64,000 bases of DNA from Lingula anatina (Eukaryota; Animalia; Brachiopoda), in contig CM120642.1 of assembly GCA_051362555.1 (NCBI GenBank), positions 10,540,001 through 10,604,000 of the forward strand. Reading direction: 5' to 3'. This document shows, piece by piece, positions 1-64,000 of this stretch; within the stretch, counting starts at the first letter, position 1, and each line of letters starts with the position of its first letter. The notes beneath the pieces are model-generated. The model made no database searches, was not told the DNA's origin, and saw only the letters and a list, made by a program, of their open reading frames with translations. The translations under genes and the position numbers were made by a program.

Positions 1-3000
1 TGAAGCAGACGTTCTGAGTGACAGAACAGCCATTATTCATAAGGGCAAACTCCTATGTGTTGGCTCTCCCTTGTTCTTAAAGAGACACTTTGGAACTGGA
101 CATAAACTGACCATTAGTAAGAAACCAGGAGCAGTTGGTGAGTTAATTGATTAATTTATATATACACACATAGTATACAAATCATACATCATACATATGT
201 GTAGTGCCCAGTATTTTGTCAGATATAATCGTTTATGATCATTATTTTTATGGGCATTTGTTTTACATTTTTTAGGGGATGAATCATCTCAGAAAATCCT
301 TGATTTTGTCACCCGCCATCTTCCACTGGCTTCACTAATTGAGGAAGTTGGTACAGAGATGACATTTGGACTTCACCTAAACCAGGGACAGTCAGGAACA
401 CTGGAGAAGTTCTTCCTTGTGTTGGAGGAAAATCCAGAGTTCAAAAACATTGTGAATGGTTATGGAATCTCAGAAACAACCATGGAAGAGGTCAGTATGA
501 AAAAAGCACTTCAAGCCAGCTATCTTAAGATACGTAGATATCTTATTTGTGAATTGAATCAGTTAAATTTTGAATGATAAAAAAATTAAAATTTGAAGAT
601 TTCAGAAAAAAAATTTGTTTTGACCCTTTTAAATGAGAGAATTGTTAGGCTTGTTAAAAAACATGTAAACGTCAGCACATGCAATTTCCCTGGAATGAAT
701 TCATTTGAAGCAAAATGACTTATTATTTTACCAATTCATTGTGTCAAGCATATTTGCAACTTGTATATATTCAAGATATCTAGATCCACAATTATATATT
801 GTTCTGTGGCAGGTATTTTTGCAAGTTTGCTCAAATGCAGAATCTGGAAGACTACTGAATACTGAGCTGGATGCCTCTGTGGATAAAGAGGAAACCCCTA
901 CAGAACAGAACAGTGAGTTTTCTCTGCCAAAATCTGATACTGAAATTATCTTTTGAAACATAACTGTTTTGATAATTTCATATGAAACAAAAGCAAGAGA
1001 AATGTGATCTTGATTCACTGGATTTTAGTAGGTATTATTGTTTAAAATTTGTGTTTTAATTTCAATGAAGCTGATTATGAAATGTATTTCATTACTATGC
1101 ACTTAGTTACTACAGACCTCCTTGGATTGGGAAATTTGTTTATTACATTTTACCATATAATTATTATTATTGAATAACCTTATTTATTGTTCAATGGAAT
1201 TCATAGGAATAACCAGAACATGGAGCATGGAGGCAACTGAGAAAACACCCAGAGCAACAGGAGTCAGGCTTAGGCTACAGCAATTTGGAGCTCTGATTGT
1301 GAAAAGATTCCACCATTACAGGCGAGACTGGAAGACATTTGTCCTTGGGTTGATCTTACCCATGGCATTTCTGATTCTGGCACTTGGTCTGTCTTTGATC
1401 AAACCTCAGATGGCTGACATGCCTTCCATCCCCTTGATGCCCTCTTTGTATGATCCTGACCATGTGTTTTACAAGTAAGATGTGGGACAAGCTGTTCAAT
1501 ACTGGCAGTTACAGACAAAAATACTGTGTATTATGAGAATAATAATTTTTTCTGATAATACATTAATTGCTTGGCCAATGTTTCTGTACTACAGTTATAG
1601 CTTGTGTTTACCTTATTATGCCACTACATATGAAACTAGCAGGAAAATTCAAGGACATGTTTATCTAATGCTTTATGATGGTATGTAGACAATAGACAAT
1701 CACTGTAGCAGTATCTCTGGCATGTCCTACATAATAAAGTAACAAGCAAAATCAGTGAGACTAATTTATGTAACAATAATTTTAAAGTATGGATTAAAGT
1801 TTAAAAAGAGTGAGATGTTGATACAAGAATTGCAAAGTACTTACTTTCTCATAACATGTTAATTTTCAAATTTCAGAATTGAGAATCCAACTCCATTCAA
1901 TCAACGCTTAGCCTCCTTTCTGACTCAGGACATTGGCCTAGGCACCAGATGTATGCCAGATTTTGATGAAAAGTGAGTAGTAAGCAGAACTGTGACTTCC
2001 CTGAATGTCTTAATCCCAGTAGTTGCAGTTGTGGGTTGCCAGGCTGTAGTTCTCAGATATTATGACTTACGAATACTTTATACCAGTGCTATTACATTAA
2101 TTTTGTCATGTGGTATGGGGATATGAAATAAAATTGACTGAATAAAGATGACGTTAATAAGACATTCAGAGGATAATCTGATCTGTATAGAATTACAAAG
2201 ATTTATGGATTTTCTCATTCATTACTAGTTAATACTATGCATCATTTTTCAACTATATGATTAATGCAGATCCGTAAGCCTGTAGGGAGGGGATCCAAAA
2301 GAACCACTTGGCCAGAAAAGGTCCACTCTGAATCACAATATGATCAAGGTTCTATGCCATATCTCAAGTTGAGTCAATGGAAAGGGTAAAACAAGCCACT
2401 TTTCAGAAAAGAACCGCATGTACCCCCTGAAATTGCTGACCTTTTAATTGTTTATGGAAAGAAAAAAAACTTTCACCTTTTTAAATAAAACTCTAAATTT
2501 CAAATTAAAATTCCAGGAGTTCCTATCCCTGCTCTAACACAGCTGAACCAGGGTTTGTCACTGGTGCCAATAACTCTGACTGGCTGCCATTGTGTCATTG
2601 TGAGGGAGGCAAGCAGATATGTGAAGGAGGATCTAATACTAACCCTCCACATATGTCACTGAACACCACCGAGATCTTGTACAACCTAGATGGATATGAT
2701 GTACAGGACTATCTTGAGAGAACCCATTTTGACTTTGTCGAGAAAAGGTTAGTTAGTAAATACAGTTGTGGCTAAAGTAGGATATGGACATTTGCAAGAA
2801 ACTGTGAGCTCTAAGAAAAGGTTGCTTTAAATTAGATAACTAAAATTAAACAGGCATGATTTTATCAGAATAAAAATGGAGTTGTTTAAAATATGTCAGT
2901 TACTTAAAAGTGGAATACCATATTAATTGTTTTAACTTATTAATTAAAATTAAATAAAAATGAATAAATAAATTATATGAAAATTCTGTCCTTTTCATTT

Positions 3001-3323
3001 CTTATTTTTTCACTCAGTATAGTTCCCACATTGACACCCAACTTGAATTCAAGTGAAGATGAACTTTTCTCAATATATTTTCAGATATGGAGGTTTTACG
3101 TTTGGCAATACAAGCTCTAACTTAGATGTGGACCAGAGTATCACAGTGCATTACAACACCAAGGGTTATCATGCCATGCCTGCCTTCTATAACACCATCA
3201 GTAACCTCCTCCTGAGAGCCAACATTGACCCACTGACACAGGGAGACCCAGAGGAGTATGGTATGTATATGTATAATATGTTAATGTGCATACTCAAATA
3301 CAGGTGTGTGTGTGTGCATGCAT

Positions 3324-3378
<55 letters not shown>

Positions 3379-6300
3379 TGAGCATATAAGCACACCCTTT
3401 CCATCTCTATGCTTACTAATTGACATAAGAATTGTACAGAGTTTTGTAATCTTTTGACAGGAGATGTATATTTCATGTTATGATCTTGAAAACAAATAAG
3501 GATACAGTGTGAATGTCTGAATGAGTTTGACATAGAGCATTAAGGGGAAATATCAACACCATTATCAATATGTTATATTTTGCATCATTTGCCTTCAACT
3601 GCAGTTTCTATGTTCTAATTGGTAAAATCTCTATGTATCCCCCTAGCAAACAGTATATTTCTCAAGTTATAGTCAAATTTGATTTTAACAGGTATCACTG
3701 TATATAACCACCCATACAAGTTGAGTAAGGAACAGCTGTCCAAAGAAGCACTGTAAGTATTTATTTAAACTTCAGTTGTTTGTATGTCATTAGGGAATAC
3801 TTAAAATACTTGCCTATTGATTTGAATTTGATTCTTAATCATTGACCTGTGCATAATAGGCAGGTAAATACCATTAGTAAATATCAATATGTTTATGTTA
3901 TTGTTTGGAAATATTAGAATATTCTCTTTGGACTTTACAGATAAAAATGCTTGTGACATTCTCTTTTCAGCATAAATAAATTAGCAGATCTGGGCATTGC
4001 GCTGATGATCCTGATTTCGTTCAGTTTTATACCAGCTTCTTTCACCCTGTACCTGGTCTTGGAACGGGTATATCATGAGAAGAGACTGCAGTTTGTGTAT
4101 GGAGTGAAGTCTCTGACTTACTGGGCAGCCACCTTTGTGTGGGATTATGTAAGTTAATGTGCACCTGTTACATGCTTTTAAATAACAACATGAAAAAATA
4201 TATTGTACATCTCCATTATCTTTGTTTATCTTTTCACTTCAGTAAGCTTATGCAATCTAATATGAAAAGTGAAAAAGTACAACAGAATATTGTAATCTAA
4301 GTATTTAAAAATATAGGCTGGTGTTTCATTATAGAATGTAAATCCTTCATAATATATTTGGTCTCATTCATTAACAACAATAATTTTACATCATCATTTT
4401 ATACATCTGTTTACCAAATAAGGAACAAGTACTGTGGTGAAGATTTGTTTTACAATCAAAATAATAATCCCTAATGCATTGTTTTTATCATTATAGCTGG
4501 TGTTTTTAGTAGTGGTTGCTGTGGCCGCAGGAATCCTGGCTGCATTCCAAATTGATGCCTTTTCTGCTAATCTTAATCTAGCAGCTACAGTGTCACTGCT
4601 CATCATGTTTGGGTAAGTTTTCTACTTCTGGATTAGAAGAGGATAAGTTAATTCTGTATTGTATTGCAGTGGCTCTGCTATTAACTGAGATTGTGTGCTA
4701 GAAGAGTCTTATATGGACTAATATGCTAAACATCATATTTAGTTAAGTAGTATAAATTGTTTCTTTTAGTGGTTACAAATGTAGAGAATTAATAAGTGAA
4801 CTATGAAGGAAATCACCATAATCACTTTTACAATTGTCTGATTAATTGTTGGTCTACACATTTCAGATTTGCATGCCTGCCCCAGATGTACTTGATCCAA
4901 ATGCTGTTCAAAGATGCCTCCATGGTTTTCCTGACTCTGTTCTCATTCAATCTGGCCACTGGATTTGTTACCAGTCTCATTGTGTTCATGTTCAGCATGT
5001 TCCCTGTAAGATTTCTTTTTTTTAAAATAAATTTATTTATCCATTATATTTATAGGACAAGTTGTGGAATTGAAACATTCCTTTTGTTCAAATTTAATGA
5101 TAAATTGCAATAATTTTATATTTCCAGACCCTGACAGCTGCATCTGATGTCATAGGCTATGTGCTGGTTGTGCTTCCACAGTTTGCCTTGACATCTGGTT
5201 TGGTAAAACTCCTGAGAAACCAACTGATAGCTGATGTATATCAGAACTTTGGGCAGAATGCCTACGAGAACCCATTCAACATTGATTTTCTTGGTATCAA
5301 CTTCATTTCCCTGGCAGTGAATGGTCTGGTCTACTTGATTTTATTGATAGTGCTGGATGATAAAGTGTGCTGCAACACTGGGTAAGTGACGATGTCATCT
5401 TCTATGTTCAGTCTTCTTAAGATACTAAAATTCTTCCAGGAGTCCTCTTCTCTTAACAAATAAAATCAATTGATGACAGTTCAAAGTAATACAACTTATT
5501 TCCATTTAAAATTATTCCTATTTTGGTATAAATGATAGACTTGAATATTAAATCTTTGCAGAGATAGCTAAGAGTAGTGCACAAATGGCATAGCTCCAGT
5601 ACAAGTACAAACATAAGAACCTTTGATACTAATACTGGTATAAGCTTTTGTCTGTATTTTAGAGTCAAAGAGCAGAAAAGCCATTCAAATATGAAAGAAG
5701 ATGAAGATGTCACTGCAGAGCGCAGGAGAGTGGCTTCTAGTGCAGAGAATGACACCATGTCATGTAACACCATATCTAAGGTATAAGAGATGGCTATGGG
5801 TGCATTCACAATAAATCTAATGGACCAGCTAGTGCTCACAAGGGGACTCACGCTGAATGCAATCAGATTAATAACAGACAAACAGTCTCTTCCTGGCTTT
5901 GAGTAGAATATAAGAAAGCTGGTGATTATACTAGTACGTTGAAAACAAGAGGAGGCGTGTTAGTTTCTTAATGTGATTGCATTCAGCAAGAGTCCCTGTG
6001 GAGTTAGTGTACAGTAGCTAGTATGATAGATTCATTGTGAATGCAGGCTATGATATTAGTTAAGTGCTTGTTTTTTGGACAAAGGAGGTGAAAAATGTTT
6101 TCTCCATAGGTCCAATTAAATAATTTATCAGGGATTCCAGGTGGCGTACTAACTGAAGATTGTATTTCAGCCTTATAAACGGTGTTAGCTTTCTTAACAA
6201 CCTGATGGAAAATTTTGAAAAAAAATCATGATGGCAGTTTTAAAAAATGAAAGTGTGTGTATGAGAGAAGCCTTAACCCTAAATACATCTGCAGTTGCAA

Positions 6301-7784
6301 TTTCATATCACATTTAAACTGATAATATAGAAAAAATTAAAATTAACTGATATTAAATATTATAGATGATCATAGATGTCTTTACCATTACAATTGTAAA
6401 TTTTTAGGTGTACAGGACTAAGGGCCTGAGTAAAATATTGGCAGTGGACAAGGTTAGCTTTGGTGTTCAGAGAGGAGAGGTAGGTGAACATATTTAAGAA
6501 TGTAATTATTAGGGTTACTGTGTGTAGTATCACGACATATGTATATATGTATAATTGATGTATGTATCAAAATTCACTTCATGTTTGAGTCACATACCTT
6601 GGTGGTAAATTTCAGTAATTTCTAAGTTTTTATTGGTGTATTAAAAAAAGTTCTCATTTAAGGTTATCACATACTATTTAAATTGATAATGTCTTTGCTT
6701 TCAGTGCTTTGGTCTACTTGGAGTGAATGGAGCCGGAAAAACTACAACATTTAAGATGATCACTGGAGACTTGAAGCCATCTGCTGGGGATATTGATGGG
6801 CAAGCTTTGTAAGTATTTGGCTTGATATGGCAACTCACAGTCCAGATAGAAATGAGCAACTACTATTAATCTTTTTGACTGAACATTTGAGCTATCTTAA
6901 TACTTTATGGTGACAGATTTAGTCTCATTTAAGGATATTAGCACAAAATAACCTTTGGTTTACATCCTTAACGCTAATTTCTAACAGTCTTAATTGTCGA
7001 TGACCTTTACAGTGCCAGAAGTCCAATCAAGTTTGCCAGGTTCATGTATTGTGGAACAATGATTCATGAAACCCTGTAGTTTAGACTGACGTATGCCATA
7101 TATTTGCAGCTGAGTTTAATAGTCTTGGCCAACCCAAGGCCCCAAACATAACAGTTATGTATAAAATAACACCTGTCCAAAATTCCAGGTGTGGTGATGT
7201 AGGGTACTGTCCACAGCTTGACCCAAGCACCTACCTGACTGGAGAGGAGGTCCTCACTTGTTATGGCAAACTGAAAGGATTGCAGGGAGCAGATCTTAAT
7301 AGGGTACTTACAAATTACAGATAATTATGCTTTGTTAGAAATAGAACTATTTGTTCATTATTCTATGAGATTTATTATTTTTGAAGGTGGTGTGGTGAAA
7401 GCCCCACTTTAATATCCAACGCAAAAAAGAGGGGGGATTTACTATTTTGGGACTTAAATTGCAGTTAAGCACATGTATTGTATACAGTGCCAGTCTTTCA
7501 CTATATTTCAGGCTGTGGAGACAATCATTGACATCCTTGGACTTCATGAGTTTGTGAAGAGGAAAGTACTGACCTACAGTGGTGGACAGAAACGGTCTGT
7601 GTCCACTGGTGTGGCTATACTGGGCAATCCAGCCATGGTGCTTCTGGTAATGATACTTTTTGCCTGAAATAGTTTTATATTATCAGGAATTTTAAAGCAA
7701 TTAAAAAATTACTAAAATCACTTTTCATAACACTGAGAAAATAGTAATTTTCTTAAAGAGGAGCAATTGATTTTTTAGCAACAT

Positions 7785-7832
<48 letters not shown>

Positions 7833-10800
7833 TTTTTTTTTACTTAATAAGAATGAACATTTTAATGATTTTATTGACATTTAGGTTCTGAAAACATAAA
7901 CCACAACAGACTGCATTTTTGTCACACATTTAAAACAAAGATTTATTTGTAAATAAATAGTAAGTTTTAAATAGAGACTTATATAGAGTTTAGTGTTTCT
8001 CAATTTTAGTAAAGCAAGTTTTTTTTTCTTCCACGAGGACACACCCACAAAAAACAAGTCTTAAAACCACATTTTTTTCAGAAACCATAAAAATGTTTAT
8101 TTTTATTCTGCAGGATGAACCCACTGCAGGCATGGATCCTAAGACCAGAAGGAATGTATGGAAGGTGATTCAGGAAACTGTGAACAGTGGAAGATCTGTG
8201 CTTCTCACTTCACATAGGTAAGTACATGTGGACATGCAGAGTGCATGGAAGGGATGTGAGCTTTATATTTTACATGTGTTATCCTTCATAAAGGTTCTGG
8301 TTACATATGGGCACTGCTACTGATGATGATGGTGATTGTATACATATCATATGGTTACTAGTTACATTTGCTGTGATGATTGATTTATCTATAACGAGAA
8401 AGAACAACCTTAGTTTAATATGTGAAGAGTCATAAACATATGAACAATTTTTCAGTATGGCTGAGTGTGAAGCACTTTGCAGCCGACTGGCCATAATGGT
8501 GAATGGGAGTTTCAGGTGTCTGGGCAGTCCACAGCATATAAAGAACAAGTAAGTGATTTTCTCTTAACATGGCTTTTTTGCATTTTTTATTGGGAATGCA
8601 ATTAGATGATAAGCTTGATAAAGAGTTCTTCAATCCCTAAGTTTTGTGGTCTGTTATAAGTCATTCTCTCAAAAAAACCTCAATTGTACAGAAAATCAAA
8701 CTTTCACAATGAGGTATAAGATTAAACTACAAAAATAAATTGAATTTTTATCAGGACTACAGAGCAGTCAATACCTAAAAAAGACATAAAACTTTTTAAT
8801 TATACTTTCTGAAGTTCCAATTCATGAACAGTAAAATTCAAATTTGTTCTCTATTTCTCAAACTAGAAATAATTGAAATTATTTGTAGTCAATAGAATTT
8901 TAGTAATAAACATGATGAAATTTGCAATGTTGTATCTTTTCATGTTTGTATGATTGCTTTTGCCATCAAAATATTTTTTGTAGAAAAAAAAAACAAATTA
9001 CTCAATTACTCACATTTGTGGCCAAATGTAAAGAGACAAATAAGGATATTCCCACAAGTAACGTTGAACAAAATAATTCAGTCATGTCTGTTTACTAAAG
9101 TGTAATCACAAGTTGGGCTCATTGTTAGGTTTGGAAGTGGGTACACCGTGAACTTGAGGATGAAGAGTGATGGTTCAGATGTGAAGGCTGTGAGAGCTGC
9201 TCTAACCAGCAGATACCCAGGAGTTGTGATTAAGGTGATCACAATAAGATCAATCTTGTTTAAGTCATCAAGTACATGTATCTGTTATTTTCTGGAGATT
9301 TGATTAACTTTAACAAATATTTCAGACGTCACTCAAATTGTTTGCTTTGTTCCTTTGTGACAGAACTTGAAAAAGAGATTTGCCTTCCTGATTTGCCAAA
9401 TTAAGTGTGACCAACTACATTTTAATGGAAGTGACAAAGGCACAAACTAAGAAAGATTTGAGTGATTTTTTAGTTTTTGCTCATTTAAGCAAAGCTCAGT
9501 CATGTTTTAGCTTGTATGAAATGTCTTCTACCTGTGTTTTAATCGAATTCTCACCATGTTTTTTTGTCATTGAAGAATTGTTCAGTTGCAGGTTCTGTGT
9601 GAATGAATTTGCTTTAAAGTATATTTTCATTGTATTAATTTACTGTCTCAACATCTGGTAGGATTTAGAAGCTGACTAGCTAGAATATGTTTTTAACTGA
9701 AGGGTATATGCTTTATTGCATTATCATAATGAATTGTCGCCTGCCTTCAGGACCAGCATTACAACACAGTAGTGGTCAGCATCCCAGGACAAAGCACCAA
9801 GCTGTCAGACATCTTTGGTTTCCTGGAGAATGCCAAAGAAGACTTGGGGATAGAATATTATGGTGTTTCACAGACGTCACTGGATCAGGTAGGGGTCATC
9901 CTGTTTTTCCTTCTTTGTGTTAGGCGTTTAAGTTTACATTTGTTGGTATATTTGCATGTTGCACAGTAAAGGTGTAGCCAAAATCATTAACAACATTTTC
10001 CTTTTTTGACAAAGTATTGTTATTTTGAATTTCACAAACGTGATTTTGTTTATCATGCTTGCACAGGTGTGATTGTTATAATATTATGATAAAATTAATG
10101 CCACACTTCAATTTTGACAGGTATTCATCAACTTTGCCAAAAAACAACATGATGGCATCACAGATGAAATGGGAGATGAAGAAAATGAACAGGGCAGTAC
10201 TTCAGGCCAATGTCAAGACCCAGAAAATAAATTTGTTGATTATAACAATGCTCCTCCACCAAAGTCACACATTTTGTATGAACAGAATATAGTGCAGGTG
10301 GCACCAGATTACTTGGAATTGGCAGCAGAGAAAGCCAAGACAAAACCTCTTCCTCCTCTGAACATCAGCCCTGGGAAACTCCCTCTGATAAATGAGAGTT
10401 TTCTAAAGAATGGCTTAACTGATCCAGTGGTTGTTGCAACTGATGAAAACTTACCATCCAAACAGCAAACAGGGTCACAGATATCTGTGAAATCCAAGTC
10501 CTCCAACGAAACAGCTTCCAGCTCTGGCGTAAGCAGGAAACAATCTGAAGTTGCGGCTGATGAGGTTCTGACCACCAAGCAACTGACAGAGTCACAAGTG
10601 TCTGTGAAACCGGGTTCTTCCAAGCCTGCATCAGCCAGCAGCAGCACCAGACCACAGTCTAGTGATTCAGCTCATTTCAAACAAAATGGATCTCAACTAT
10701 CCGTCCAATCAGGATCCTCCAAATTGTCCAGGCCAGGGTCTGGGATGGTGACAACTGGATTGGGCAGCCAAAGTACTCTAGTTCCAGTGGAATCTGTTTC

Positions 10801-10960
10801 AGAGCAAACAACCATCCCCGAACTGCATACATCTGCATCAGTTGAAAAGCAGAAGACGGAAATTTCTGTGGCGACTGCTAGAGGGGTCAACCCTGGTTTA
10901 CCCACCACTCCTGCACCAGTGGAACCCTTGGAAGCAGACTTAACTGGAACAAACTTGTAA
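1..10960 (+). CDS. ABC transporter subfamily A (ABCA1/ABCA12-like lipid exporter), 3' half; gene begins upstream of the window
   Basis: Exons joined by GT-AG: 1-137, 276-490, 813-912, 1207-1474, 1877-1972, 2517-2747, 3085-3260, 3692-3752, 3971-4148, 4497-4612, 4867-5005, 5128-5381, 5663-5780, 6408-6479, 6705-6808, 7189-7303, 7512-7646, 8114-8217, 8456-8548, 9129-9234, 9751-9888, 10121-10960. Motifs: end of NBD1 ([12 protein letters not shown]...GSPLFLK), [16 protein letters not shown]2 start [26 protein letters not shown]2 Walker [58 protein letters not shown]. The family is clear; the exact orthologue is not. Confidence 0.95.
3326..3374. repeat. (CA)n microsatellite in ABCA intron
   Basis: Uninterrupted ACACAC run directly visible. 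Confidence 0.95.
5798..6048. mobile_element. Degenerate palindromic MITE (PIF/Harbinger-like) in ABCA intron
   Basis: Inverted arms GGGTGCATTCACAATAAATCTA...GGGACTC..GCTGAATGCAATCA versus TGATTGCATTCAGCAAGAGTCCC...TAGATTCATTGTGAATGCAGGC; TAT on both flanks as a possible 3-bp TSD. Confidence 0.65.
7787..7831. repeat. (AC)n microsatellite
   Basis: Directly visible. Confidence 0.95.
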
Positions 10961-12261
10961 ACTGCTTCACAGAAGTACCTTTTGTGTCCTGTTTCTATAT
11001 ATTTCAAGAAAGGATTATCTGGAAAAAGGTTTCTTTTTTGTTTAAAGTGCTATAATTGAAAACAAATATCAATGCAAGTTGAAATGGATTCTGCAAGATG
11101 TCATTTTTTCATCATTATTTACACCATGAAGAAAAACATATATATATATCTAAGTGACTGCATACCTTTTTTATATACTGTTACATATGTATTTGAAATT
11201 GGATCTAACTTTAAAATATCCATAAGTCTTTATCTAGATTAATGTTTTTATCATTTAAAATGGTCTTGAAATTACCAAAAGGTGGTTTCAAAATGTTTTA
11301 TTGTTGATTATTGGTAACTTTTTGCTCATTTGTCTTTTTAAGTGATGCCGTCCTAAATTTTCCAACTACGTATGCTTTTTATGCATTGTTATATACATAG
11401 ATGGATTTTGTGAATTCTATTTCGTACATGATGCCATCCAGAAGTTATCAACTACACTTTTTATGAATTGTTTTAAATGTGCAGATTGAGATAAATATAT
11501 AGATATAATTTATAGATTCATATTGTTTTAGAAAGGAGACCTTTTCATCTAGTTTAAAGATCAAACATATATTTTGGAAGTATTTAGGGTTTGCAGGCCC
11601 AGACAGCTGGATTGTGTGTTATTTTTTATATTTTTTTATACAGATAGATATGCTTCTATGTGTTGTGTTTTTTGGAATGTATTATGTTATCTTGACTGGA
11701 GCAAGATATATATTTGGAAATGTATTAATAGAAAGGAATTTATGTTTGAATTACCTCATGGATATAGTTCATATATTTTACCTTTAACGTTTGTGTTTTT
11801 TACATTATTTTGCTGACCAGATGGCCTTGTCAGAGTATTCACCTCCAGATGAGAGGACATGGGCACCAGTCCTTTATAAACAATATCTGCTGTCTCCACA
11901 CTTGGTTCTCAGTACTAAGGGGTTGAATCAGGAGTAAAGTTTCTGGTCAGACCGCAAAATGGTATCGTCTGTTTGCTAGCTTGAAGGTGGGAACATCTAT
12001 ACACCCAGACTGTATCAGGGCCAAAATATCTCTAGGCGTCTAATGTAAACTGCACAGAGATGCATGTGCAGTGTGGAATATAAGCATTGGACTTTTACTT
12101 TTGTTTAACTTGGCCATTCACCATGGTTCACTTTGTATAAATTTGTAGGGCATTACATATGTGTTATGAAATATTAGGAAGTATATATTTATAATATGTT
12201 TGACTTATAGGAGACTGGAGTTTTTTCTTCCCAAAGGAAGCAGATATGATTTTATTGATGT

Positions 12262-12264
<3 letters not shown>

Positions 12265-12339
<75 letters not shown>
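12265..12339. repeat. (AT)n microsatellite in probable ABCA 3' UTR
   Basis: Directly visible. Confidence 0.95.
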
Positions 12340-12340
<1 letters not shown>

Positions 12341-12407
12341 TTACATACTTGTTATTTGAATGTTACCATCACGAAAGTTGGGGAATTGTATCCTGTCGTA
12401 TGCATTT

Positions 12408-12413
12408 AATAAA
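12408..12413 (+). terminator. Probable ABCA polyadenylation signal AATAAA
   Basis: AATAAA at the end of the T-rich 3' region, just before the sequence turns CpG-rich. Confidence 0.5.
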
Positions 12414-12429
12414 GGTAATGTGCTCTTTG

Positions 12430-15400
12430 AATTAATCGTCCGCTAATGTTTCATTATTTCCATTAACGTCGTACTATTCGTAGTATGGATGACAAAATCG
12501 AAAAAATCTCTCCAGTGAAAGTCAACGCTGTGACCAGTGAGATTTTTATATCTGAGGATAAACTGAAAACGACAGTCTCGGTTCGCAGTTTTCTTTTCAT
12601 ATCTATGTATTCTACCGGGTTATGTATCGTTTGAGAATTTTTATGCCAACCGCGGACGGATATATAGGCCTATGGTACTTGGCGGTTTTTCAGATTCCAA
12701 TTTGTCCCCGCAAACAGACAATTCTTTCCAGTCTTACAAAGACGAACTTGCAGTTATGACTTTGTAAGTGTTTCTTGTCTACATAAAAATCGGACAACAT
12801 GATGCGACTCAGTGGTTTGGTAAACCCGTGTTTTAAATTTATTAAATTTCTTGCCCTCCAGTCCGCTGGGGCGCGGTGCCACAAAGTACCTATAATATTA
12901 ATATAATGTGATTAATTTATTCATTCGGTATTTTCACTACCTGACTGATGTACGAACATCTCCAACTGCCGTTAGCTAGTGACCTTCAGACCACGGCTCG
13001 ACAGCTGTTGAAGTAGCAAGATGGGAAATAAAAAATACATATTACAAGATAATGTCGGAATCACGACTTGGCATCTATCACGTCGTTTGATCACGCCATT
13101 TGTTATTTTGTGATAAGGTGAAATTAAACCAAAACTGTGAAACTGTTGATGTGCACCTGTTTCAATTACTTCTAGTCTACATATTTGATCAAATTTAATT
13201 TACAACACAGGGAAGACTATTCTCACTGAATCCCTCATCGGCGCTTACGATTTTGATGAAGAAATCCCCCCAGTAGGTAGGCCTTTTTTTTAAATCAGTG
13301 TTGTCTCGGACATTTGCAATTTCTGATAGGTGCATCTCCTTCAGTAAAATTAATATGTACGTAAAGGTAAGGTAGTTTTTTTTTCTCTATTTCTGGTTGA
13401 ATAATGAAAAAATTACCTTCTTGTAAGTTATTAAAATGTCTTATGCGCGATCGTTTTATATGGAAACGATCGATACAGCATACAGATTCTTACAATGCGT
13501 GCGCGGATTCGGCTATAAATGGTTATCTATTTCTTTCTTTTTATTATATGTAGTAGACGCCAGGCAAAATTGATAGCTAGCTAAGATGGTTAACTAGCAG
13601 CAACTCTGTAAACGGGTTAGTCGACAAAATTTAAATTTGTTTCTGCTTTACCAGGGGTGTAGGCCTATATTAACCATGTGCACTTTTTCGTAGAAGAGAT
13701 TTTTGTCATGGTCAGAGACAAATCTGTGAATGTCTAGAGAAAAATCAATATTTGATCCTGGTAGAAAGTAGGCCTATAAGGTTTGATAAGCAGTATGTCT
13801 CTCCATTGTTATTTAGAGGGAAGAAATCTCACTAGTGTGGGTAGTTTTAGAACATAAAAATAACAGTAGGCCCCTAGAAGTAGGCTTGGTTTTAGAACAT
13901 ACAAATAACAATAAAGCTTTTCCTTGGGTTAATAGTAAATATCTTTCACATACAAAACCAGAACCCAATGTCTTTTTTTTTTCATTTATAAAAATAGGTG
14001 AAAAAATCTTGATTCCCTCAAAATTATTTTCGCACAGTCGCATTCGTTATGATAAACCAACCTATGAATTTTTTAAAATTAAGGTAATTTTTTATTAAGT
14101 GCTCCTTATAGACGGATCTGACATTAATTTATAAGTATTTCACGAAAGAAAAAAACTAGAACATAGAATTATAGGCTTATATTTCTTAAAACAAATTATT
14201 TAATTTGGGTAGGGTAGTGGCGCGTTCAATCTCGTGAGGGGTGTCGGCCGGACGGGGATAAGTGGCGTGATCGATCTGGTGAGGAGTGTTGGCTGGATGT
14301 TATTGGCCAGAAACTCTGATATTAGTTAGTTACACTTAGAACGATCTTCATTCACTCACACGATACTCAGAAGATACACGCCGTTCTAGTTCTTCAATAG
14401 GAAGACGCAACTCCGTCAACCGTAGGAGTTAAAGTAAGCGTTTTTATTTTATTGATAAGTTAGTGATTTTTAAGGTTGTTTTAATGTTAAGTTATAAGAT
14501 TTAGTTCGTAAACATACCTTAAATTGCTGCCGCGACGATCTTTGATAGCGTTCAGTGTCATTTAACGATGCAAATTTACTTAGGGTGATTTCGTGTTTGT
14601 TTTCGTTTGCGCAATGTGTCACTACAATTTATCTGGCGTATTTCATTGTATAAACCCTCTGTAAAAGCTATATTCGATCGTAGAACGGCTATTTAGCTTA
14701 GCGCAAACTTAGGCCTACTGTATTAGCGACGTGATGCAAGTGATATCGTTTAGAGTTTAGGTGTCCGCAAACTTATTGTTGGTTCCCGTTTTCAGGTCAT
14801 TGCGAATCTGTAGCACGTTCTCAGTACTGCTTCGCACGTTTTAGCCGGTGACACCACTTCTTGTAAGAATTTATATTTGTTTATCTAGTACGGTAATTGC
14901 TGTTGAATTTAGTACAGATAGGCCTACATGTAGTATTGTGAAATGGTATTGCATTTAAGCTTTAGTACGAAAAACGTTCTTTAAAATTGCTCACTTTTAT
15001 TACCGTACCTACAGTTAAGTTTTATAGAGCATTCTTAATATCATCACGACTGTGTTACCGTAGTTAGCCTTCAGTTTTTAGACGAAATAGTTTTGTAAAG
15101 TTTACTTTGTTATTGTCTTTGTTTATTTTTTTCTTATTAAAGTTTACCGCTATTACATCTCAGCAAGACGTGTTGTGTTGTATGGTAGGCTGTCTGATGA
15201 CGATAGTCAACGGTCAGATAGGAAGCTGTTTTTCACACGTGTCGGGCCGTAGGCCTACGTGCTTACGTCAGCCTTACGCGAGCAGGTAACCTCATGTCAG
15301 ATTCAGCTGGCGGTTTTTCACACTTGTGGAGTTCGCTGCCGCGTTCCAGGCAATTCGATTATTGATAAAAATATATCAGGTTGCGACCAGCTGGCATGGT

Positions 15401-15520
15401 TTTTCACACCAGTAGTAGTACGTCAATATAGCTTTAAAACAAACAACTTGCAGCCTCAGCGCAGTTGTGGAGTATCTTGCAGTTGTCACCTGTTGGCAGA
15501 CAAGATTGCCACCTAGCGGA
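12430..15520 (+). promoter_or_regulatory. CpG-rich promoter/5' regulatory region of the recombinase-domain zinc-finger gene
   Basis: Marked rise in CpG relative to gene bodies. A 45-bp direct repeat at 14216/14261, reverse CCAAT (ATTGG) near 14303, TTAGTT initiator-like motif near 14325, splice donor GTAAGC at 14434, and several candidate first exons. Confidence 0.6.
12485..13276 (+). CDS. Tentative upstream coding exons (12485-12536, 13211-13276) of the recombinase-domain zinc-finger gene
   Basis: ATG 12485 gives MDDKIEKISPVKVNAVT and ends phase 1 at GTGAGA. 13211-13276 is a 66-nt phase 1-1 exon (KTILTESLIGAYDFDEEIPPV) with CAG/GTAGGC boundaries. Both join in frame to the phase-1 acceptor at 16222. 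Confidence 0.4.
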
Positions 15521-16232
15521 GAAAAGAGGCAAGCAAAATTATGTGTTGTAATGGAGTTATTGCATTTTAAATTGATTAACCTTTGTTTAATGTCAACTAA
15601 TGTTGTATAATTAAGGAGACAGCAAATGGACATTTGAAAAACCTTGACCAATCCGTCAAGTTCAGCAAGGTTGGTGAAACTGGAGTAGGTTTGACAGCGT
15701 GAACGGCTCTGAGCATTTGTTCACCTCTAGGGTCTACACATGATTATCTTTCTAGCTAGGTATATGAAAAACACATTTGGCTGCGTATTTGAGAACGGAG
15801 AAGCCATTTGAATTTTAGATCTAGCTCATTTAAATCAAAAATTTATTCAGTGTTACGTGACACCATGTTTGGACATGCAGGGGCTGGGGGGGCCGGGGGG
15901 GGGGGGGGGGCAAGAAACATCCGAATTGTTCTCGTCAGTGAGGCCATAGAAGCAGAGAAACTACTTCTATGGTGAAGCTTACCATTTTCAGGGTAATGTA
16001 CGCACAGACAGAAAATCATGTATTGTGGGAACGTTACTAATGAAGCCACTGGTAGTACTAGTAGATATCAGCCTGTAGTTTTGAACAAGCACCTCGTTGA
16101 CGAGTGAACATGCAGTTGTCAAAAACATAAGACCCAAGTGTGGTAGGTCGACTGCAGTAGATGACAACCATATTTACACACTGAGTGCCTCTTGATTTTT
16201 AAATTCTATTTTATTTGACAGAAGAAAAAAGA

Positions 16233-19200
16233 ATGTTGAAGAGTTTGCTGACCAGTGAATCCCAATACCCTGACATACATGTAGGAGTAACTGTAGTCAA
16301 AACAGGACATGAAGTCAGTTACAGCACAACAAAAAATACAAAGTGGGGAGTGAGACGATTCAGAGAGTGGGCCTCAGAGTATAATGATGAGATCACACGC
16401 CCAGATCTGGCCACGATAGAACCAGCACAGTTAAATATCCTGCTGAAAACCTTTTGGGAAAATGTCACAGGAAAAGATGCCCAAGATTTGAACCCATCAA
16501 CTTTGATCAGCATAAGGGCTGCTTTGTCTCGTCACCTCCATGATCTGAAGAGGAATATTGATATAATCAGAGATGTCGATTTTGTGTCATCCAATGCTGC
16601 ATTCACCGCTAGATGTAAACAGTATTACGTCAAAGTTGGACATGAAAAGTTGAAACAGAAGAGGCCTATTGGGAGGACTGATTTGGCCACACTGGCAGCC
16701 TATTTCAGGGATTTGTCAACTCCAAAACGTCTGCAGCAATATGTGTGGTTTAACGTATGTTACTTTTTTGGCAGCAAAGCTCGAGAGGAATTCAGAGCCA
16801 TGACAAAAAATACATTTATTGTGTGCCGAAATGACCAAGGTAAAAAATAGTTTTTATTTCATGACTTTAAAAGATTTTTGTTTTTTGTTTCTCTGCATTA
16901 TTTTCGGTACAAAGTATAGAATGGACAATTAAAGTTCAATAATATACAAAAATATCCACATATACAATCTTTTGTGATTTTCATAGGTCTGAAATATGCA
17001 TATTTTTTTCACAGCATTTGAGATGCAGAGTATAGAATAGATAAATTACATTACTGAATAATATAAGAAAGTATTCATATGATCATGATAACAACCTTTT
17101 GTGATTTTCATAGGTTTGAAATATGTAGCTTGCTGTAAGATGGAGGAGAAACAACCCCATAAAGGGGAATCCTCTTCACAGGACCAGGCCTACCCTTTAT
17201 TGAGAATGTACTCCACTGGTGGAGCTATGGACCCTGTGGAAGCTTTTGAGACCTATGTCTCCAGACTGAGTGCTGGTTGTGATAGCCTGTGGCAGGTGCC
17301 AAAGATCAGGCAGCATGAGCTAGTTGCTGCGCGACCATGGTACAAAATGGAAAGCATTGGGAAGAACGTTCTTTGTGAGTCACTAATTTGTTTAATTAAA
17401 CTAATATACGAGTCCTGTTATAATAAGGGTTATTTGTTAGTATCCTCCACCCCTCCAGAACATCTTATCATTATGTGAATTTGAAAAAAAAAGGAAAAAT
17501 GAGATTATTAATTTAATTGAAAGAAAAAACGAATATCTACATTTTAATAGTTTAGGGTAAATATTTGCCTTAGAAATTCCAATTAAATCACTTATTCCAG
17601 CTGCAATGATGACAAGGTTATCTGAAGATGCTGGTCTTGATGAAATATATACCACTCAGTGTGTACATGCCACAGCCATAGCAACCCTCTACAAAAATGG
17701 AATTGAGACTGATACCATTCGCTCGATGTCTCAGCTCAAAAATGAGAGCAGTGCTGAGCGAATTGTTGAAAGTTCTGCTAAAGATCTGGGTAGAGAGTGT
17801 AGCAGAATTCTGTCTGCATCTCTAGCAGGGACAGAAAAAGGTATACGTAAGTATTGGCTCATCCTGTTATAAATTAGTGTTAATGTTTATAATCTTCATG
17901 CAGTAAACAAATCTAGATTTGCAGGCTGTTGTTATTATGTGTTCATTAGTGAATGAAGTTCATCTATTAATCTATATGTAAAGTAAATGTTATAAATGAG
18001 TAGAGCTATACTGAATGCTCAGCTGTTTTGCATTTTGATACTATATGCTTTGAATTGTATTTGATTCTGAGATTTTTACATTCGCATCCTATGTGGCTCA
18101 AGAAAACCCATATATATATATATATATCTTTCTTTCTTTCAGGAGATCCACATACGTCCTCAGGCTCCCTCTCTCAGGCATCAGCAGACCATCTCCCTGA
18201 CCAACTGAACAATGCTGCTCTGGCTCTTGGACATGTTTCCAATTATCAGTCATTTCTTCAGGAGAATGATCATTCCATGTCTGAGGATGATTTTCCGGAG
18301 GAGGCCTTTGATAATGGTAGTCTGTTATGTTATTGATTTAATAATCAAAATTTTATGGGACTGTTTTGAAAACTTAGGATTTTTTGTCTGGATCCAAGAA
18401 TTTGGATTGTAACAGCATATCTTTTTAGATTAAAATATGGTTGAAATCTTTCTTTAAAATGTTACTGAATCAATGATGAAAAGTGATAGAAGGTATATCT
18501 AGTTGGGAAATGTCTATCTTAAAAACATGTAGAAAGTTTTGAAACTGACTTTGAATAATTTTTTATAAATGCGGAGGTTCTTTATTTTAATTAGAGTTTA
18601 TGTATATTTTTTTCAGACTCTTTTATTGAAGAAGATCCCCAAAATGATGGTGTATCTTCTTCGTTTATTGAATGGCTGCACGTGCAAGGCTTTACAGAGT
18701 CTACAGTCCATACCCTATTAGACAGCGGTTTTAAGACAAAAGAATCTCTAAATCTTTTGGATGAAGAATCTTTCAAAGAGCTTGGCATCTCCCTCCAACA
18801 AAGGCTTTTGCTGAAAAGTACAATCCAAAAGACTGTATCACAATATAAGTCATACAACAAGTTGCCCTCAAGCGGTAATGATGTTGTCAGTACGAGGACT
18901 ACTGAGGAAATGGAAGTGGTGTCATCAACACTACAGGGAACCAATGGTGTTGTCACCACAGGGGAAAATGTCTCTTTGAACACAGACCCTGGGCCGTACA
19001 AACAGCATGCTCTGCAAGGTTAGTTATGGGCAGTAGTTTTCAGACAGTGTGTGGATGTCTCATAAAAATAGTCACTGAATTTTGAGGGCCAAGGGTTGCT
19101 GTGACAATGTATCTGTCTTTAAAACTTGTTAAAATGGCTGGACGTTTGGACTGGCATGACTTTTTGATAGAAAAGAAGAATCTGGCATGTTTGTACTTTA

Positions 19201-21992
19201 AATTATTAGTTTTCAGAGGGGAGTATCAAAATAAATAATCAGTGAATATTGTTAATCTTGAGTTGTACAATGAACCATAATAACAGTCACTTATTCCCCC
19301 AAAAAATTATATATTATATTTCTATAATTTCAGTATTTCAGACACTTCTGAAAATGATACCTGACAGCAGAGAGGGATGTACTTCAAAGTCTCAAGAGAG
19401 CACTGTTGATTTGATGCACAGCATGAGGAGGTGGAAGGCTCTAAAAGATCAGTTAGCTCTGCACGGTCCAGATTCTGATGCTGCTCTGGCAGAGAAGCTG
19501 CTTGACTGTTGGTAAGTCCATATTACCTTCGTAAGACTTTTATGATTCTTATATTATTTTGTTATTTGTCATAGACTGATGAAATGTTAAATAAACAACT
19601 GGCAATACAGAAACAAATTATTCAATTATATTATTCTTATATTTTGTTTCATCTCATAAACTGGTGAAATGTTAACATGTATAGCAATACAGAAACAAGT
19701 TTTCAGTCCAAATGTTTTTTAAATAGCTGCACTCTAACCATTTTAAGGAGAGAGAACCATGCTGATGTTGGCAAAAAAGGCCAGGCTCCTGTAGAGTTGC
19801 CCCATTCACAGCACTTTACATCTGGTAACTAGTGTTTAAATGCATTGGTATGGTTGTGAATAAAATTCAGCAATTATGTTATGCTTTTTTTGCTTAAAAG
19901 AGAAAAATTACACATAATTGTTAAATTAACTTTTAGTAAAATGATGATTTAAGAGATGATTTAAATGTACGCACACTGGTATATGTCTCTACAAGTTACC
20001 GTCACCAGAGCGTGCTTGCACTGCGAAAGCAGGAGGTAAAGTTTCCTATGGACACAATTCTTACAATTCAGATCTTTAAAATATTGTAGTTGTTTTGATT
20101 TACTGTTTGATGTGGGACTTTCAGCTAGGTCAAGTTAGGAAATATTCAGTCACTTTTTTCTTTTCACAGGCACAGGCTTAAAGTCCCAGGAAAACGGCAC
20201 AAAATGTATCTCTCCGGAGAATCCCGATTTTGAACCACAAAGCAGTAGCAATGTAGATGAACAAGCAAGGGTCACATCACTGAATAAGGGAACTGACAAA
20301 CAAAAGGATGACTTGGGAAGATGTGTGAGCAAAGTGGAAGTGGGCAATTCAATGGATCAAGAGCCATCAACTCTTGTCAAAGGACAGGGGGATTTATGCA
20401 ATATAAATATCAAGCCAGACCCGGATGGAGACCAGATTGTAATAAACCACCAGCTTATTAGAATGCCATTTCCAAACCTGCAAACCTGTGATAGCATGGT
20501 GTCTGCTACAAATAGTAATAGTGTAAAGACAGATGGCACTAGTTGTTTGAAAGAGGATACCAATGCTCAGGGGGATGGAAAAGATAAGAAGTTCCGAGTG
20601 GATGTTGTTCAAGGTGCTTCTGATCCACAACCTGTGTTTTTAATCAAGAATGTTCACTCTCTTGCAACTTCCACACCAGGTTCTAATGCAGAGAAGAGTG
20701 CAGAAAAATCCAAAGTCACCATCAAAAATTCTTGCAAATGCCGGTATTGTGTCCAGGTATTCAGCGGAGAGGAGGATTGTCAAATCCATGAGAGAACTCT
20801 CTGTGACAAAAATCCTGAAAGGATGAAAAGTGACAGAAAAGCAGGACAGAATATCACTCGGAGTAATGAAAAGCTATTAAGTTGTCGATACTGCTTTAAG
20901 CAGTTTAGAGATCAAGCAATCCTGAAATCACACGAAAAAATTCACACAACCAGTTGCAAGACCTACAGGTGCCAGTACTGCCCTAAAACATTTACTACAA
21001 AGACCAGTTGTATTCTTCATGAGTTGATACATCCAGAAGCACCCAGAAAATATTATGCTTGCCGTTTTTGTCAGAAAAAGTTTGTTAATAGACTTAGTTG
21101 TAGAAAACACGAAAGACACCATTCCCCAGCCACTGTCCATCTGTGTCAATACTGCAACAAATCTTTTCATAAGAAAGAGGCTTACCTTCGCCATGAGAGA
21201 ACTCATACGGAGGAGCATCCATACAAGTGCACATTTTGTGATGAGAGATTTGCCAAGAAGTTTCTTTGTACAAGACACGAGAGCATTCATAAGAGTTTTC
21301 AGTGCAAATTTTGCTCAAGGACATTTCCAACTGTTTACACATATTCTGCGCACATGAAAAAACACAAGGTCTCTAAGCAACACCACCAGTCAGAAAATCC
21401 TGTATCCATACAGAGCGAGCAGAGCCCCAGCATGGATCAGGAGTCGATGATTTTTACACACAATCACTTAGATGACCATTTCAAATGCCAGTTCTGTGGT
21501 TTTATTTTCTACAGCAAGGAAAAACACGAATTACACGAGCTAGTAGTCCACAGAGGCAAAGAGCCGTTTAAATGTCAGTTTTGTGACAAGATGTTTGCAC
21601 AGAGGGAAAGCTATTTAGAGCATGAAATAATACACACAGGTGTTCAACCTTACAAATGTCGTTTCTGTGCAAGGGCATTTGGTGATGAACAAGACTGTAT
21701 CTTACATGAGCGAATACACCGTGTTGACAAGCCGTTTAAATGCAAGTACTGTGGAAAATCCTTTGTAGTGGAGGAACTGTGCACTAGACATGAGGCAACA
21801 CACCTGGCCAGCAAACATTACAAATGTCGGTACTGTAATCTTTTATTCACAGGAAAACAGTTCTGTCTCTCCCATGAGAGGTCTCACACAGGATTAAACC
21901 GTGTTGTTCACACCTGTTTATACTGTGACAAAACTTTCTCTGATAAAAAAGCTTGCAGAGCTCATCAGAGAACGCACGAAACGTGGCGATGA
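16233..21992 (+). CDS. Domesticated Crypton-like tyrosine recombinase (DUF3504-like, catalytically substituted) - SAM-like - 13x zinc-finger protein
   Basis: Exons 16222/16233-16839, 17114-17374, 17601-17840, 18143-18316, 18617-19018, 19334-19511, 19748-19824, 20170-21992 join in one open frame (3762 nt from ATG 16233, 1253 aa). DUF3504/CryptonA-like motifs: TKNTKWGVRRFREW, LNILLKTFW, STLISIRAALSRHL, IDIIRDVDFVSSN, TPKRLQQYVWFNVCYFFG, DPVEAFETYVSRL, PWYKMESIGKN, MMTRLSEDAGLDEIYT. SAM-like segment FIEWLHVQGF...FKELGISLQQRLLLK. The last exon has 12 C2H2 plus 1 C2HC finger. Confidence 0.88.
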
Positions 21993-22378
21993 AAGAATCT
22001 TTAGTGAAACGATCTCAAAAGGTATGAAGAATTTTCTGAAATGTGGCAGTGAATTACTCTGCTCTCATTGTTAGTTACTCCTAATTTTTCTTTTCTTTTA
22101 TGTTAACTCTTTTCTCTGTGAGGAGATTTAGACATACAAAAGTTATGTGGACATGTGCTGTATTGTCAACATAAATTCCAGTTCCAGTTCACTTACGTAA
22201 TTTCAAAGAGACAAAAGTGTCATTGGAGCTTTAGCCTCAAAGTATCTTTATTTTAGTTGTATTAACTTAAATATGCTGAAGTTGTAATTTAAAACTTTTT
22301 TTCTTTAGTTTCTTTTCAAGCTTATAAGATTCCATACTAAGTAAACTCTGATTTCTTCTTCAGACGTTACACAATTTA

Positions 22379-22615
22379 GGCTGCGATCACATGTAAAATC
22401 TATTTTCTTAAAATCTATTTGTGGCATCTTGTGATCACAGTCTATGCCCTGAATACCCCGCGGCGTAATTACTGGCAGCGCCGAGAATTATAGCTTTGGA
22501 AGTAACTGGCTCGCACTGCCCGTAATTACACCGTGGGGCATTCAGGGCACAGACCGTGATCACAAGATACCGCAAATAGATTTTTAGAAAATGGATTTTT
22601 CATGTGAACGGAGCC
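22379..22615. mobile_element. Palindromic MITE, PIF/Harbinger (Tourist-like), TTA TSD
   Basis: About 100-bp imperfect inverted arms (GGCTGCGATCACATGTAAAATCTATTTTC... versus ...GAAAATGGATTTTTCATGTGAACGGAGCC), with TTA at 22376-22378 and 22616-22618. Confidence 0.85.
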
Positions 22616-23347
22616 TTAAAGTATAATTTAAGGGGAAAATAGTTGACAGAGAGTGATTCTAAATAAAAAAAATTAAGAAAATACTGTTGAATTTCATCTT
22701 GACAAAAGATCATCTTGTTTAAAAGAAATACAAGAAAATTGTCCCAATGACTATTATCGTTTTTATTTACATAGGAGCACCATTAATCAATGAATTTTGA
22801 CTTAACATAATGTTACTTCTGAATAAAATATAAACACTAATTTTGAAATAGATGTTACATGTAATTCAAATATAATATGGTAACCATAAAAATTGAGTTC
22901 ATTAAAAATTGCACAAGTCAATATGTCTTGCACTTCAATAAATCCTTGTGGCCAGGATTAATTATACATTACATCATGGTCACCAAATTTAATAGCATTG
23001 ACAATATTATCATTGATATGGCATCAGAATGTTTGTGACTAGACAATGTGTATATGTAATGGAATGGAGACATTCATTTACATCAACAACTGGCAACAAA
23101 ACAAATGCAATGTAAAGGCATTACGTGTAATATGCAGTTAGATTGTAACATGAGGAATGCTTATAATAACAAAATCTGGAAGGCAATCAAAATTTGTTTT
23201 TGTTCTGAAAGCCATTCAAGTACCAAAAGAGCAATATATTCAGATTGCTGGCAGATTGAAAAAAACACTAGAATGGCATTCAAGCTACATGTATCTGGTG
23301 CTTCAGATTCCTCTGGTTTAAATTTATTTATGTTGACATGTGCATTG

Positions 23348-23350
<3 letters not shown>

Positions 23351-23398
<48 letters not shown>
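23351..23398. repeat. (TG)n(TA)n microsatellite in VSP 3' UTR region
   Basis: Directly visible. Confidence 0.9.
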
Positions 23399-23630
23399 CT
23401 CTGATATCAAATAAGTTGCAAAGTGGTACTCTGAATATAAGTAAGAGGTGATTAACAAAATCAAATATATACCATCTTAATAAACAATCATGAGAATTGA
23501 TCAGGATTTGATAAGGAAATGTGACTTCTGGCTGTCTCTTCAATGCTGGTGGGCACACAGAGTTTTTCAATCTCTAGTGGTTGTCATGGCAATGGACTTT
23601 TTTGGAATAATTAACAGTGTGCAAGCATCT

Positions 23631-26600
23631 TCATAAGTCATCTACACCCTCAAAGAAAAGTTGAATGGTGAATTCTTCCCTAAAAACATCCCATGTTTTC
23701 TCTTTGTGTGGATTGTCAATCTCGTACCTGAGTAATTTTAATCTGAAAAGCAAAAATTAAGATTTGACAGATATCAACTTCTTATATTAGAGTTAGTTTC
23801 ATGAGCAAGATACAAAAGTTCTAGGTTCCTTGTTGAAAAACTGAGTCTTTCTTTTGCTATCGATATCAACAGAAAAAGTCCGGAGAAAGATTAAACACTA
23901 TGACCCAGAAGAACTCTTGTGTATTTTTTTCTTATATGTCACCTACATTTATTTTTCTCACCAAGGTTCTGTGATAAGATAATATGTTTTATTTTAATAG
24001 CATAATAAAATTTTGTTTTAAAAAAATTCACAACAAAAGTATCTAATTAACTTACACTTTAAAAGCTATAAAATATGTGATGAGTTTACTGTTAAACTGA
24101 CAACAATGTTTTCCTTAAAGCCAAAACATTTGTCTGCTATTAGTTCCACATGCTGAGAGATGCAATCTTTCCATGAAAGACAAAATATATATTTTGCTGA
24201 CCATCCATATAATATTCACAATAACATGACATGCGCCTCCTCACCTGTTATCCTCTACAAAGGATGTATTAAACCAGAAATAAAATGGACAGTTATCATA
24301 GCCAATTGGTATTTTCTGAAAAAGAAAACCAATTACTTTTGTTTTACATCCAACAGCTACTAGAAGTAGTCTATGTAAGAGAGATGCTGATGTAGTAAAA
24401 ATAAATACTTTTCTATTAATCATTTTATCTGAGACACTATAAGAATACCTATTGAAGAACTGTAAAGGAAAATGAGGCATATTCACAAATATCAGAGCAA
24501 AGACTTTTTTCTTTGATACATTGTTAAAAAAAAAACAGATTTTCACCCACTATCATCACCAGTCAGTTTTTTGACATCTTTGCTATTTTGCTTGTTATAT
24601 GTTTTTCATAAACATTAATTCTAAAAATGTTGGATTATGTGCAAATTTCTATCAATACAAGGTTGCATGTTTTCAAGTACTGAAGCATCAGCACTCAACA
24701 TCTTGAAAAGTGTCACCTATGTTTCATTGTAATAAAAAGATAATTCTAAAATCATAAACTTAAGGTTCATTCATTTGCTATTTCATTTGTAAAAGACATC
24801 TAAATTATTTTGAAACAAATCAATCATTTGCATAAGTTTTTCATCCTGCCATCATTTAAAATATATATCTGTGCATTTAAAATTCTTTAGTAAAGATATT
24901 TAACCTTGTCCCTATACTTACAGCAGTAGAGGTAAATCTGACTTTGATGTCACCAACCAGAATAGGAGAATCTTCAAGCTCTATTGAAATGAAATCTTCC
25001 TCTTGCACATGTGTGAGCTGAAATATAACAAATAATATGATACTCATCTCTTGCTTCTTCTCCACAAAAACGCCATACACAAAATATATGATTGTCCTAC
25101 TTTATATGTTTCAGATGACAAAATAAAAAGAATATAGGTTAAATTCAGTGAACTTTGTTTGGAACTTACCCAAACACTTATACAGTAAGTGTTCCACCTA
25201 TGGCGTTTCCACAGGTTTTTCAAAATGAAATAGCAAATTCAGCCCACCAAGCAAACACGTCACATTCGGATCCTGTGGCCAGCATGTTGTTACTACATTA
25301 TAACGTCATATATGGATTAACCATGTGGTACCAACGTGACGTGTTTGCTGGTCATTTCCCTCACAGACATGCAGGAAAAAAAACCCTCCAAGTACATTTA
25401 TTGCTGAGTCCCCCCAAATTGTGGCAAATTTTCTTTGCAACAGGATGGCCAACACTATTCCAAGCTCCCACTTTTTGATATGATAGTTTTGAAACTACTT
25501 AAAGAATTGAAAACAAAGCCAAATTGAAAACTTGAGAAATATATACAAGAATAAAATTCAAATCTTGATTGCAAACTGACAGAAAATACTGTCTGATCCA
25601 AGGAAAAGACTGGTCAATAAACATTAGTTATTTAAAACTAGAGGATCAGAGAGGCGATACCGCCTCCGAATATTGTACCACCAGCTGGAGCAAGCGCATT
25701 CATATAGACCCCCACATATACAAAATAAGGAACACAGCCACCAGTCTTGTGCTTGACAAGCTGTAAAAATGCAATCAACAAGAATTTTCAAAATATGCAA
25801 AAAATATATATATTACTAAAAATGGTACAATCAAAGTTAATTTCATCGCAAGGTAGGTCAAAGGTCAATTCCAAGGTCACAGTAAATTGCCAGTATATGA
25901 CTTCCTATTCAACTTCAATAGTAACTATGGGCCTATCTCTGCCAGGTTTGGAGTTAAAAGAGAAAGAAATTAGCAGAGTTCAGTTCATGATAATAAGTAG
26001 GTCAAAGGTCAATTTCAAGGTCACACTTAGATTGCCAGTATATGACTTCCTATTCACGTTCAATAGTAACTATGGACCTATCTCTGCCAGTTTTGGAGAT
26101 AAAGGGGAAGCAAACTATGCAAAGTTCAGTTCATGGTGAAAAGTAGGTCAAAGGTCAATTTTAAGGTCACATTTAGATTGCCAGTATATGACTTCCTATT
26201 CAACTTCAATAGTAACTATGGACCTATCTCTGCCAGTTTTGGAGATAAAAGGGAAGCAAAATTTGCAAAGTTCAGTTCATGGTGAAAAGTAGGTCAAAGG
26301 TCAATTTTAAGGTCACATTTAGATTGCCAGTATATGACTTCCTATTCAAGTTCAATAGAAACTATGGACCTATCTCTGCCAGTTTTGGAGATAAAAGGAA
26401 GCAAAATTTGCAAAGTTCAGTTCATGGTGAAAAGTAGGTCAAAGGTCAATTTTAAGGTCACATTTAGATTGCCAGTATATGACTTCCTATTCAACTTCAA
26501 TAGTAACTATGGACCTATCTCTGCCAGTTTTGGAGATAAAAGGGAAGCAAAATTTGCAAAGTTCAGTTCATGGTAAAAAGTAGGTCAAAGGTCAATTTTA

Positions 26601-29496
26601 AGGTCACATTTAGATTGCCAGTATATGACTTCCTATTCAAGTTCAATAGAAACTATGGACCTATCTCTGCCAGTTTTGGAGATAAAAAGGAAGCAAAATT
26701 TGCAAAGTTCAGTTCATGGTGAAAAGTAGGTCAAAGGTCAATTTTAAGGTCACATTTAGATTCAAGATTAGATTCATAGAGTTCAAAATTTATTATCCAT
26801 TACCGTACTGCACATTTTGCTTTCACCACCAATATGTACTTTTTGATACAGCGTAACTCGAAAACCGTATGGAATACAAAAAAACGGAGACGACCCCCAG
26901 TGTTGGGCTTTACATGCTCTACAAAATGCAAAAAAGAATGGGTGTCTAGCATTAACGGTTCCCGAATTAGAGACAGTTTTCAGTTTCGATATCTTATGGC
27001 CGCTACTCCCGTGAAAATGCACCGATTGACCCCAAATTCACGGAGATGAAAGATGACCTGAAGGGTAACACTTTCCATTAATATTATTAGTTAAGTCTGT
27101 GTGGTGTCTGAATAAGACCGCAAATAATTTTTTTTTCGGCAAAAATTTTGTTTTTTTGAAAATTTTGGCCCGTTTGACCTTAAAATAAAGGTCAAAGGTC
27201 AAATCCAAGGGCATATTTGAAATCTACACATATGACTTTTGGAAAGCTGTCTGTAGAAATTTTTCCCATAATTCCTTCTGTAGGGGAGACAATTAGCATT
27301 TAATTTTGCCATTTTTGGACAAGGGTGCATTGCAATGAGTGCCACACCTAGACCCCAATACCGACAAAGCCCAAATTTTACGTGGAACGAGTTGAGATTA
27401 TAGGTGACCTAAATCCAAGAGATGGGTATGCAGGGACGGATCCAGAGTTATTTTCTGACAGTCTTCCAAATTATCTTTGTTGATCCATCCTCCATTTTCT
27501 GACCGTCTTCCGACAGAAAAAATTAGATACCCATCAATGTAAACTTGAAAATCTGACCGTCTTCTGGAAGACCCAGAAGACGGCCTAAATCCGCCCCTGG
27601 GTATGGAGGCCCTTACCGTCTAGGAGGAGAAGCGGTAACGGTGACTTGGCGGCGGAGCCGCAGGAGCCGGCGGAGCCGCAGGAGCCGGCGGAACATACGG
27701 GTCGGGACTAAAACCATGTGTACCGCCAGCGCCTACGCTGGTGGTACAATAATACAACCAAATAACAATTATGTCTTTTATCTATTAAAGACTCACTTTG
27801 CAATTTGTGTTGGTTCCAAACTGGCAGTTAAATCTCTCCACCTTGTCTTTGAACAGCATCATACTGAGGTCGGAGCCATCTCCATTTCCCACACCTAAAT
27901 TATGATGAGAAAATACCATTTTAATAATATCATTGCCTTCTTTGGGTTACCAGCATAAGTATACTGCATCTTCCAATAAAAAATGTTGGACTACATTAAT
28001 TTTACAATCATTTTGATCGTCATCTGTTCTTTTGCAATTAAAAATAACCCAATACTCTCAAGTTTGAAGCCTAAAAACAATTTCAAACACAAGTGAATTG
28101 ACTTTGCCTTCCTTGATAATTTTCAAAGATTTCCAATTTATGCTGTTTGTATTGTAAATTTGTAATTCTGTTGAAAAAAAAGTGACATCTTCAACACAAT
28201 GGAAAAGGTATTTATATCTCTTTGAATTCTAATATATTTTATTTTAATCTATAGATAAAAAATTTAATTCTTTAAAAACTGATAACTGTTTTTTATGTAA
28301 TCTCAATTATAATAAATATCTACCAGTTATTCCAGTGATTTTGATCTGCGTCATTCTTAATCTCTTGTCAGGAGGGAGCTCTTCATTAAAATTCTTCTTG
28401 ATTTTTTCAAAATATCCAACATAGCGGCTCTGTAAGAATTCATCATATCAAACTTTGGAATCTTCATATCAATATATTACAAGTTGGAATTATCTATCTC
28501 TGTGATATCTACTGTACTTCATCTGTAATCTCAGGCCTGTAGTGAGGGGAGGGGGGGGGGGTTAAATATACCACCCTTTTTGCCAGGAAAAGGTCCAAAA
28601 AAGGAAAAGGGTCAAAATTGATCTAGGTATACACAGTTCAGTTTTCATGGTATAATGCCTATTTTTTTCATAAACTCTATCTCCCCTTTGAAATTGATAT
28701 CACTACGTATTATTAAATAATGGTAATTAAATTTGTCACTCACACTGAAGTATTGAAAAGATAGAGGCATCATTTTCAAAATATCTAGATACAATCACTA
28801 AGTATTATCACTATAAATACAAGATGAATGGAAAATGAAAGAAAAGTGAGTTTTCAATGTATCTTACCTGACTTGGTGTTTCAACACCTTGGAATTTACT
28901 TCCTACACTTTGATCAGTCCGTCGCCTTCCAAAATAATCAAGACTTTCCTGGAAAATAATTTAAATTAATCTCAAGTTGTATTTACACCATAACAAGACA
29001 TCTGCTTAACTTCAACATGCATCATGGTCTTTCTGTTGTCTGATATTTTGGATTGACATTTGGTCTGTAAGACTGGGTTCCCATACCTAGATTGATCTAA
29101 CATCTATCCATCTCTGAAGGGTTTCTCGCTAAACTGCTTTCAGCTTAAGCGATCTAACATCTATCCATCTCTGAAGGGTTTCTCGCTTAACTGCTTTCAG
29201 CTTAAGCGGCTTAGATGTCTGGCTCCCCTACTGAAGCTGCTAAACGATAATTGATTCCCCTCTAACAGCTTCAGTAGGCGTGACAGACATTTAAGCCGCT
29301 GAAGTTGGTGTAATATAGCAAGAATCGCCTCAGAAATAGATTGATCCACAATTAGTACGACAGGGTCTGGGAATGGTCCCTAATGGTCTTGGTCTGAAGG
29401 AAACCCTGTATAATAACAATACTGGAAATGTATTTTTTAAATCAAAACTTGAATCAAAATAATGGCATACAAACATAATGACACTGAACATTTTCT

Positions 29497-29555
<59 letters not shown>

Positions 29556-32500
29556 CTTGAGAGACCGAGAGAGAGAAGGGTCATGGCGAGAGTCTTGCGA
29601 TATTGAGATTGCCCAATGGCATAAAAATACCCAATAAATGCACAAAACTGTCTGTTAATGTGTATCAACTCTCCTGATGATAATGATAACACTCGCACTC
29701 TCTCTTCTTCACCACTGATGAAAAAAGTCAGCCTCATTGGTCAAAATATAAAGTATGCTTACGTGAGCCTGTTCAAACAAGCCACAGTGCACCAGCCATG
29801 TACAGATCATGGTGCCTGTCCGTCCCTTGCCTCCCTTACAATGCACTGCTATGATGTTGTTTTGATCTTCATTCATCCAAGCTTCTACACTCTTAGCAAA
29901 GGTTATCATATCCCTGAAGTGTAAAAAAACTTACGTGTATATACACATATTTCAAACATTATGAGCTTAATTCATTCACAAAGTTTTTGTTTTGCTCTAT
30001 TACTAATAACTTTTTCAAGTCATTTTTTTTTCAATTTCAGTGGTTCAGACTAAACATGCTCTTCTTTTGTGTTTTAGGAATAAAAATATTGTAGCCCAAA
30101 ATGTTTATCATTTACTTGGGAATTAGACTGACAATAATTATACTCTGGCTATAATCAATTCTACAACAGTTATCAAACAATCCAATAAGACCACCCCTCT
30201 ACCAATTTTATGAAATTATGAAATTTTATGAAATAAATAATGGTTTTTGAATTTTATATAAGCTGTCTTTTAGTAAAATATCTTAATATATCATACTTGA
30301 GTTCTGGTACATTGTGGTCATCAATATAGACCCTCTCCACTCTGTTGTGGAATAATGTCTCATCATACCCTCTCTCACCTAAAAATAATAAATAACCGAA
30401 TGAATGAATGAATGAATGAACATTTGTCCATTTTCATTAATTTTTGTCCAATGCTAAGCAATGTGTTAATATTAATGGCATTATTGGTCAACAACAACTT
30501 TTTTCAACTTGTAACTCTTTCAGCTTGACATCTTCATTAATGCACCTTGGTAGTTTAACCAAAAATGAGATGGTTTAGAATTTTTAAGTTTAACAAGCCA
30601 AACATCCTAAATGAAAAAAAAATCTTTTTTTTTAATTCTCCAATTTTACATTATATTTCAATTATAACATGCTTGTAAGTTACGCTGAACACCTACTATC
30701 TCACTTCTCATACTTACTGCAGAGGTTATATATTTTGTAATGGTCCTTGTGCTTGGTGTCAAAAAATCTTGCAACTTCCTGAAAGCAGTTGGTGTAATTG
30801 TTTTAGACTAAACAATTAAAGCATATATCCTACAGGTAAATGAAAATGCTTTAAAGTCTTATTTTCATGTCTAAATATCCTGTCTAATATTTCTCATTTC
30901 CAGACATAAAAACAATGAAACCTCTCAAATAAAAGTTAATCTGGAGTCTACTTGATACTGACCTATCTGAGATTAAGAATTTAAATGAATCACAGTTCAT
31001 TTAGAAGTAAGTTATTTAATTAGAAACTGTACAAGTTTGAACAATTTGCGCACAGGAGAAAAAATGCTTTTTTTTCTGGAAGAAAATTACATTTTGGTGT
31101 CAGGATTTATCCCAAATAGAATACCTTTAATTTCAACTTCACAACTTACAATACTTAAGCTGGGTGCTACTAGAAAGTGCTAGTGCATATTTGGCAGGCC
31201 AACTTGCCAAATTTGGCTAACATTTTATTTTGGCAGTGATTTAAATGTAGCTGTTGCTCCTTTTTTTTTTTTAAATGATTAAGGATTTGGTGTCTTAGGG
31301 ATTCAGAATCAAACAGCACACCAGTCTAGAAATGTCATATAATGTATGTTTCTGTAAAAATACTTTGTTAATTTGATTCAAATACACTTATAAATTACTA
31401 TATAATTTTTGAGCCAATGTGTACAAACTCACCTGGATTGGGTTTCTATAAACTGACATGATTCCAGTAGAAGGAAATGACATTGCAATCACCCTTTCTG
31501 TAATATAAAATAATAATACAGGAGACTGGGGTAGCGCTAGCAATTTTTTTCGCTTAGCCAAATCACCACTTTTTTGTCAATTTGTTATCAAAATGGTTAT
31601 AATTTGACTAAAACAAGTCAAATCAAGCCCTTTTTCTTAGCCAATTGAAGAGAGTTTTAGCATTTGGCTAAATTGGCGAGTGTTAGCGCTATCCAAGGGA
31701 GACATTTACAAGGCATCAATCTCAGTAATTAGAGTACTGATAAAACAAAAACATTTACATTTATCATTGTGCAGTGTTCCACAGAGAATATAAAAATATA
31801 AAAGGTAAAGTAATAGATTTATTGATAAAATTAACTTATTTTGGGTTAGAAGACAACATCCAAAATTAACATGAAAGCACTCCATTATTTTATATACCAG
31901 AATGTGCCTCAGTGTACAAACAAAGAATGTGTAACTCTGGGTGCTATCAGTAAACAACAGCCACATGAGTCAATGACCCCATATGCCAGGGAAAGATCTC
32001 TATGCAAGTGTGAGGTAAAAAAGGGTGTCTACTTCCAGTGTCTGAATGAAAACTAATTCTGAACAATAAGCTATAGATAGTAGGCCATTAGCCTGAGTTA
32101 TAGTTCAGAGGAGTATTGAATATCTACTCTACAAATGGACAGCTAAGTAAAAATGCACATGTAAATGTTGTCCAAAAATTCACAGTACAGAAATGTAGAA
32201 AATTAGTGAATATCGAGAAAAATATCTTTGAAAATGTTGTAAAAAAAACTTCTCTCTGTGACCGTGGAGGAGGGTATGAATGTCCCCACAGACAACATGC
32301 CCCATATCATTCATTATTTGCTTTAATTGGAATGACCTTCATCTTGATCTTGATATGTAAATTTATATATGATATACATATTTCACCATATGTACAGGTA
32401 TCATAAATTTGAAAACATTATCTAACTGGGGTTTGCCCTCACCTGAAATACAATGGCACTGCCTGATAACACAGTTGGTCAAATCAAAATAATATGGAAA

Positions 32501-35500
32501 TATTCCATTTTAGTAAGCCTTGCACCTTAAAGCTTTGTTTATATTACTACAATTATACAACCAGACTCAGTTTTGGACCATATAACAGTTGCCCCCTCCT
32601 CTGAAACACCTTTTTTCCTCATTTAAGTACATTTCGCCACCCCTCACATATCAAAAGAGCTAAACTGAACACATGCTGCATACCTGTCACATAACATAAA
32701 TCCAGATCAAAACCATCTTTCTGGTATCTTCTCTTGTTTTCTGAGACCATCAGTCGAGAGGCCTTGGCAACATTCTTTCTCTCCGTGTAAATGATTCGAA
32801 TGATGAGTATGCCTCTGATCAGACGGCCAGCAATAACTAGTCTGAAAACAGCAACAAAAACATTAATTTGAAAATTTTGTTTAAATTTTTTAAATATTAC
32901 TTTTAGTTCTCCACACTACAACAGCATACACCTTATTATACACATATTATATTTTCCTATTAAGACTGTTGTAAAGTATAAACAGAAAAATGTTCACTAG
33001 TAAAATTCATGTATTCAAGAACTGAATGGATATCCCCTTTTTATGAAATATTTTTGAAAAGTGCTTTTAAACAAAAGAAGCACAGAATATGTTCCCAGTG
33101 CCGTTAATATTTTATATCAAATAAATAAAATTCACAATTCTACATAAAACTCCACAATAACTAGACTTACTTTCCCAACTCAGCATTCTGCTGTAAGTTT
33201 CTTAAATCTAAAGCTGTATATATAGGAGTGAAAATAAAGGCTATCAACACCACCACAAAGTCAACCACATCCACCCAGTTTTTGAAGAACAGTTTTGGGC
33301 TGAAAAATAACAAAAAATATAAACAGTTATCTTGAAGAACTGATTTCTTCATTCTCCTAAAATACTTTTTTGTAAGAAGATTTTTCAATACAATTTTATG
33401 TTAGTATTACTGTGTGGTTCTGACATTTTAACAACTTACAGCGAATGTTTGATACAGTGATGAAAAATCTAAGTAAAATATTGTATAATTCTAAGCCCTG
33501 TCAGCTTTTCGGTAAATTTTTGTAAATGCAGATTGCATTTTATAGTTTTTATTCATATAGACATGTATTCTTTAAATAGCAAGACTTATTCCAATCATCC
33601 TGAGAATCCAAAAAGTATAAGAATGAGTCGGTCATGGCTATAAAACACATAGAGTGACAAAACAAAAAGCACTTTTACCCACAATACATATTTTTTTGCA
33701 AGCAGGAATCCTGTAAGCGTAAAGTCAGGAATAAAGTTTGAACTTACCCTCTCCCAAATATCCTAGCAATCACCTCTGTCATAAAATAACAAGAGAAAAT
33801 GAGAGCAACAACATCAAAGCCTTTCTTGCTGTCTGTGGTGATTGATATATCAACAATCACCAGTACAATGTCTATGAGAATGAGCACCATTGTGACCAGT
33901 CTGAAGATAATATGTTCTACAACCTTCCTCACCATTAACTGTGCATGTCTAAAAGAGAGAGGGGGAAAATAATTTTATACATATAATTTTATTTTAATAT
34001 TTTTAATTGGCAAAGTGCATATTGTTATTTATGTTGCCATTGACCTTTAAGTTTTTTCAAGTTTTTTGGCAAATAACTATTTTTTACTTTTGATATCTAT
34101 TTAACATTTGTGTATAACAAGAGTACAGTAAAGCCAGCTCCTTTTTTGAACCTCTTTACAGGTTTTAGAAAACATTTTCCATTTGACAAAGTATTTTGTA
34201 ATAAAAATATGTTCCGATATACAGAAACGGATTTGCAATATAGAAAATTTATACAAACATTTAATCAAAATAATTTAAGGAGAGACATTCCATTCTTTTG
34301 TGTATTATATACCCCCCTACATTTAGAATTCAGCTCTATAGTTTATAAATCATAATCATTATATGGATGAAATTACCATGAAACAAGGCAGATTACAAAT
34401 AGCCTGAGATTTTACACCCTGGACAAGAGTAATGAAGGTGGATGTAGGTCTCAATACACTCTCTGGGTCACTTGAACAATATGCCAATTAATATGTGATA
34501 TACAAGTGATCACTAATTGTCACCAATAACCAAGGCAACCAAACCATTTGTGTAAATGTGACTAGAAGGTTGATATCTGTGTATTTATTGTGTTCTTTTG
34601 TATAAAATTTCTGTAGCATACTACAGACATATACTGTGCATATTTACTAAGGATAAGACTATACAGTACATTGGCACAACTGATTAGATCAAGGCTTTTG
34701 TCAGCTTTCTGCTCAGACAAGTGAAACATCATGAGAACAAATTTTACTGATCAAATGTGTGCATCCAGACAGAAAACGTTAATCCAATCCATTTCCAATG
34801 GTTAGGAAGTCATTCAATCTATAATTGAATCTTAACTCAGGCTTGACCATACACTCTCTGCATCATGCATGCAGAATATATATACACACTGCTTTGCACT
34901 TTTGTTTTCAGCGACTATTCTTATCTTTTGAAATATAGGTAAAAATAGATATTTTCAGAGCTCTGTTGGCAATCAGATGACCCATTGTATGAGTTATCTT
35001 TACATCAATGTTGCACTGAACATGAATCATATCCCCATAGGATGTGTTAGCACAATTCATGCAATGTGGAAGGAAGTCGAGCAAAAATCAAATCCACAAG
35101 TGAAGGATAATGGCCAAAACACATTTAATCTGTTGCAGTGATTAAATTATGCAAATGCCTCTTTCTGGAATGAAACTGATCAGTTTGCCACTTTTAAAAT
35201 ATAGTTTCAGCCAACTTACAAAACACTTGATATTGTTTCACACCCAATGCTTCAATCTGATTTCAAAGATGGAAAGAAAGAAGAAAGAAAAGGGAAAAGG
35301 AAGGAAGGCATGCCAGAATTAAAAGAGAAAGAGAGAAAAAAAGAAATAATTACAGATAGACATGTCTTACTCCAGAGGTGTTTCTGCTGTGTAACGGTCC
35401 CCTGCAGGATCCTCAATGTGTTGTGGCCCCCCTTGCTGAGCCTCTGCATCGTAAAAAGTGCCATTGGTCCCAGAAGATGCACGTATGACATGTTTATCAC

Positions 35501-36014
35501 TTGAAACAATCTAGTAAAATAAAAGAAATTTACCATGAGATCTAGGATCATGCAACTAAAACACAAATCTCGAAAAAATAAAGTTGTAACAAGTACTAGT
35601 AGCAAATCAAAGCATGGCCTTATGATAAGCGCACTTACATTATGGAATAAGTATCCCCCATCAGTTAATTTTTATGGCCTTTTTACATCATACCCCTACT
35701 CTATAACACCAATTTCCCTTAATTGAGTTTCAAAAAGCTTTTGTAATTCTAACAAAAAATGAAATAAAATAAGCACTTACAACTTATGTACTTCAGAATA
35801 TAATATATTTGGTCAAATTTTTTGCCATTTATTTTCAGTTTCTTTCTTCCATTCTCTACTATGGCTAACACAATCGACATGTATAAAGCACCTATACCTG
35901 TACATCGACGCCATCTTGGTCAAGGCGCACCTCCGTCATGATCTCTTCATTTTGTGCTTTTGGCGGCATAACCATGTCTTCTTCTTCCTCATCATCAAAC
36001 CTTTGGTAGTTCAT
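23631..36014 (-). CDS. TPTE2: Voltage-sensing phosphoinositide phosphatase (VSP / TPTE / TPTE2-like)
   Basis: 15 coding exons: 36014-35898, 35510-35371, 33948-33748, 33299-33171, 32841-32684, 31497-31433, 30778-30718, 30378-30297, 29913-29763, 28948-28868, 28429-28324, 27894-27797, 25017-24922, 24315-24245, 23742-23631 (1668 nt, 555 aa, open). S1-S4 helices, linker [38 protein letters not shown], active site [18 protein letters not shown]2 domain [22 protein letters not shown]. Confidence 0.96.
25853..26762. repeat. Tandem repeat, ~146-bp unit, ~6.3 copies
   Basis: GTAGGTCAAAGGTCAA recurs at 25853, 25997, 26143, 26289, 26434, 26580 and 26726. Confidence 0.95.
27431..27599. mobile_element. 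Small TIR element nested in the HINE
   Basis: CAGGGACGGAT...ATCCGCCCCTG termini with GGTATG duplicated at 27425-27430 and 27600-27605. Confidence 0.7.
29071..29380. mobile_element. Probable MITE with internal ~57-bp direct duplication and hairpin
   Basis: TAA on both flanks and weak TIRs (GGTTCCCATACC / GGTCTGGGAATGG). GATCTAACATCTATCCATCTCTGAAGGG...CAGCTTAAGC occurs twice. Inverted CGGCTTAGATGTCT..CCTACTGAAGCTG / CAGCTTCAGTAGG..AGACATTTAAGCCG. Confidence 0.5.
29500..29553. repeat. (TA)n microsatellite
   Basis: Directly visible. Confidence 0.95.
31526..31697. mobile_element. Small TIR element (MITE) with GGAGA TSD
   Basis: CTGGGGTAGCGCTAGCA ... TGTTAGCGCTATCCAAG inverted termini; GGAGA on both flanks. 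Confidence 0.6.
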
Positions 36015-36349
36015 GGTACCCTCTTCTACTAGTTCAGGGGCTGTAGGAAATAGTAATCACATTTTAAGAACAGTCATGTTGCTATATAGGGATAATAAAC
36101 ATACTTGTACATTAGGTCAATGGTAAGTTACAGTAGTTGCAATTATGTAATGGTTTTAGAGCATCAATCATATTTTTAAATTCTTCTTGATCCATTTCCT
36201 CACTCTACTACTGCAAATTTTTTTCTCCATACACCCATTTACCACATCTATTCCTTCCAATTTAGTACAAGTGTACTGTATGATATGATGTCTCTTTCTT
36301 TTTATGGAATCCGGAGGTGGACAAGTTTAAAGGTGGAGAAGGCATGTTG

Positions 36350-36564
36350 CACCCCATTTCTATAGATTAGATCGACCTACTTTAGATGGACCTAACTCCC
36401 TGGGGGTTCACGCTAAATAGCTGTCAGCTGGGCGGACACGAAAGTTAATTACCCTCTTACAGCTTGTAGTAGGCGGGACAGAGATTTAAGTCAGATTATC
36501 TGAAAGTAATCTAGTGAGACTCCCCGCGGGGATAGATCGATCTAAAATCTATGGGAATAGAGCC
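36350..36564 (+). mobile_element. 215-bp MITE, copy 1 (VSP 5' intron)
   Basis: Imperfect TIRs (CACCCCATTTCTATAGATTAGATCGA / TCGATCTAAAATCTATGGGAATAGAGCC); highly similar inverted copy at 41236-41450. Confidence 0.75.
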
Positions 36565-39500
36565 TTATACAGAGGGAACAACTGGTGAAATGGCCAGCCA
36601 CTTACCCATAGCTTTGTCCACTTTGTCAACCATGAGCACTCTAGAACATGTATCAGTTTGTTCAACTAATAACTTAACAGCAGTTCCAATGCTCCCATAC
36701 GAACTTTTTCTTTCTGGAGTGGCAATTAAATTGTCTATTGTACTTGGTCGCTCCATGTTAAAGATACTTATTTTCTCAGCAAAAATCTATTATCAATTAA
36801 CTGGTGCACTGTTCAGCTGTTCAATGTATGCTGCAGTTGAGGAATATATCCAAAATACAGCAAAAGCATCAGTTTACTCTGTGTTGTACTCTTTCAGAAA
36901 CAGAATTTAGCCAAACTCCCTAACTCCAGGTTAATACAATACAATCAAAGGCATTCATGTATCATATACAGTCTACTGCATCATAAAACAAACACTTCCT
37001 ATATACTGGAAATATCACCTGGTTATAATTCTATTGAAATGCTCCTCAGGTGGTATTATCTACTTCTGTAGATACTATCAATAAGTACAAACAATAAGGA
37101 GAGTAAATACCACAGAAATATTCATCTATCAAGAGTGTCTCTGATATATTTTTCACCGTTGACACAAACTTCGCCTGGAACATATATACCCTTTGGATGA
37201 AATCCAATCAAGTTGATTGTATCCCACTTTGTATTGTTTTTAAACCAATGTGATCTTTTTCATGTATTGATCCATTGAGCGGGTGATACATGATCCATTC
37301 CCTGAAGAGCTTTCCTTCATTGAAAATTTATCCAGGGTACTGTCCTGACTATACTATTCAGGAGACCCAATATTGTCCAGCCAGTATTGTTTCAAGTCTC
37401 TAACTGTCAACTTTTTTTTCCAAATTAGTTCAAACTGTTTAGAGTATTCCAGTTGTTGTTGAAGTTGTTATTCAGAGGTCTATCCCCTCTTTTTATAATA
37501 CTGTCAAATTGTACGTGCGTCAATGCTTTCAATTATGGTATTATCATTTTTCAGGTGATCATTCATCTGCTGGTAAAGTATCTTCAGGTTAACTCCCCAC
37601 AGCAACAACTTCTTTTGCTACATGCACTAAAGTTGTCCATTATTGAAATTATTGTACTGACATGACCAGATCTCCTACGGGTAAGTAGGTTCCACTGTCA
37701 TTCAAGAAGACTATAACACCTGGTAAGAAAATAATATTTGGATGTCAAGTTCAAGACAATTATATTCTTATCAATTACCAGGTACATGTATCTAACACAT
37801 CTAATTACATCTGATACCTCTGCCTCCATAAAAATTATAATTGCCTATACCTATACCTCTAAAAAAGGGAAAGTTTTCATCAAGGATGCATATAATCAAC
37901 AATTAATTATCACATATGGAGTCAATCCAAATAACTGACAGTTTTAACAGTTTTAAAAAAGCAATAAAACATTTGGACCTTATTTCTCTGTACTGCTCAC
38001 TTAAGAATATCCAATGCTCTCCAAAAATGTTGTCAAGAAGCTGCAGTCCAACCTTGCGCCCTAAATTATGTCTGGCTATTTTACACACGTGTTCATTTCC
38101 TTTATACGTGTTCATTTCCTTTATCACCACATAAGAAAAAAAAAGTAACATCCTATATTATTCAGCAATTTTTTGTTATCAGCAAGCACTATGTCTGCAT
38201 TAGTGGAAATACATCACACCTGAACCAAAAATTGGCTAAATGCAAAAACTGCTATTCACTGCTTTCTCCCTGTGATGCACATATTGAATTCTTTATTCAC
38301 AAATCCTCTTCCAATGTGAGTGCAATATAGTAGAATGTACCTGTCAAGGTTCGATGATGTAACGCTAGTACTTCTTCAATTTTGAGTACCCCAGGAAAGA
38401 ATGTCACTCTACCATTAATGCATGAAGTTCACAAAGCTGCTAGTCATGGAGAGTACTGTATGTTTGATGGAGCAGAATGTTAGATGATACTATGCACTGT
38501 AACTGATCCTGTGCCTAAGCACTCATAAAACTACTTGTTTCTGTCACTTTTTAGTCCAGAGTCCAATTACAATTGAATATTAAAGAAGAAAACATGTACA
38601 TGGTAGCATAGTTCGATGTTGTGTTGATTATCTGGATGATGTTACCATAAAATATAAACAAGTTATGCTCTCGCTCCAGTATTTGTATATCCTGTTTTAT
38701 CAACTTTAGTAACCCATCAGTGTTTTACATTCTCTGCTGCAAGAGGTTTCCTCGTCACTTGCAGGTTATCTTCCCAAAAGGTGAACACAGGCAATTGAAA
38801 CTAATCCTGCTTCTAAACGTCACAAAAATATGTCATATTTTCCTGAGTTGACGTAAAGAGTAACTGATCTACCAGTGTTGTTACAGATACTTAATGTATT
38901 GCATACTAGTTATCTGCTACCTGTAAACAATGTCCAAAGCTCATGCTGTAAATGGCCGTTTCCACTCCAACAATGCAATTAATGGAATCAAGAAAAATGC
39001 ACGCTTTTATCTCTTTTCAGCGCTCTGTCCACTATAAAGTTGGCTACCAGTAACTGCATTAAATTAGCACAGTATATCATCCTTTGCCAAGCTCAGGTGA
39101 TGATAAGGCATCCTGTGACTAAAAACATTCCATAATCGGCACAGAGCTTCAGCTTATCTGTGTGCGGAGGAGCGAGGTGAATGTGCAGTTCGATAGTAAT
39201 CAGATAAATTACCTTTTTGTATTGGTTTTAGGGCGAGTGGTTTTAAAAGCAGCAGCCCCATTGTGTTCTATTTGCTATCATGCTATTTTTATTCTATTTA
39301 CACATGCTTGTATGTTTATTTATTAAAAGAGGTAGTGACTGCCTAACTCAAGAAGATAAAACAATGTAGGATTTTTTTTCCAGATTTCACTGACAATGAC
39401 TTTCCAAATTGGCCACATTAGTGTGCAATATTTCCAATCATCTCCACTTGGTGATGATTCAACAGTGGTATTCTGAGTAACATTGGTTCCTCTGAGACAA

Positions 39501-41235
39501 CAATACCAGTCCTGAGTGTAATTATTTTATGAAGTCAGAGCTTTAGCACAGAAATTATTTGCAAACATTTTTAATCTTATCTTTTTATTGTGAACACAGC
39601 CCATTATTTTTTTCTTATATCTAATGGCTATGTTTACTCAAAATATCTCTTGGCACAGTGTAACATCTTCATATCAGTCCCTTGATAAACTCTGTATGAG
39701 TGCTTGCATGTGTGCACTTCATTTTTCCTCAACCCCACTTTTTAATGCTAACAGTAACACAGAGGTTTCTGGCTTGATCCAACTGACAAGATCTAGGGTA
39801 ACCATTTTGTCCATAAAGATTAATGCTGACTGCATATGCAGACAGCAATTGGCTCTAATAATTACAACTTATCAGAAGTCACAAACTGAAAAGGAAATAC
39901 AACACCTGAATAGCAGTACTCTGGAAAAATGTACTCTGTAATGTAATTGCAATTACCACTGCTGTCACAACACACACTCTAAAACTGACTCACTCCTTAT
40001 TTCTGATTTACTGAGCTAAGGCTTAATTATTGATTTAATGCAATTCAGCAACAGACTATGTACATTAGTGTGTCCTGAATTATTTCCCATCAATGCTACA
40101 TCATCTTTCAGTGGTATCTAGCTATGTACCAATGAAGCCATAAATGTATCATTCCACCAGTTGAATCTGACACATCATAATATTAGGCATGTGCAGTCAA
40201 TTTTTGGAACAACCTAAAAATATCCAAATGGCCATTTACAGCTGACCAATTTCAGTCAAAAGTTGATCTATTATAGTTATAAGTATTAATTATAATGTCA
40301 TGTAATGCAATCTATCATGGCATTCCTTGCTGAGCCTGACATAAATTTTCAATTATGTCATATGTAAATGCATATATTCATTTACTAGTACCTATTACAT
40401 GTACATGCAAGGATCCAAAGCTTAATGTCCACCTGAACAAAAGTGATATTACATAATCACTGTTCACTACCGGTATTTCCATGTAATGAATGCTTACTAA
40501 CTCATTCTAATTATCTGTAGTTTGAGATACAATCTACTTCTGTTTGATTTTTTTTAATCTTTGCATAAAAATAAAACAACATTAAGATAAAAAGAAAATA
40601 AAAGATTGAAAATTTCTTTCTGTCAAATAGTTGGATTATTTTTGCCTAAACAAAACTTGAATTAAAACAAGTAAGGTTATGTAAAACAGCCAAAACATGG
40701 ATGTCATATTTTAGCTCTATCTCTGAATTTTCCCCTCTCCTGTTAAATTTACATATTACCCCAGTAGAAACTTCCATTAACAGTTTTATAACAGATGATT
40801 GGTTAATTAATTAAAGCACATTTTTTAACTCCAATGGTCTGTGCTCTTGAGATCATAAAAATATCAATCTATACACCTTCAATTCCATGTATATTCCTTA
40901 TATCATATTGCATTGAATTTTTATTTAATAATGCTTTTTCATAAATTAAACTCTTTTCAGACACTACTGAGTATGTTTAAAATCCCATCACCTGAGTCTG
41001 TCTATGGTCATAAGCTGGTAGCTGGAGAAGTACACATTTCTTGTTACCACAATAACTAGCAAGCAATGTTGCTGTTTTGCTTCCAATTTTCAGAGATTAC
41101 TCTTTGGCTGCTTGTCCTATTAAAATGTCAGCCAATCTCAATAGCAATAATGCCCAATTATTCTTTATGTTTTTTTCAATACTTTTCTTCATATATTTTA
41201 ATATGTGGACACCGTTTCATCCAAATGGTAACTTT

Positions 41236-41450
41236 GGCTCTGTTCTCACAACTTTTAGATCGATCTATCACCGCGGGGAGTCTCACTAGATTACTGTCAG
41301 ATAATCCCCCTTAAGTGTCCGTCCCCGCCTACTACAAGCTTTAAGGGGTAATTAACTTTCGTGTCCGCCCGGCTGACAGCTATTTAGCGTGAACCCCCAG
41401 GGAGTTAGGTCGATCCAATGTAGGTCGATCTAATCTATGAGAATGGGGTG
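41236..41450 (-). mobile_element. 215-bp MITE, copy 2, inverted relative to copy 1
   Basis: Reverse complement of 36350-36564, e.g. CAGCTATTTAGCGTGAACCCCCAGGGAGTTAGGTC versus GACCTAACTCCCTGGGGGTTCACGCTAAATAGCTG. Confidence 0.75.
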
Positions 41451-42555
41451 TATGATTAAGCTTGCTGAGGTAACTTGTGGGCTTTAATTGCATTTTGAAA
41501 ATGGGCATGATTCCATTATACTTTACATCTTTCTGTAATTTTTCCCACACCTTTAGCCTTGTTCGATCAATATAACAGGCTTTACATCTCCAAGAATGTT
41601 TTTTAGCTCTTTGCTTTGACCTAGCTTGACCAACCTTTGATGGTTAAACCAAATTTTTTTGTTCAATTTTTCAGCTTTGCTTTTCAAATACTACATAAGA
41701 TACACACACATGCATGTAATGGACAAATCCAAATATGACCTTGAAATTGACCTTTGACCTTCTTTTTATGGAAAAAATCTTATTTTTTTTCTATTTGCCA
41801 GACTAGTACATCTCCAATATCAAAAGAGATACAGTACACGTACTCAGCACGCCCAGTTATTGCTGGCCATGAATAGAAAAAACATGTGACAACCCCACAT
41901 GTAACCTTGAATTTGACCTTTGACACACTTTTTATGTATCTATAACCCAGTATGTTGCTGCAAAAATGGTTTAACCCAGTATGTTGCTGTATACATACTG
42001 CAGTATAGTATTATTTTTTATTTATGTTTTCATGTTTACAGCGTGTGTTAATGATACCTGTACAATAAAATGCAGGCTGCTTGGCTTATGCTGGCTTGTT
42101 GGAAGGTATCCTTCAGGGTTTACCCACCAAATCAAATTTTCCTCGAGAAAAAAATCTACTCCATTCTATTAGTACTTATAAATCACTGCTCGCACCTAAA
42201 TGTACAGTACTGTAAATAAAGATTGGGTGCGAAATAAATCTTATAAGATAAATAAATAATTTAGGCATGCCTATAATTTTTATCATTACGTTTTGGGTGT
42301 TATTTAATTTCTATTTCTCTTCACACTAACCATCAGAGTATCTGATATTCATAAAGCAAACTCCTTCAAGTTGAAAGAAACTAATATAATAAGGGGGGCG
42401 TTTTCAAAAATTAGGTCAAGCACAGAATGGAATAGTTTTAAAAATACGTTTTCTGCATTGCCTGTCAATTATAAATGCTGATTCACGTTCCCCCTTAATG
42501 CCTTAAGAGAAATCTAAAAATTAAAATACGTGAAGCTATCCTAATCCAAATAATA

Positions 42556-42806
42556 ACTTACTTTCAAAAACTTTTTACGTACTTCAGTGCAGTGCAGCAG
42601 GGTGCGTGTACTTTTCGCACCACTGTCGGTCCAAACAGCTTTACCTAAAAAGAATTTTGATTCGTCAGTCTCAGTTTGTCCTACCAATCACAACAAGTAA
42701 AACAAACATAATCTCGTTCAAATGTATGGCGGGACACACAGACAGAGACATGCATTTTGTAGGCAGACGGGGATACATTGTAAGTAAATTGGATGGTTTC
42801 CTGAGG
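42556..42806. promoter_or_regulatory. Probable bidirectional promoter for VSP (-) and ANKLE2 (+), including a VSP non-coding first exon
   Basis: CpG-rich patch, minus-strand donor GTAAGT (ACTTAC at 42556-42561), CCAATC at about 42684 and ATGGCG at 42726. The VSP ATG exon has an acceptor at 36041 that needs an upstream exon. Confidence 0.55.
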
Positions 42807-45800
42807 ATGGAGGAGCTAAAATCAAGCATCAAGCAGCTAAGCGATGAAAGCCTTCTCTCTGAGTTGCAGAAATCTGGCATCCAAGCTGGTCCAATTTTGT
42901 CAACAACACGTCCACTTTGGGAAAATAAGCTCATAAATTTGGTTGCAAAAAAGAAGGGGCTATTAACCCCCGAAGGACAAACAGAGAGAGAGGTAAACAT
43001 GAACTATGGTAAAGTCTCGTCAAATAGCGTCGACAGTGTGCCCAGTAGCACCGTTGCAAGCCAGAGTACATGTAGATCGGAGGACCAAAATGATGGAAAG
43101 ATGGATGAAGGGAAGAAAGAAGCACCTGCTTTTTATTACGGCGTCAGTCTACCGTCTGATGCTGATCTGACTAATGAGGAAGGTGTGGTATATCGTATGT
43201 AATTCGATTATTTTCCTATTTGTATATGAGCTCAATTTTAAAATGGAGAATGCAGTGAAGCTCACTTAATAAAAAATTAGCAACACTCAATCCTGAAAAA
43301 GAAAAATTGGGGGCATATAAATCCAAATGAATTACTCTATTACTCCTATAATATTTTTAGATATCCTCCACATGCCCTTGTATGTCATATATATATACAT
43401 ACACAGAACATCACTTGAACTTAATTAATACATATTTTCCATATTTTCAGTAAAAGAAGCAGTTTTCACTGATAAGATTGAGGCACTGAAATTTGCTAAG
43501 AAATTCAAAGGAGCAAGATTTAAGGCTTTCAAGAACCAAGAAGAAGCAAATAATTTTGCTCAGCAAGTGGCAGACTTTTCACAGTCCCCTGCTGCCAAAC
43601 AAACAGCCTTGCCCCAGGTATTTTCAGGTCATTTATTCAAATGTCACCAATTACTCTTGATTCTGTCAACCAGAGGCTGAAAGAAATTGTGATTATTAAA
43701 AAAAGAAATGGTTGTTTATTATTTCATTTTTATTCAGTTGCTTAAATTCCTAAATCTGGAAAGTATAATCTTCTATTAAAATGAAAAAAGTATGCCCAGT
43801 TAACCAAAAGAATATGAATACTATCACCATCTTTGTCTCAGGGATCACCAGACACTGTTGCTGGAGAAACGGGTACAGGAACCATCACAGAGTCTCTGCC
43901 TTTTAAAGCCCCTAAGACTCAGGACTTGGTCAAGCTTAGGAAAGCCATTGAAACTGATAACAGAGACACTTTTGAAAACCTAGTCTGGAGTAATCCAAGA
44001 TATCTTATAAGTAGTGGGGACACACCTGCCATATTACAAGTAAGAAATAGCATCATTCGCCTGTGTATGATATTTCCATTTTTATGCTTTGAATGGTATG
44101 TCTATAAGATTCATTTTAAGAAATATAAGATAACAGGGATGCACCAGTATTGCTTCAAGTATCAAATGATAAATGTGGCCTTGATGTAACATAAAAAGAT
44201 AAATAACATGGTCTGGAATAAATTGAGAAACATTTATATTATAATAAAGATAAAAGTTTTGCAAGGCTTAAAAGGACACAAAAGAGGATTTTCGCGCCAA
44301 AATTGATTTATCCTGATTTATCCCGAGGTTAACACTACTTTTCCGCGATTTACCAACCTTTAATCTATCATTCCCGGCACTCGCCATCGCTCTGTAACAT
44401 TTTTGGAAAATACAATAAAAAGAAAACCTCCGCTTAAGCGGAGGTTTACCAACAACCACCTCCATTTTCATAATTGAGCTCTCTAGACTTCCGGATCTCG
44501 CGAGATTCTCGTATTGCGACCTAGTTAAAACCAGTTCAAGCTGCCGGGAAAGGACAACGTGAAACAGGAGGCTCAGTTATGCTGGGAGTCCTTCGAAGAA
44601 GCGAAGACAGATAACAAAAAGAAAAAAGAAACAGCCTTTACAAAAAACATGCGTAAAACAGTGTATCAGCAAATGTACGACAGGCAAACAATAAACACCG
44701 GCGAGGAAGAAGGCAGATGAAAACCTGCTTGGGTGAATGGATACGAAGAATGGCCTGGCCGCGAAGTATTTACTGGATTTGTGAGTACCATTTACAATAA
44801 TCTTTGAGATAAGACACCAGTGAAAATATTTATTAAGCACAGAGATTTATGTTTATTTACGTGTGTTCGTTGTATATCTTAACGATTGTCAGGCTCGTCT
44901 GTCAAAATATGCCATGAAATTGTAACTAATATGAGTGGTATCGATGACAGAAATTGCAAGTGTTGCTCATATGTCGACTCTGACAGGGTTTGGGTTAGTT
45001 TATAGAGCAAAGAAAGTTTAAATAAAAACGGACATGGTGGGAGATACTAGTCTCATTACATATACATTACAATGACCAGGGCGAATTTTTGACTTACCGA
45101 GGGCACATTTCTTGTGCCTCTAACATCTAGGCATACCACAGTAATTAAGACATATGACAAAGATGCTATTTCTTTAGGCATCTAAATCCCAAAATGAATG
45201 TGCAGAAACTGTTATTGTATCTAAGTTTAACCCAATGTTAAATGGCATGTCAACTATAAGTGAAAATAAATAGTAGTATTTTGATTTTATATTTTAAAGA
45301 CAATTTGTCTCCTTTTTACATTAAAAATAAATAAATCAGAAAGGGGATATTGCATGTTTATGTTTGGTACATCTCTCTAATGTATTAAATAGTCCAGAGT
45401 AATAATTTAGATCATACAATTTTAACTTCCAACCAGTATTTCGGAGATTAAACCAATATGAAGTGATCAAGAAACTTCAAAATTAAGTTGTAGTTAATAC
45501 TAGTGCAGTTGAAGATGACAGTCTAGATAATTTAAGGTGATCATATTGAGAAAAATGGCATTTATACTTATTTCAGTTGAGTTTTATACTTATTTCAGTT
45601 ATGTTTTTACATAATTTTTCTCAAACTCGATTATCTTATTTTATGTACTGTTGCTTTTTATGTACAGACACAGATGTGTCTGTACATATTGCCATCACCT
45701 GCGTCTGTCGTCGCCGATGCCGATGCCGATGCCGTCGCCGGTGCCGTGCACTTTCCTTGTAAACACGATAAGTGGAAGGCAGTTTCACTTTTTGGCTTAA

Positions 45801-48800
45801 TATTTACAGAGCTGATGAATATTCATAAAACGCAGGTCAAGTTCGAAAATCAGCATGATCGGGCCATTTTAAGGGAAGTTATGCTGTTTTTTCACTTTTT
45901 TCGGCATATATGCAACCCTGTAAACACATTTTAAGGAAAACCGTTAGGCCTGTTGTCATGAAACTCACAGTAGTGGTCAATCTTACTAAAATGGAGGTCG
46001 AGTTCGAAAATCAGCATAATCAGGGCATTATTTTAGAAGTTATGCTGTTTTTTCACATTTCCTCAGATTCAACTCTTAGGCATGTTAACAGTCTCATTAT
46101 TGAACTAATAAGATACGTAAAAGTGTTTGTTTGACATTTCCTGCATCTTTACAACATTTTTAGTTGATTTTGTAAAAATGATGGTAAACTTGTTATCGTG
46201 TATTGTGTAATAAAGTGTCAAAAATGGAAATAAACCCATATCATTGCAGTTTGTCAGATTTATTCATTCACTATGTTCAGAATCTCAGAATGGAGAAAAT
46301 TAGACATTTAACACTATTCTATTGATATTTTCCCCATCTCATCAATTTTCTTAGTTGATCATATAAAAATTGCAGTAAACTGTTTATTTTATGTTAAAAA
46401 AAGTGTTAAAAATGGAAATAAACCCATGTCAGAACAGTGCTGTCTTGTTTCACATTTCCTCAGATTCAATTCTTAGGCATGTTAACAGTCTCATTATTTA
46501 ACTAATAAGACATGTTTAAGTGTTTGGTTGACATTTCCTGTATCTTTACAACATTATTAGTTGATTATGTAAAACTGATGGTAAACTTGTTATCATGTAT
46601 TGTGTAATAAAGTTTCAAAAATGGAAATAAACTCATATCATTGCAGTTTGTCAGATGCAATCATTCACTATGTTTAGAATCTCAGAATGGAGGAAATTGG
46701 ACATTTAACACTGTTGTATTTATATTTTTCCCATCTCATCAATTTTCTTAGTTGATCATATAAAGATGGCAATAACCTGTTAATTTTGTTTTATGTTTAA
46801 AAAATTGTTAAAAATGGAAAAAAAAAACATTTCAGAACAGTGCTGTCTTGTTTACATTTTGGCATTTTCAAGTTGTGACTTTGAAGTTCCATATGGGCCT
46901 GAAGACCTTTGCTAGTCACATTTTCTGAATATCCATGATACTAATATTTTATTATTAAAATTGATGGTCATTATGCTGTTAAACATAATGTAATATTGCA
47001 TCAAAATTTGAAAAAAAAAACTATTTTGGGCACTGCTCCCATGATGACCATTTAAGAAAAACAATGTCACTTACTGTTCTCAAACAGTACAGTAAATATG
47101 TACAGATGTGTCTGTACATATTGCCGTCGCCGTCGTCACTGTCGCCGGCGCTGCCGCCGTGCACTTTCATTGTAAACATGATAAGTGGAAGGCAGTTTTA
47201 CTTTTTGGCTGTATGTTTACAGAGCTGATGAATATTCATAAAACGCAGGTCAAGTTCGAAAATCAGCATGATCGGGCCATTTTAAGGGAAGTTATGCTGT
47301 TTTTTCACTTTTTTCAGCATATATGCAACCCTGTAAACACATTTTAAGGAAAACCGTTAGGCCTGTTGTCATGAAACTCACAGGAGTAATCAGTCTTATG
47401 AAAACGCAGGTCAAGTTCGAAAATCAGCATGATCGGGCCACTGTTTTAGTAGTTATGCTGTTTTTTCATTTTTCAGCATATATGCAACACTGTAAACACA
47501 ATATAAGAAAAACAGATGGGCCAATTGTCATGAAACTCACAGGAGTGGTCATCCCTGCTAAAACGCAGGTTGAGTTCAAAAATCAGCTTAATCGGGCCAT
47601 TATTTCAAAGAAATGCCGTTTTTTCACATTTCCTCAGATTCATTTCTTAGGCATGTTAACAGTTTCATTATTTTTTTTTTTGGTTGCAGTATCAAGGTAA
47701 CTTTTTCCTATGGTATGCCTGAACTGGAAGAAGTGCAGATGGAAGAGGAGGAAGATGCTGAAGAAGAGGGAATTAAAGGATCCTGATGATCCAACATGGG
47801 ACTAAAACATGTCTTTAGAGTAAGCAGAATTTTAATAAGCTGATATTCACTCCTCATATATTAGGTGCATGATTTCTCTTTTATCGATTTTTTCCAAAAT
47901 TGGCGACACATAATGTAAACATAATGCAAGACTCTATTTCCTCCGTCAACTGAAACGAGCTAAGCTTTACCAAAGTATTGTGCACTCAATTCTAGAATAT
48001 GCCTGCCCTGTGTGGCATCCAGGACTAATTATAGAGCAATGCAAACTCTAAGAGACTGACCAAACTCGTGCTTTGAAGATTATTTTCCCTGACCTATACT
48101 ATGATGAAACCCTGAACCTGGCATATGTGTACTTTAGATAAACGAAGAGATCTGTGCAAAACTTTCTTTTACAAAATAACTGAATCCTCTGAAAAACTAA
48201 ATCACATCTTTATTGATCAATCCAATCGTCTTTTAAGATCAAACAATAGTAACAAAGTGCCACAATTTAAGACCGACAGATTCTGATGCTGTTTTATTCC
48301 GTATGCACTTTTAAATTTCCTATAGTATTATGTTGTCTTTTATCCTAAGTACAATAATTTTAAAGTTCAATTAGCAGTCTTTTAACTCAGTTTTATTTAA
48401 GCAAATATTCACTTTATTTTCATTATAATTTTCTTAACACTATGTACAACTTCAACCCACTGGGTTGCAATCTTAATAAATTATTATTATTATTATTTTG
48501 ATTTGCTTTTTTAGACCTAAAGGTTATGAGCAACTGCCAGTATGATGTCCTGAAGAAGAGTTTTTTACATGGAAGAGGAACTCCATGGCTCTCCACCAAA
48601 AAAAGATTAACTTTTCTTGAGGGTCCAAAGCGAGGACGAGTTGGATAGTGAGAGACTTTTCCTGACTTTCGAGTGCTGCTTACAGGATATATTCAGTGAA
48701 CTCATCTTGCCAATGTGACAAAGCATAATCTGCTGACTTCAAACCATCTAGCACTTACATGTATGCTATAATGCAGACAGATTGGAAATCAAGGTGGTCT

Positions 48801-51800
48801 TTCCTCCCAAACCTAAGTCATATGCCTGATATTGAGAATAAACCATTTTGGTCCAGCATTTACTTCTTAAATCTAAATGACATCAAATGTATTATGGAAT
48901 ATGGTACTGGTGGCATATTGTGATTTCAACTTGATTTTAAACCAGTGTGTTGTTAGATTTTGTAAGATCACCAGTTGCAGTTTTGTGACTTTGTTACAGC
49001 ATAAAATTCTGTATTTGGCAAATGACTGCATGTCATTTCTTTTAAGACCTACAAAAATGGTTTGAGTGAACACTTGTGCCTGTATTCAATTCTCCACTCA
49101 GCCATTATTTAGAATTCATGCAGGGAAGCTATGCCTGTATTTTTTAAAGAAATATTTATACCTTTCTATTTATTCCCTGCACATCTTGGAAAAGTATGTG
49201 TGAATATCTTACTGATGAAACAATTTATGTTTGTGTAAGTTGGGTTGGTCCTTTCTTATGACACATCCCTTTGCATGGAGACAGCTCACATGAGTCAATA
49301 CACTGACAGAGAGGGGGATAATTTGTTGATCTGCAATCCTCATCGGTCTGCATGTACATCAGACTCTTAACATGATAGCCTGGCTATTAATAAGTCTCTC
49401 TCAAAAATGTTATCATACTATAATGTGTACTGCACAATGTGAAAGTTTGTGAATGCTTGAATAGAAGGCTTATTTATGAAGATGGCATTAATGAGTTTGA
49501 AAATAATTATGCATTCTAGCTTACAGAATCTGTGTATGTCTTATTCATTACCTGTGACAGGTAATAATAAAGATGATTTGGCCAAATTCCAAACTTATGT
49601 AGCAAACTTTGTTTATTCTTGTATTTTTGCCAAATATAAATAAAAGATGTTTCAATATTTAAACTTTTATTTCATTCATAATCTCTACCCAGTTAATGCT
49701 TCATTGATACTGCAGCTTATGCTTTGTACATAACAATATGTTAATTAATAATAACAGTTGGATAGTACATGTTAATTTACTAAAGGGCTAGTTCTTAGAA
49801 AAACATGTTCGACATTAAAATATATTCTAAAAAAGTTTTCAAGTATTGCATTAGAATTGAATCTTTGGATGTATTTGACAAAATTATAAAATTATTGAAG
49901 AGTTGACAATGCACAGAAAATAAAGGCCTTGAGGCTCTCGCTGATCTCAGTCTTGTCACTTTAAATACATGTACATGGGCATTATAATATAAAACTGTTC
50001 ACTCGGTTTTGGTAAAAGGTGGTGGATCATGTGGTCATCGCTGCAAATTTTTTGTAGCAGTCTTTTACACAACTTGTCACACCGACATTGAAGTGATGCA
50101 GTATTGTAAGATTGGAGTGCTTCCTGGTATGAGTTTTCCAGACATAACTTGAGGCACTGTAATAGTAAAATTACATAAAATGGTTATAAAGAAAAAAATG
50201 TATTGATATTATCATAACAGCACTATTCTTTAACAAAAATCAACAAATTAGAGGGCATGATCACTACATGATAACCAGCTTATTATAAAGAAGCAAGTCT
50301 GATTATGGCAAAAAAAAAAATTAAATTTAAATATCTGCAGCTGCATTAAATCATAAAGGCCACAAGAAGAAATAACATAATCACACATGGTTTCAAAGAA
50401 CTGATGTAAAAAAATCACACTAATATTCCCCACTTGGAATTAGAATTTTGACTAGCTAATTTACTACAGTAAAGTGCTAAACCGTACCAAATGGCACTGT
50501 TCACCCTCTAAAATACCAAAGTTTTAAGCAGGCCCAAGACCCCACGCCAACTAGGGGAGGTCGGCTTTGCATCCGCGGACCCCCCCCCCCCCCCTTTCAA
50601 ATAATCCTGGATCCGCCCATGTTATACTGCTAAAATTATTAACATACCTGATCTCTTCACTCGTGCTTGAAGGGGTGTATCACCCAATTCCTCCTCTGAA
50701 AGGCTAAAAAATCATTCCTTATAATCATATTCATTGACAATATTATTAAATTTACAAATAAGCTAACGTAGTTACGTGCCGTACAAAGAACACCCTCTAA
50801 CCCCACTAGTACTCGAGTTACATTGTATATCTCATGGGATTCCCCTGCGAGAATATGGTGTGAGGTTAGTCTGTAAGTACTGGTAGATGACCACATTGAG
50901 CAGAAAAGGGTATTCCTCCTGCTTTACAGAACTATACACCTCAGGGGTAAAGTGCACTATCTCGCTTCATATAACTAGTACTACGTACCCAGTGCGAGTG
51001 ATTTGGCTGCGAGTGCGTTACCCGAGGAAACGTTAATTATTAGCAGTTATCTACGCTTTTTAACTTCCTCTGCCAGACATTTTGATTTCCACTGCCATCT
51101 TCCCATTTTAAAGTACTTTTGGTAAATATAACTCGCTTACCTGCAAAGATTCGGTGAGCAATTCCTCTTCTCCTTCACGTCCACGCTCACCTTCGAAACG
51201 ACATGCTGTCTGCATTGTTTACATCTCGTATCTGAGTCGAGAAGCCGCGTTATTTCAAACTGTGTCAAGATGGCTGACGCCCGGGGTTCGAAAGTGGACG
51301 GTGAATATGATTCTTTTTTTCGATATTGATTAAGGCCATTTACCTGCCATTTTATGCTTTACCCATAGCAATTGTTCTCAGATAAGTTAAAAAAGAAGCA
51401 ATCCATGCACTAAAAAGGCGTTTTTAATCCTATTTTTTGTCCCTTTAAGCCAAATGAATAAAATGTTGTCTGGAATGAAAGTATTAGAAAATGATCAAAA
51501 ATGTCAAGAAGACTTTTTACACTAATCTTTCTTTTTCTATTTGTGTTAGGAGGGATTTAGATACAATGGCTTACATGTATGTGCTATGAGGAACAGACCA
51601 GACATGTGTCGCCTCCTATTGGACACTTTGGAAGATCCTGCTTTCATAAAATTACTGTATACAAATGACACAGAAGAAACAAGAAATTCCAGAATAGACT
51701 TTTTGGTAGACTTGTACCTGAATACACCAGATAAGGGAGTAAGTTAGGTCATCCAAAGAAGTTCCTTTTTGAACTTTTGAATTCAGTTTAAGAAAATTGG

Positions 51801-54800
51801 TTACATTAATCAATGTTATGCATATTTCCGATACTCATTAGCAGGTTTATCAACATTTTTGGTTTTTTGTTTATATGTTCATGTATGTGGGCTACATAAA
51901 TGATGTAAGTATGCAAAGGTTACTTATTCAAATATGAATTTTAATTACAATTTTCCTATAAATAAAAAATGGATAGACAAATCAATGCAGCACAATTCTT
52001 ACTTTAGATTTCATTCTTTGTCCCAGGTCTGTGAAACACCACTTCATTTTGCCTGCAAATTTGGACATGTGGAAATTGTGGAAATTTTGACATCTCATCC
52101 TAAGTTATTGAAAAACATGAGGAACAAATATGGAGAATTGCCAGTAGACGTATGTCTGTATTTAATGCTAAAAAGAATTGGTTAACTTTGAATTTCAAAA
52201 ATTATCTGATAAGTTTTGGTTTTATTAAATACAGTTGTTCAGGAGAATATTGCATTTGATGTCTTAATGGTAGTGTATAAAGGGATTTTTTTGTTTGTTT
52301 GTTCCTGCCAGACATCATCGTTATTAATCAAATTATTGGCTGTTGTAATTCTTTTGACTTTTTTTTTGCTCTCACATAGGGTCTTTTTTTTCTGTATCAT
52401 TGTAGGTGGTATGCTCGAGAATAAAAGATAAATCAAAAGAAAAGGAAGCTAGAGCAAACATTGAGGAATTATTGCAAGGTAAGAGAATTATTTCATTACT
52501 TAAAATACAATCTTTATTTTTTAATGATAAACTCCATGCTTCCCTCTTTCTCCAACCTCTATCACCTCTTTATTCTCCTGAGATATGGTAATAAAATTGA
52601 AAATGATTTGATAATTATATTGAAACAAAATCAACATTAAAAGATTAATAACATTTTGTTAATCTTCAAATGTTACATCAAGGCCACATTTATTATTTGA
52701 TACTTGAAGCAATACTGCTGTATCCCTGTTATCTTATATTTCTTGAAAGGAATCTTATAAACAAAATTTTATCTTTCCAGATCATTATTACGTCCCTCTC
52801 TTGCGCTCTGCAGACAACACCTTGCCACCAACCATTGGTGAACCCTGGTCACCTGACCACACTGACTTTGTCCATGTTCCTGGCACACCTGAACATGGCA
52901 GACATGGCAGTCCCAGAGATCCTAAGCTGGAAGTCAAGGCCTATGCTGGACCTATGCTGTCAAACAAGGTATGGTTCTTGGTGGTGTTGTGTGATTTGGG
53001 ATTTTTAAAAGAACAGTTTATGTTGCCGGTCAGGATGACTTTTGTTCTTTCAGTGGATCATATAAGCAAAATCAATTTTTTAGTCAAATTCACAGCGGAA
53101 TTATTTTCTAATGGAGATGAAAATGTTTTTGTGTAGCTCAACTGGTGCATAACTGCATATGCAAGTGTGCAGGGGAAAATTGTATAGATGTAATATTGTC
53201 ATATTAAGTTGGGTCAGGTTTTCTATAAGACTTACAGGCATAGTTAGAATCTGTTGGAAAAGTAAATATCTTGTTCAGTTATGAGTATTACTAATAGGAA
53301 AAAATGAATACATTGTTGAGTCCATAGTCATTTCAGTTGTTTTGCAGTGTAACTGTTGTTTATACTATTTATTGAAGGTTTTTCTTTAATTTAGGCAGAA
53401 CTTTTTAGAAGAAAATGGAGCACCCCTTCATCAGGTGGAAGGAAAAAATATTTTCAGATTAAGCGGGGTGATGGTGATAAGGGAATGGAGAGGATTGGGA
53501 GGTGACAAATTTCAATTTTTCTACAAAAAAATAGCTACTATTAGAATTCATTCTTCGTGAAATGTAAAGCAGTACTGTTTGTAAATTTTTTCACTTGGCA
53601 TGTGTGTCTCTCAGAGCCTTGGCCACAGCTAGATACACTAATAGTTGTAAGATAATGAATGCGTCTTCATATTATTTAGGATTGTGGGACTACCCGGTAT
53701 TTTACAAAATATTTTGATATTTCTAAGGACAAAAATTACTGTAGACAAAGATTTTCAATGCATTTTTCAATAAGATCTTACATAAAATGGTTTTAGTTCA
53801 CTTTAGATGGATAGTTTTACCATTTTGATTGAACCTCTTCGAAAAAACCCCAATAAATGACATTTGTTTGGCATTTTAGAGACCTAGCTATAGAGCTTGG
53901 AGTACCATGGACTGAATATTGGAATTTCCTTGATAAGAATGTGAATATTTCTTCACCAGAAGGCTTAAGATTGCTAGAGGAGTATCTTAGCAAGAAATCT
54001 GAGCAAATACCAGATGATGTTGATGCCTTGATGGAACTGACCAGTGAGATGAGTTTAAATGACTCCTCTGCAGCGTGGTCGCCTGTTGGTAGTAAATCCC
54101 TACAGCGAGATGGTTTGGTTGATCGAAGTGCAAGACCAGATCTTGATGGAATAAGTGTCAATCTATTTGCAGCTGATAAACAAGACTTGAAAAATGAAAT
54201 GGATGTTGTTGATGGTGACATGGGTAAAGGGAAATCTAAACATGTTCTCAATGATTCAGCAGAGTATGAAAGGGCTCTGAACTCTATGACTGAGAAATTT
54301 TCCAGAATAAACTTGGACTTGAGTTATAGCTCTGATAACTCTGGAAGATATTCTACTCAAAATAATTTTTCAGCGTCACCTGCTGTGAAAATAACCAGCT
54401 CAAATGATTCCAAATCTATATTTACAAATCTAGAGGAGAAGGAAAACTTGAAAGATGATTCAAAGATCACAGTAGCTAGTAAAAATGAAGCAAGAGGAGA
54501 GTCTTTCGCAACGACTGAGATTTCGGAAAGTGGTCAGGTTTCTCCTTCCAATCCATCAAAGGTTTCTAAACTTTTTGGTGCTTTGTGGAGCATGACTAGT
54601 TATATCCCTGTCCCGGGATTTTTGAGGAGAAAGTCTGCACCACCACCACCACCTTCAGATGATAATGTTGAGGATGGAGAAAGGAACGTGGAGGAGGAAG
54701 AGGATGTGAAGGATTTGGACCAATCAGATAGTGATAGTGACTCTCCTGATTTATACAGTGCTGCAAGACCTGTTTTTATACATGGGTAGGTCTCTTTCGG

Positions 54801-55657
54801 TCTTCCTTCATGTCTTTAAATGTTCTTATTCAAATTTTTCCTAGTATGGTCAACATTAATATCAAAATTTGGGGGAAATTGAAGTTTCTGTCTAACCAGA
54901 GATGTGTTTCTTTTTTTGGGATTTCCTCAGGAAAGTATTTTAAGTGGCAATTCGGGCGTGCTTTGTTCATGTAAAGAGTTGCTGCTGTCATATTCTGTCA
55001 TTGCAATGATTGGATTACTTTTCAATTACTTGTTATCAAAAATGAATTGAAAAAAATTCATTAGACTTTTTGAAGGAAGTGGTTTTGACGAAGGAGTGCA
55101 GCATTTGTAAAAACTGCATTTTATTATCACCTATTTTTTGTATTTTTAGAGTTCGTCCAACAAAGGAAGACATGGATGTTTACAGGGCTATTCAAAATGC
55201 TGTGATAAAGAGAAGAGACTTTCCACATGTACTAAAGTGGAAGAAACTTGTGCAGTCATTTGATGATGATGTGAAAGAAAGGTAATCTTGACGTGTTTTT
55301 TTTTTTTTTTTTTTTTGGGGGGGGGGGGTGTAGATTTATACATAATTGGGTCAGCGATTTCAACAAAAAACATAGATTGTGATCTCTGCTCGTGAAGCAG
55401 CGCACTGGTGTTTAAGAAGTCTTCAGCTCATAAAAAATGCATAAATGTTTATCATGCCATGGTTTTTCTCTCACTTTAGGTGGCCCAGTCCATCAAGAGC
55501 TAGAAGATTGGACTTTCTCAGCCAATCAGCACCAGCCAAGGCATTTACTGCTGGACATGTATCGACTCCAAACAGTCGCTTCACAGCAGCAGATATCAGT
55601 TTCAGCTCTCCACAGCTGCCGAGTAGGAGTAACAGTTTTCAGGGACAGGATACATAG
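42807..55657 (+). CDS. ANKLE2: Ankyrin repeat and LEM domain-containing protein 2 (LEM4)
   Basis: Exons 42807-43182, 43451-43617, 43842-44039, 51550-51738, 52027-52149, 52406-52478, 52781-52968, 53395-53501, 53880-54785, 55150-55281, 55480-55657 (2637 nt, 878 aa; in-frame upstream ATG at 42726). LEM domain [132 protein letters not shown]-terminal [12 protein letters not shown]...WPSP. Confidence 0.95.
45655..46100. mobile_element. HINE/Helentron-like element copy A, nested in the Kolobok-like element
   Basis: Terminal hairpin TGTACAGACAC-AGAT-GTGTCTGTACA, (GCCGAT/GTCGCC)n minirepeat, then ~145-bp internal repeats containing GGTCAAGTTCGAAAATCAGCAT. Confidence 0.65.
46051..46856. repeat. ~400-bp tandem duplication
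   Basis: TTTCACATTTCCTCAGATTCAA...CAGAACAGTGCTGTCTTG starts at about 46051 and again at about 46448. Confidence 0.85.
47097..47672. mobile_element. HINE/Helentron-like element copy B (three internal repeat units)
   Basis: Same family as 45655-46100: GATGTGTCTGTACATATTGCC, GCCGTC repeats, AAAACGCAGGTCAAGTTCGAAAATCAGC units, ending TCCTCAGATTCA..CTTAGGCATGTTAACAG. Confidence 0.65.
47900..48498 (+). mobile_element. 5'-truncated LINE (CR1/L2-group) 3' end, degenerate
   Basis: Translates with stops and frameshifts to [32 protein letters not shown]...[21 protein letters not shown], typical of the post-RT C-terminus of CR1/L2-type LINEs. Ends in AATAAA plus a (TTA)n tail. Confidence 0.8.
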
Positions 55658-57079
55658 TTTTTTTCTTCAATCACTGAATCTTAAATCTGTTATCTTGAAG
55701 ATATAGATACATGTACTCTTCCCTTCATGCCATTTTTAGCGGGTTCTTTGCTCACTGATGATAAAGAGGCAATATCCACATAAACTGAAGAGTAATTAAG
55801 GCTGATAATTTTGTCTGTTATTTATTACTCTTACTATGGAATAGTAGGTGAAAAATGTTGATTTAAAATGATGGAAGAGAATAGTTCTTCATTTGTCAAA
55901 ACCCGTGTTTTGAAAATTAAATTGGATATTCATGTTCTAATCTTTCTGTTAAATGGTAAGGATATTTAATATATAAATAATTAAGGAAAGAAGGCAGCTT
56001 GTACAGTTGTAGCCTTAAGTGCTTCATTTTCTCTTAATTTATCAACTCAGCATAAAATGCAACTGATAACTTATTGAAGTGTATAGTGATATATAATAAT
56101 AATGATATTAGTAATTAATCTAAAAGTAAACAATTGTGTTTTAAGATATGGCCCTCATGGAAGCATGTTCATTAAGTACTTGCCCAATTCATATGATGTA
56201 CCAATGATAGTCATTTTATGTTTCATATTTATTTGTTGATAACTTTAATAATTGCCATATAATTATTGTAGAAGTTTTTTTTTTTGACATGACAAACAAT
56301 ACGACTGATGCATTATGTCACTCTCTCACTCAGCCCTTCACATTTCCAAAAAAATGAGAGACTAAAGTGCTTAAAAAAAACTCAACAATTTATGAATTAG
56401 ACTAGGAATTTCATTTTGCATCAATTTCTTTATTTAACCAATGACTTCACGTTTTACAGCAATACATATTCATTGTACTACATAGATATTTTATGATCAT
56501 TTAAAATGCTCTTTAAATTTTCAATTTCAACCATGTGTTGAAATGGACACATGCAGCAAAACATAGCACCATTGTTATTATCATAATTGCACGATAAGAC
56601 ACCGATACATGTACATGTAGATCTTCAGTTTGTGATGATTTAAATCAAGTTGCCTAAGACTGAAAGCTGGGCTTTTACACAAGAGAGTTTACAGAAAGTA
56701 AATAGTCCTGAAGCTGGAGTAATATTTGACAGGAAATGCTCTTACATAAGATATTTTAACCATCTGTCAACTCTTGGTGGCAAGAATGTCACCTAGTTGT
56801 TGATCTGCTACAAATGTGCACACTGTGTATAAATTTCCAATTGTTGTGAACTTTAAAGTGTTTCCCAAAATTTGAAATTTCTCCAAGTATGTTCGTGGGT
56901 ATGAATACACTGTTCATTCAAAGGCTAGTTTCTGTATAATATCTTCAGTCTTCTGAAGTGACTAAACCTGTTCAATGTCTTAGCAAAGAAAACTGCAGTG
57001 TATTGTCAACAATGAACAATAAAAACCTGGCATAACCAACATACTTCTATTAATGATGAGTAGACGTGTGTTCATATAT

Positions 57080-59220
57080 CTAAGCCTGTGCAATATCTGT
57101 GAAGAACTGCAGAATGTCTTCCACACTAAACTCCAGGGTGATGTTAGACGCTGGGTAACACTTGGCAATCAGGTGTTCAAAATGTTTGTACTGCTTGAGA
57201 AACTCATCCTGCATTGAATGCCATACAACCTGGATTGATAAAACATTAATGTGATTATTCTTAATGAGGACAAAAAATGTAAATTTTTTTATATGAATGA
57301 CCTTTTCTAGCTACTTGACTATAATTTTGAACTGATTGATAGTTTTTTCCACAACTGGCCTGTTTATAATCCATTATATTTGACTATAAATTTTCAATTA
57401 TGTCCAAATTTTTTACCTGAAATAAGTTCTCTTCTTCACATAAGTGCTTTTCAACCTTCTTTCTCAAATGTTCCAAATTCTTCTTCACCTAAAAAAAGTA
57501 AAATTTACACTCAGCGCAGCTGGCTGAAATATCCAAGTTGGCACATGCCCAGCAGGAAAAGTCCAAACCTAACAATTATTTTTCATGATATTATTGCCAT
57601 TTATTATAAATCTAGATTCCTTTTCACACTTTATATCCCAATATGACATAGTGATTTTTTTTAAATTCTAAACCCTCTGTCACTGTTACATAAAATATTT
57701 CGAACATTCATCAATTTTCATAACTCACAAATACTTCATTTAATGACGTTAAATTCCTTTCCATTGCTACTTAATAATCTTTTTGAGATATAACAAAGTA
57801 ATTTTTGTAAATTTTATTATGGTATAGATAAAGTACGAGGCGCTGAGCTTTACGAGAAATAGAGCAGATAATTGGCGAGGCTTCGCCTCGCCAATTATCT
57901 GCTCTTTTTCTCGTAAAGCTCAGCGCCGAGTGCTTTATCTGGCTTAAAGCACGAGTAATTAACCCTGAGCATTGGTGCGTGGAACGCATTCGTGGATGTC
58001 GTGACTTTACACGAAAAAAAGCACGGCGCGACCCATTGTCTTTTGACAGGAGAGTGCTTTAAAGTAAAATAAATGATGCTGTATGCTTAACTCTCCATCC
58101 CTTACCTCTTTCCCAGGATATTCTTTGATGACTTTTCTCAGCTCTTGTTTGCTGTAGGCCAACTGGTACCCCACTTCATCTTCCTTTACTCCTGAGGCCA
58201 CCTTGCTCTCAATACCTTCAAAAAATGTCTACAAACACAAAGCGTCTGAGCATCACTCACTGTATTACAATGCATAAATGTTATTAATAATTCTGAAAGT
58301 ATGTTTTGTATTGGAGTAAAAAAGAGGGAAACACAATTTAAAAGTCGTATTTGTTAATTTAACATCTGAAGAAAATTGTGTAATTATTCTGAAGTAATGA
58401 AATCAAGTACAACACAGGTAACAAAATAAAGGCATCTTGATATTTCTGCTCTTCTAAATTCTGTAAAAGTCACCCATAAAATAAATTCATAAATTTTTTT
58501 AGGAACTTGAACAAAATAATCTGATTTACAAAAATACACAGTATTTAACAAAAATTCAGTTTTAAAATATATTTCATTTCACTCTGTCTTCTTACATTGA
58601 GTTTCTCCAAGGGTCTTCCCAGGTAAGTTGTCACATAGGCCTGTAGGTGCTCTTGGTACCTCTGTCTGGCATCTTTACGTTCTTTTTCCAAACAGCTGAT
58701 CTTTAATTGGGATAATGTGGCATACAAATGGTGATAATTTTCTGAAGAAAAAATAATTTAAAACTGACGTATCATTTTTCTTATCACAGTGAAAATGTAC
58801 TAAAGCTTATTCTTAAACATTATCATCAAATTAAATTATAAATTTATATAAAACTAATAAATTATGAGCAAGATCGGGTATATTTCATACTATTATAATC
58901 AATATGTGGTATTTATTGCCTTGAAATTAAAATTAATTATTTTTCAATACTTTATCCATTGAGGCAAATGTTCATAGACTGTTTCAAGACTGCTGTGACC
59001 TGTTAAAGGTAACATAATTCAAATTCACAAAGAACCAAACAGCAATGCCCTGTTTTCTTACCCATAAGGACCACATCTTTGGGAGTCTTGGGGTGATCTG
59101 TGCTAATTCTCAGAAGCTGCTCAAAGACAGTTCTGATGAGTTTGCTGTAAGCTTTATCAAGGTCAGCTCTCCTGTCTGAACCTTGGAATATAGCCTCTGC
59201 CTGGTGGGCAAAATCCTGAA

Positions 59221-59255
<35 letters not shown>

Positions 59256-62200
59256 ATATGATAAGTTCCAACTTCAAACATATGATCATGGGAATGGATG
59301 CAAATTTTCAAAGTTAGAAAAAAATTACTTATATCATACAAAAAAGGATGAAAATATGTAAAAACAGAGAGAAATGGAAAAATAAATCTACAAATTGTAA
59401 AAACGTAATTCATTTTCCACTTCATTCCCTCAAACTTATAATTAGGTAATTGTTTACTTTCTCGCACTTACAATAAGCCCTTACCTCAAAGTGGTGTACA
59501 AACATCACAACACCACATTTATTCTTCTTAGAAATCCTATATTCCTCCACAGCTTTGATTCTGTGTAACTAAAACATGAAAATCATGAACATTTTAAATA
59601 CATAATAGGTATAATGTCACACATTTTGGAACCATGCAATATTAAAAATCATTACTTTAAAAATGTAATTTGCGCTATATAAAAGACGTAAAAATTGAAA
59701 CTGAGGGAGAGAATTAGAATTGAAGAATAAATTCAAAATTTTTTTTATTTCTACACCATTTCTGATGACCAAGAGGTAAATCTTATTACAATAGCTGTAC
59801 AACTGAAATTGGCTGTTTATTCTGACAACCAAGAAAATACCCGTAAGGATGCAGATCCCTTTAAGTTTTAAGCTGAACTTTTGATCAATAGATTTACATG
59901 TAAGCCAACCATAGAGAAATTTTTCTTTTACTTAAGCAGTTTGATTTTTAAAGCCTTGTTCATATCGCAATTTTCAGACAACTAAAATCTTTAGTTCACT
60001 CTATTCACTATGGTGAGATGAAAATTTTGTTTGAGTTATATCATATATCAACCGATAAGAAATCAAAATAATAAATGCTTGCAAAATAAATAATGAATAC
60101 TTACAATGAATCTATCAAAGTTTCTTTTAATATTGACCAGAACATTGGCAAACACTTTGCTCAGGAAGGAACCAGCATCCTGGGCATGGATGACATGTTG
60201 GCTCATACGGACCAACATATACATGGAATTACTGCAACAGATAAACATGATTGTTCACAGTAATCTTTTAGCATTTATTATTCATACATGTTTGCATAAT
60301 CAGTTGGGTATTCCCTAAAATGAAATAACTTGCATAATTTAATATTCATAGGTAAAATAACGAAAGGATCATCAACTTTTTCTCTGTCTTTTCACAATTT
60401 ATCATTGTCAGACAATGAACATGTTAAGTAAGTTCAGATACAATGCGCGTTGCCAAAAGCTGATGAACAATATACACAGTTCTTATCTATATATCAGTTT
60501 TTTCTTTTAATTCCACTCTCCAGCCTCATGTGAAGCCTGTTTCAGTCAGATGGCAACTGGCTGAAAAACGTAACGTCATGGCGGTTATTTGAAACTTTTC
60601 AGTGAGTCCGCGTCACGAAGTAGCGCCGTTTCTGGACATGTGAGATGGCCGACGTGAAAAACCATACCTTGCAAATAATGCTCTATTAAAATCAAACAAG
60701 GTCACTCTGTGAAGTCATTTTATATAGACATGTAGAAAAACATGCGCTGTTACCAGTGGTTACAAAGGATTACACAATTGGCCATTTTTTATGAATGAAA
60801 TACGGACACGATTTTAGGACTTTGGAAAAAAATGAACCAAAAAATGTATCTCGTAGGGGGTGGGACTATAATGCGAGGAAAAAAGTTGCCAGCCTGAACT
60901 TTTATCATTTTTAGATATGTGTTAAAATATCATCTTAGGTTTAAAATTTCAAAGTTTCAAGAATGCGTTATCTCTAGTATAGTCACACTGCTCCCGAATT
61001 CAACAGTCAACGAAAAAAACGGGGGAAAATGACGTTTCTTGATACCTCTGTAAAACGGTGAAATTTCTCGACCTTGATACTGTTGAAAGTTGAAAATTTT
61101 ATTCAAATGTAATGAAAACTAACCTAAGAACAATGTTGAGTCTGACGCAACCGATTTAAACTAGTTCCAGTATTTTTCTGAACGACCTTCACCTATCCTT
61201 GATGCGTGGCATGCGAAAGGCATCCCTGTGCCTTTGCATGAGCATTTTGATAATTGCTCCTATTCTGAAAGATTTTATCAATGGGATTTTATCATTTATA
61301 CAAAAACTGATCCTAAGATAGGGGCCTGGGTTTATGTATTATGATATCATTTATGCAGGAGGTTATATGTTGGTCACCTATTTATAAATTTTTTCGTAAA
61401 CAAGTTTGACAAGTGAAAAAATGTATCCAAAAAGTATCAAAGATTCAAATGCCACATCTCTACTGGCTGGGTAGCTTAGTCCATAGTTGCAAAATGAAGG
61501 GGGTGTGGGAATAATAGAAGAACCAAGATTTTTTTTAAATTTAAAATTTGACTTGACATATTACGATCGGTTTTTGAAGAATATCTTAAGCTGGAAATTT
61601 TAGGCTTTCCATGACAAATATATAGTTCTTCTTTTTCCTTAAAAGCCTTTTTTTTTTTTTTTTTTTTTTTGTTCTTGTATCCTACTAATAGAACTCCTCC
61701 ACACCACTGGAAAAACTATCGAAGTCGGTTTATTTTCATTATTTTTACTATATGAATAAACAACATACAGTGTAAGCAGAGCCGCAGTCCGCAATGGTAA
61801 ACAGAATGAATATGTTGTGTTCAGTTTTCTCGTAACTTAGGATTGTGCAGATTAAACTTATGGCAGCAAATTTCGAGGAGGATTCGCATCACTCGATCGG
61901 CTTGTTTTGTGCAGGTGCGAAACCGCTCGATAAACATCCGTCTTTTGAAATAAGACATCTAGAAAGGTAAAATGAGTTAAACACCTCAGATATTATTTAT
62001 TATACTAAAAAGGCCATTTTATTGTGCAAATAAGTGAAAAGTATTTTACTTCTCGAAATTTAATGAAATCTTCAGACCTTCACTTGCTTCTGTATTGGAG
62101 AATATGACGTCAGAATATGGATGACATCTAGCGGAATAGAGTCAAAAAATGTACTTCAACAGCTCGCATAAAAAGTTGCTACAATAAACTTCGATGAAAC

Positions 62201-63582
62201 TTAACAATTATATTTCTTATTTTAAAAGCCACATTTTACGGACTTTACTAAGATGCGTTATTTCTAATAAAGGAGAAATCTCAAATTGTTACAGTGTTGC
62301 TACGGCTCAAAATTGACCCGTTGAGCGATTTCGTCGAGTTCTAACTCATTCATTTCTGCTTCCTTGCAAGTAAATCGCACACGTCGAGACGCGCAGTGAA
62401 CTCTGCTACCACGTCTTAATTTTTGACAAGCACGTATGAGGGCAATTAAGGACAATTCATGAATTTCTGCGATGGTTACGCATTTTACAAAATTTCGACC
62501 GCGACGTCATCTCAGCGCACGCGCTCCGTTCTGAATATTTTCCTACGCGCAGCCAGTTGCCATATGACTGTTTCAGACAATCCTTACTACTACAATAGGT
62601 CTCATTGATAAATAAAATAAAAACTAGCGGTTTATGTACATGTGATGGCAAATGTGCATCCAAATAAACTATGTTTCATCTTTTGATTTTTTTTTTTTTT
62701 TTTTTTTTTTGACTTGCTGAACATGAAAATACTTTAAAAATACAAAGCACAAATAAGATGACTGACATGACTTACAAACTGTCTAATTTATCTCCAAAAG
62801 TGATAAAATTCAGTAATTCTGATTCAAGGGAGGGGAACAGTTCACCCATCATCCGCCTGCAAGAAAAAATAAATGTCTTATTTTCTGTAACATTTTCATT
62901 CATTTAAATACAATCAGCAATCACAAGCTCTTGTAAAAATATATATATCAAAATGTGTTTATCGTTTCTAATATACTCTCCCATCCTATAATACTCTGTC
63001 ACTGTCACTGCACTCCAAATGGACATCCATCCATCTATATACAGAATGGTGCATGCCACCATACCAAACAGTTTCAAAACTAAAGATAAATTTCCAAACC
63101 TAACTACAACCAAACCCATGAAAACAACCTACAATTCTGTAAGTTCTGTAACCAATCCAAACAAAGTCCGATACATCAGCCATCACTTTGCCACTTACAC
63201 TTTGATGTAAAAAAAATATAAAGTACCAAATATGATACTAGCCCTTTCACTTTTTGTTCCATTTAACAAGGGTCTGTATTATAGGGTTACAGATAAGATG
63301 TACAAAAAATTAAAGAGAAAAAATCTTCAACTATTTCAGGATTATATCAATTAAAATTCTGGAGTTATGATGCAGGTGTCATATAAGTAAGCAGATAGGC
63401 AATGTCATGTGTAAATACAGCCAGGCAAATTTACACTGCCAAGAGTATTCAAATGTCTTACCTTCAGTGAAATCTGTTAATAGAATGTTGTGTAGAAGTT
63501 AGTAAATATATTTGTTTTATATATGAAAGTATGGGAACCATGTTTGAGGAAATCTCACCTGACTTCTTCATTCAACTGTCTC
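57080..63582 (-). CDS. EXOC1: Exocyst complex component 1 (Sec3), 3' part; gene continues beyond the window
   Basis: Exons 63582-63559, 62856-62776, 60231-60105, 59568-59485, 59215-59062, 58741-58596, 58228-58106, 57488-57417, 57229-57080. Peptides [113 protein letters not shown] match the EXOC1 C-terminus as I recall it. Confidence 0.95.
57826..57940. repeat. Near-perfect 115-bp palindrome (hairpin), probably part of a small non-autonomous DNA element
   Basis: AGATAAAGTACGAGGCGCTGAGCTTTACGAGAAATAGAGCAGATAATTGGCGAGGC-TTC-GCCTCGCCAATTATCTGCTCTTTTTCTCGTAAAGCTCAGCGCCGAGTGCTTTATCT. Confidence 0.85.
59219..59257. repeat. (AATA)n tetranucleotide repeat forming the pyrimidine tract of an EXOC1 acceptor
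   Basis: Directly visible, adjacent to the exon boundary at 59215. Confidence 0.9.
60340..62690. mobile_element. CpG-rich non-coding insertion in EXOC1 intron, probable non-autonomous DNA transposon
   Basis: Sharp CpG enrichment versus flanking intron and diverged internal repeats (AAAAAGTTGC...GATGCGTTAT at about 60880-60970 and 62170-62260). No clear TIR or TSD found. Confidence 0.35.
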
Positions 63583-64000
63583 CTAAACCATAAAAAAGAA
63601 AATATAACATGCAAAAAGATTATAAATACCACATGCGACATTTCATAAAGTAATACTGAAAGGACTATGAGAATTACTCAATTTGATTTCATATTCTTGA
63701 AAATACATATTGAATTTTATAAGGATCAATGAACTTTCTAAAAATAAGTACCATTTTTTATATATAAATATAAACCTGTGTATTTATGCAAATGTGTTTA
63801 TATGAATCAAGAAATTACATATTTATTGGACTATTTCAACTGATGTCTTAACTTAAGAGTACTGCTGTAATATAGTAACGTTAATTTAAAAATATAAAAA
63901 CTGAAAAAATAAACTTCTTGGCTTCTGTCTTTTAGCCGTCACTAATAAAAACATATGCAGAAGATATGTAAGTAAGAAAATTCAACAAAAATCTGTAAAA

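What the first reader, a model, noticed from the sequence alone, without database searches (positions are those of the whole stretch)
16233..17840. Crypton-type tyrosine recombinase domain with the catalytic motifs substituted
Seen: three intact, spliced, in-frame exons encode a complete DUF3504/CryptonA-like fold. Where YR/Crypton proteins have FGxRGRE this reads FGSKARE (R>K). YTNHSLRAT-type reads YTTQCVHAT (HxxR>QxxH). SGH-type reads SQL (H>L), and SLxxY-type reads SAERI (nucleophile Y>I). Known: tyrosine recombinases need R-K-HxxR-H/W-Y, and vertebrate ZMYM2/3/4, QRICH1, KCTD1 and KIAA1958 and fly WOC carry Crypton-derived DUF3504 domains. Inference: losing every alignable catalytic residue while keeping the ORF, core and introns points to domestication as a non-cutting DNA-binding or bending module rather than decay. 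The catalytic Lys position could not be placed with confidence.
Basis: partly seen in the sequence, partly recalled or inferred. Interest (0 to 1): 0.8.

Follow-up and report, generated by a model that had tools for sequence, protein, structure and literature searches.

The report
Disarmed transposon recombinase in zinc-finger gene
An expressed, spliced gene of the brachiopod Lingula begins with a transposon-type DNA-recombinase domain that has lost its cutting residues but keeps its predicted fold, followed by thirteen zinc fingers; it is likely a separate taming of a Crypton transposon into a gene regulator, in which the dead domain would grip DNA without cutting it.

Summary
It is 98.6% identical to Lingula anatina LOC106164839 and is transcribed and spliced. 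All six catalytic positions are substituted (R>K, K>Q, H>Q, R>H, H>L, Y>I); only the acidic E185 remains. None of 126 complete homologues lost all six. Non-catalytic conserved columns are kept about as well as in intact relatives, and the model folds like Cre (Z 16.6). In a tree it sits among intact CryptonA recombinases, apart from KCTD1 (p-AU 8e-5); WOC/ZMYM could not be placed. Selection evidence is mixed: pN/pS 0.22-0.29 in exon 1 against a diverged lineage, about 1 against a close allele. The basic surface is partly eroded, so DNA binding is plausible but unshown. Pfam DUF3504 itself does not hit. Crypton domestication is known (Kojima & Jurka 2011). This looks like a further independent case with an architecture I found in no paper. 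No orthologue was found. The scan had no note on this sequence, only a different woc-like gene elsewhere.

The parts
15508..15528 (+). 3' end of an upstream, apparently non-coding exon with a GC donor (its start was not mapped)
   Evidence: Loose end of 8 X1 reads before 16220 matches 15508-15526; the end at 15528 and the GC donor are inferred from the sequence; the frame upstream holds stops and no closer ATG
16222..16839 (+). Coding exon 1: ATG 16233, core-binding domain (about residues 28-140) and start of the catalytic domain; K182 (16776-78) replaces the first Arg, E185 is kept
   Evidence: joint to 17114 in RNA; ALOG/integrase core-binding match on model residues 29-142
17114..17374 (+). 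Coding exon 2: beta-hairpin with Q216 (17152-54) at the catalytic Lys position; conserved P-V, Y-x-S-R-L, WY, GKN
   Evidence: both joints seen in RNA
17601..17846 (+). Coding exon 3: Q309/H312 for HxxR, L335 for H/W, I344 for the nucleophile Tyr; C-terminal helix 347-365
   Evidence: read depth stops at the 17846 donor
18143..18316 (+). Coding exon 4: acidic linker
   Evidence: joint 18316>18617 in 18 X1 reads; the joint 17846>18143 is in the RefSeq protein but was not listed as a read row (repeat filter at 18100-18144)
18617..19018 (+). Coding exon 5: probable SAM domain (about residues 445-505)
   Evidence: Pfam SAM_2 E 0.0057, below cut-off; five-helix model pLDDT 78; top Foldseek rows are SAM domains but none reaches E 0.001; ASK3 SAM by sequence E 0.006
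19334..19511 (+). Coding exon 6: short helical-looking motif of unknown family
   Evidence: Atlas first hit 0.83, a lead only
19748..19824 (+). Coding exon 7: linker
   Evidence: joint 19824>20170 in 31 X1 reads
20170..21992 (+). Last coding exon: 12 C2H2 fingers plus one C2HC-type finger (residues 837-1251, 20733-21977), then the stop
   Evidence: Pfam zf-H2C2_2 E 1.6e-30; pattern count; RNA depth 25-42 over 20023-21924 in X1

Best explanation
This is an expressed Lingula gene whose first three coding exons descend from a CryptonA tyrosine recombinase that has lost all six catalytic residues, and the protein is likely a zinc-finger transcriptional regulator in which the dead recombinase would act as a non-cutting DNA clamp. 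Shown: ancestry, loss of the catalytic residues, expression, splicing, the zinc fingers and retention of the fold-defining residues. Predicted: the Cre-like two-lobed fold and the SAM fold. Inferred: a Crypton was captured at the 5' end of a SAM/zinc-finger gene, independently of KCTD1 and probably of WOC/ZMYM; it gained two introns; selection kept the fold while the active site drifted. Inferred and untested: the 13 fingers pick the sites, the clamp grips or bends adjacent DNA with weak specificity and lengthens residence, and SAM oligomerises the protein.
For: Best of 2763 hits are 29-44% identical; most of the top rows are intact recombinases carrying Pfam DUF3504 and Phage_integrase. All six positions are lost, in 0 of 126 complete homologues. 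Columns conserved at >=85% are kept 25 of 30, against 26/30, 27/30, 25/26 and 28/30 in four intact relatives. Model pLDDT 86; Cre Z 16.6, rmsd 3.6 over 278 residues; QRICH1 of Zincore is the first Foldseek row. The tree places it in a 15-row clade (100/96) made mostly of intact enzymes, with the catalytic columns left out; a clade with the four KCTD1-like rows is rejected, p-AU 7.7e-5. Stranded spliced RNA. Exon 1 against the diverged study-P3 reads has 9 nonsynonymous to 12 synonymous changes, pN/pS 0.22-0.29, p 0.0007-0.005, and a 9-nt deletion there keeps the frame. Precedent: MrpR is a dead-recombinase DNA-binding repressor (PMC10516654), and Kojima & Jurka propose DNA or protein binding for DUF3504.
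Against: Only 16 of 30 conserved basic columns are kept (intact mean 69%, 5th percentile 50%); net charge is +8 against an intact median of +13. Window against the close X1 allele gives 11 nonsynonymous to 4 synonymous changes, pN/pS 0.83-1.06. The domain differs from RefSeq at 10 of 372 residues against 7 of 882 elsewhere (p 0.014). Conserved positions still differ between lineages (G136R, H218N, T153 versus K). No orthologue outside Lingula was found. The model was built on an alignment of mostly intact enzymes, which favours their fold. WOC/ZMYM/QRICH1 and KIAA1958 were not in the tree. The joint from exon 3 to exon 4 was not listed as a read row.
Confidence: 0.55

Rival explanations
1. It is domesticated, but the domain works as a protein-binding scaffold (cofactor recruitment or self-association) and DNA contact is left to the fingers.
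For: Eroded basic surface with a kept core. The closest solved eukaryotic relative, QRICH1, works in a complex with SEPHS1 on a zinc-finger protein (PDB title; passages). Kojima & Jurka name protein-protein interaction as the second option.
Against: Net charge is still +8, within the intact range of 4-25. R95, R100, R184, R188, K286 and K336 and the first helix motif TKWGV are kept.
Confidence: 0.25
2. The domain is a captured passenger that was once constrained and is now eroding; selection acts mainly to keep the frame open for the SAM and fingers.
For: pN/pS about 1 between the window and the X1 allele, against 2 nonsynonymous to 8 synonymous among the downstream rows shown; 3.5-fold more residue differences than the rest of the protein; no orthologue found.
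Against: pN/pS 0.22-0.29 in exon 1 against the diverged lineage (0.39-0.52, p 0.015-0.064, if all 7 hidden rows were nonsynonymous). Structural columns are kept as in intact enzymes over a 0.86 substitutions/site branch. The two ratios do not differ significantly (11:4 versus 9:10, p 0.17), and excess replacement polymorphism is common under weak purifying selection (established knowledge).
Confidence: 0.15
3. It is a shuffled duplicate of the ancient WOC/ZMYM/QRICH1 domain rather than a fresh capture from a transposon.
For: QRICH1 is the top Foldseek row and Pfam QRICH1 hits weakly; WOC/ZMYM domains also carry introns.
Against: Identity to QRICH1 is 16% against up to 44% to Crypton-type proteins. 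Exon 1 finds no PDB sequence at E<=10 although QRICH1 is held. No MYM fingers; the domain is N-terminal. No WOC-type protein was among the 64 of 150 hits scanned with Pfam.
Confidence: 0.04
4. It is an active or trans-complemented recombinase, or part of a mobile Crypton.
For: Its nearest relatives are intact enzymes and the fold is predicted to be whole.
Against: All six residues are lost and there is no Tyr between residues 321 and 405. It is fused to SAM and fingers, whereas animal Cryptons have no C-terminal domain. There is no second copy in the window, and most X1 read differences are fixed, as from one locus.
Confidence: 0.01

Closest known systems
Crypton-derived DUF3504 host genes: KCTD1b, KIAA1958, WOC/ZMYM2-4, QRICH1 (Kojima & Jurka 2011, PMC3212892)
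   Same: Catalytically dead CryptonA recombinase domain inside a longer, expressed protein with other regulatory domains; loss of the Tyr and the second Arg.
   Different: Also loses the first Arg, the Lys and both His positions; joined to a probable SAM and 13 C2H2-type fingers, a layout not among the genes described there; tree position apart from KCTD1; found only in Lingula, whereas those genes are conserved across vertebrates or bilaterians; below the Pfam DUF3504 threshold.
Intact CryptonA tyrosine recombinases (for example P0002, P0004, P0005) and Glomhoppers (PMC13465315)
   Same: Two-lobed fold, 33-44% identity to the nearest rows, shared non-catalytic motifs.
   Different: They keep R-K-H-R-H-Y and mostly lack further domains; this one keeps none of the six and is a host-gene fusion.
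Zincore (QRICH1-SEPHS1 on ZFP91-DNA, PDB 9HJT)
   Same: A Crypton-derived domain next to C2H2 fingers on DNA; top Foldseek row (E 3e-8), VIA Z 12.6.
   Different: Zincore acts in trans and includes SEPHS1; here domain and fingers share one chain; identity is 16% and the lobes are arranged differently (rmsd 17). The primary paper was not readable, so what QRICH1's domain touches is not known to me from a call.
MrpR/YopR of phage SPbeta and yeast Ndc10/Cbf2
   Same: Recombinase folds reused as non-cutting DNA binders.
   Different: Separate origins; MrpR keeps the Lys and the Tyr; neither carries zinc-finger arrays.

Membership tests
Active tyrosine recombinase / CryptonA transposon | Core-binding plus catalytic recombinase fold | tested here: met
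   Predicted model pLDDT 86; Cre Z 16.6, rmsd 3.6 over 278 residues
Active tyrosine recombinase / CryptonA transposon | Catalytic R, K, H, R, H/W, Y | tested here: not met
   K182, Q216, Q309, H312, L335, I344; only E185 kept
Active tyrosine recombinase / CryptonA transposon | Recombinase-only ORF without a C-terminal domain | tested here: not met
   1255-residue spliced ORF with probable SAM and fingers; definition
Active tyrosine recombinase / CryptonA transposon | Dispersed copies in the genome | tested here: inconclusive
   No genome held; no second copy in the window; one protein returned in each of three searches
Pfam DUF3504 (PF12012) | Score at the gathering cut-off | tested here: not met
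   No hit at E<=1 on P0001 or on single exons, though 40 of 42 relatives hit at E<=0.001
Domesticated Crypton-derived host genes (as a kind) | Descent from a CryptonA recombinase | tested here: met
Domesticated Crypton-derived host genes (as a kind) | Loss of the catalytic Tyr and second Arg | tested here: met
Domesticated Crypton-derived host genes (as a kind) | Expressed as part of a longer host protein | tested here: met
   Spliced stranded reads and RefSeq model; 4 of 7 coding joints were listed as read rows
Domesticated Crypton-derived host genes (as a kind) | Conservation under purifying selection across species | tested here: inconclusive
   pN/pS 0.22-0.29 (exon 1) against diverged reads but about 1 against a close allele; no orthologue found
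WOC/ZMYM/QRICH1 | MYM fingers and/or a C-terminal DUF3504 domain | tested here: not met
   No zf-FCS hit; the domain is N-terminal
WOC/ZMYM/QRICH1 | Tree position and shared intron sites | not tested
   No whole member sequence was returned by any search for use in the tree
KCTD1 isoform b | BTB domain and a clade with KCTD1 | tested here: not met
   No BTB hit; p-AU 7.7e-5 against a clade with P0074, P0075, P0079, P0122
KIAA1958 | Intron-free DUF3504 exon | tested here: not met
   Two introns inside the domain; definition; tree position not tested

The most novel reading that the evidence does not exclude
A one-chain counterpart of Zincore: a disarmed Crypton clamp, captured independently in brachiopods, locks its own zinc-finger array onto DNA. 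With the degenerate-recombinase fusions seen in a snail, a mussel and arachnids, this would make dead Crypton clamps a recurrent, convergently recruited partner of zinc fingers across animals.
Probability: 0.12. Interest if true: 0.7.

Novelty: new variant of a known kind. Interest (0 to 1): 0.42.

Why it matters
Kojima & Jurka (2011) counted four animal Crypton domestications and reported no function for the domain. This gene looks like a further, lineage-restricted event with a cleaner loss of catalysis than any of 126 comparable homologues, and its intact relatives are still close enough (about 40% identity) to compare residue by residue. Because domain and fingers share one chain, deleting the domain gives a direct test of whether such domains bind DNA or stabilise zinc fingers, which bears on human QRICH1, ZMYM2-4 and KCTD1. 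The ceiling is modest: the kind is known, the organism is hard to work with, and the function is unshown.

Tried and rejected
No whole genome is held, so copy number and synteny were not tested. No RNA holder was listed by index; the runs came by species label, and laying them gave the evidence used. Three word-index searches returned only P0001 (1 of 1177, 7988 and 7570 candidates); these are weak negatives, and the last covered only 1051-3000 residues. P0001's own cluster was not among the 150 listed representatives, so a near relative could hide in it. Exon 1 against PDB sequences gave 0 hits at E<=10. A two-copy complex prediction of residues 25-368 gave no verdict (score 0.01, alignment not used) and is not used as evidence. 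The Atlas gave only a lead for residues 570-640. Residues 373-836 match none of the fetched homologues, so none looks like an orthologue. Rejected: K215 as a shifted catalytic Lys (the column aligns to Q216); a displaced nucleophile (no Tyr at 321-405); the repeat at 15925-16153 as a Crypton terminus (it resembles abundant expressed copies, while the coding part has diverged 0.86 substitutions/site; inference). The Zincore paper is not held. Look-ups of earlier findings by sequence and by place were empty.

Full report
Gene structure. The interval holds three exons, 16222-16839, 17114-17374 and 17601-17846. They read in frame from ATG 16233 and continue through five more exons to a stop at 21992, giving 1255 residues. 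A search with exon 1 returned one protein among 1177 candidates: Lingula anatina LOC106164839, XP_013398327.1, 1254 aa. It has the same exon joins and differs at 17 residues. The organism is inferred from this match. Neighbours are ordinary genes: ABCA upstream, a voltage-sensing phosphatase downstream, then LEM/ankyrin and Sec3 exons.

Expression. I laid 5 of the 9 listed RNA runs. In X1 the first mates lie on the minus strand over all coding exons, which in most stranded libraries means a plus-strand RNA. Listed joints are 16839>17114, 17374>17601, 18316>18617 and 19824>20170, 4 of the 7 coding joints (27 joint rows were not shown). The joint 17846>18143, which ties the recombinase to the rest, was not listed; a repeat at 18100-18144 was skipped. 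Depth is 27.5 before the donor, 2.3 in the bin holding it, 0 in the intron and 23.2 after, with no loose end listed there, and RefSeq makes the same join. The fusion is therefore well supported but not read off directly.

What the domain is. A full HMMER scan with residues 1-372 gave 2763 hits at E<=0.001; I analysed the 150 listed. The best are 29-44% identical. Of 42 scanned first, 40 hit DUF3504 and 25 hit Phage_integrase at E<=0.001. The Atlas agrees, with scores of 0.98 to DUF3504/integrase clusters. The Lingula protein itself does not hit DUF3504 at E<=1, so I call it Crypton-recombinase-derived and do not file it in the Pfam family. AlphaFold2 on 119 sequences gave pLDDT 86 and pTM 0.82. 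Foldseek ranks QRICH1 in Zincore (9hjt_H, E 3e-8, 16% identity) first, then Cre. VIA-align gives Cre Z 16.6 (rmsd 3.6, 278 aligned), 9hjt Z 12.6 (rmsd 17.1, 257 aligned) and an ALOG domain on residues 29-142 at Z 8.3.

Catalysis is gone. The core is R, D/E, K, H, R, H/W, Y (PMC10516654, table 3 passage). The window has K182, E185, Q216, Q309, H312, L335, I344; homologues have R 136, E 136, K 128, H 130, R 130, H 114, Y 110 of 150. Of 126 hits with letters at all six columns (24 with gaps were set aside), 95 keep six and none keeps zero. There is no Tyr between residues 321 and 405. The loss is specific: 51 of 67 non-catalytic conserved columns are kept (Fisher p 4e-4), and 25 of 30 of the strongest, against 26/30, 27/30, 25/26 and 28/30 in four intact relatives. 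I infer lasting constraint on the fold after catalysis was lost.

Origin. With catalytic columns removed, a 141-row FastTree and a 36-row IQ-TREE (rows chosen by me after seeing the first tree) place the window among mostly intact enzymes, in a 15-row clade at 100/96. A clade with the four KCTD1-like rows is rejected (p-AU 7.7e-5). No call returned usable WOC, ZMYM, QRICH1 or KIAA1958 sequences, so independence from them rests on architecture, on 16% versus up to 44% identity, and on exon 1 missing QRICH1 at E<=10.

Selection, for and against. One search showed 40 of 47 difference rows. I left out two intron rows, two exon-4 rows and two rows seen only in X9. Against the diverged study-P3 reads, exon 1 has 9 nonsynonymous to 12 synonymous changes (pN/pS 0.22-0.29, p 0.0007-0.005) and the whole domain 13.5 to 12.5 (0.32-0.42, p 0.008-0.035). 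If all 7 hidden rows were nonsynonymous, exon 1 would give 0.39-0.52, p 0.015-0.064. P3 depth over exons 2-3 is only 1-5 reads. Against the close X1 allele the count is 11 to 4 (0.83-1.06), and the domain differs from RefSeq at 10 of 372 residues versus 7 of 882 elsewhere (p 0.014). Constraint is real but weaker than on the rest of the protein and may be relaxing.

The rest of the protein. Exon 5 is a probable SAM domain: Pfam E 0.0057 below cut-off, a five-helix model, and SAM domains in 8 of the first 10 fold rows, none at E<=0.001. The last exon holds 12 C2H2 fingers and one C2HC-type finger.

Mechanism. I commit to a zinc-finger regulator with a non-cutting clamp (0.55). The fingers would choose the sites, the dead recombinase would grip or bend nearby DNA, and SAM would oligomerise the protein; all three steps are inferred. 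The weak point is the surface: 16 of 30 conserved basic columns are kept (intact mean 69%, 5th percentile 50%) and net charge is +8 against a median of +13. A protein-scaffold role is therefore the main rival (0.25), then an eroding passenger (0.15).

What is known. Kojima & Jurka 2011 (PMC3212892; I read parts 1-5 of 7, no supplements) describe four animal domestications and candidates in tunicates; none has a C2H2 array. The Glomhopper paper (PMC13465315; abstract and Results parts 1-2 of 3) says most animal genomes have several DUF3504 genes and many lack catalytic residues, so a dead copy alone is common. Seen as passages only: MrpR, Zmym4 (PMC10579616), and two mentions of Zincore (PMC13538652; bioRxiv 10.1101/2024.10.23.619601: it 'locks' zinc-finger factors onto DNA). 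PMC13310916 and PMC13017510 gave reference entries only. The Zincore paper itself was not seen. Searches for this gene or layout listed nothing on it by title or abstract start; I did not open the rows. Unread supplements, especially Glomhopper's animal sequence lists, and subscription papers could mention it.

Similar fusions occur in databases: Gigantopelta (22 fingers, 4 of 6 residues kept), Sinanodonta, a catfish, and an arachnid pair. They fall on separate branches, so such capture recurs. That lowers the surprise of this case and makes the pattern the more interesting thing.

Verdict: a real feature, a new variant of a known kind, interest 0.42.

Noticed in passing
window 15925-16153: Interspersed repeat in the first intron: deep reads on both strands with loose ends. 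Three X7 reads fit a splice from a donor at 15992/15993 inside it to 16222, so it may be an alternative 5' exon in that lineage.
   Followed up: partly
window 22375-22619: Palindromic element of about 245 bp (arms 81% alike) behind the stop codon, abundant in RNA from other loci; MITE-like.
   Followed up: partly
window 16910-17125: Tandem duplication in the intron (16910-16998 and 17026-17125, 76% alike) that copies the splice acceptor; the listed reads use the second copy.
   Followed up: partly
window 15528/15529: Apparent GC-AG intron in the 5' leader.
   Followed up: partly
window 17693-17838: X1 depth jumps from 8.6 to 27.5 inside exon 3; this may be sampling noise or an internal start giving a transcript without the recombinase.
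   Followed up: no
window 19405-19511: Short motif (residues 588-623) of no named family; Atlas hits to small chordate proteins at 0.83 are a lead only.
   Followed up: partly
window 21987-21989: The last codon is CGA here, while the RefSeq protein ends one residue earlier, probably a stop polymorphism.
   Followed up: no
proteins P0027, P0034, P0172: Spider (Uloborus) and scorpion (Centruroides) proteins share a degenerate N-terminal recombinase, a zf-FCS finger and a second core-binding domain, and group at 100/100: a candidate arachnid domestication.
   Followed up: partly
proteins P0017, P0030, P0053, P0103, P0110, P0123, P0139: Further DUF3504 fusions: C2H2 arrays (Gigantopelta, Sinanodonta, Neoarius), KRAB (two), BTB and MIEAP; some may be gene-model artefacts.
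   Followed up: partly
window 239-5382, 32622-32915, 42534-52182, 59006-59467: Neighbouring ABCA, voltage-sensing phosphatase, LEM-plus-ankyrin (ANKLE2-like, name recalled) and Sec3 exons.
   Followed up: partly

What the first reader, a model, noticed from the sequence alone, without database searches (positions are those of the whole stretch)
16233..21992. Candidate new system: dead recombinase + SAM + ZNF653/692-like motif + 13 zinc fingers in one 1253-aa protein
Seen: all eight exons join in frame with canonical splice sites. The introns within and after the YR domain and flanking the SAM exon are all phase 1, as expected for exon shuffling. Known: the Crypton domestications I recall pair DUF3504 with MYM fingers, BTB or Q-rich regions, not with a long C2H2 array; transposase-ZF fusions are a recurrent source of new transcription factors. 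Inference: an independent invertebrate domestication producing a sequence-specific, oligomerising factor. It could bridge or loop DNA via the YR fold, or repress Crypton/DIRS-type elements as a dominant negative. Novelty is judged from memory only.
Basis: partly seen in the sequence, partly recalled or inferred. Interest (0 to 1): 0.85.

Follow-up and report, generated by a model that had tools for sequence, protein, structure and literature searches.

The report
Dead transposon recombinase fused to zinc-fingers
A spliced, expressed brachiopod gene joins a recombinase-type domain that has lost all six catalytic residues to a SAM domain and 13 zinc fingers; it is likely a gene regulator built from a captured Crypton transposon, a new combination of a known kind of domestication.

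Summary
The gene is real. Eight coding exons give 1255 aa (not 1253). RNA reads show six of seven junctions directly and the YR-to-linker junction through 4 clipped reads. RefSeq already holds the same fusion as an uncharacterized Lingula anatina protein (18 differences). Residues 28-364 are predicted to fold like Cre (Z 18.8) and sit among intact CryptonA recombinases, but keep 0 of 6 catalytic residues, against 6 of 6 in 96 of 128 relatives. Two introns were likely gained. SAM is supported by the predicted structure; the ZNF653/692-like motif is unconfirmed. Best reading: a domesticated-Crypton transcription factor whose fingers pick DNA sites and whose dead YR and SAM act as protein-contact modules. 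The YR's net charge (+4) ties the lowest of 102 relatives, which weakens DNA looping or dominant-negative repression. The closest functional parallel is Zincore, where QRICH1's dead YR domain serves zinc-finger factors in trans. DUF3504+C2H2 gene models also occur in two molluscs and a catfish, and a single origin is rejected. I found no paper on this architecture. The scan noted another Crypton capture by a zinc-finger gene on other DNA (e1-9524735). Verdict: new variant of a known kind; function untested.

The parts
14000..15500 (.). CpG-rich stretch upstream, likely the promoter region (inferred)
   Evidence: CpG observed/expected 1.05-1.52 against 0.40 for the whole window
15506..15528 (+). 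3' end of an upstream non-coding exon (GC donor at 15529), spliced to 16222; its start was not mapped
   Evidence: loose-end consensus of 8 X1 reads at 16220 matches 15506-15526
15638..15669 (+). 3' end of an alternative upstream non-coding exon (GT donor at 15670), spliced to 16222
   Evidence: loose-end consensus of 8 X3 reads matches 15638-15667
16233..16839 (+). Coding exon 1 (aa 1-202; acceptor 16222, ATG 16233): YR core-binding domain and start of the catalytic domain; R182 replaced by K at 16776-16778
   Evidence: PF25561 QRICH1 domain E 3e-5, below cutoff
17114..17374 (+). Coding exon 2 (aa 203-289): YR catalytic domain; K216 replaced by Q
   Evidence: RNA joints J1 and J2
17601..17846 (+). 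Coding exon 3 (aa 290-371): YR C-terminal part; H309Q, R312H, H335L, Y344I
18143..18316 (+). Coding exon 4 (aa 372-429): acidic linker, predicted disordered
   Evidence: pLDDT under 50 for 375-441; net charge -15; J4 reads
18617..19018 (+). Coding exon 5 (aa 430-563), phase 1 on both sides: SAM domain aa 444-505 (18658-18843)
   Evidence: Pfam SAM_2 20.0 bits against cutoff 20.5, E 8e-4; predicted five-helix domain matches ASK3 SAM 6v0m, Z 8.6, rmsd 2.4, 66 aligned
19334..19511 (+).
   Evidence: J5 and J6 reads; single-sequence model pLDDT 66; best Z 4.0; Atlas 0.84 to unnamed chordate clusters, lead only
19748..19824 (+). Coding exon 7 (aa 623-648)
   Evidence: J6 and J7 reads
20170..21992 (+). 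Coding exon 8 (aa 649-1255, stop 21990-21992): spacer, then 13 zinc fingers (20739-21977): 1 C2HC-type, 6 C2H2, a 40-aa gap, 6 C2H2
   Evidence: J7 reads; helix position +4 is C in 8 of 13 and L in 1 of 13

Best explanation
This is a spliced, expressed host gene whose N-terminal third is a tyrosine-recombinase domain lacking all six catalytic residues, likely captured from a CryptonA transposon, and whose product likely works as a transcription factor in which the 13 zinc fingers would choose DNA sites while the dead recombinase and the SAM domain would recruit partners or other copies of the protein. Shown: exon structure, expression, loss of the catalytic residues, position among intact CryptonA recombinases in the tree. 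Predicted: Cre-like fold and SAM fold. Inferred: a Crypton landed upstream of a SAM/zinc-finger gene and was spliced in through phase-1 introns, as described for KCTD1 isoform b; the active site decayed while the fold was kept; two introns were gained; the positive DNA-binding surface eroded, leaving mainly a protein-contact module like the DUF3504 of QRICH1.
For: Splicing and expression; the same fusion in RefSeq with 18 differences in 1255 positions. Predicted fold: mean pLDDT 78 for aa 1-506, Cre Z 18.8, rmsd 4.0, 296 aligned. The profile finds XerA and QRICH1 (9HJT), both E 8e-5. All 54 of 54 relatives scanned (of 150) match DUF3504. Catalytic residues 0 of 6, against 6 of 6 in 96 of 128 full-length relatives and 0 of 6 in none of them. 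48 of 66 strongly conserved columns are kept, and the 18 lost include all six catalytic ones. It sits in a 15-row clade (SH-aLRT 100) in which 10 of the 14 other rows keep all six. 78 of 80 related metagenome loci (49 clusters) are uninterrupted at both intron positions. Net charge of aa 30-350 is +4; 1 of 66 intact (median +12) and 0 of 36 degenerate relatives are as low. The zinc-finger part is the most constrained: 1 of 419 against 10 of 371 differences from RefSeq, p 0.004. QRICH1's DUF binds SEPHS1 in a zinc-finger coregulator complex (passages). The flanks are ordinary host genes, with a CpG-rich upstream stretch.
Against: No function was tested. J3 rests on 4 clipped reads plus RefSeq. 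The fingers are atypical (C or Y at helix +4 in 11 of 13), so sequence-specific DNA binding is assumed. Constraint on the YR is weak in the listed read variants (15 N, 11 S; pN/pS 0.52, p 0.08; partial lists). Some conserved basic residues remain (R95, R100, R188, K192, K336), so DNA binding by the YR is not excluded. Net charge is a crude proxy, and two of the lost charges are catalytic residues. The protein does not hit PF12012 itself. The two QRICH1 residues reported near SEPHS1 (L705, S736) map to A246 and A275 (read), so that surface is not visibly shared. No orthologue in another species was found (word-limited or incomplete libraries).
Confidence: 0.62

Rival explanations
1. The dead YR still grips DNA at its old Crypton target or end sequences and, with SAM-driven assembly, represses or loops those elements. 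This is the first reader's model and resembles KRAB-transposase fusions and the phage repressor MrpR.
For: The whole Cre-like clamp is predicted, including the C-terminal helix. R95, R100, N121 and R188 are kept. MrpR is a dead YR that binds a repeated element as a repressor (abstract). KRABINER binds its cognate transposons (abstract).
Against: Net charge ties the lowest among 102 relatives. Conserved basic positions 79, 153, 181, 216 and 312 are lost. The nearest Crypton found is only about 41% identical. The protein has 13 fingers that could supply specificity. Whether matching Cryptons exist in this genome could not be checked (no genome held).
Confidence: 0.2
2. The YR part is a passenger: a Crypton exonised into a working SAM/zinc-finger gene and now drifting, the function lying in a shorter YR-less form.
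For: YR pN/pS of 0.52 is not significantly below neutral (p 0.08), and the YR differs from RefSeq ten times more than the fingers do. Read depth is higher on the finger exon, and 8 and 6 molecules begin at 18201 in X2 and X3. KCTD1 has such a YR-less isoform.
Against: Loss falls on the catalytic residues while 48 of 66 conserved columns stay. The terminal branch is 0.99 changes per site with no stop. No indels were listed in reads from four runs. Two introns were gained and are spliced. The mapped 5' exons splice into the YR exon. The depth gradient fits poly(A) 3' bias, and 18201 lies beside a masked repeat.
Confidence: 0.13
3. Two neighbouring genes (a YR gene and a SAM/zinc-finger gene) are joined only by gene prediction or rare read-through.
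For: J3 was not listed as a joint, and only short reads were available.
Against: Four reads clipped at 17847 continue into exon 4; depth is 0 inside intron 3, so no YR-only 3' end is seen; the frame is open across the join; RefSeq has the same join.
Confidence: 0.04

Closest known systems
Domesticated CryptonA/DUF3504 genes: KCTD1 isoform b, KIAA1958, WOC/ZMYM2-4, QRICH1 (Kojima and Jurka 2011, PMC3212892; parts 2-5 of 7 read)
   Same: A catalytically dead YR in a longer host protein. As in KCTD1b it is N-terminal, with host domains behind it. As in WOC/ZMYM the YR is interrupted by introns.
   Different: The partners are SAM and a C2H2 array, not BTB, MYM fingers or a Q-rich tract. The YR sits among intact Cryptons and is rejected as sister to a KCTD1-like row. 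All six catalytic residues are gone. The parts read describe no such fusion.
Zincore (QRICH1-SEPHS1) bound to ZFP91 on DNA, PDB 9HJT (Bianchi et al. 2025; paper not held; seen only as PDB title, citation and passages in two citing papers)
   Same: A dead Crypton-derived YR domain works with C2H2 finger arrays. 9HJT chain H matches the model (Z 13.7, rmsd 17.7, 252 aligned; profile E 8e-5).
   Different: Zincore acts in trans through SEPHS1; here YR and fingers are one chain. The YR is not QRICH1-like in architecture, and QRICH1 L705 and S736 are not kept. That SEPHS1 clamps the fingers with arginines is recalled, not from a call.
Host-transposase fusions such as KRABINER (Cosby et al., bioRxiv 10.1101/2020.05.07.082677; abstract, outline and term search)
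   Same: A transposase domain joined to host domains by splicing, giving a likely transcription factor.
   Different: There the transposase supplies DNA binding and KRAB the effector; here the roles look reversed. That survey covers tetrapods and has 0 occurrences of 'Crypton', 'tyrosine recombinase' or 'DUF3504' in its main text (supplements not seen).
Unpublished DUF3504+C2H2 gene models: P0014 Gigantopelta aegis (8 fingers, YR, 14 fingers), P0030 Sinanodonta woodiana (2 fingers, YR), P0058 Neoarius graeffei (YR, 6 fingers)
   Same: YR and C2H2 fingers in one predicted protein, each with a partly degenerate active site.
   Different: No SAM was found in them; finger type and order differ. 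A single clade is rejected (p-AU 1e-66), as is pairing with P0058 (2e-8) or P0014 (2e-9); pairing with P0030 is not rejected (0.12). Their transcripts were not checked.
MrpR of phage SPbeta (PMC10516654; abstract)
   Same: YR fold without recombinase function, used in gene regulation (Z 10.1).
   Different: Prokaryotic, stands alone and binds DNA itself.

Membership tests
CryptonA/DUF3504-derived domain | Tyrosine-recombinase (Cre-like) fold | tested here: met
   Predicted model matches Cre at Z 18.8, rmsd 4.0, 296 aligned; Foldseek E 4e-8
CryptonA/DUF3504-derived domain | Sequence kinship to DUF3504 proteins | tested here: met
   Best phmmer hits E 7e-60; 54 of 54 scanned hits match PF12012; Atlas 0.99. 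The protein itself gives no PF12012 hit.
Active Crypton transposon | R-K-H-R-H-Y catalytic residues | tested here: not met
   K182, Q216, Q309, H312, L335, I344
Active Crypton transposon | Multiple dispersed copies | not testable with these tools
   No genome held; one copy in the window; 0 reads fit two places
WOC/ZMYM2-4 | MYM (FCS) fingers with a C-terminal DUF3504 | tested here: not met
   No zf-FCS hit; the YR is N-terminal
WOC/ZMYM2-4/QRICH1 | YR falls in the WOC/ZMYM/QRICH1 clade or shares its intron sites | not tested
   No identified member was among the 52 rows of the tree
KCTD1 isoform b | C-terminal BTB domain; YR in one exon | tested here: not met
   No BTB hit; YR in three exons; sister pairing with P0081 rejected
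Zincore (QRICH1-SEPHS1) | DUF3504 binds SEPHS1 | not testable with these tools
   No Lingula SEPHS1 sequence was at hand; QRICH1 L705 and S736 map to A246 and A275
SAM domain | Five-helix SAM fold | tested here: met
   Predicted helices 444-505, pLDDT 74-79; best match ASK3 SAM, Z 8.6, rmsd 2.4, followed by many SAM chains; the same chain is the best sequence hit, E 0.01
SAM domain | Pfam gathering score | tested here: inconclusive
   SAM_2 20.0 bits against 20.5
Tandem C2H2 zinc-finger protein | Array of C-x2-C-x12-H-x3/4-H fingers with short linkers | tested here: met
   12 C2H2 plus 1 C2HC; core F in 13 of 13; seven-residue spacers at 6 of 12 gaps; Pfam E 1e-30
Tandem C2H2 zinc-finger protein | Sequence-specific DNA binding | not testable with these tools
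   Needs an experiment; helix +4 is atypical
ZNF653/ZNF692-like N-terminal motif | Significant similarity to the ZNF653/692 motif | tested here: inconclusive
   No ZNF653/692 sequence came from any tool. No significant Pfam or PDB hit, best Z 4.0, Atlas 0.84 to unnamed chordate clusters. The resemblance is recalled only.
Host-transposase fusion (Cosby type) | Transposase domain spliced in frame to host domains | tested here: met
   J3 by clipped reads only
Host-transposase fusion (Cosby type) | Binds its cognate transposon | not testable with these tools
   Needs ChIP or DAP-seq and the genome

The most novel reading that the evidence does not exclude
The protein is a one-chain counterpart of Zincore: the dead Crypton YR, alone or with a SEPHS1-like partner, locks its own finger array on DNA. 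Together with the independent mollusc and fish fusions and the salamander KRAB-YR proteins, this would make the Crypton YR an unrecognised effector domain that animal zinc-finger genes capture again and again.
Probability: 0.17. Interest if true: 0.82.

Novelty: new variant of a known kind. Interest (0 to 1): 0.52.

Why it matters
The known Crypton domestications are ancient, and for most the role of the dead YR is unclear. This is a separate, RNA-supported capture in a lophotrochozoan that puts a dead YR and a C2H2 array in one chain, just as Zincore shows the two parts cooperating in trans. It offers a compact test of what a dead YR does for a finger array: DNA clamp, partner surface or nothing. 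It also points to repeated YR capture by zinc-finger and KRAB genes, which the tetrapod fusion preprint and the metazoan survey of transposon-derived transcription factors do not mention in their main texts. The limits are one gene, one genus and no function shown.

Tried and rejected
Alternative splice choices (acceptor 19342, acceptor 19751, an extra exon at 19996-20035) break the frame. Donor 17840 keeps phase 1 but is contradicted by reads and RefSeq. Word-based searches for orthologues or same-architecture proteins returned only the RefSeq protein and one ATF7IP-YR; the first and last warn that a blank is weak, and the 50% library did not list the RefSeq protein itself, so absence is not shown. 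None of the 150 hits matched the SAM or middle regions locally. None of the 80 metagenome loci carried a match beyond the YR; one finger-like pattern in L031 looked spurious; the 80 were the best of 277, which favours intron-free copies. A resemblance of the exon-6 motif to the N-terminus of P0030 was at chance level (shuffle p 0.43), and its score against P0014 fell on a zinc finger. No indexed RNA holder was listed; raw runs were laid instead. No terminal repeats around the gene were seen among the repeats shown (list truncated), and animal Cryptons are reported to lack them. Literature: DUF3504+C2H2 gave 1 paper with both terms only in a gene table; Lingula anatina+Crypton gave 2 unrelated listings; searches listed no description of this architecture (listings only, unless a paper is named as read). 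Most subscription papers, the Zincore paper and all supplements were not seen.


Full report
1. Observation. Joining the window's exons gives one open frame of 1255 aa from ATG 16233 to the stop at 21990-21992, with GT-AG introns of phases 1,1,1,1,1,2,1. Seven RNA runs were laid in two calls. In one search six junctions appear as joints, with 25 to 86 reads each over four runs. In the stranded runs X1-X3 all depth has the first mate on the minus strand, which fits a plus-strand transcript in the usual library type, and most intron bins have zero depth. The YR-to-linker junction was hidden by a masked repeat, but four clipped reads continue from 17847 into exon 4, which fixes the length at 1255, not 1253. 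Two upstream non-coding exons splice into 16222, below a CpG-rich stretch. A search with exon 1 found one protein, XP_013398327.1 of Lingula anatina, 'uncharacterized', 1254 aa, with 17 substitutions and one residue fewer. The window is therefore from Lingula (inferred), and the fusion is already an automatic annotation.

2. The N-terminal domain. Pfam gives only a sub-threshold QRICH1-domain hit. phmmer with aa 1-506 found 2719 proteins at E up to 0.001, the best at 7e-60; all 54 of the top 150 that I scanned match DUF3504. The AlphaFold model from 111 sequences matches Cre at Z 18.8 and QRICH1 in the Zincore structure 9HJT. All six catalytic positions are changed: R182K, K216Q, H309Q, R312H, H335L, Y344I. 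Of 128 relatives covering all six, 96 keep six and none keeps zero. Of 66 columns at least 75% conserved, 48 are kept, mostly structural. In a quick tree of 52 rows (chosen from 151; LG+G4, no WOC/ZMYM rows) the domain lies on a branch of 0.99 inside a 15-row clade in which 10 of the other 14 rows have an intact active site. Of the 80 best related metagenome loci, 78 are uninterrupted at both intron positions; one has a frameshift there and one gave no hit. The two introns in the YR are thus likely gains after capture, with the caveat that ranking favours intron-free copies.

3. Other parts. Residues 444-505 score just under the Pfam SAM cutoff but are predicted as a five-helix domain whose best matches are SAM domains. 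The SAM exon is phase 1 on both sides, which fits shuffling. The exon-6 motif is predicted helical and matches nothing significant; the label 'ZNF653/692-like' is recalled and untested. The 13 fingers lie in one exon in two blocks and are unusual: Cys at helix +4 in 8 of 13 and Glu after the first His in 11 of 13, against Leu in 19 of 22 fingers of P0014. Against RefSeq the fingers differ at 1 of 419 positions and the YR at 10 of 371 (p 0.004). Among the read variants that were listed (partial tables) pN/pS is 0.52 for the YR (p 0.08), 0.34 for the middle and 0 for the fingers (0 N, 4 S).

4. Mechanism. It cannot be a working recombinase by the accepted catalytic set (PMC13465315, abstract and first third of Results). 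Kojima and Jurka name DNA binding and protein contact as the two options for dead YRs. The net charge of aa 30-350 is +4, reached by 1 of 66 intact and 0 of 36 degenerate relatives, and conserved basic positions are lost. With 13 constrained fingers present, I favour fingers for targeting and YR plus SAM for protein contacts (0.62). The precedent is QRICH1, whose DUF binds SEPHS1 in a zinc-finger coregulator (passages), although its reported interface residues are not kept here. DNA binding by the YR with repression of Cryptons (0.2; precedents MrpR and KRABINER), a drifting passenger (0.13) and a prediction artefact (0.04) remain.

5. Comparison and novelty. Crypton domestication is known: four animal events are described, with BTB, MYM, Q-rich or unknown partners. 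Transposase capture by splicing is known. Among the 150 hits, three carry C2H2 fingers (Gigantopelta, Sinanodonta, Neoarius) and two carry KRAB (Pleurodeles, Ambystoma); the AU test rejects one origin for the four finger-bearing proteins, though not a pairing with the Sinanodonta one. These are unverified gene models. None showed a SAM match. Ten literature searches turned up no description of this gene or of a YR-SAM-C2H2 architecture; the library lacks most subscription papers, and supplements were not read. Earlier notes of this scan hold nothing on this sequence or genome and one similar capture elsewhere.

6. Verdict. A real and well-supported gene; a new variant of a known kind; interest 0.52. 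It stays above ordinary because of the complete and selective loss of the active site, the RNA support and the parallel to Zincore.

Noticed in passing
proteins P0089 (Pleurodeles waltl) and P0116 (Ambystoma mexicanum): KRAB fused to a Crypton YR; P0089 keeps all six catalytic residues and P0116 four; the two are sisters (99) in the tree. The tetrapod fusion preprint's main text has no mention of Crypton or YR. Possibly an undescribed salamander KRAB-YR fusion; gene models only.
   Followed up: partly
proteins P0014, P0030, P0058: DUF3504+C2H2 gene models in a snail, a mussel and a catfish, from different Crypton lineages; transcripts not checked.
   Followed up: partly
proteins P0124, P0148, P0029, P0053, P0149: YR joined to BTB, MIEAP, FCS fingers or ATF7IP in other proteins; P0149 is a fish ATF7IP isoform with five of six catalytic residues.
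   Followed up: no
window 20739-21977: Unusual finger type: Cys at helix +4 in 8 of 13 and Glu after the first His in 11 of 13. It may mark a lineage-specific finger family.
   Followed up: partly
window 18201: 8 (X2) and 6 (X3) molecules begin here: either an effect of the masked repeat at 18100-18144 or an internal start giving a YR-less form.
   Followed up: no
window 15529: One of the two upstream exons uses a GC donor.
   Followed up: partly
window 15846-16186 and 22375-22619: Multi-copy repeats that attract reads from other loci; the second has 107-nt inverted arms, 86% complementary, 31 nt apart, MITE-like.
   Followed up: no
window 239-10957 (+), 24244-33974 (-), 42534-54786 (+): Neighbours: exons that look like an ABCA-type transporter and a voltage-sensing phosphatase (labels from recalled motifs), and an ANKLE2-like gene with LEM and ANKLE2_3rd hits.
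   Followed up: partly
window about 25700-26850: Tandemly repeated unit seen as recurring translations in several frames.
   Followed up: no
window 16964-16998 and 17091-17125: 35-nt duplication (94%) of the exon 2 acceptor inside intron 1; reads use the downstream copy.
   Followed up: partly
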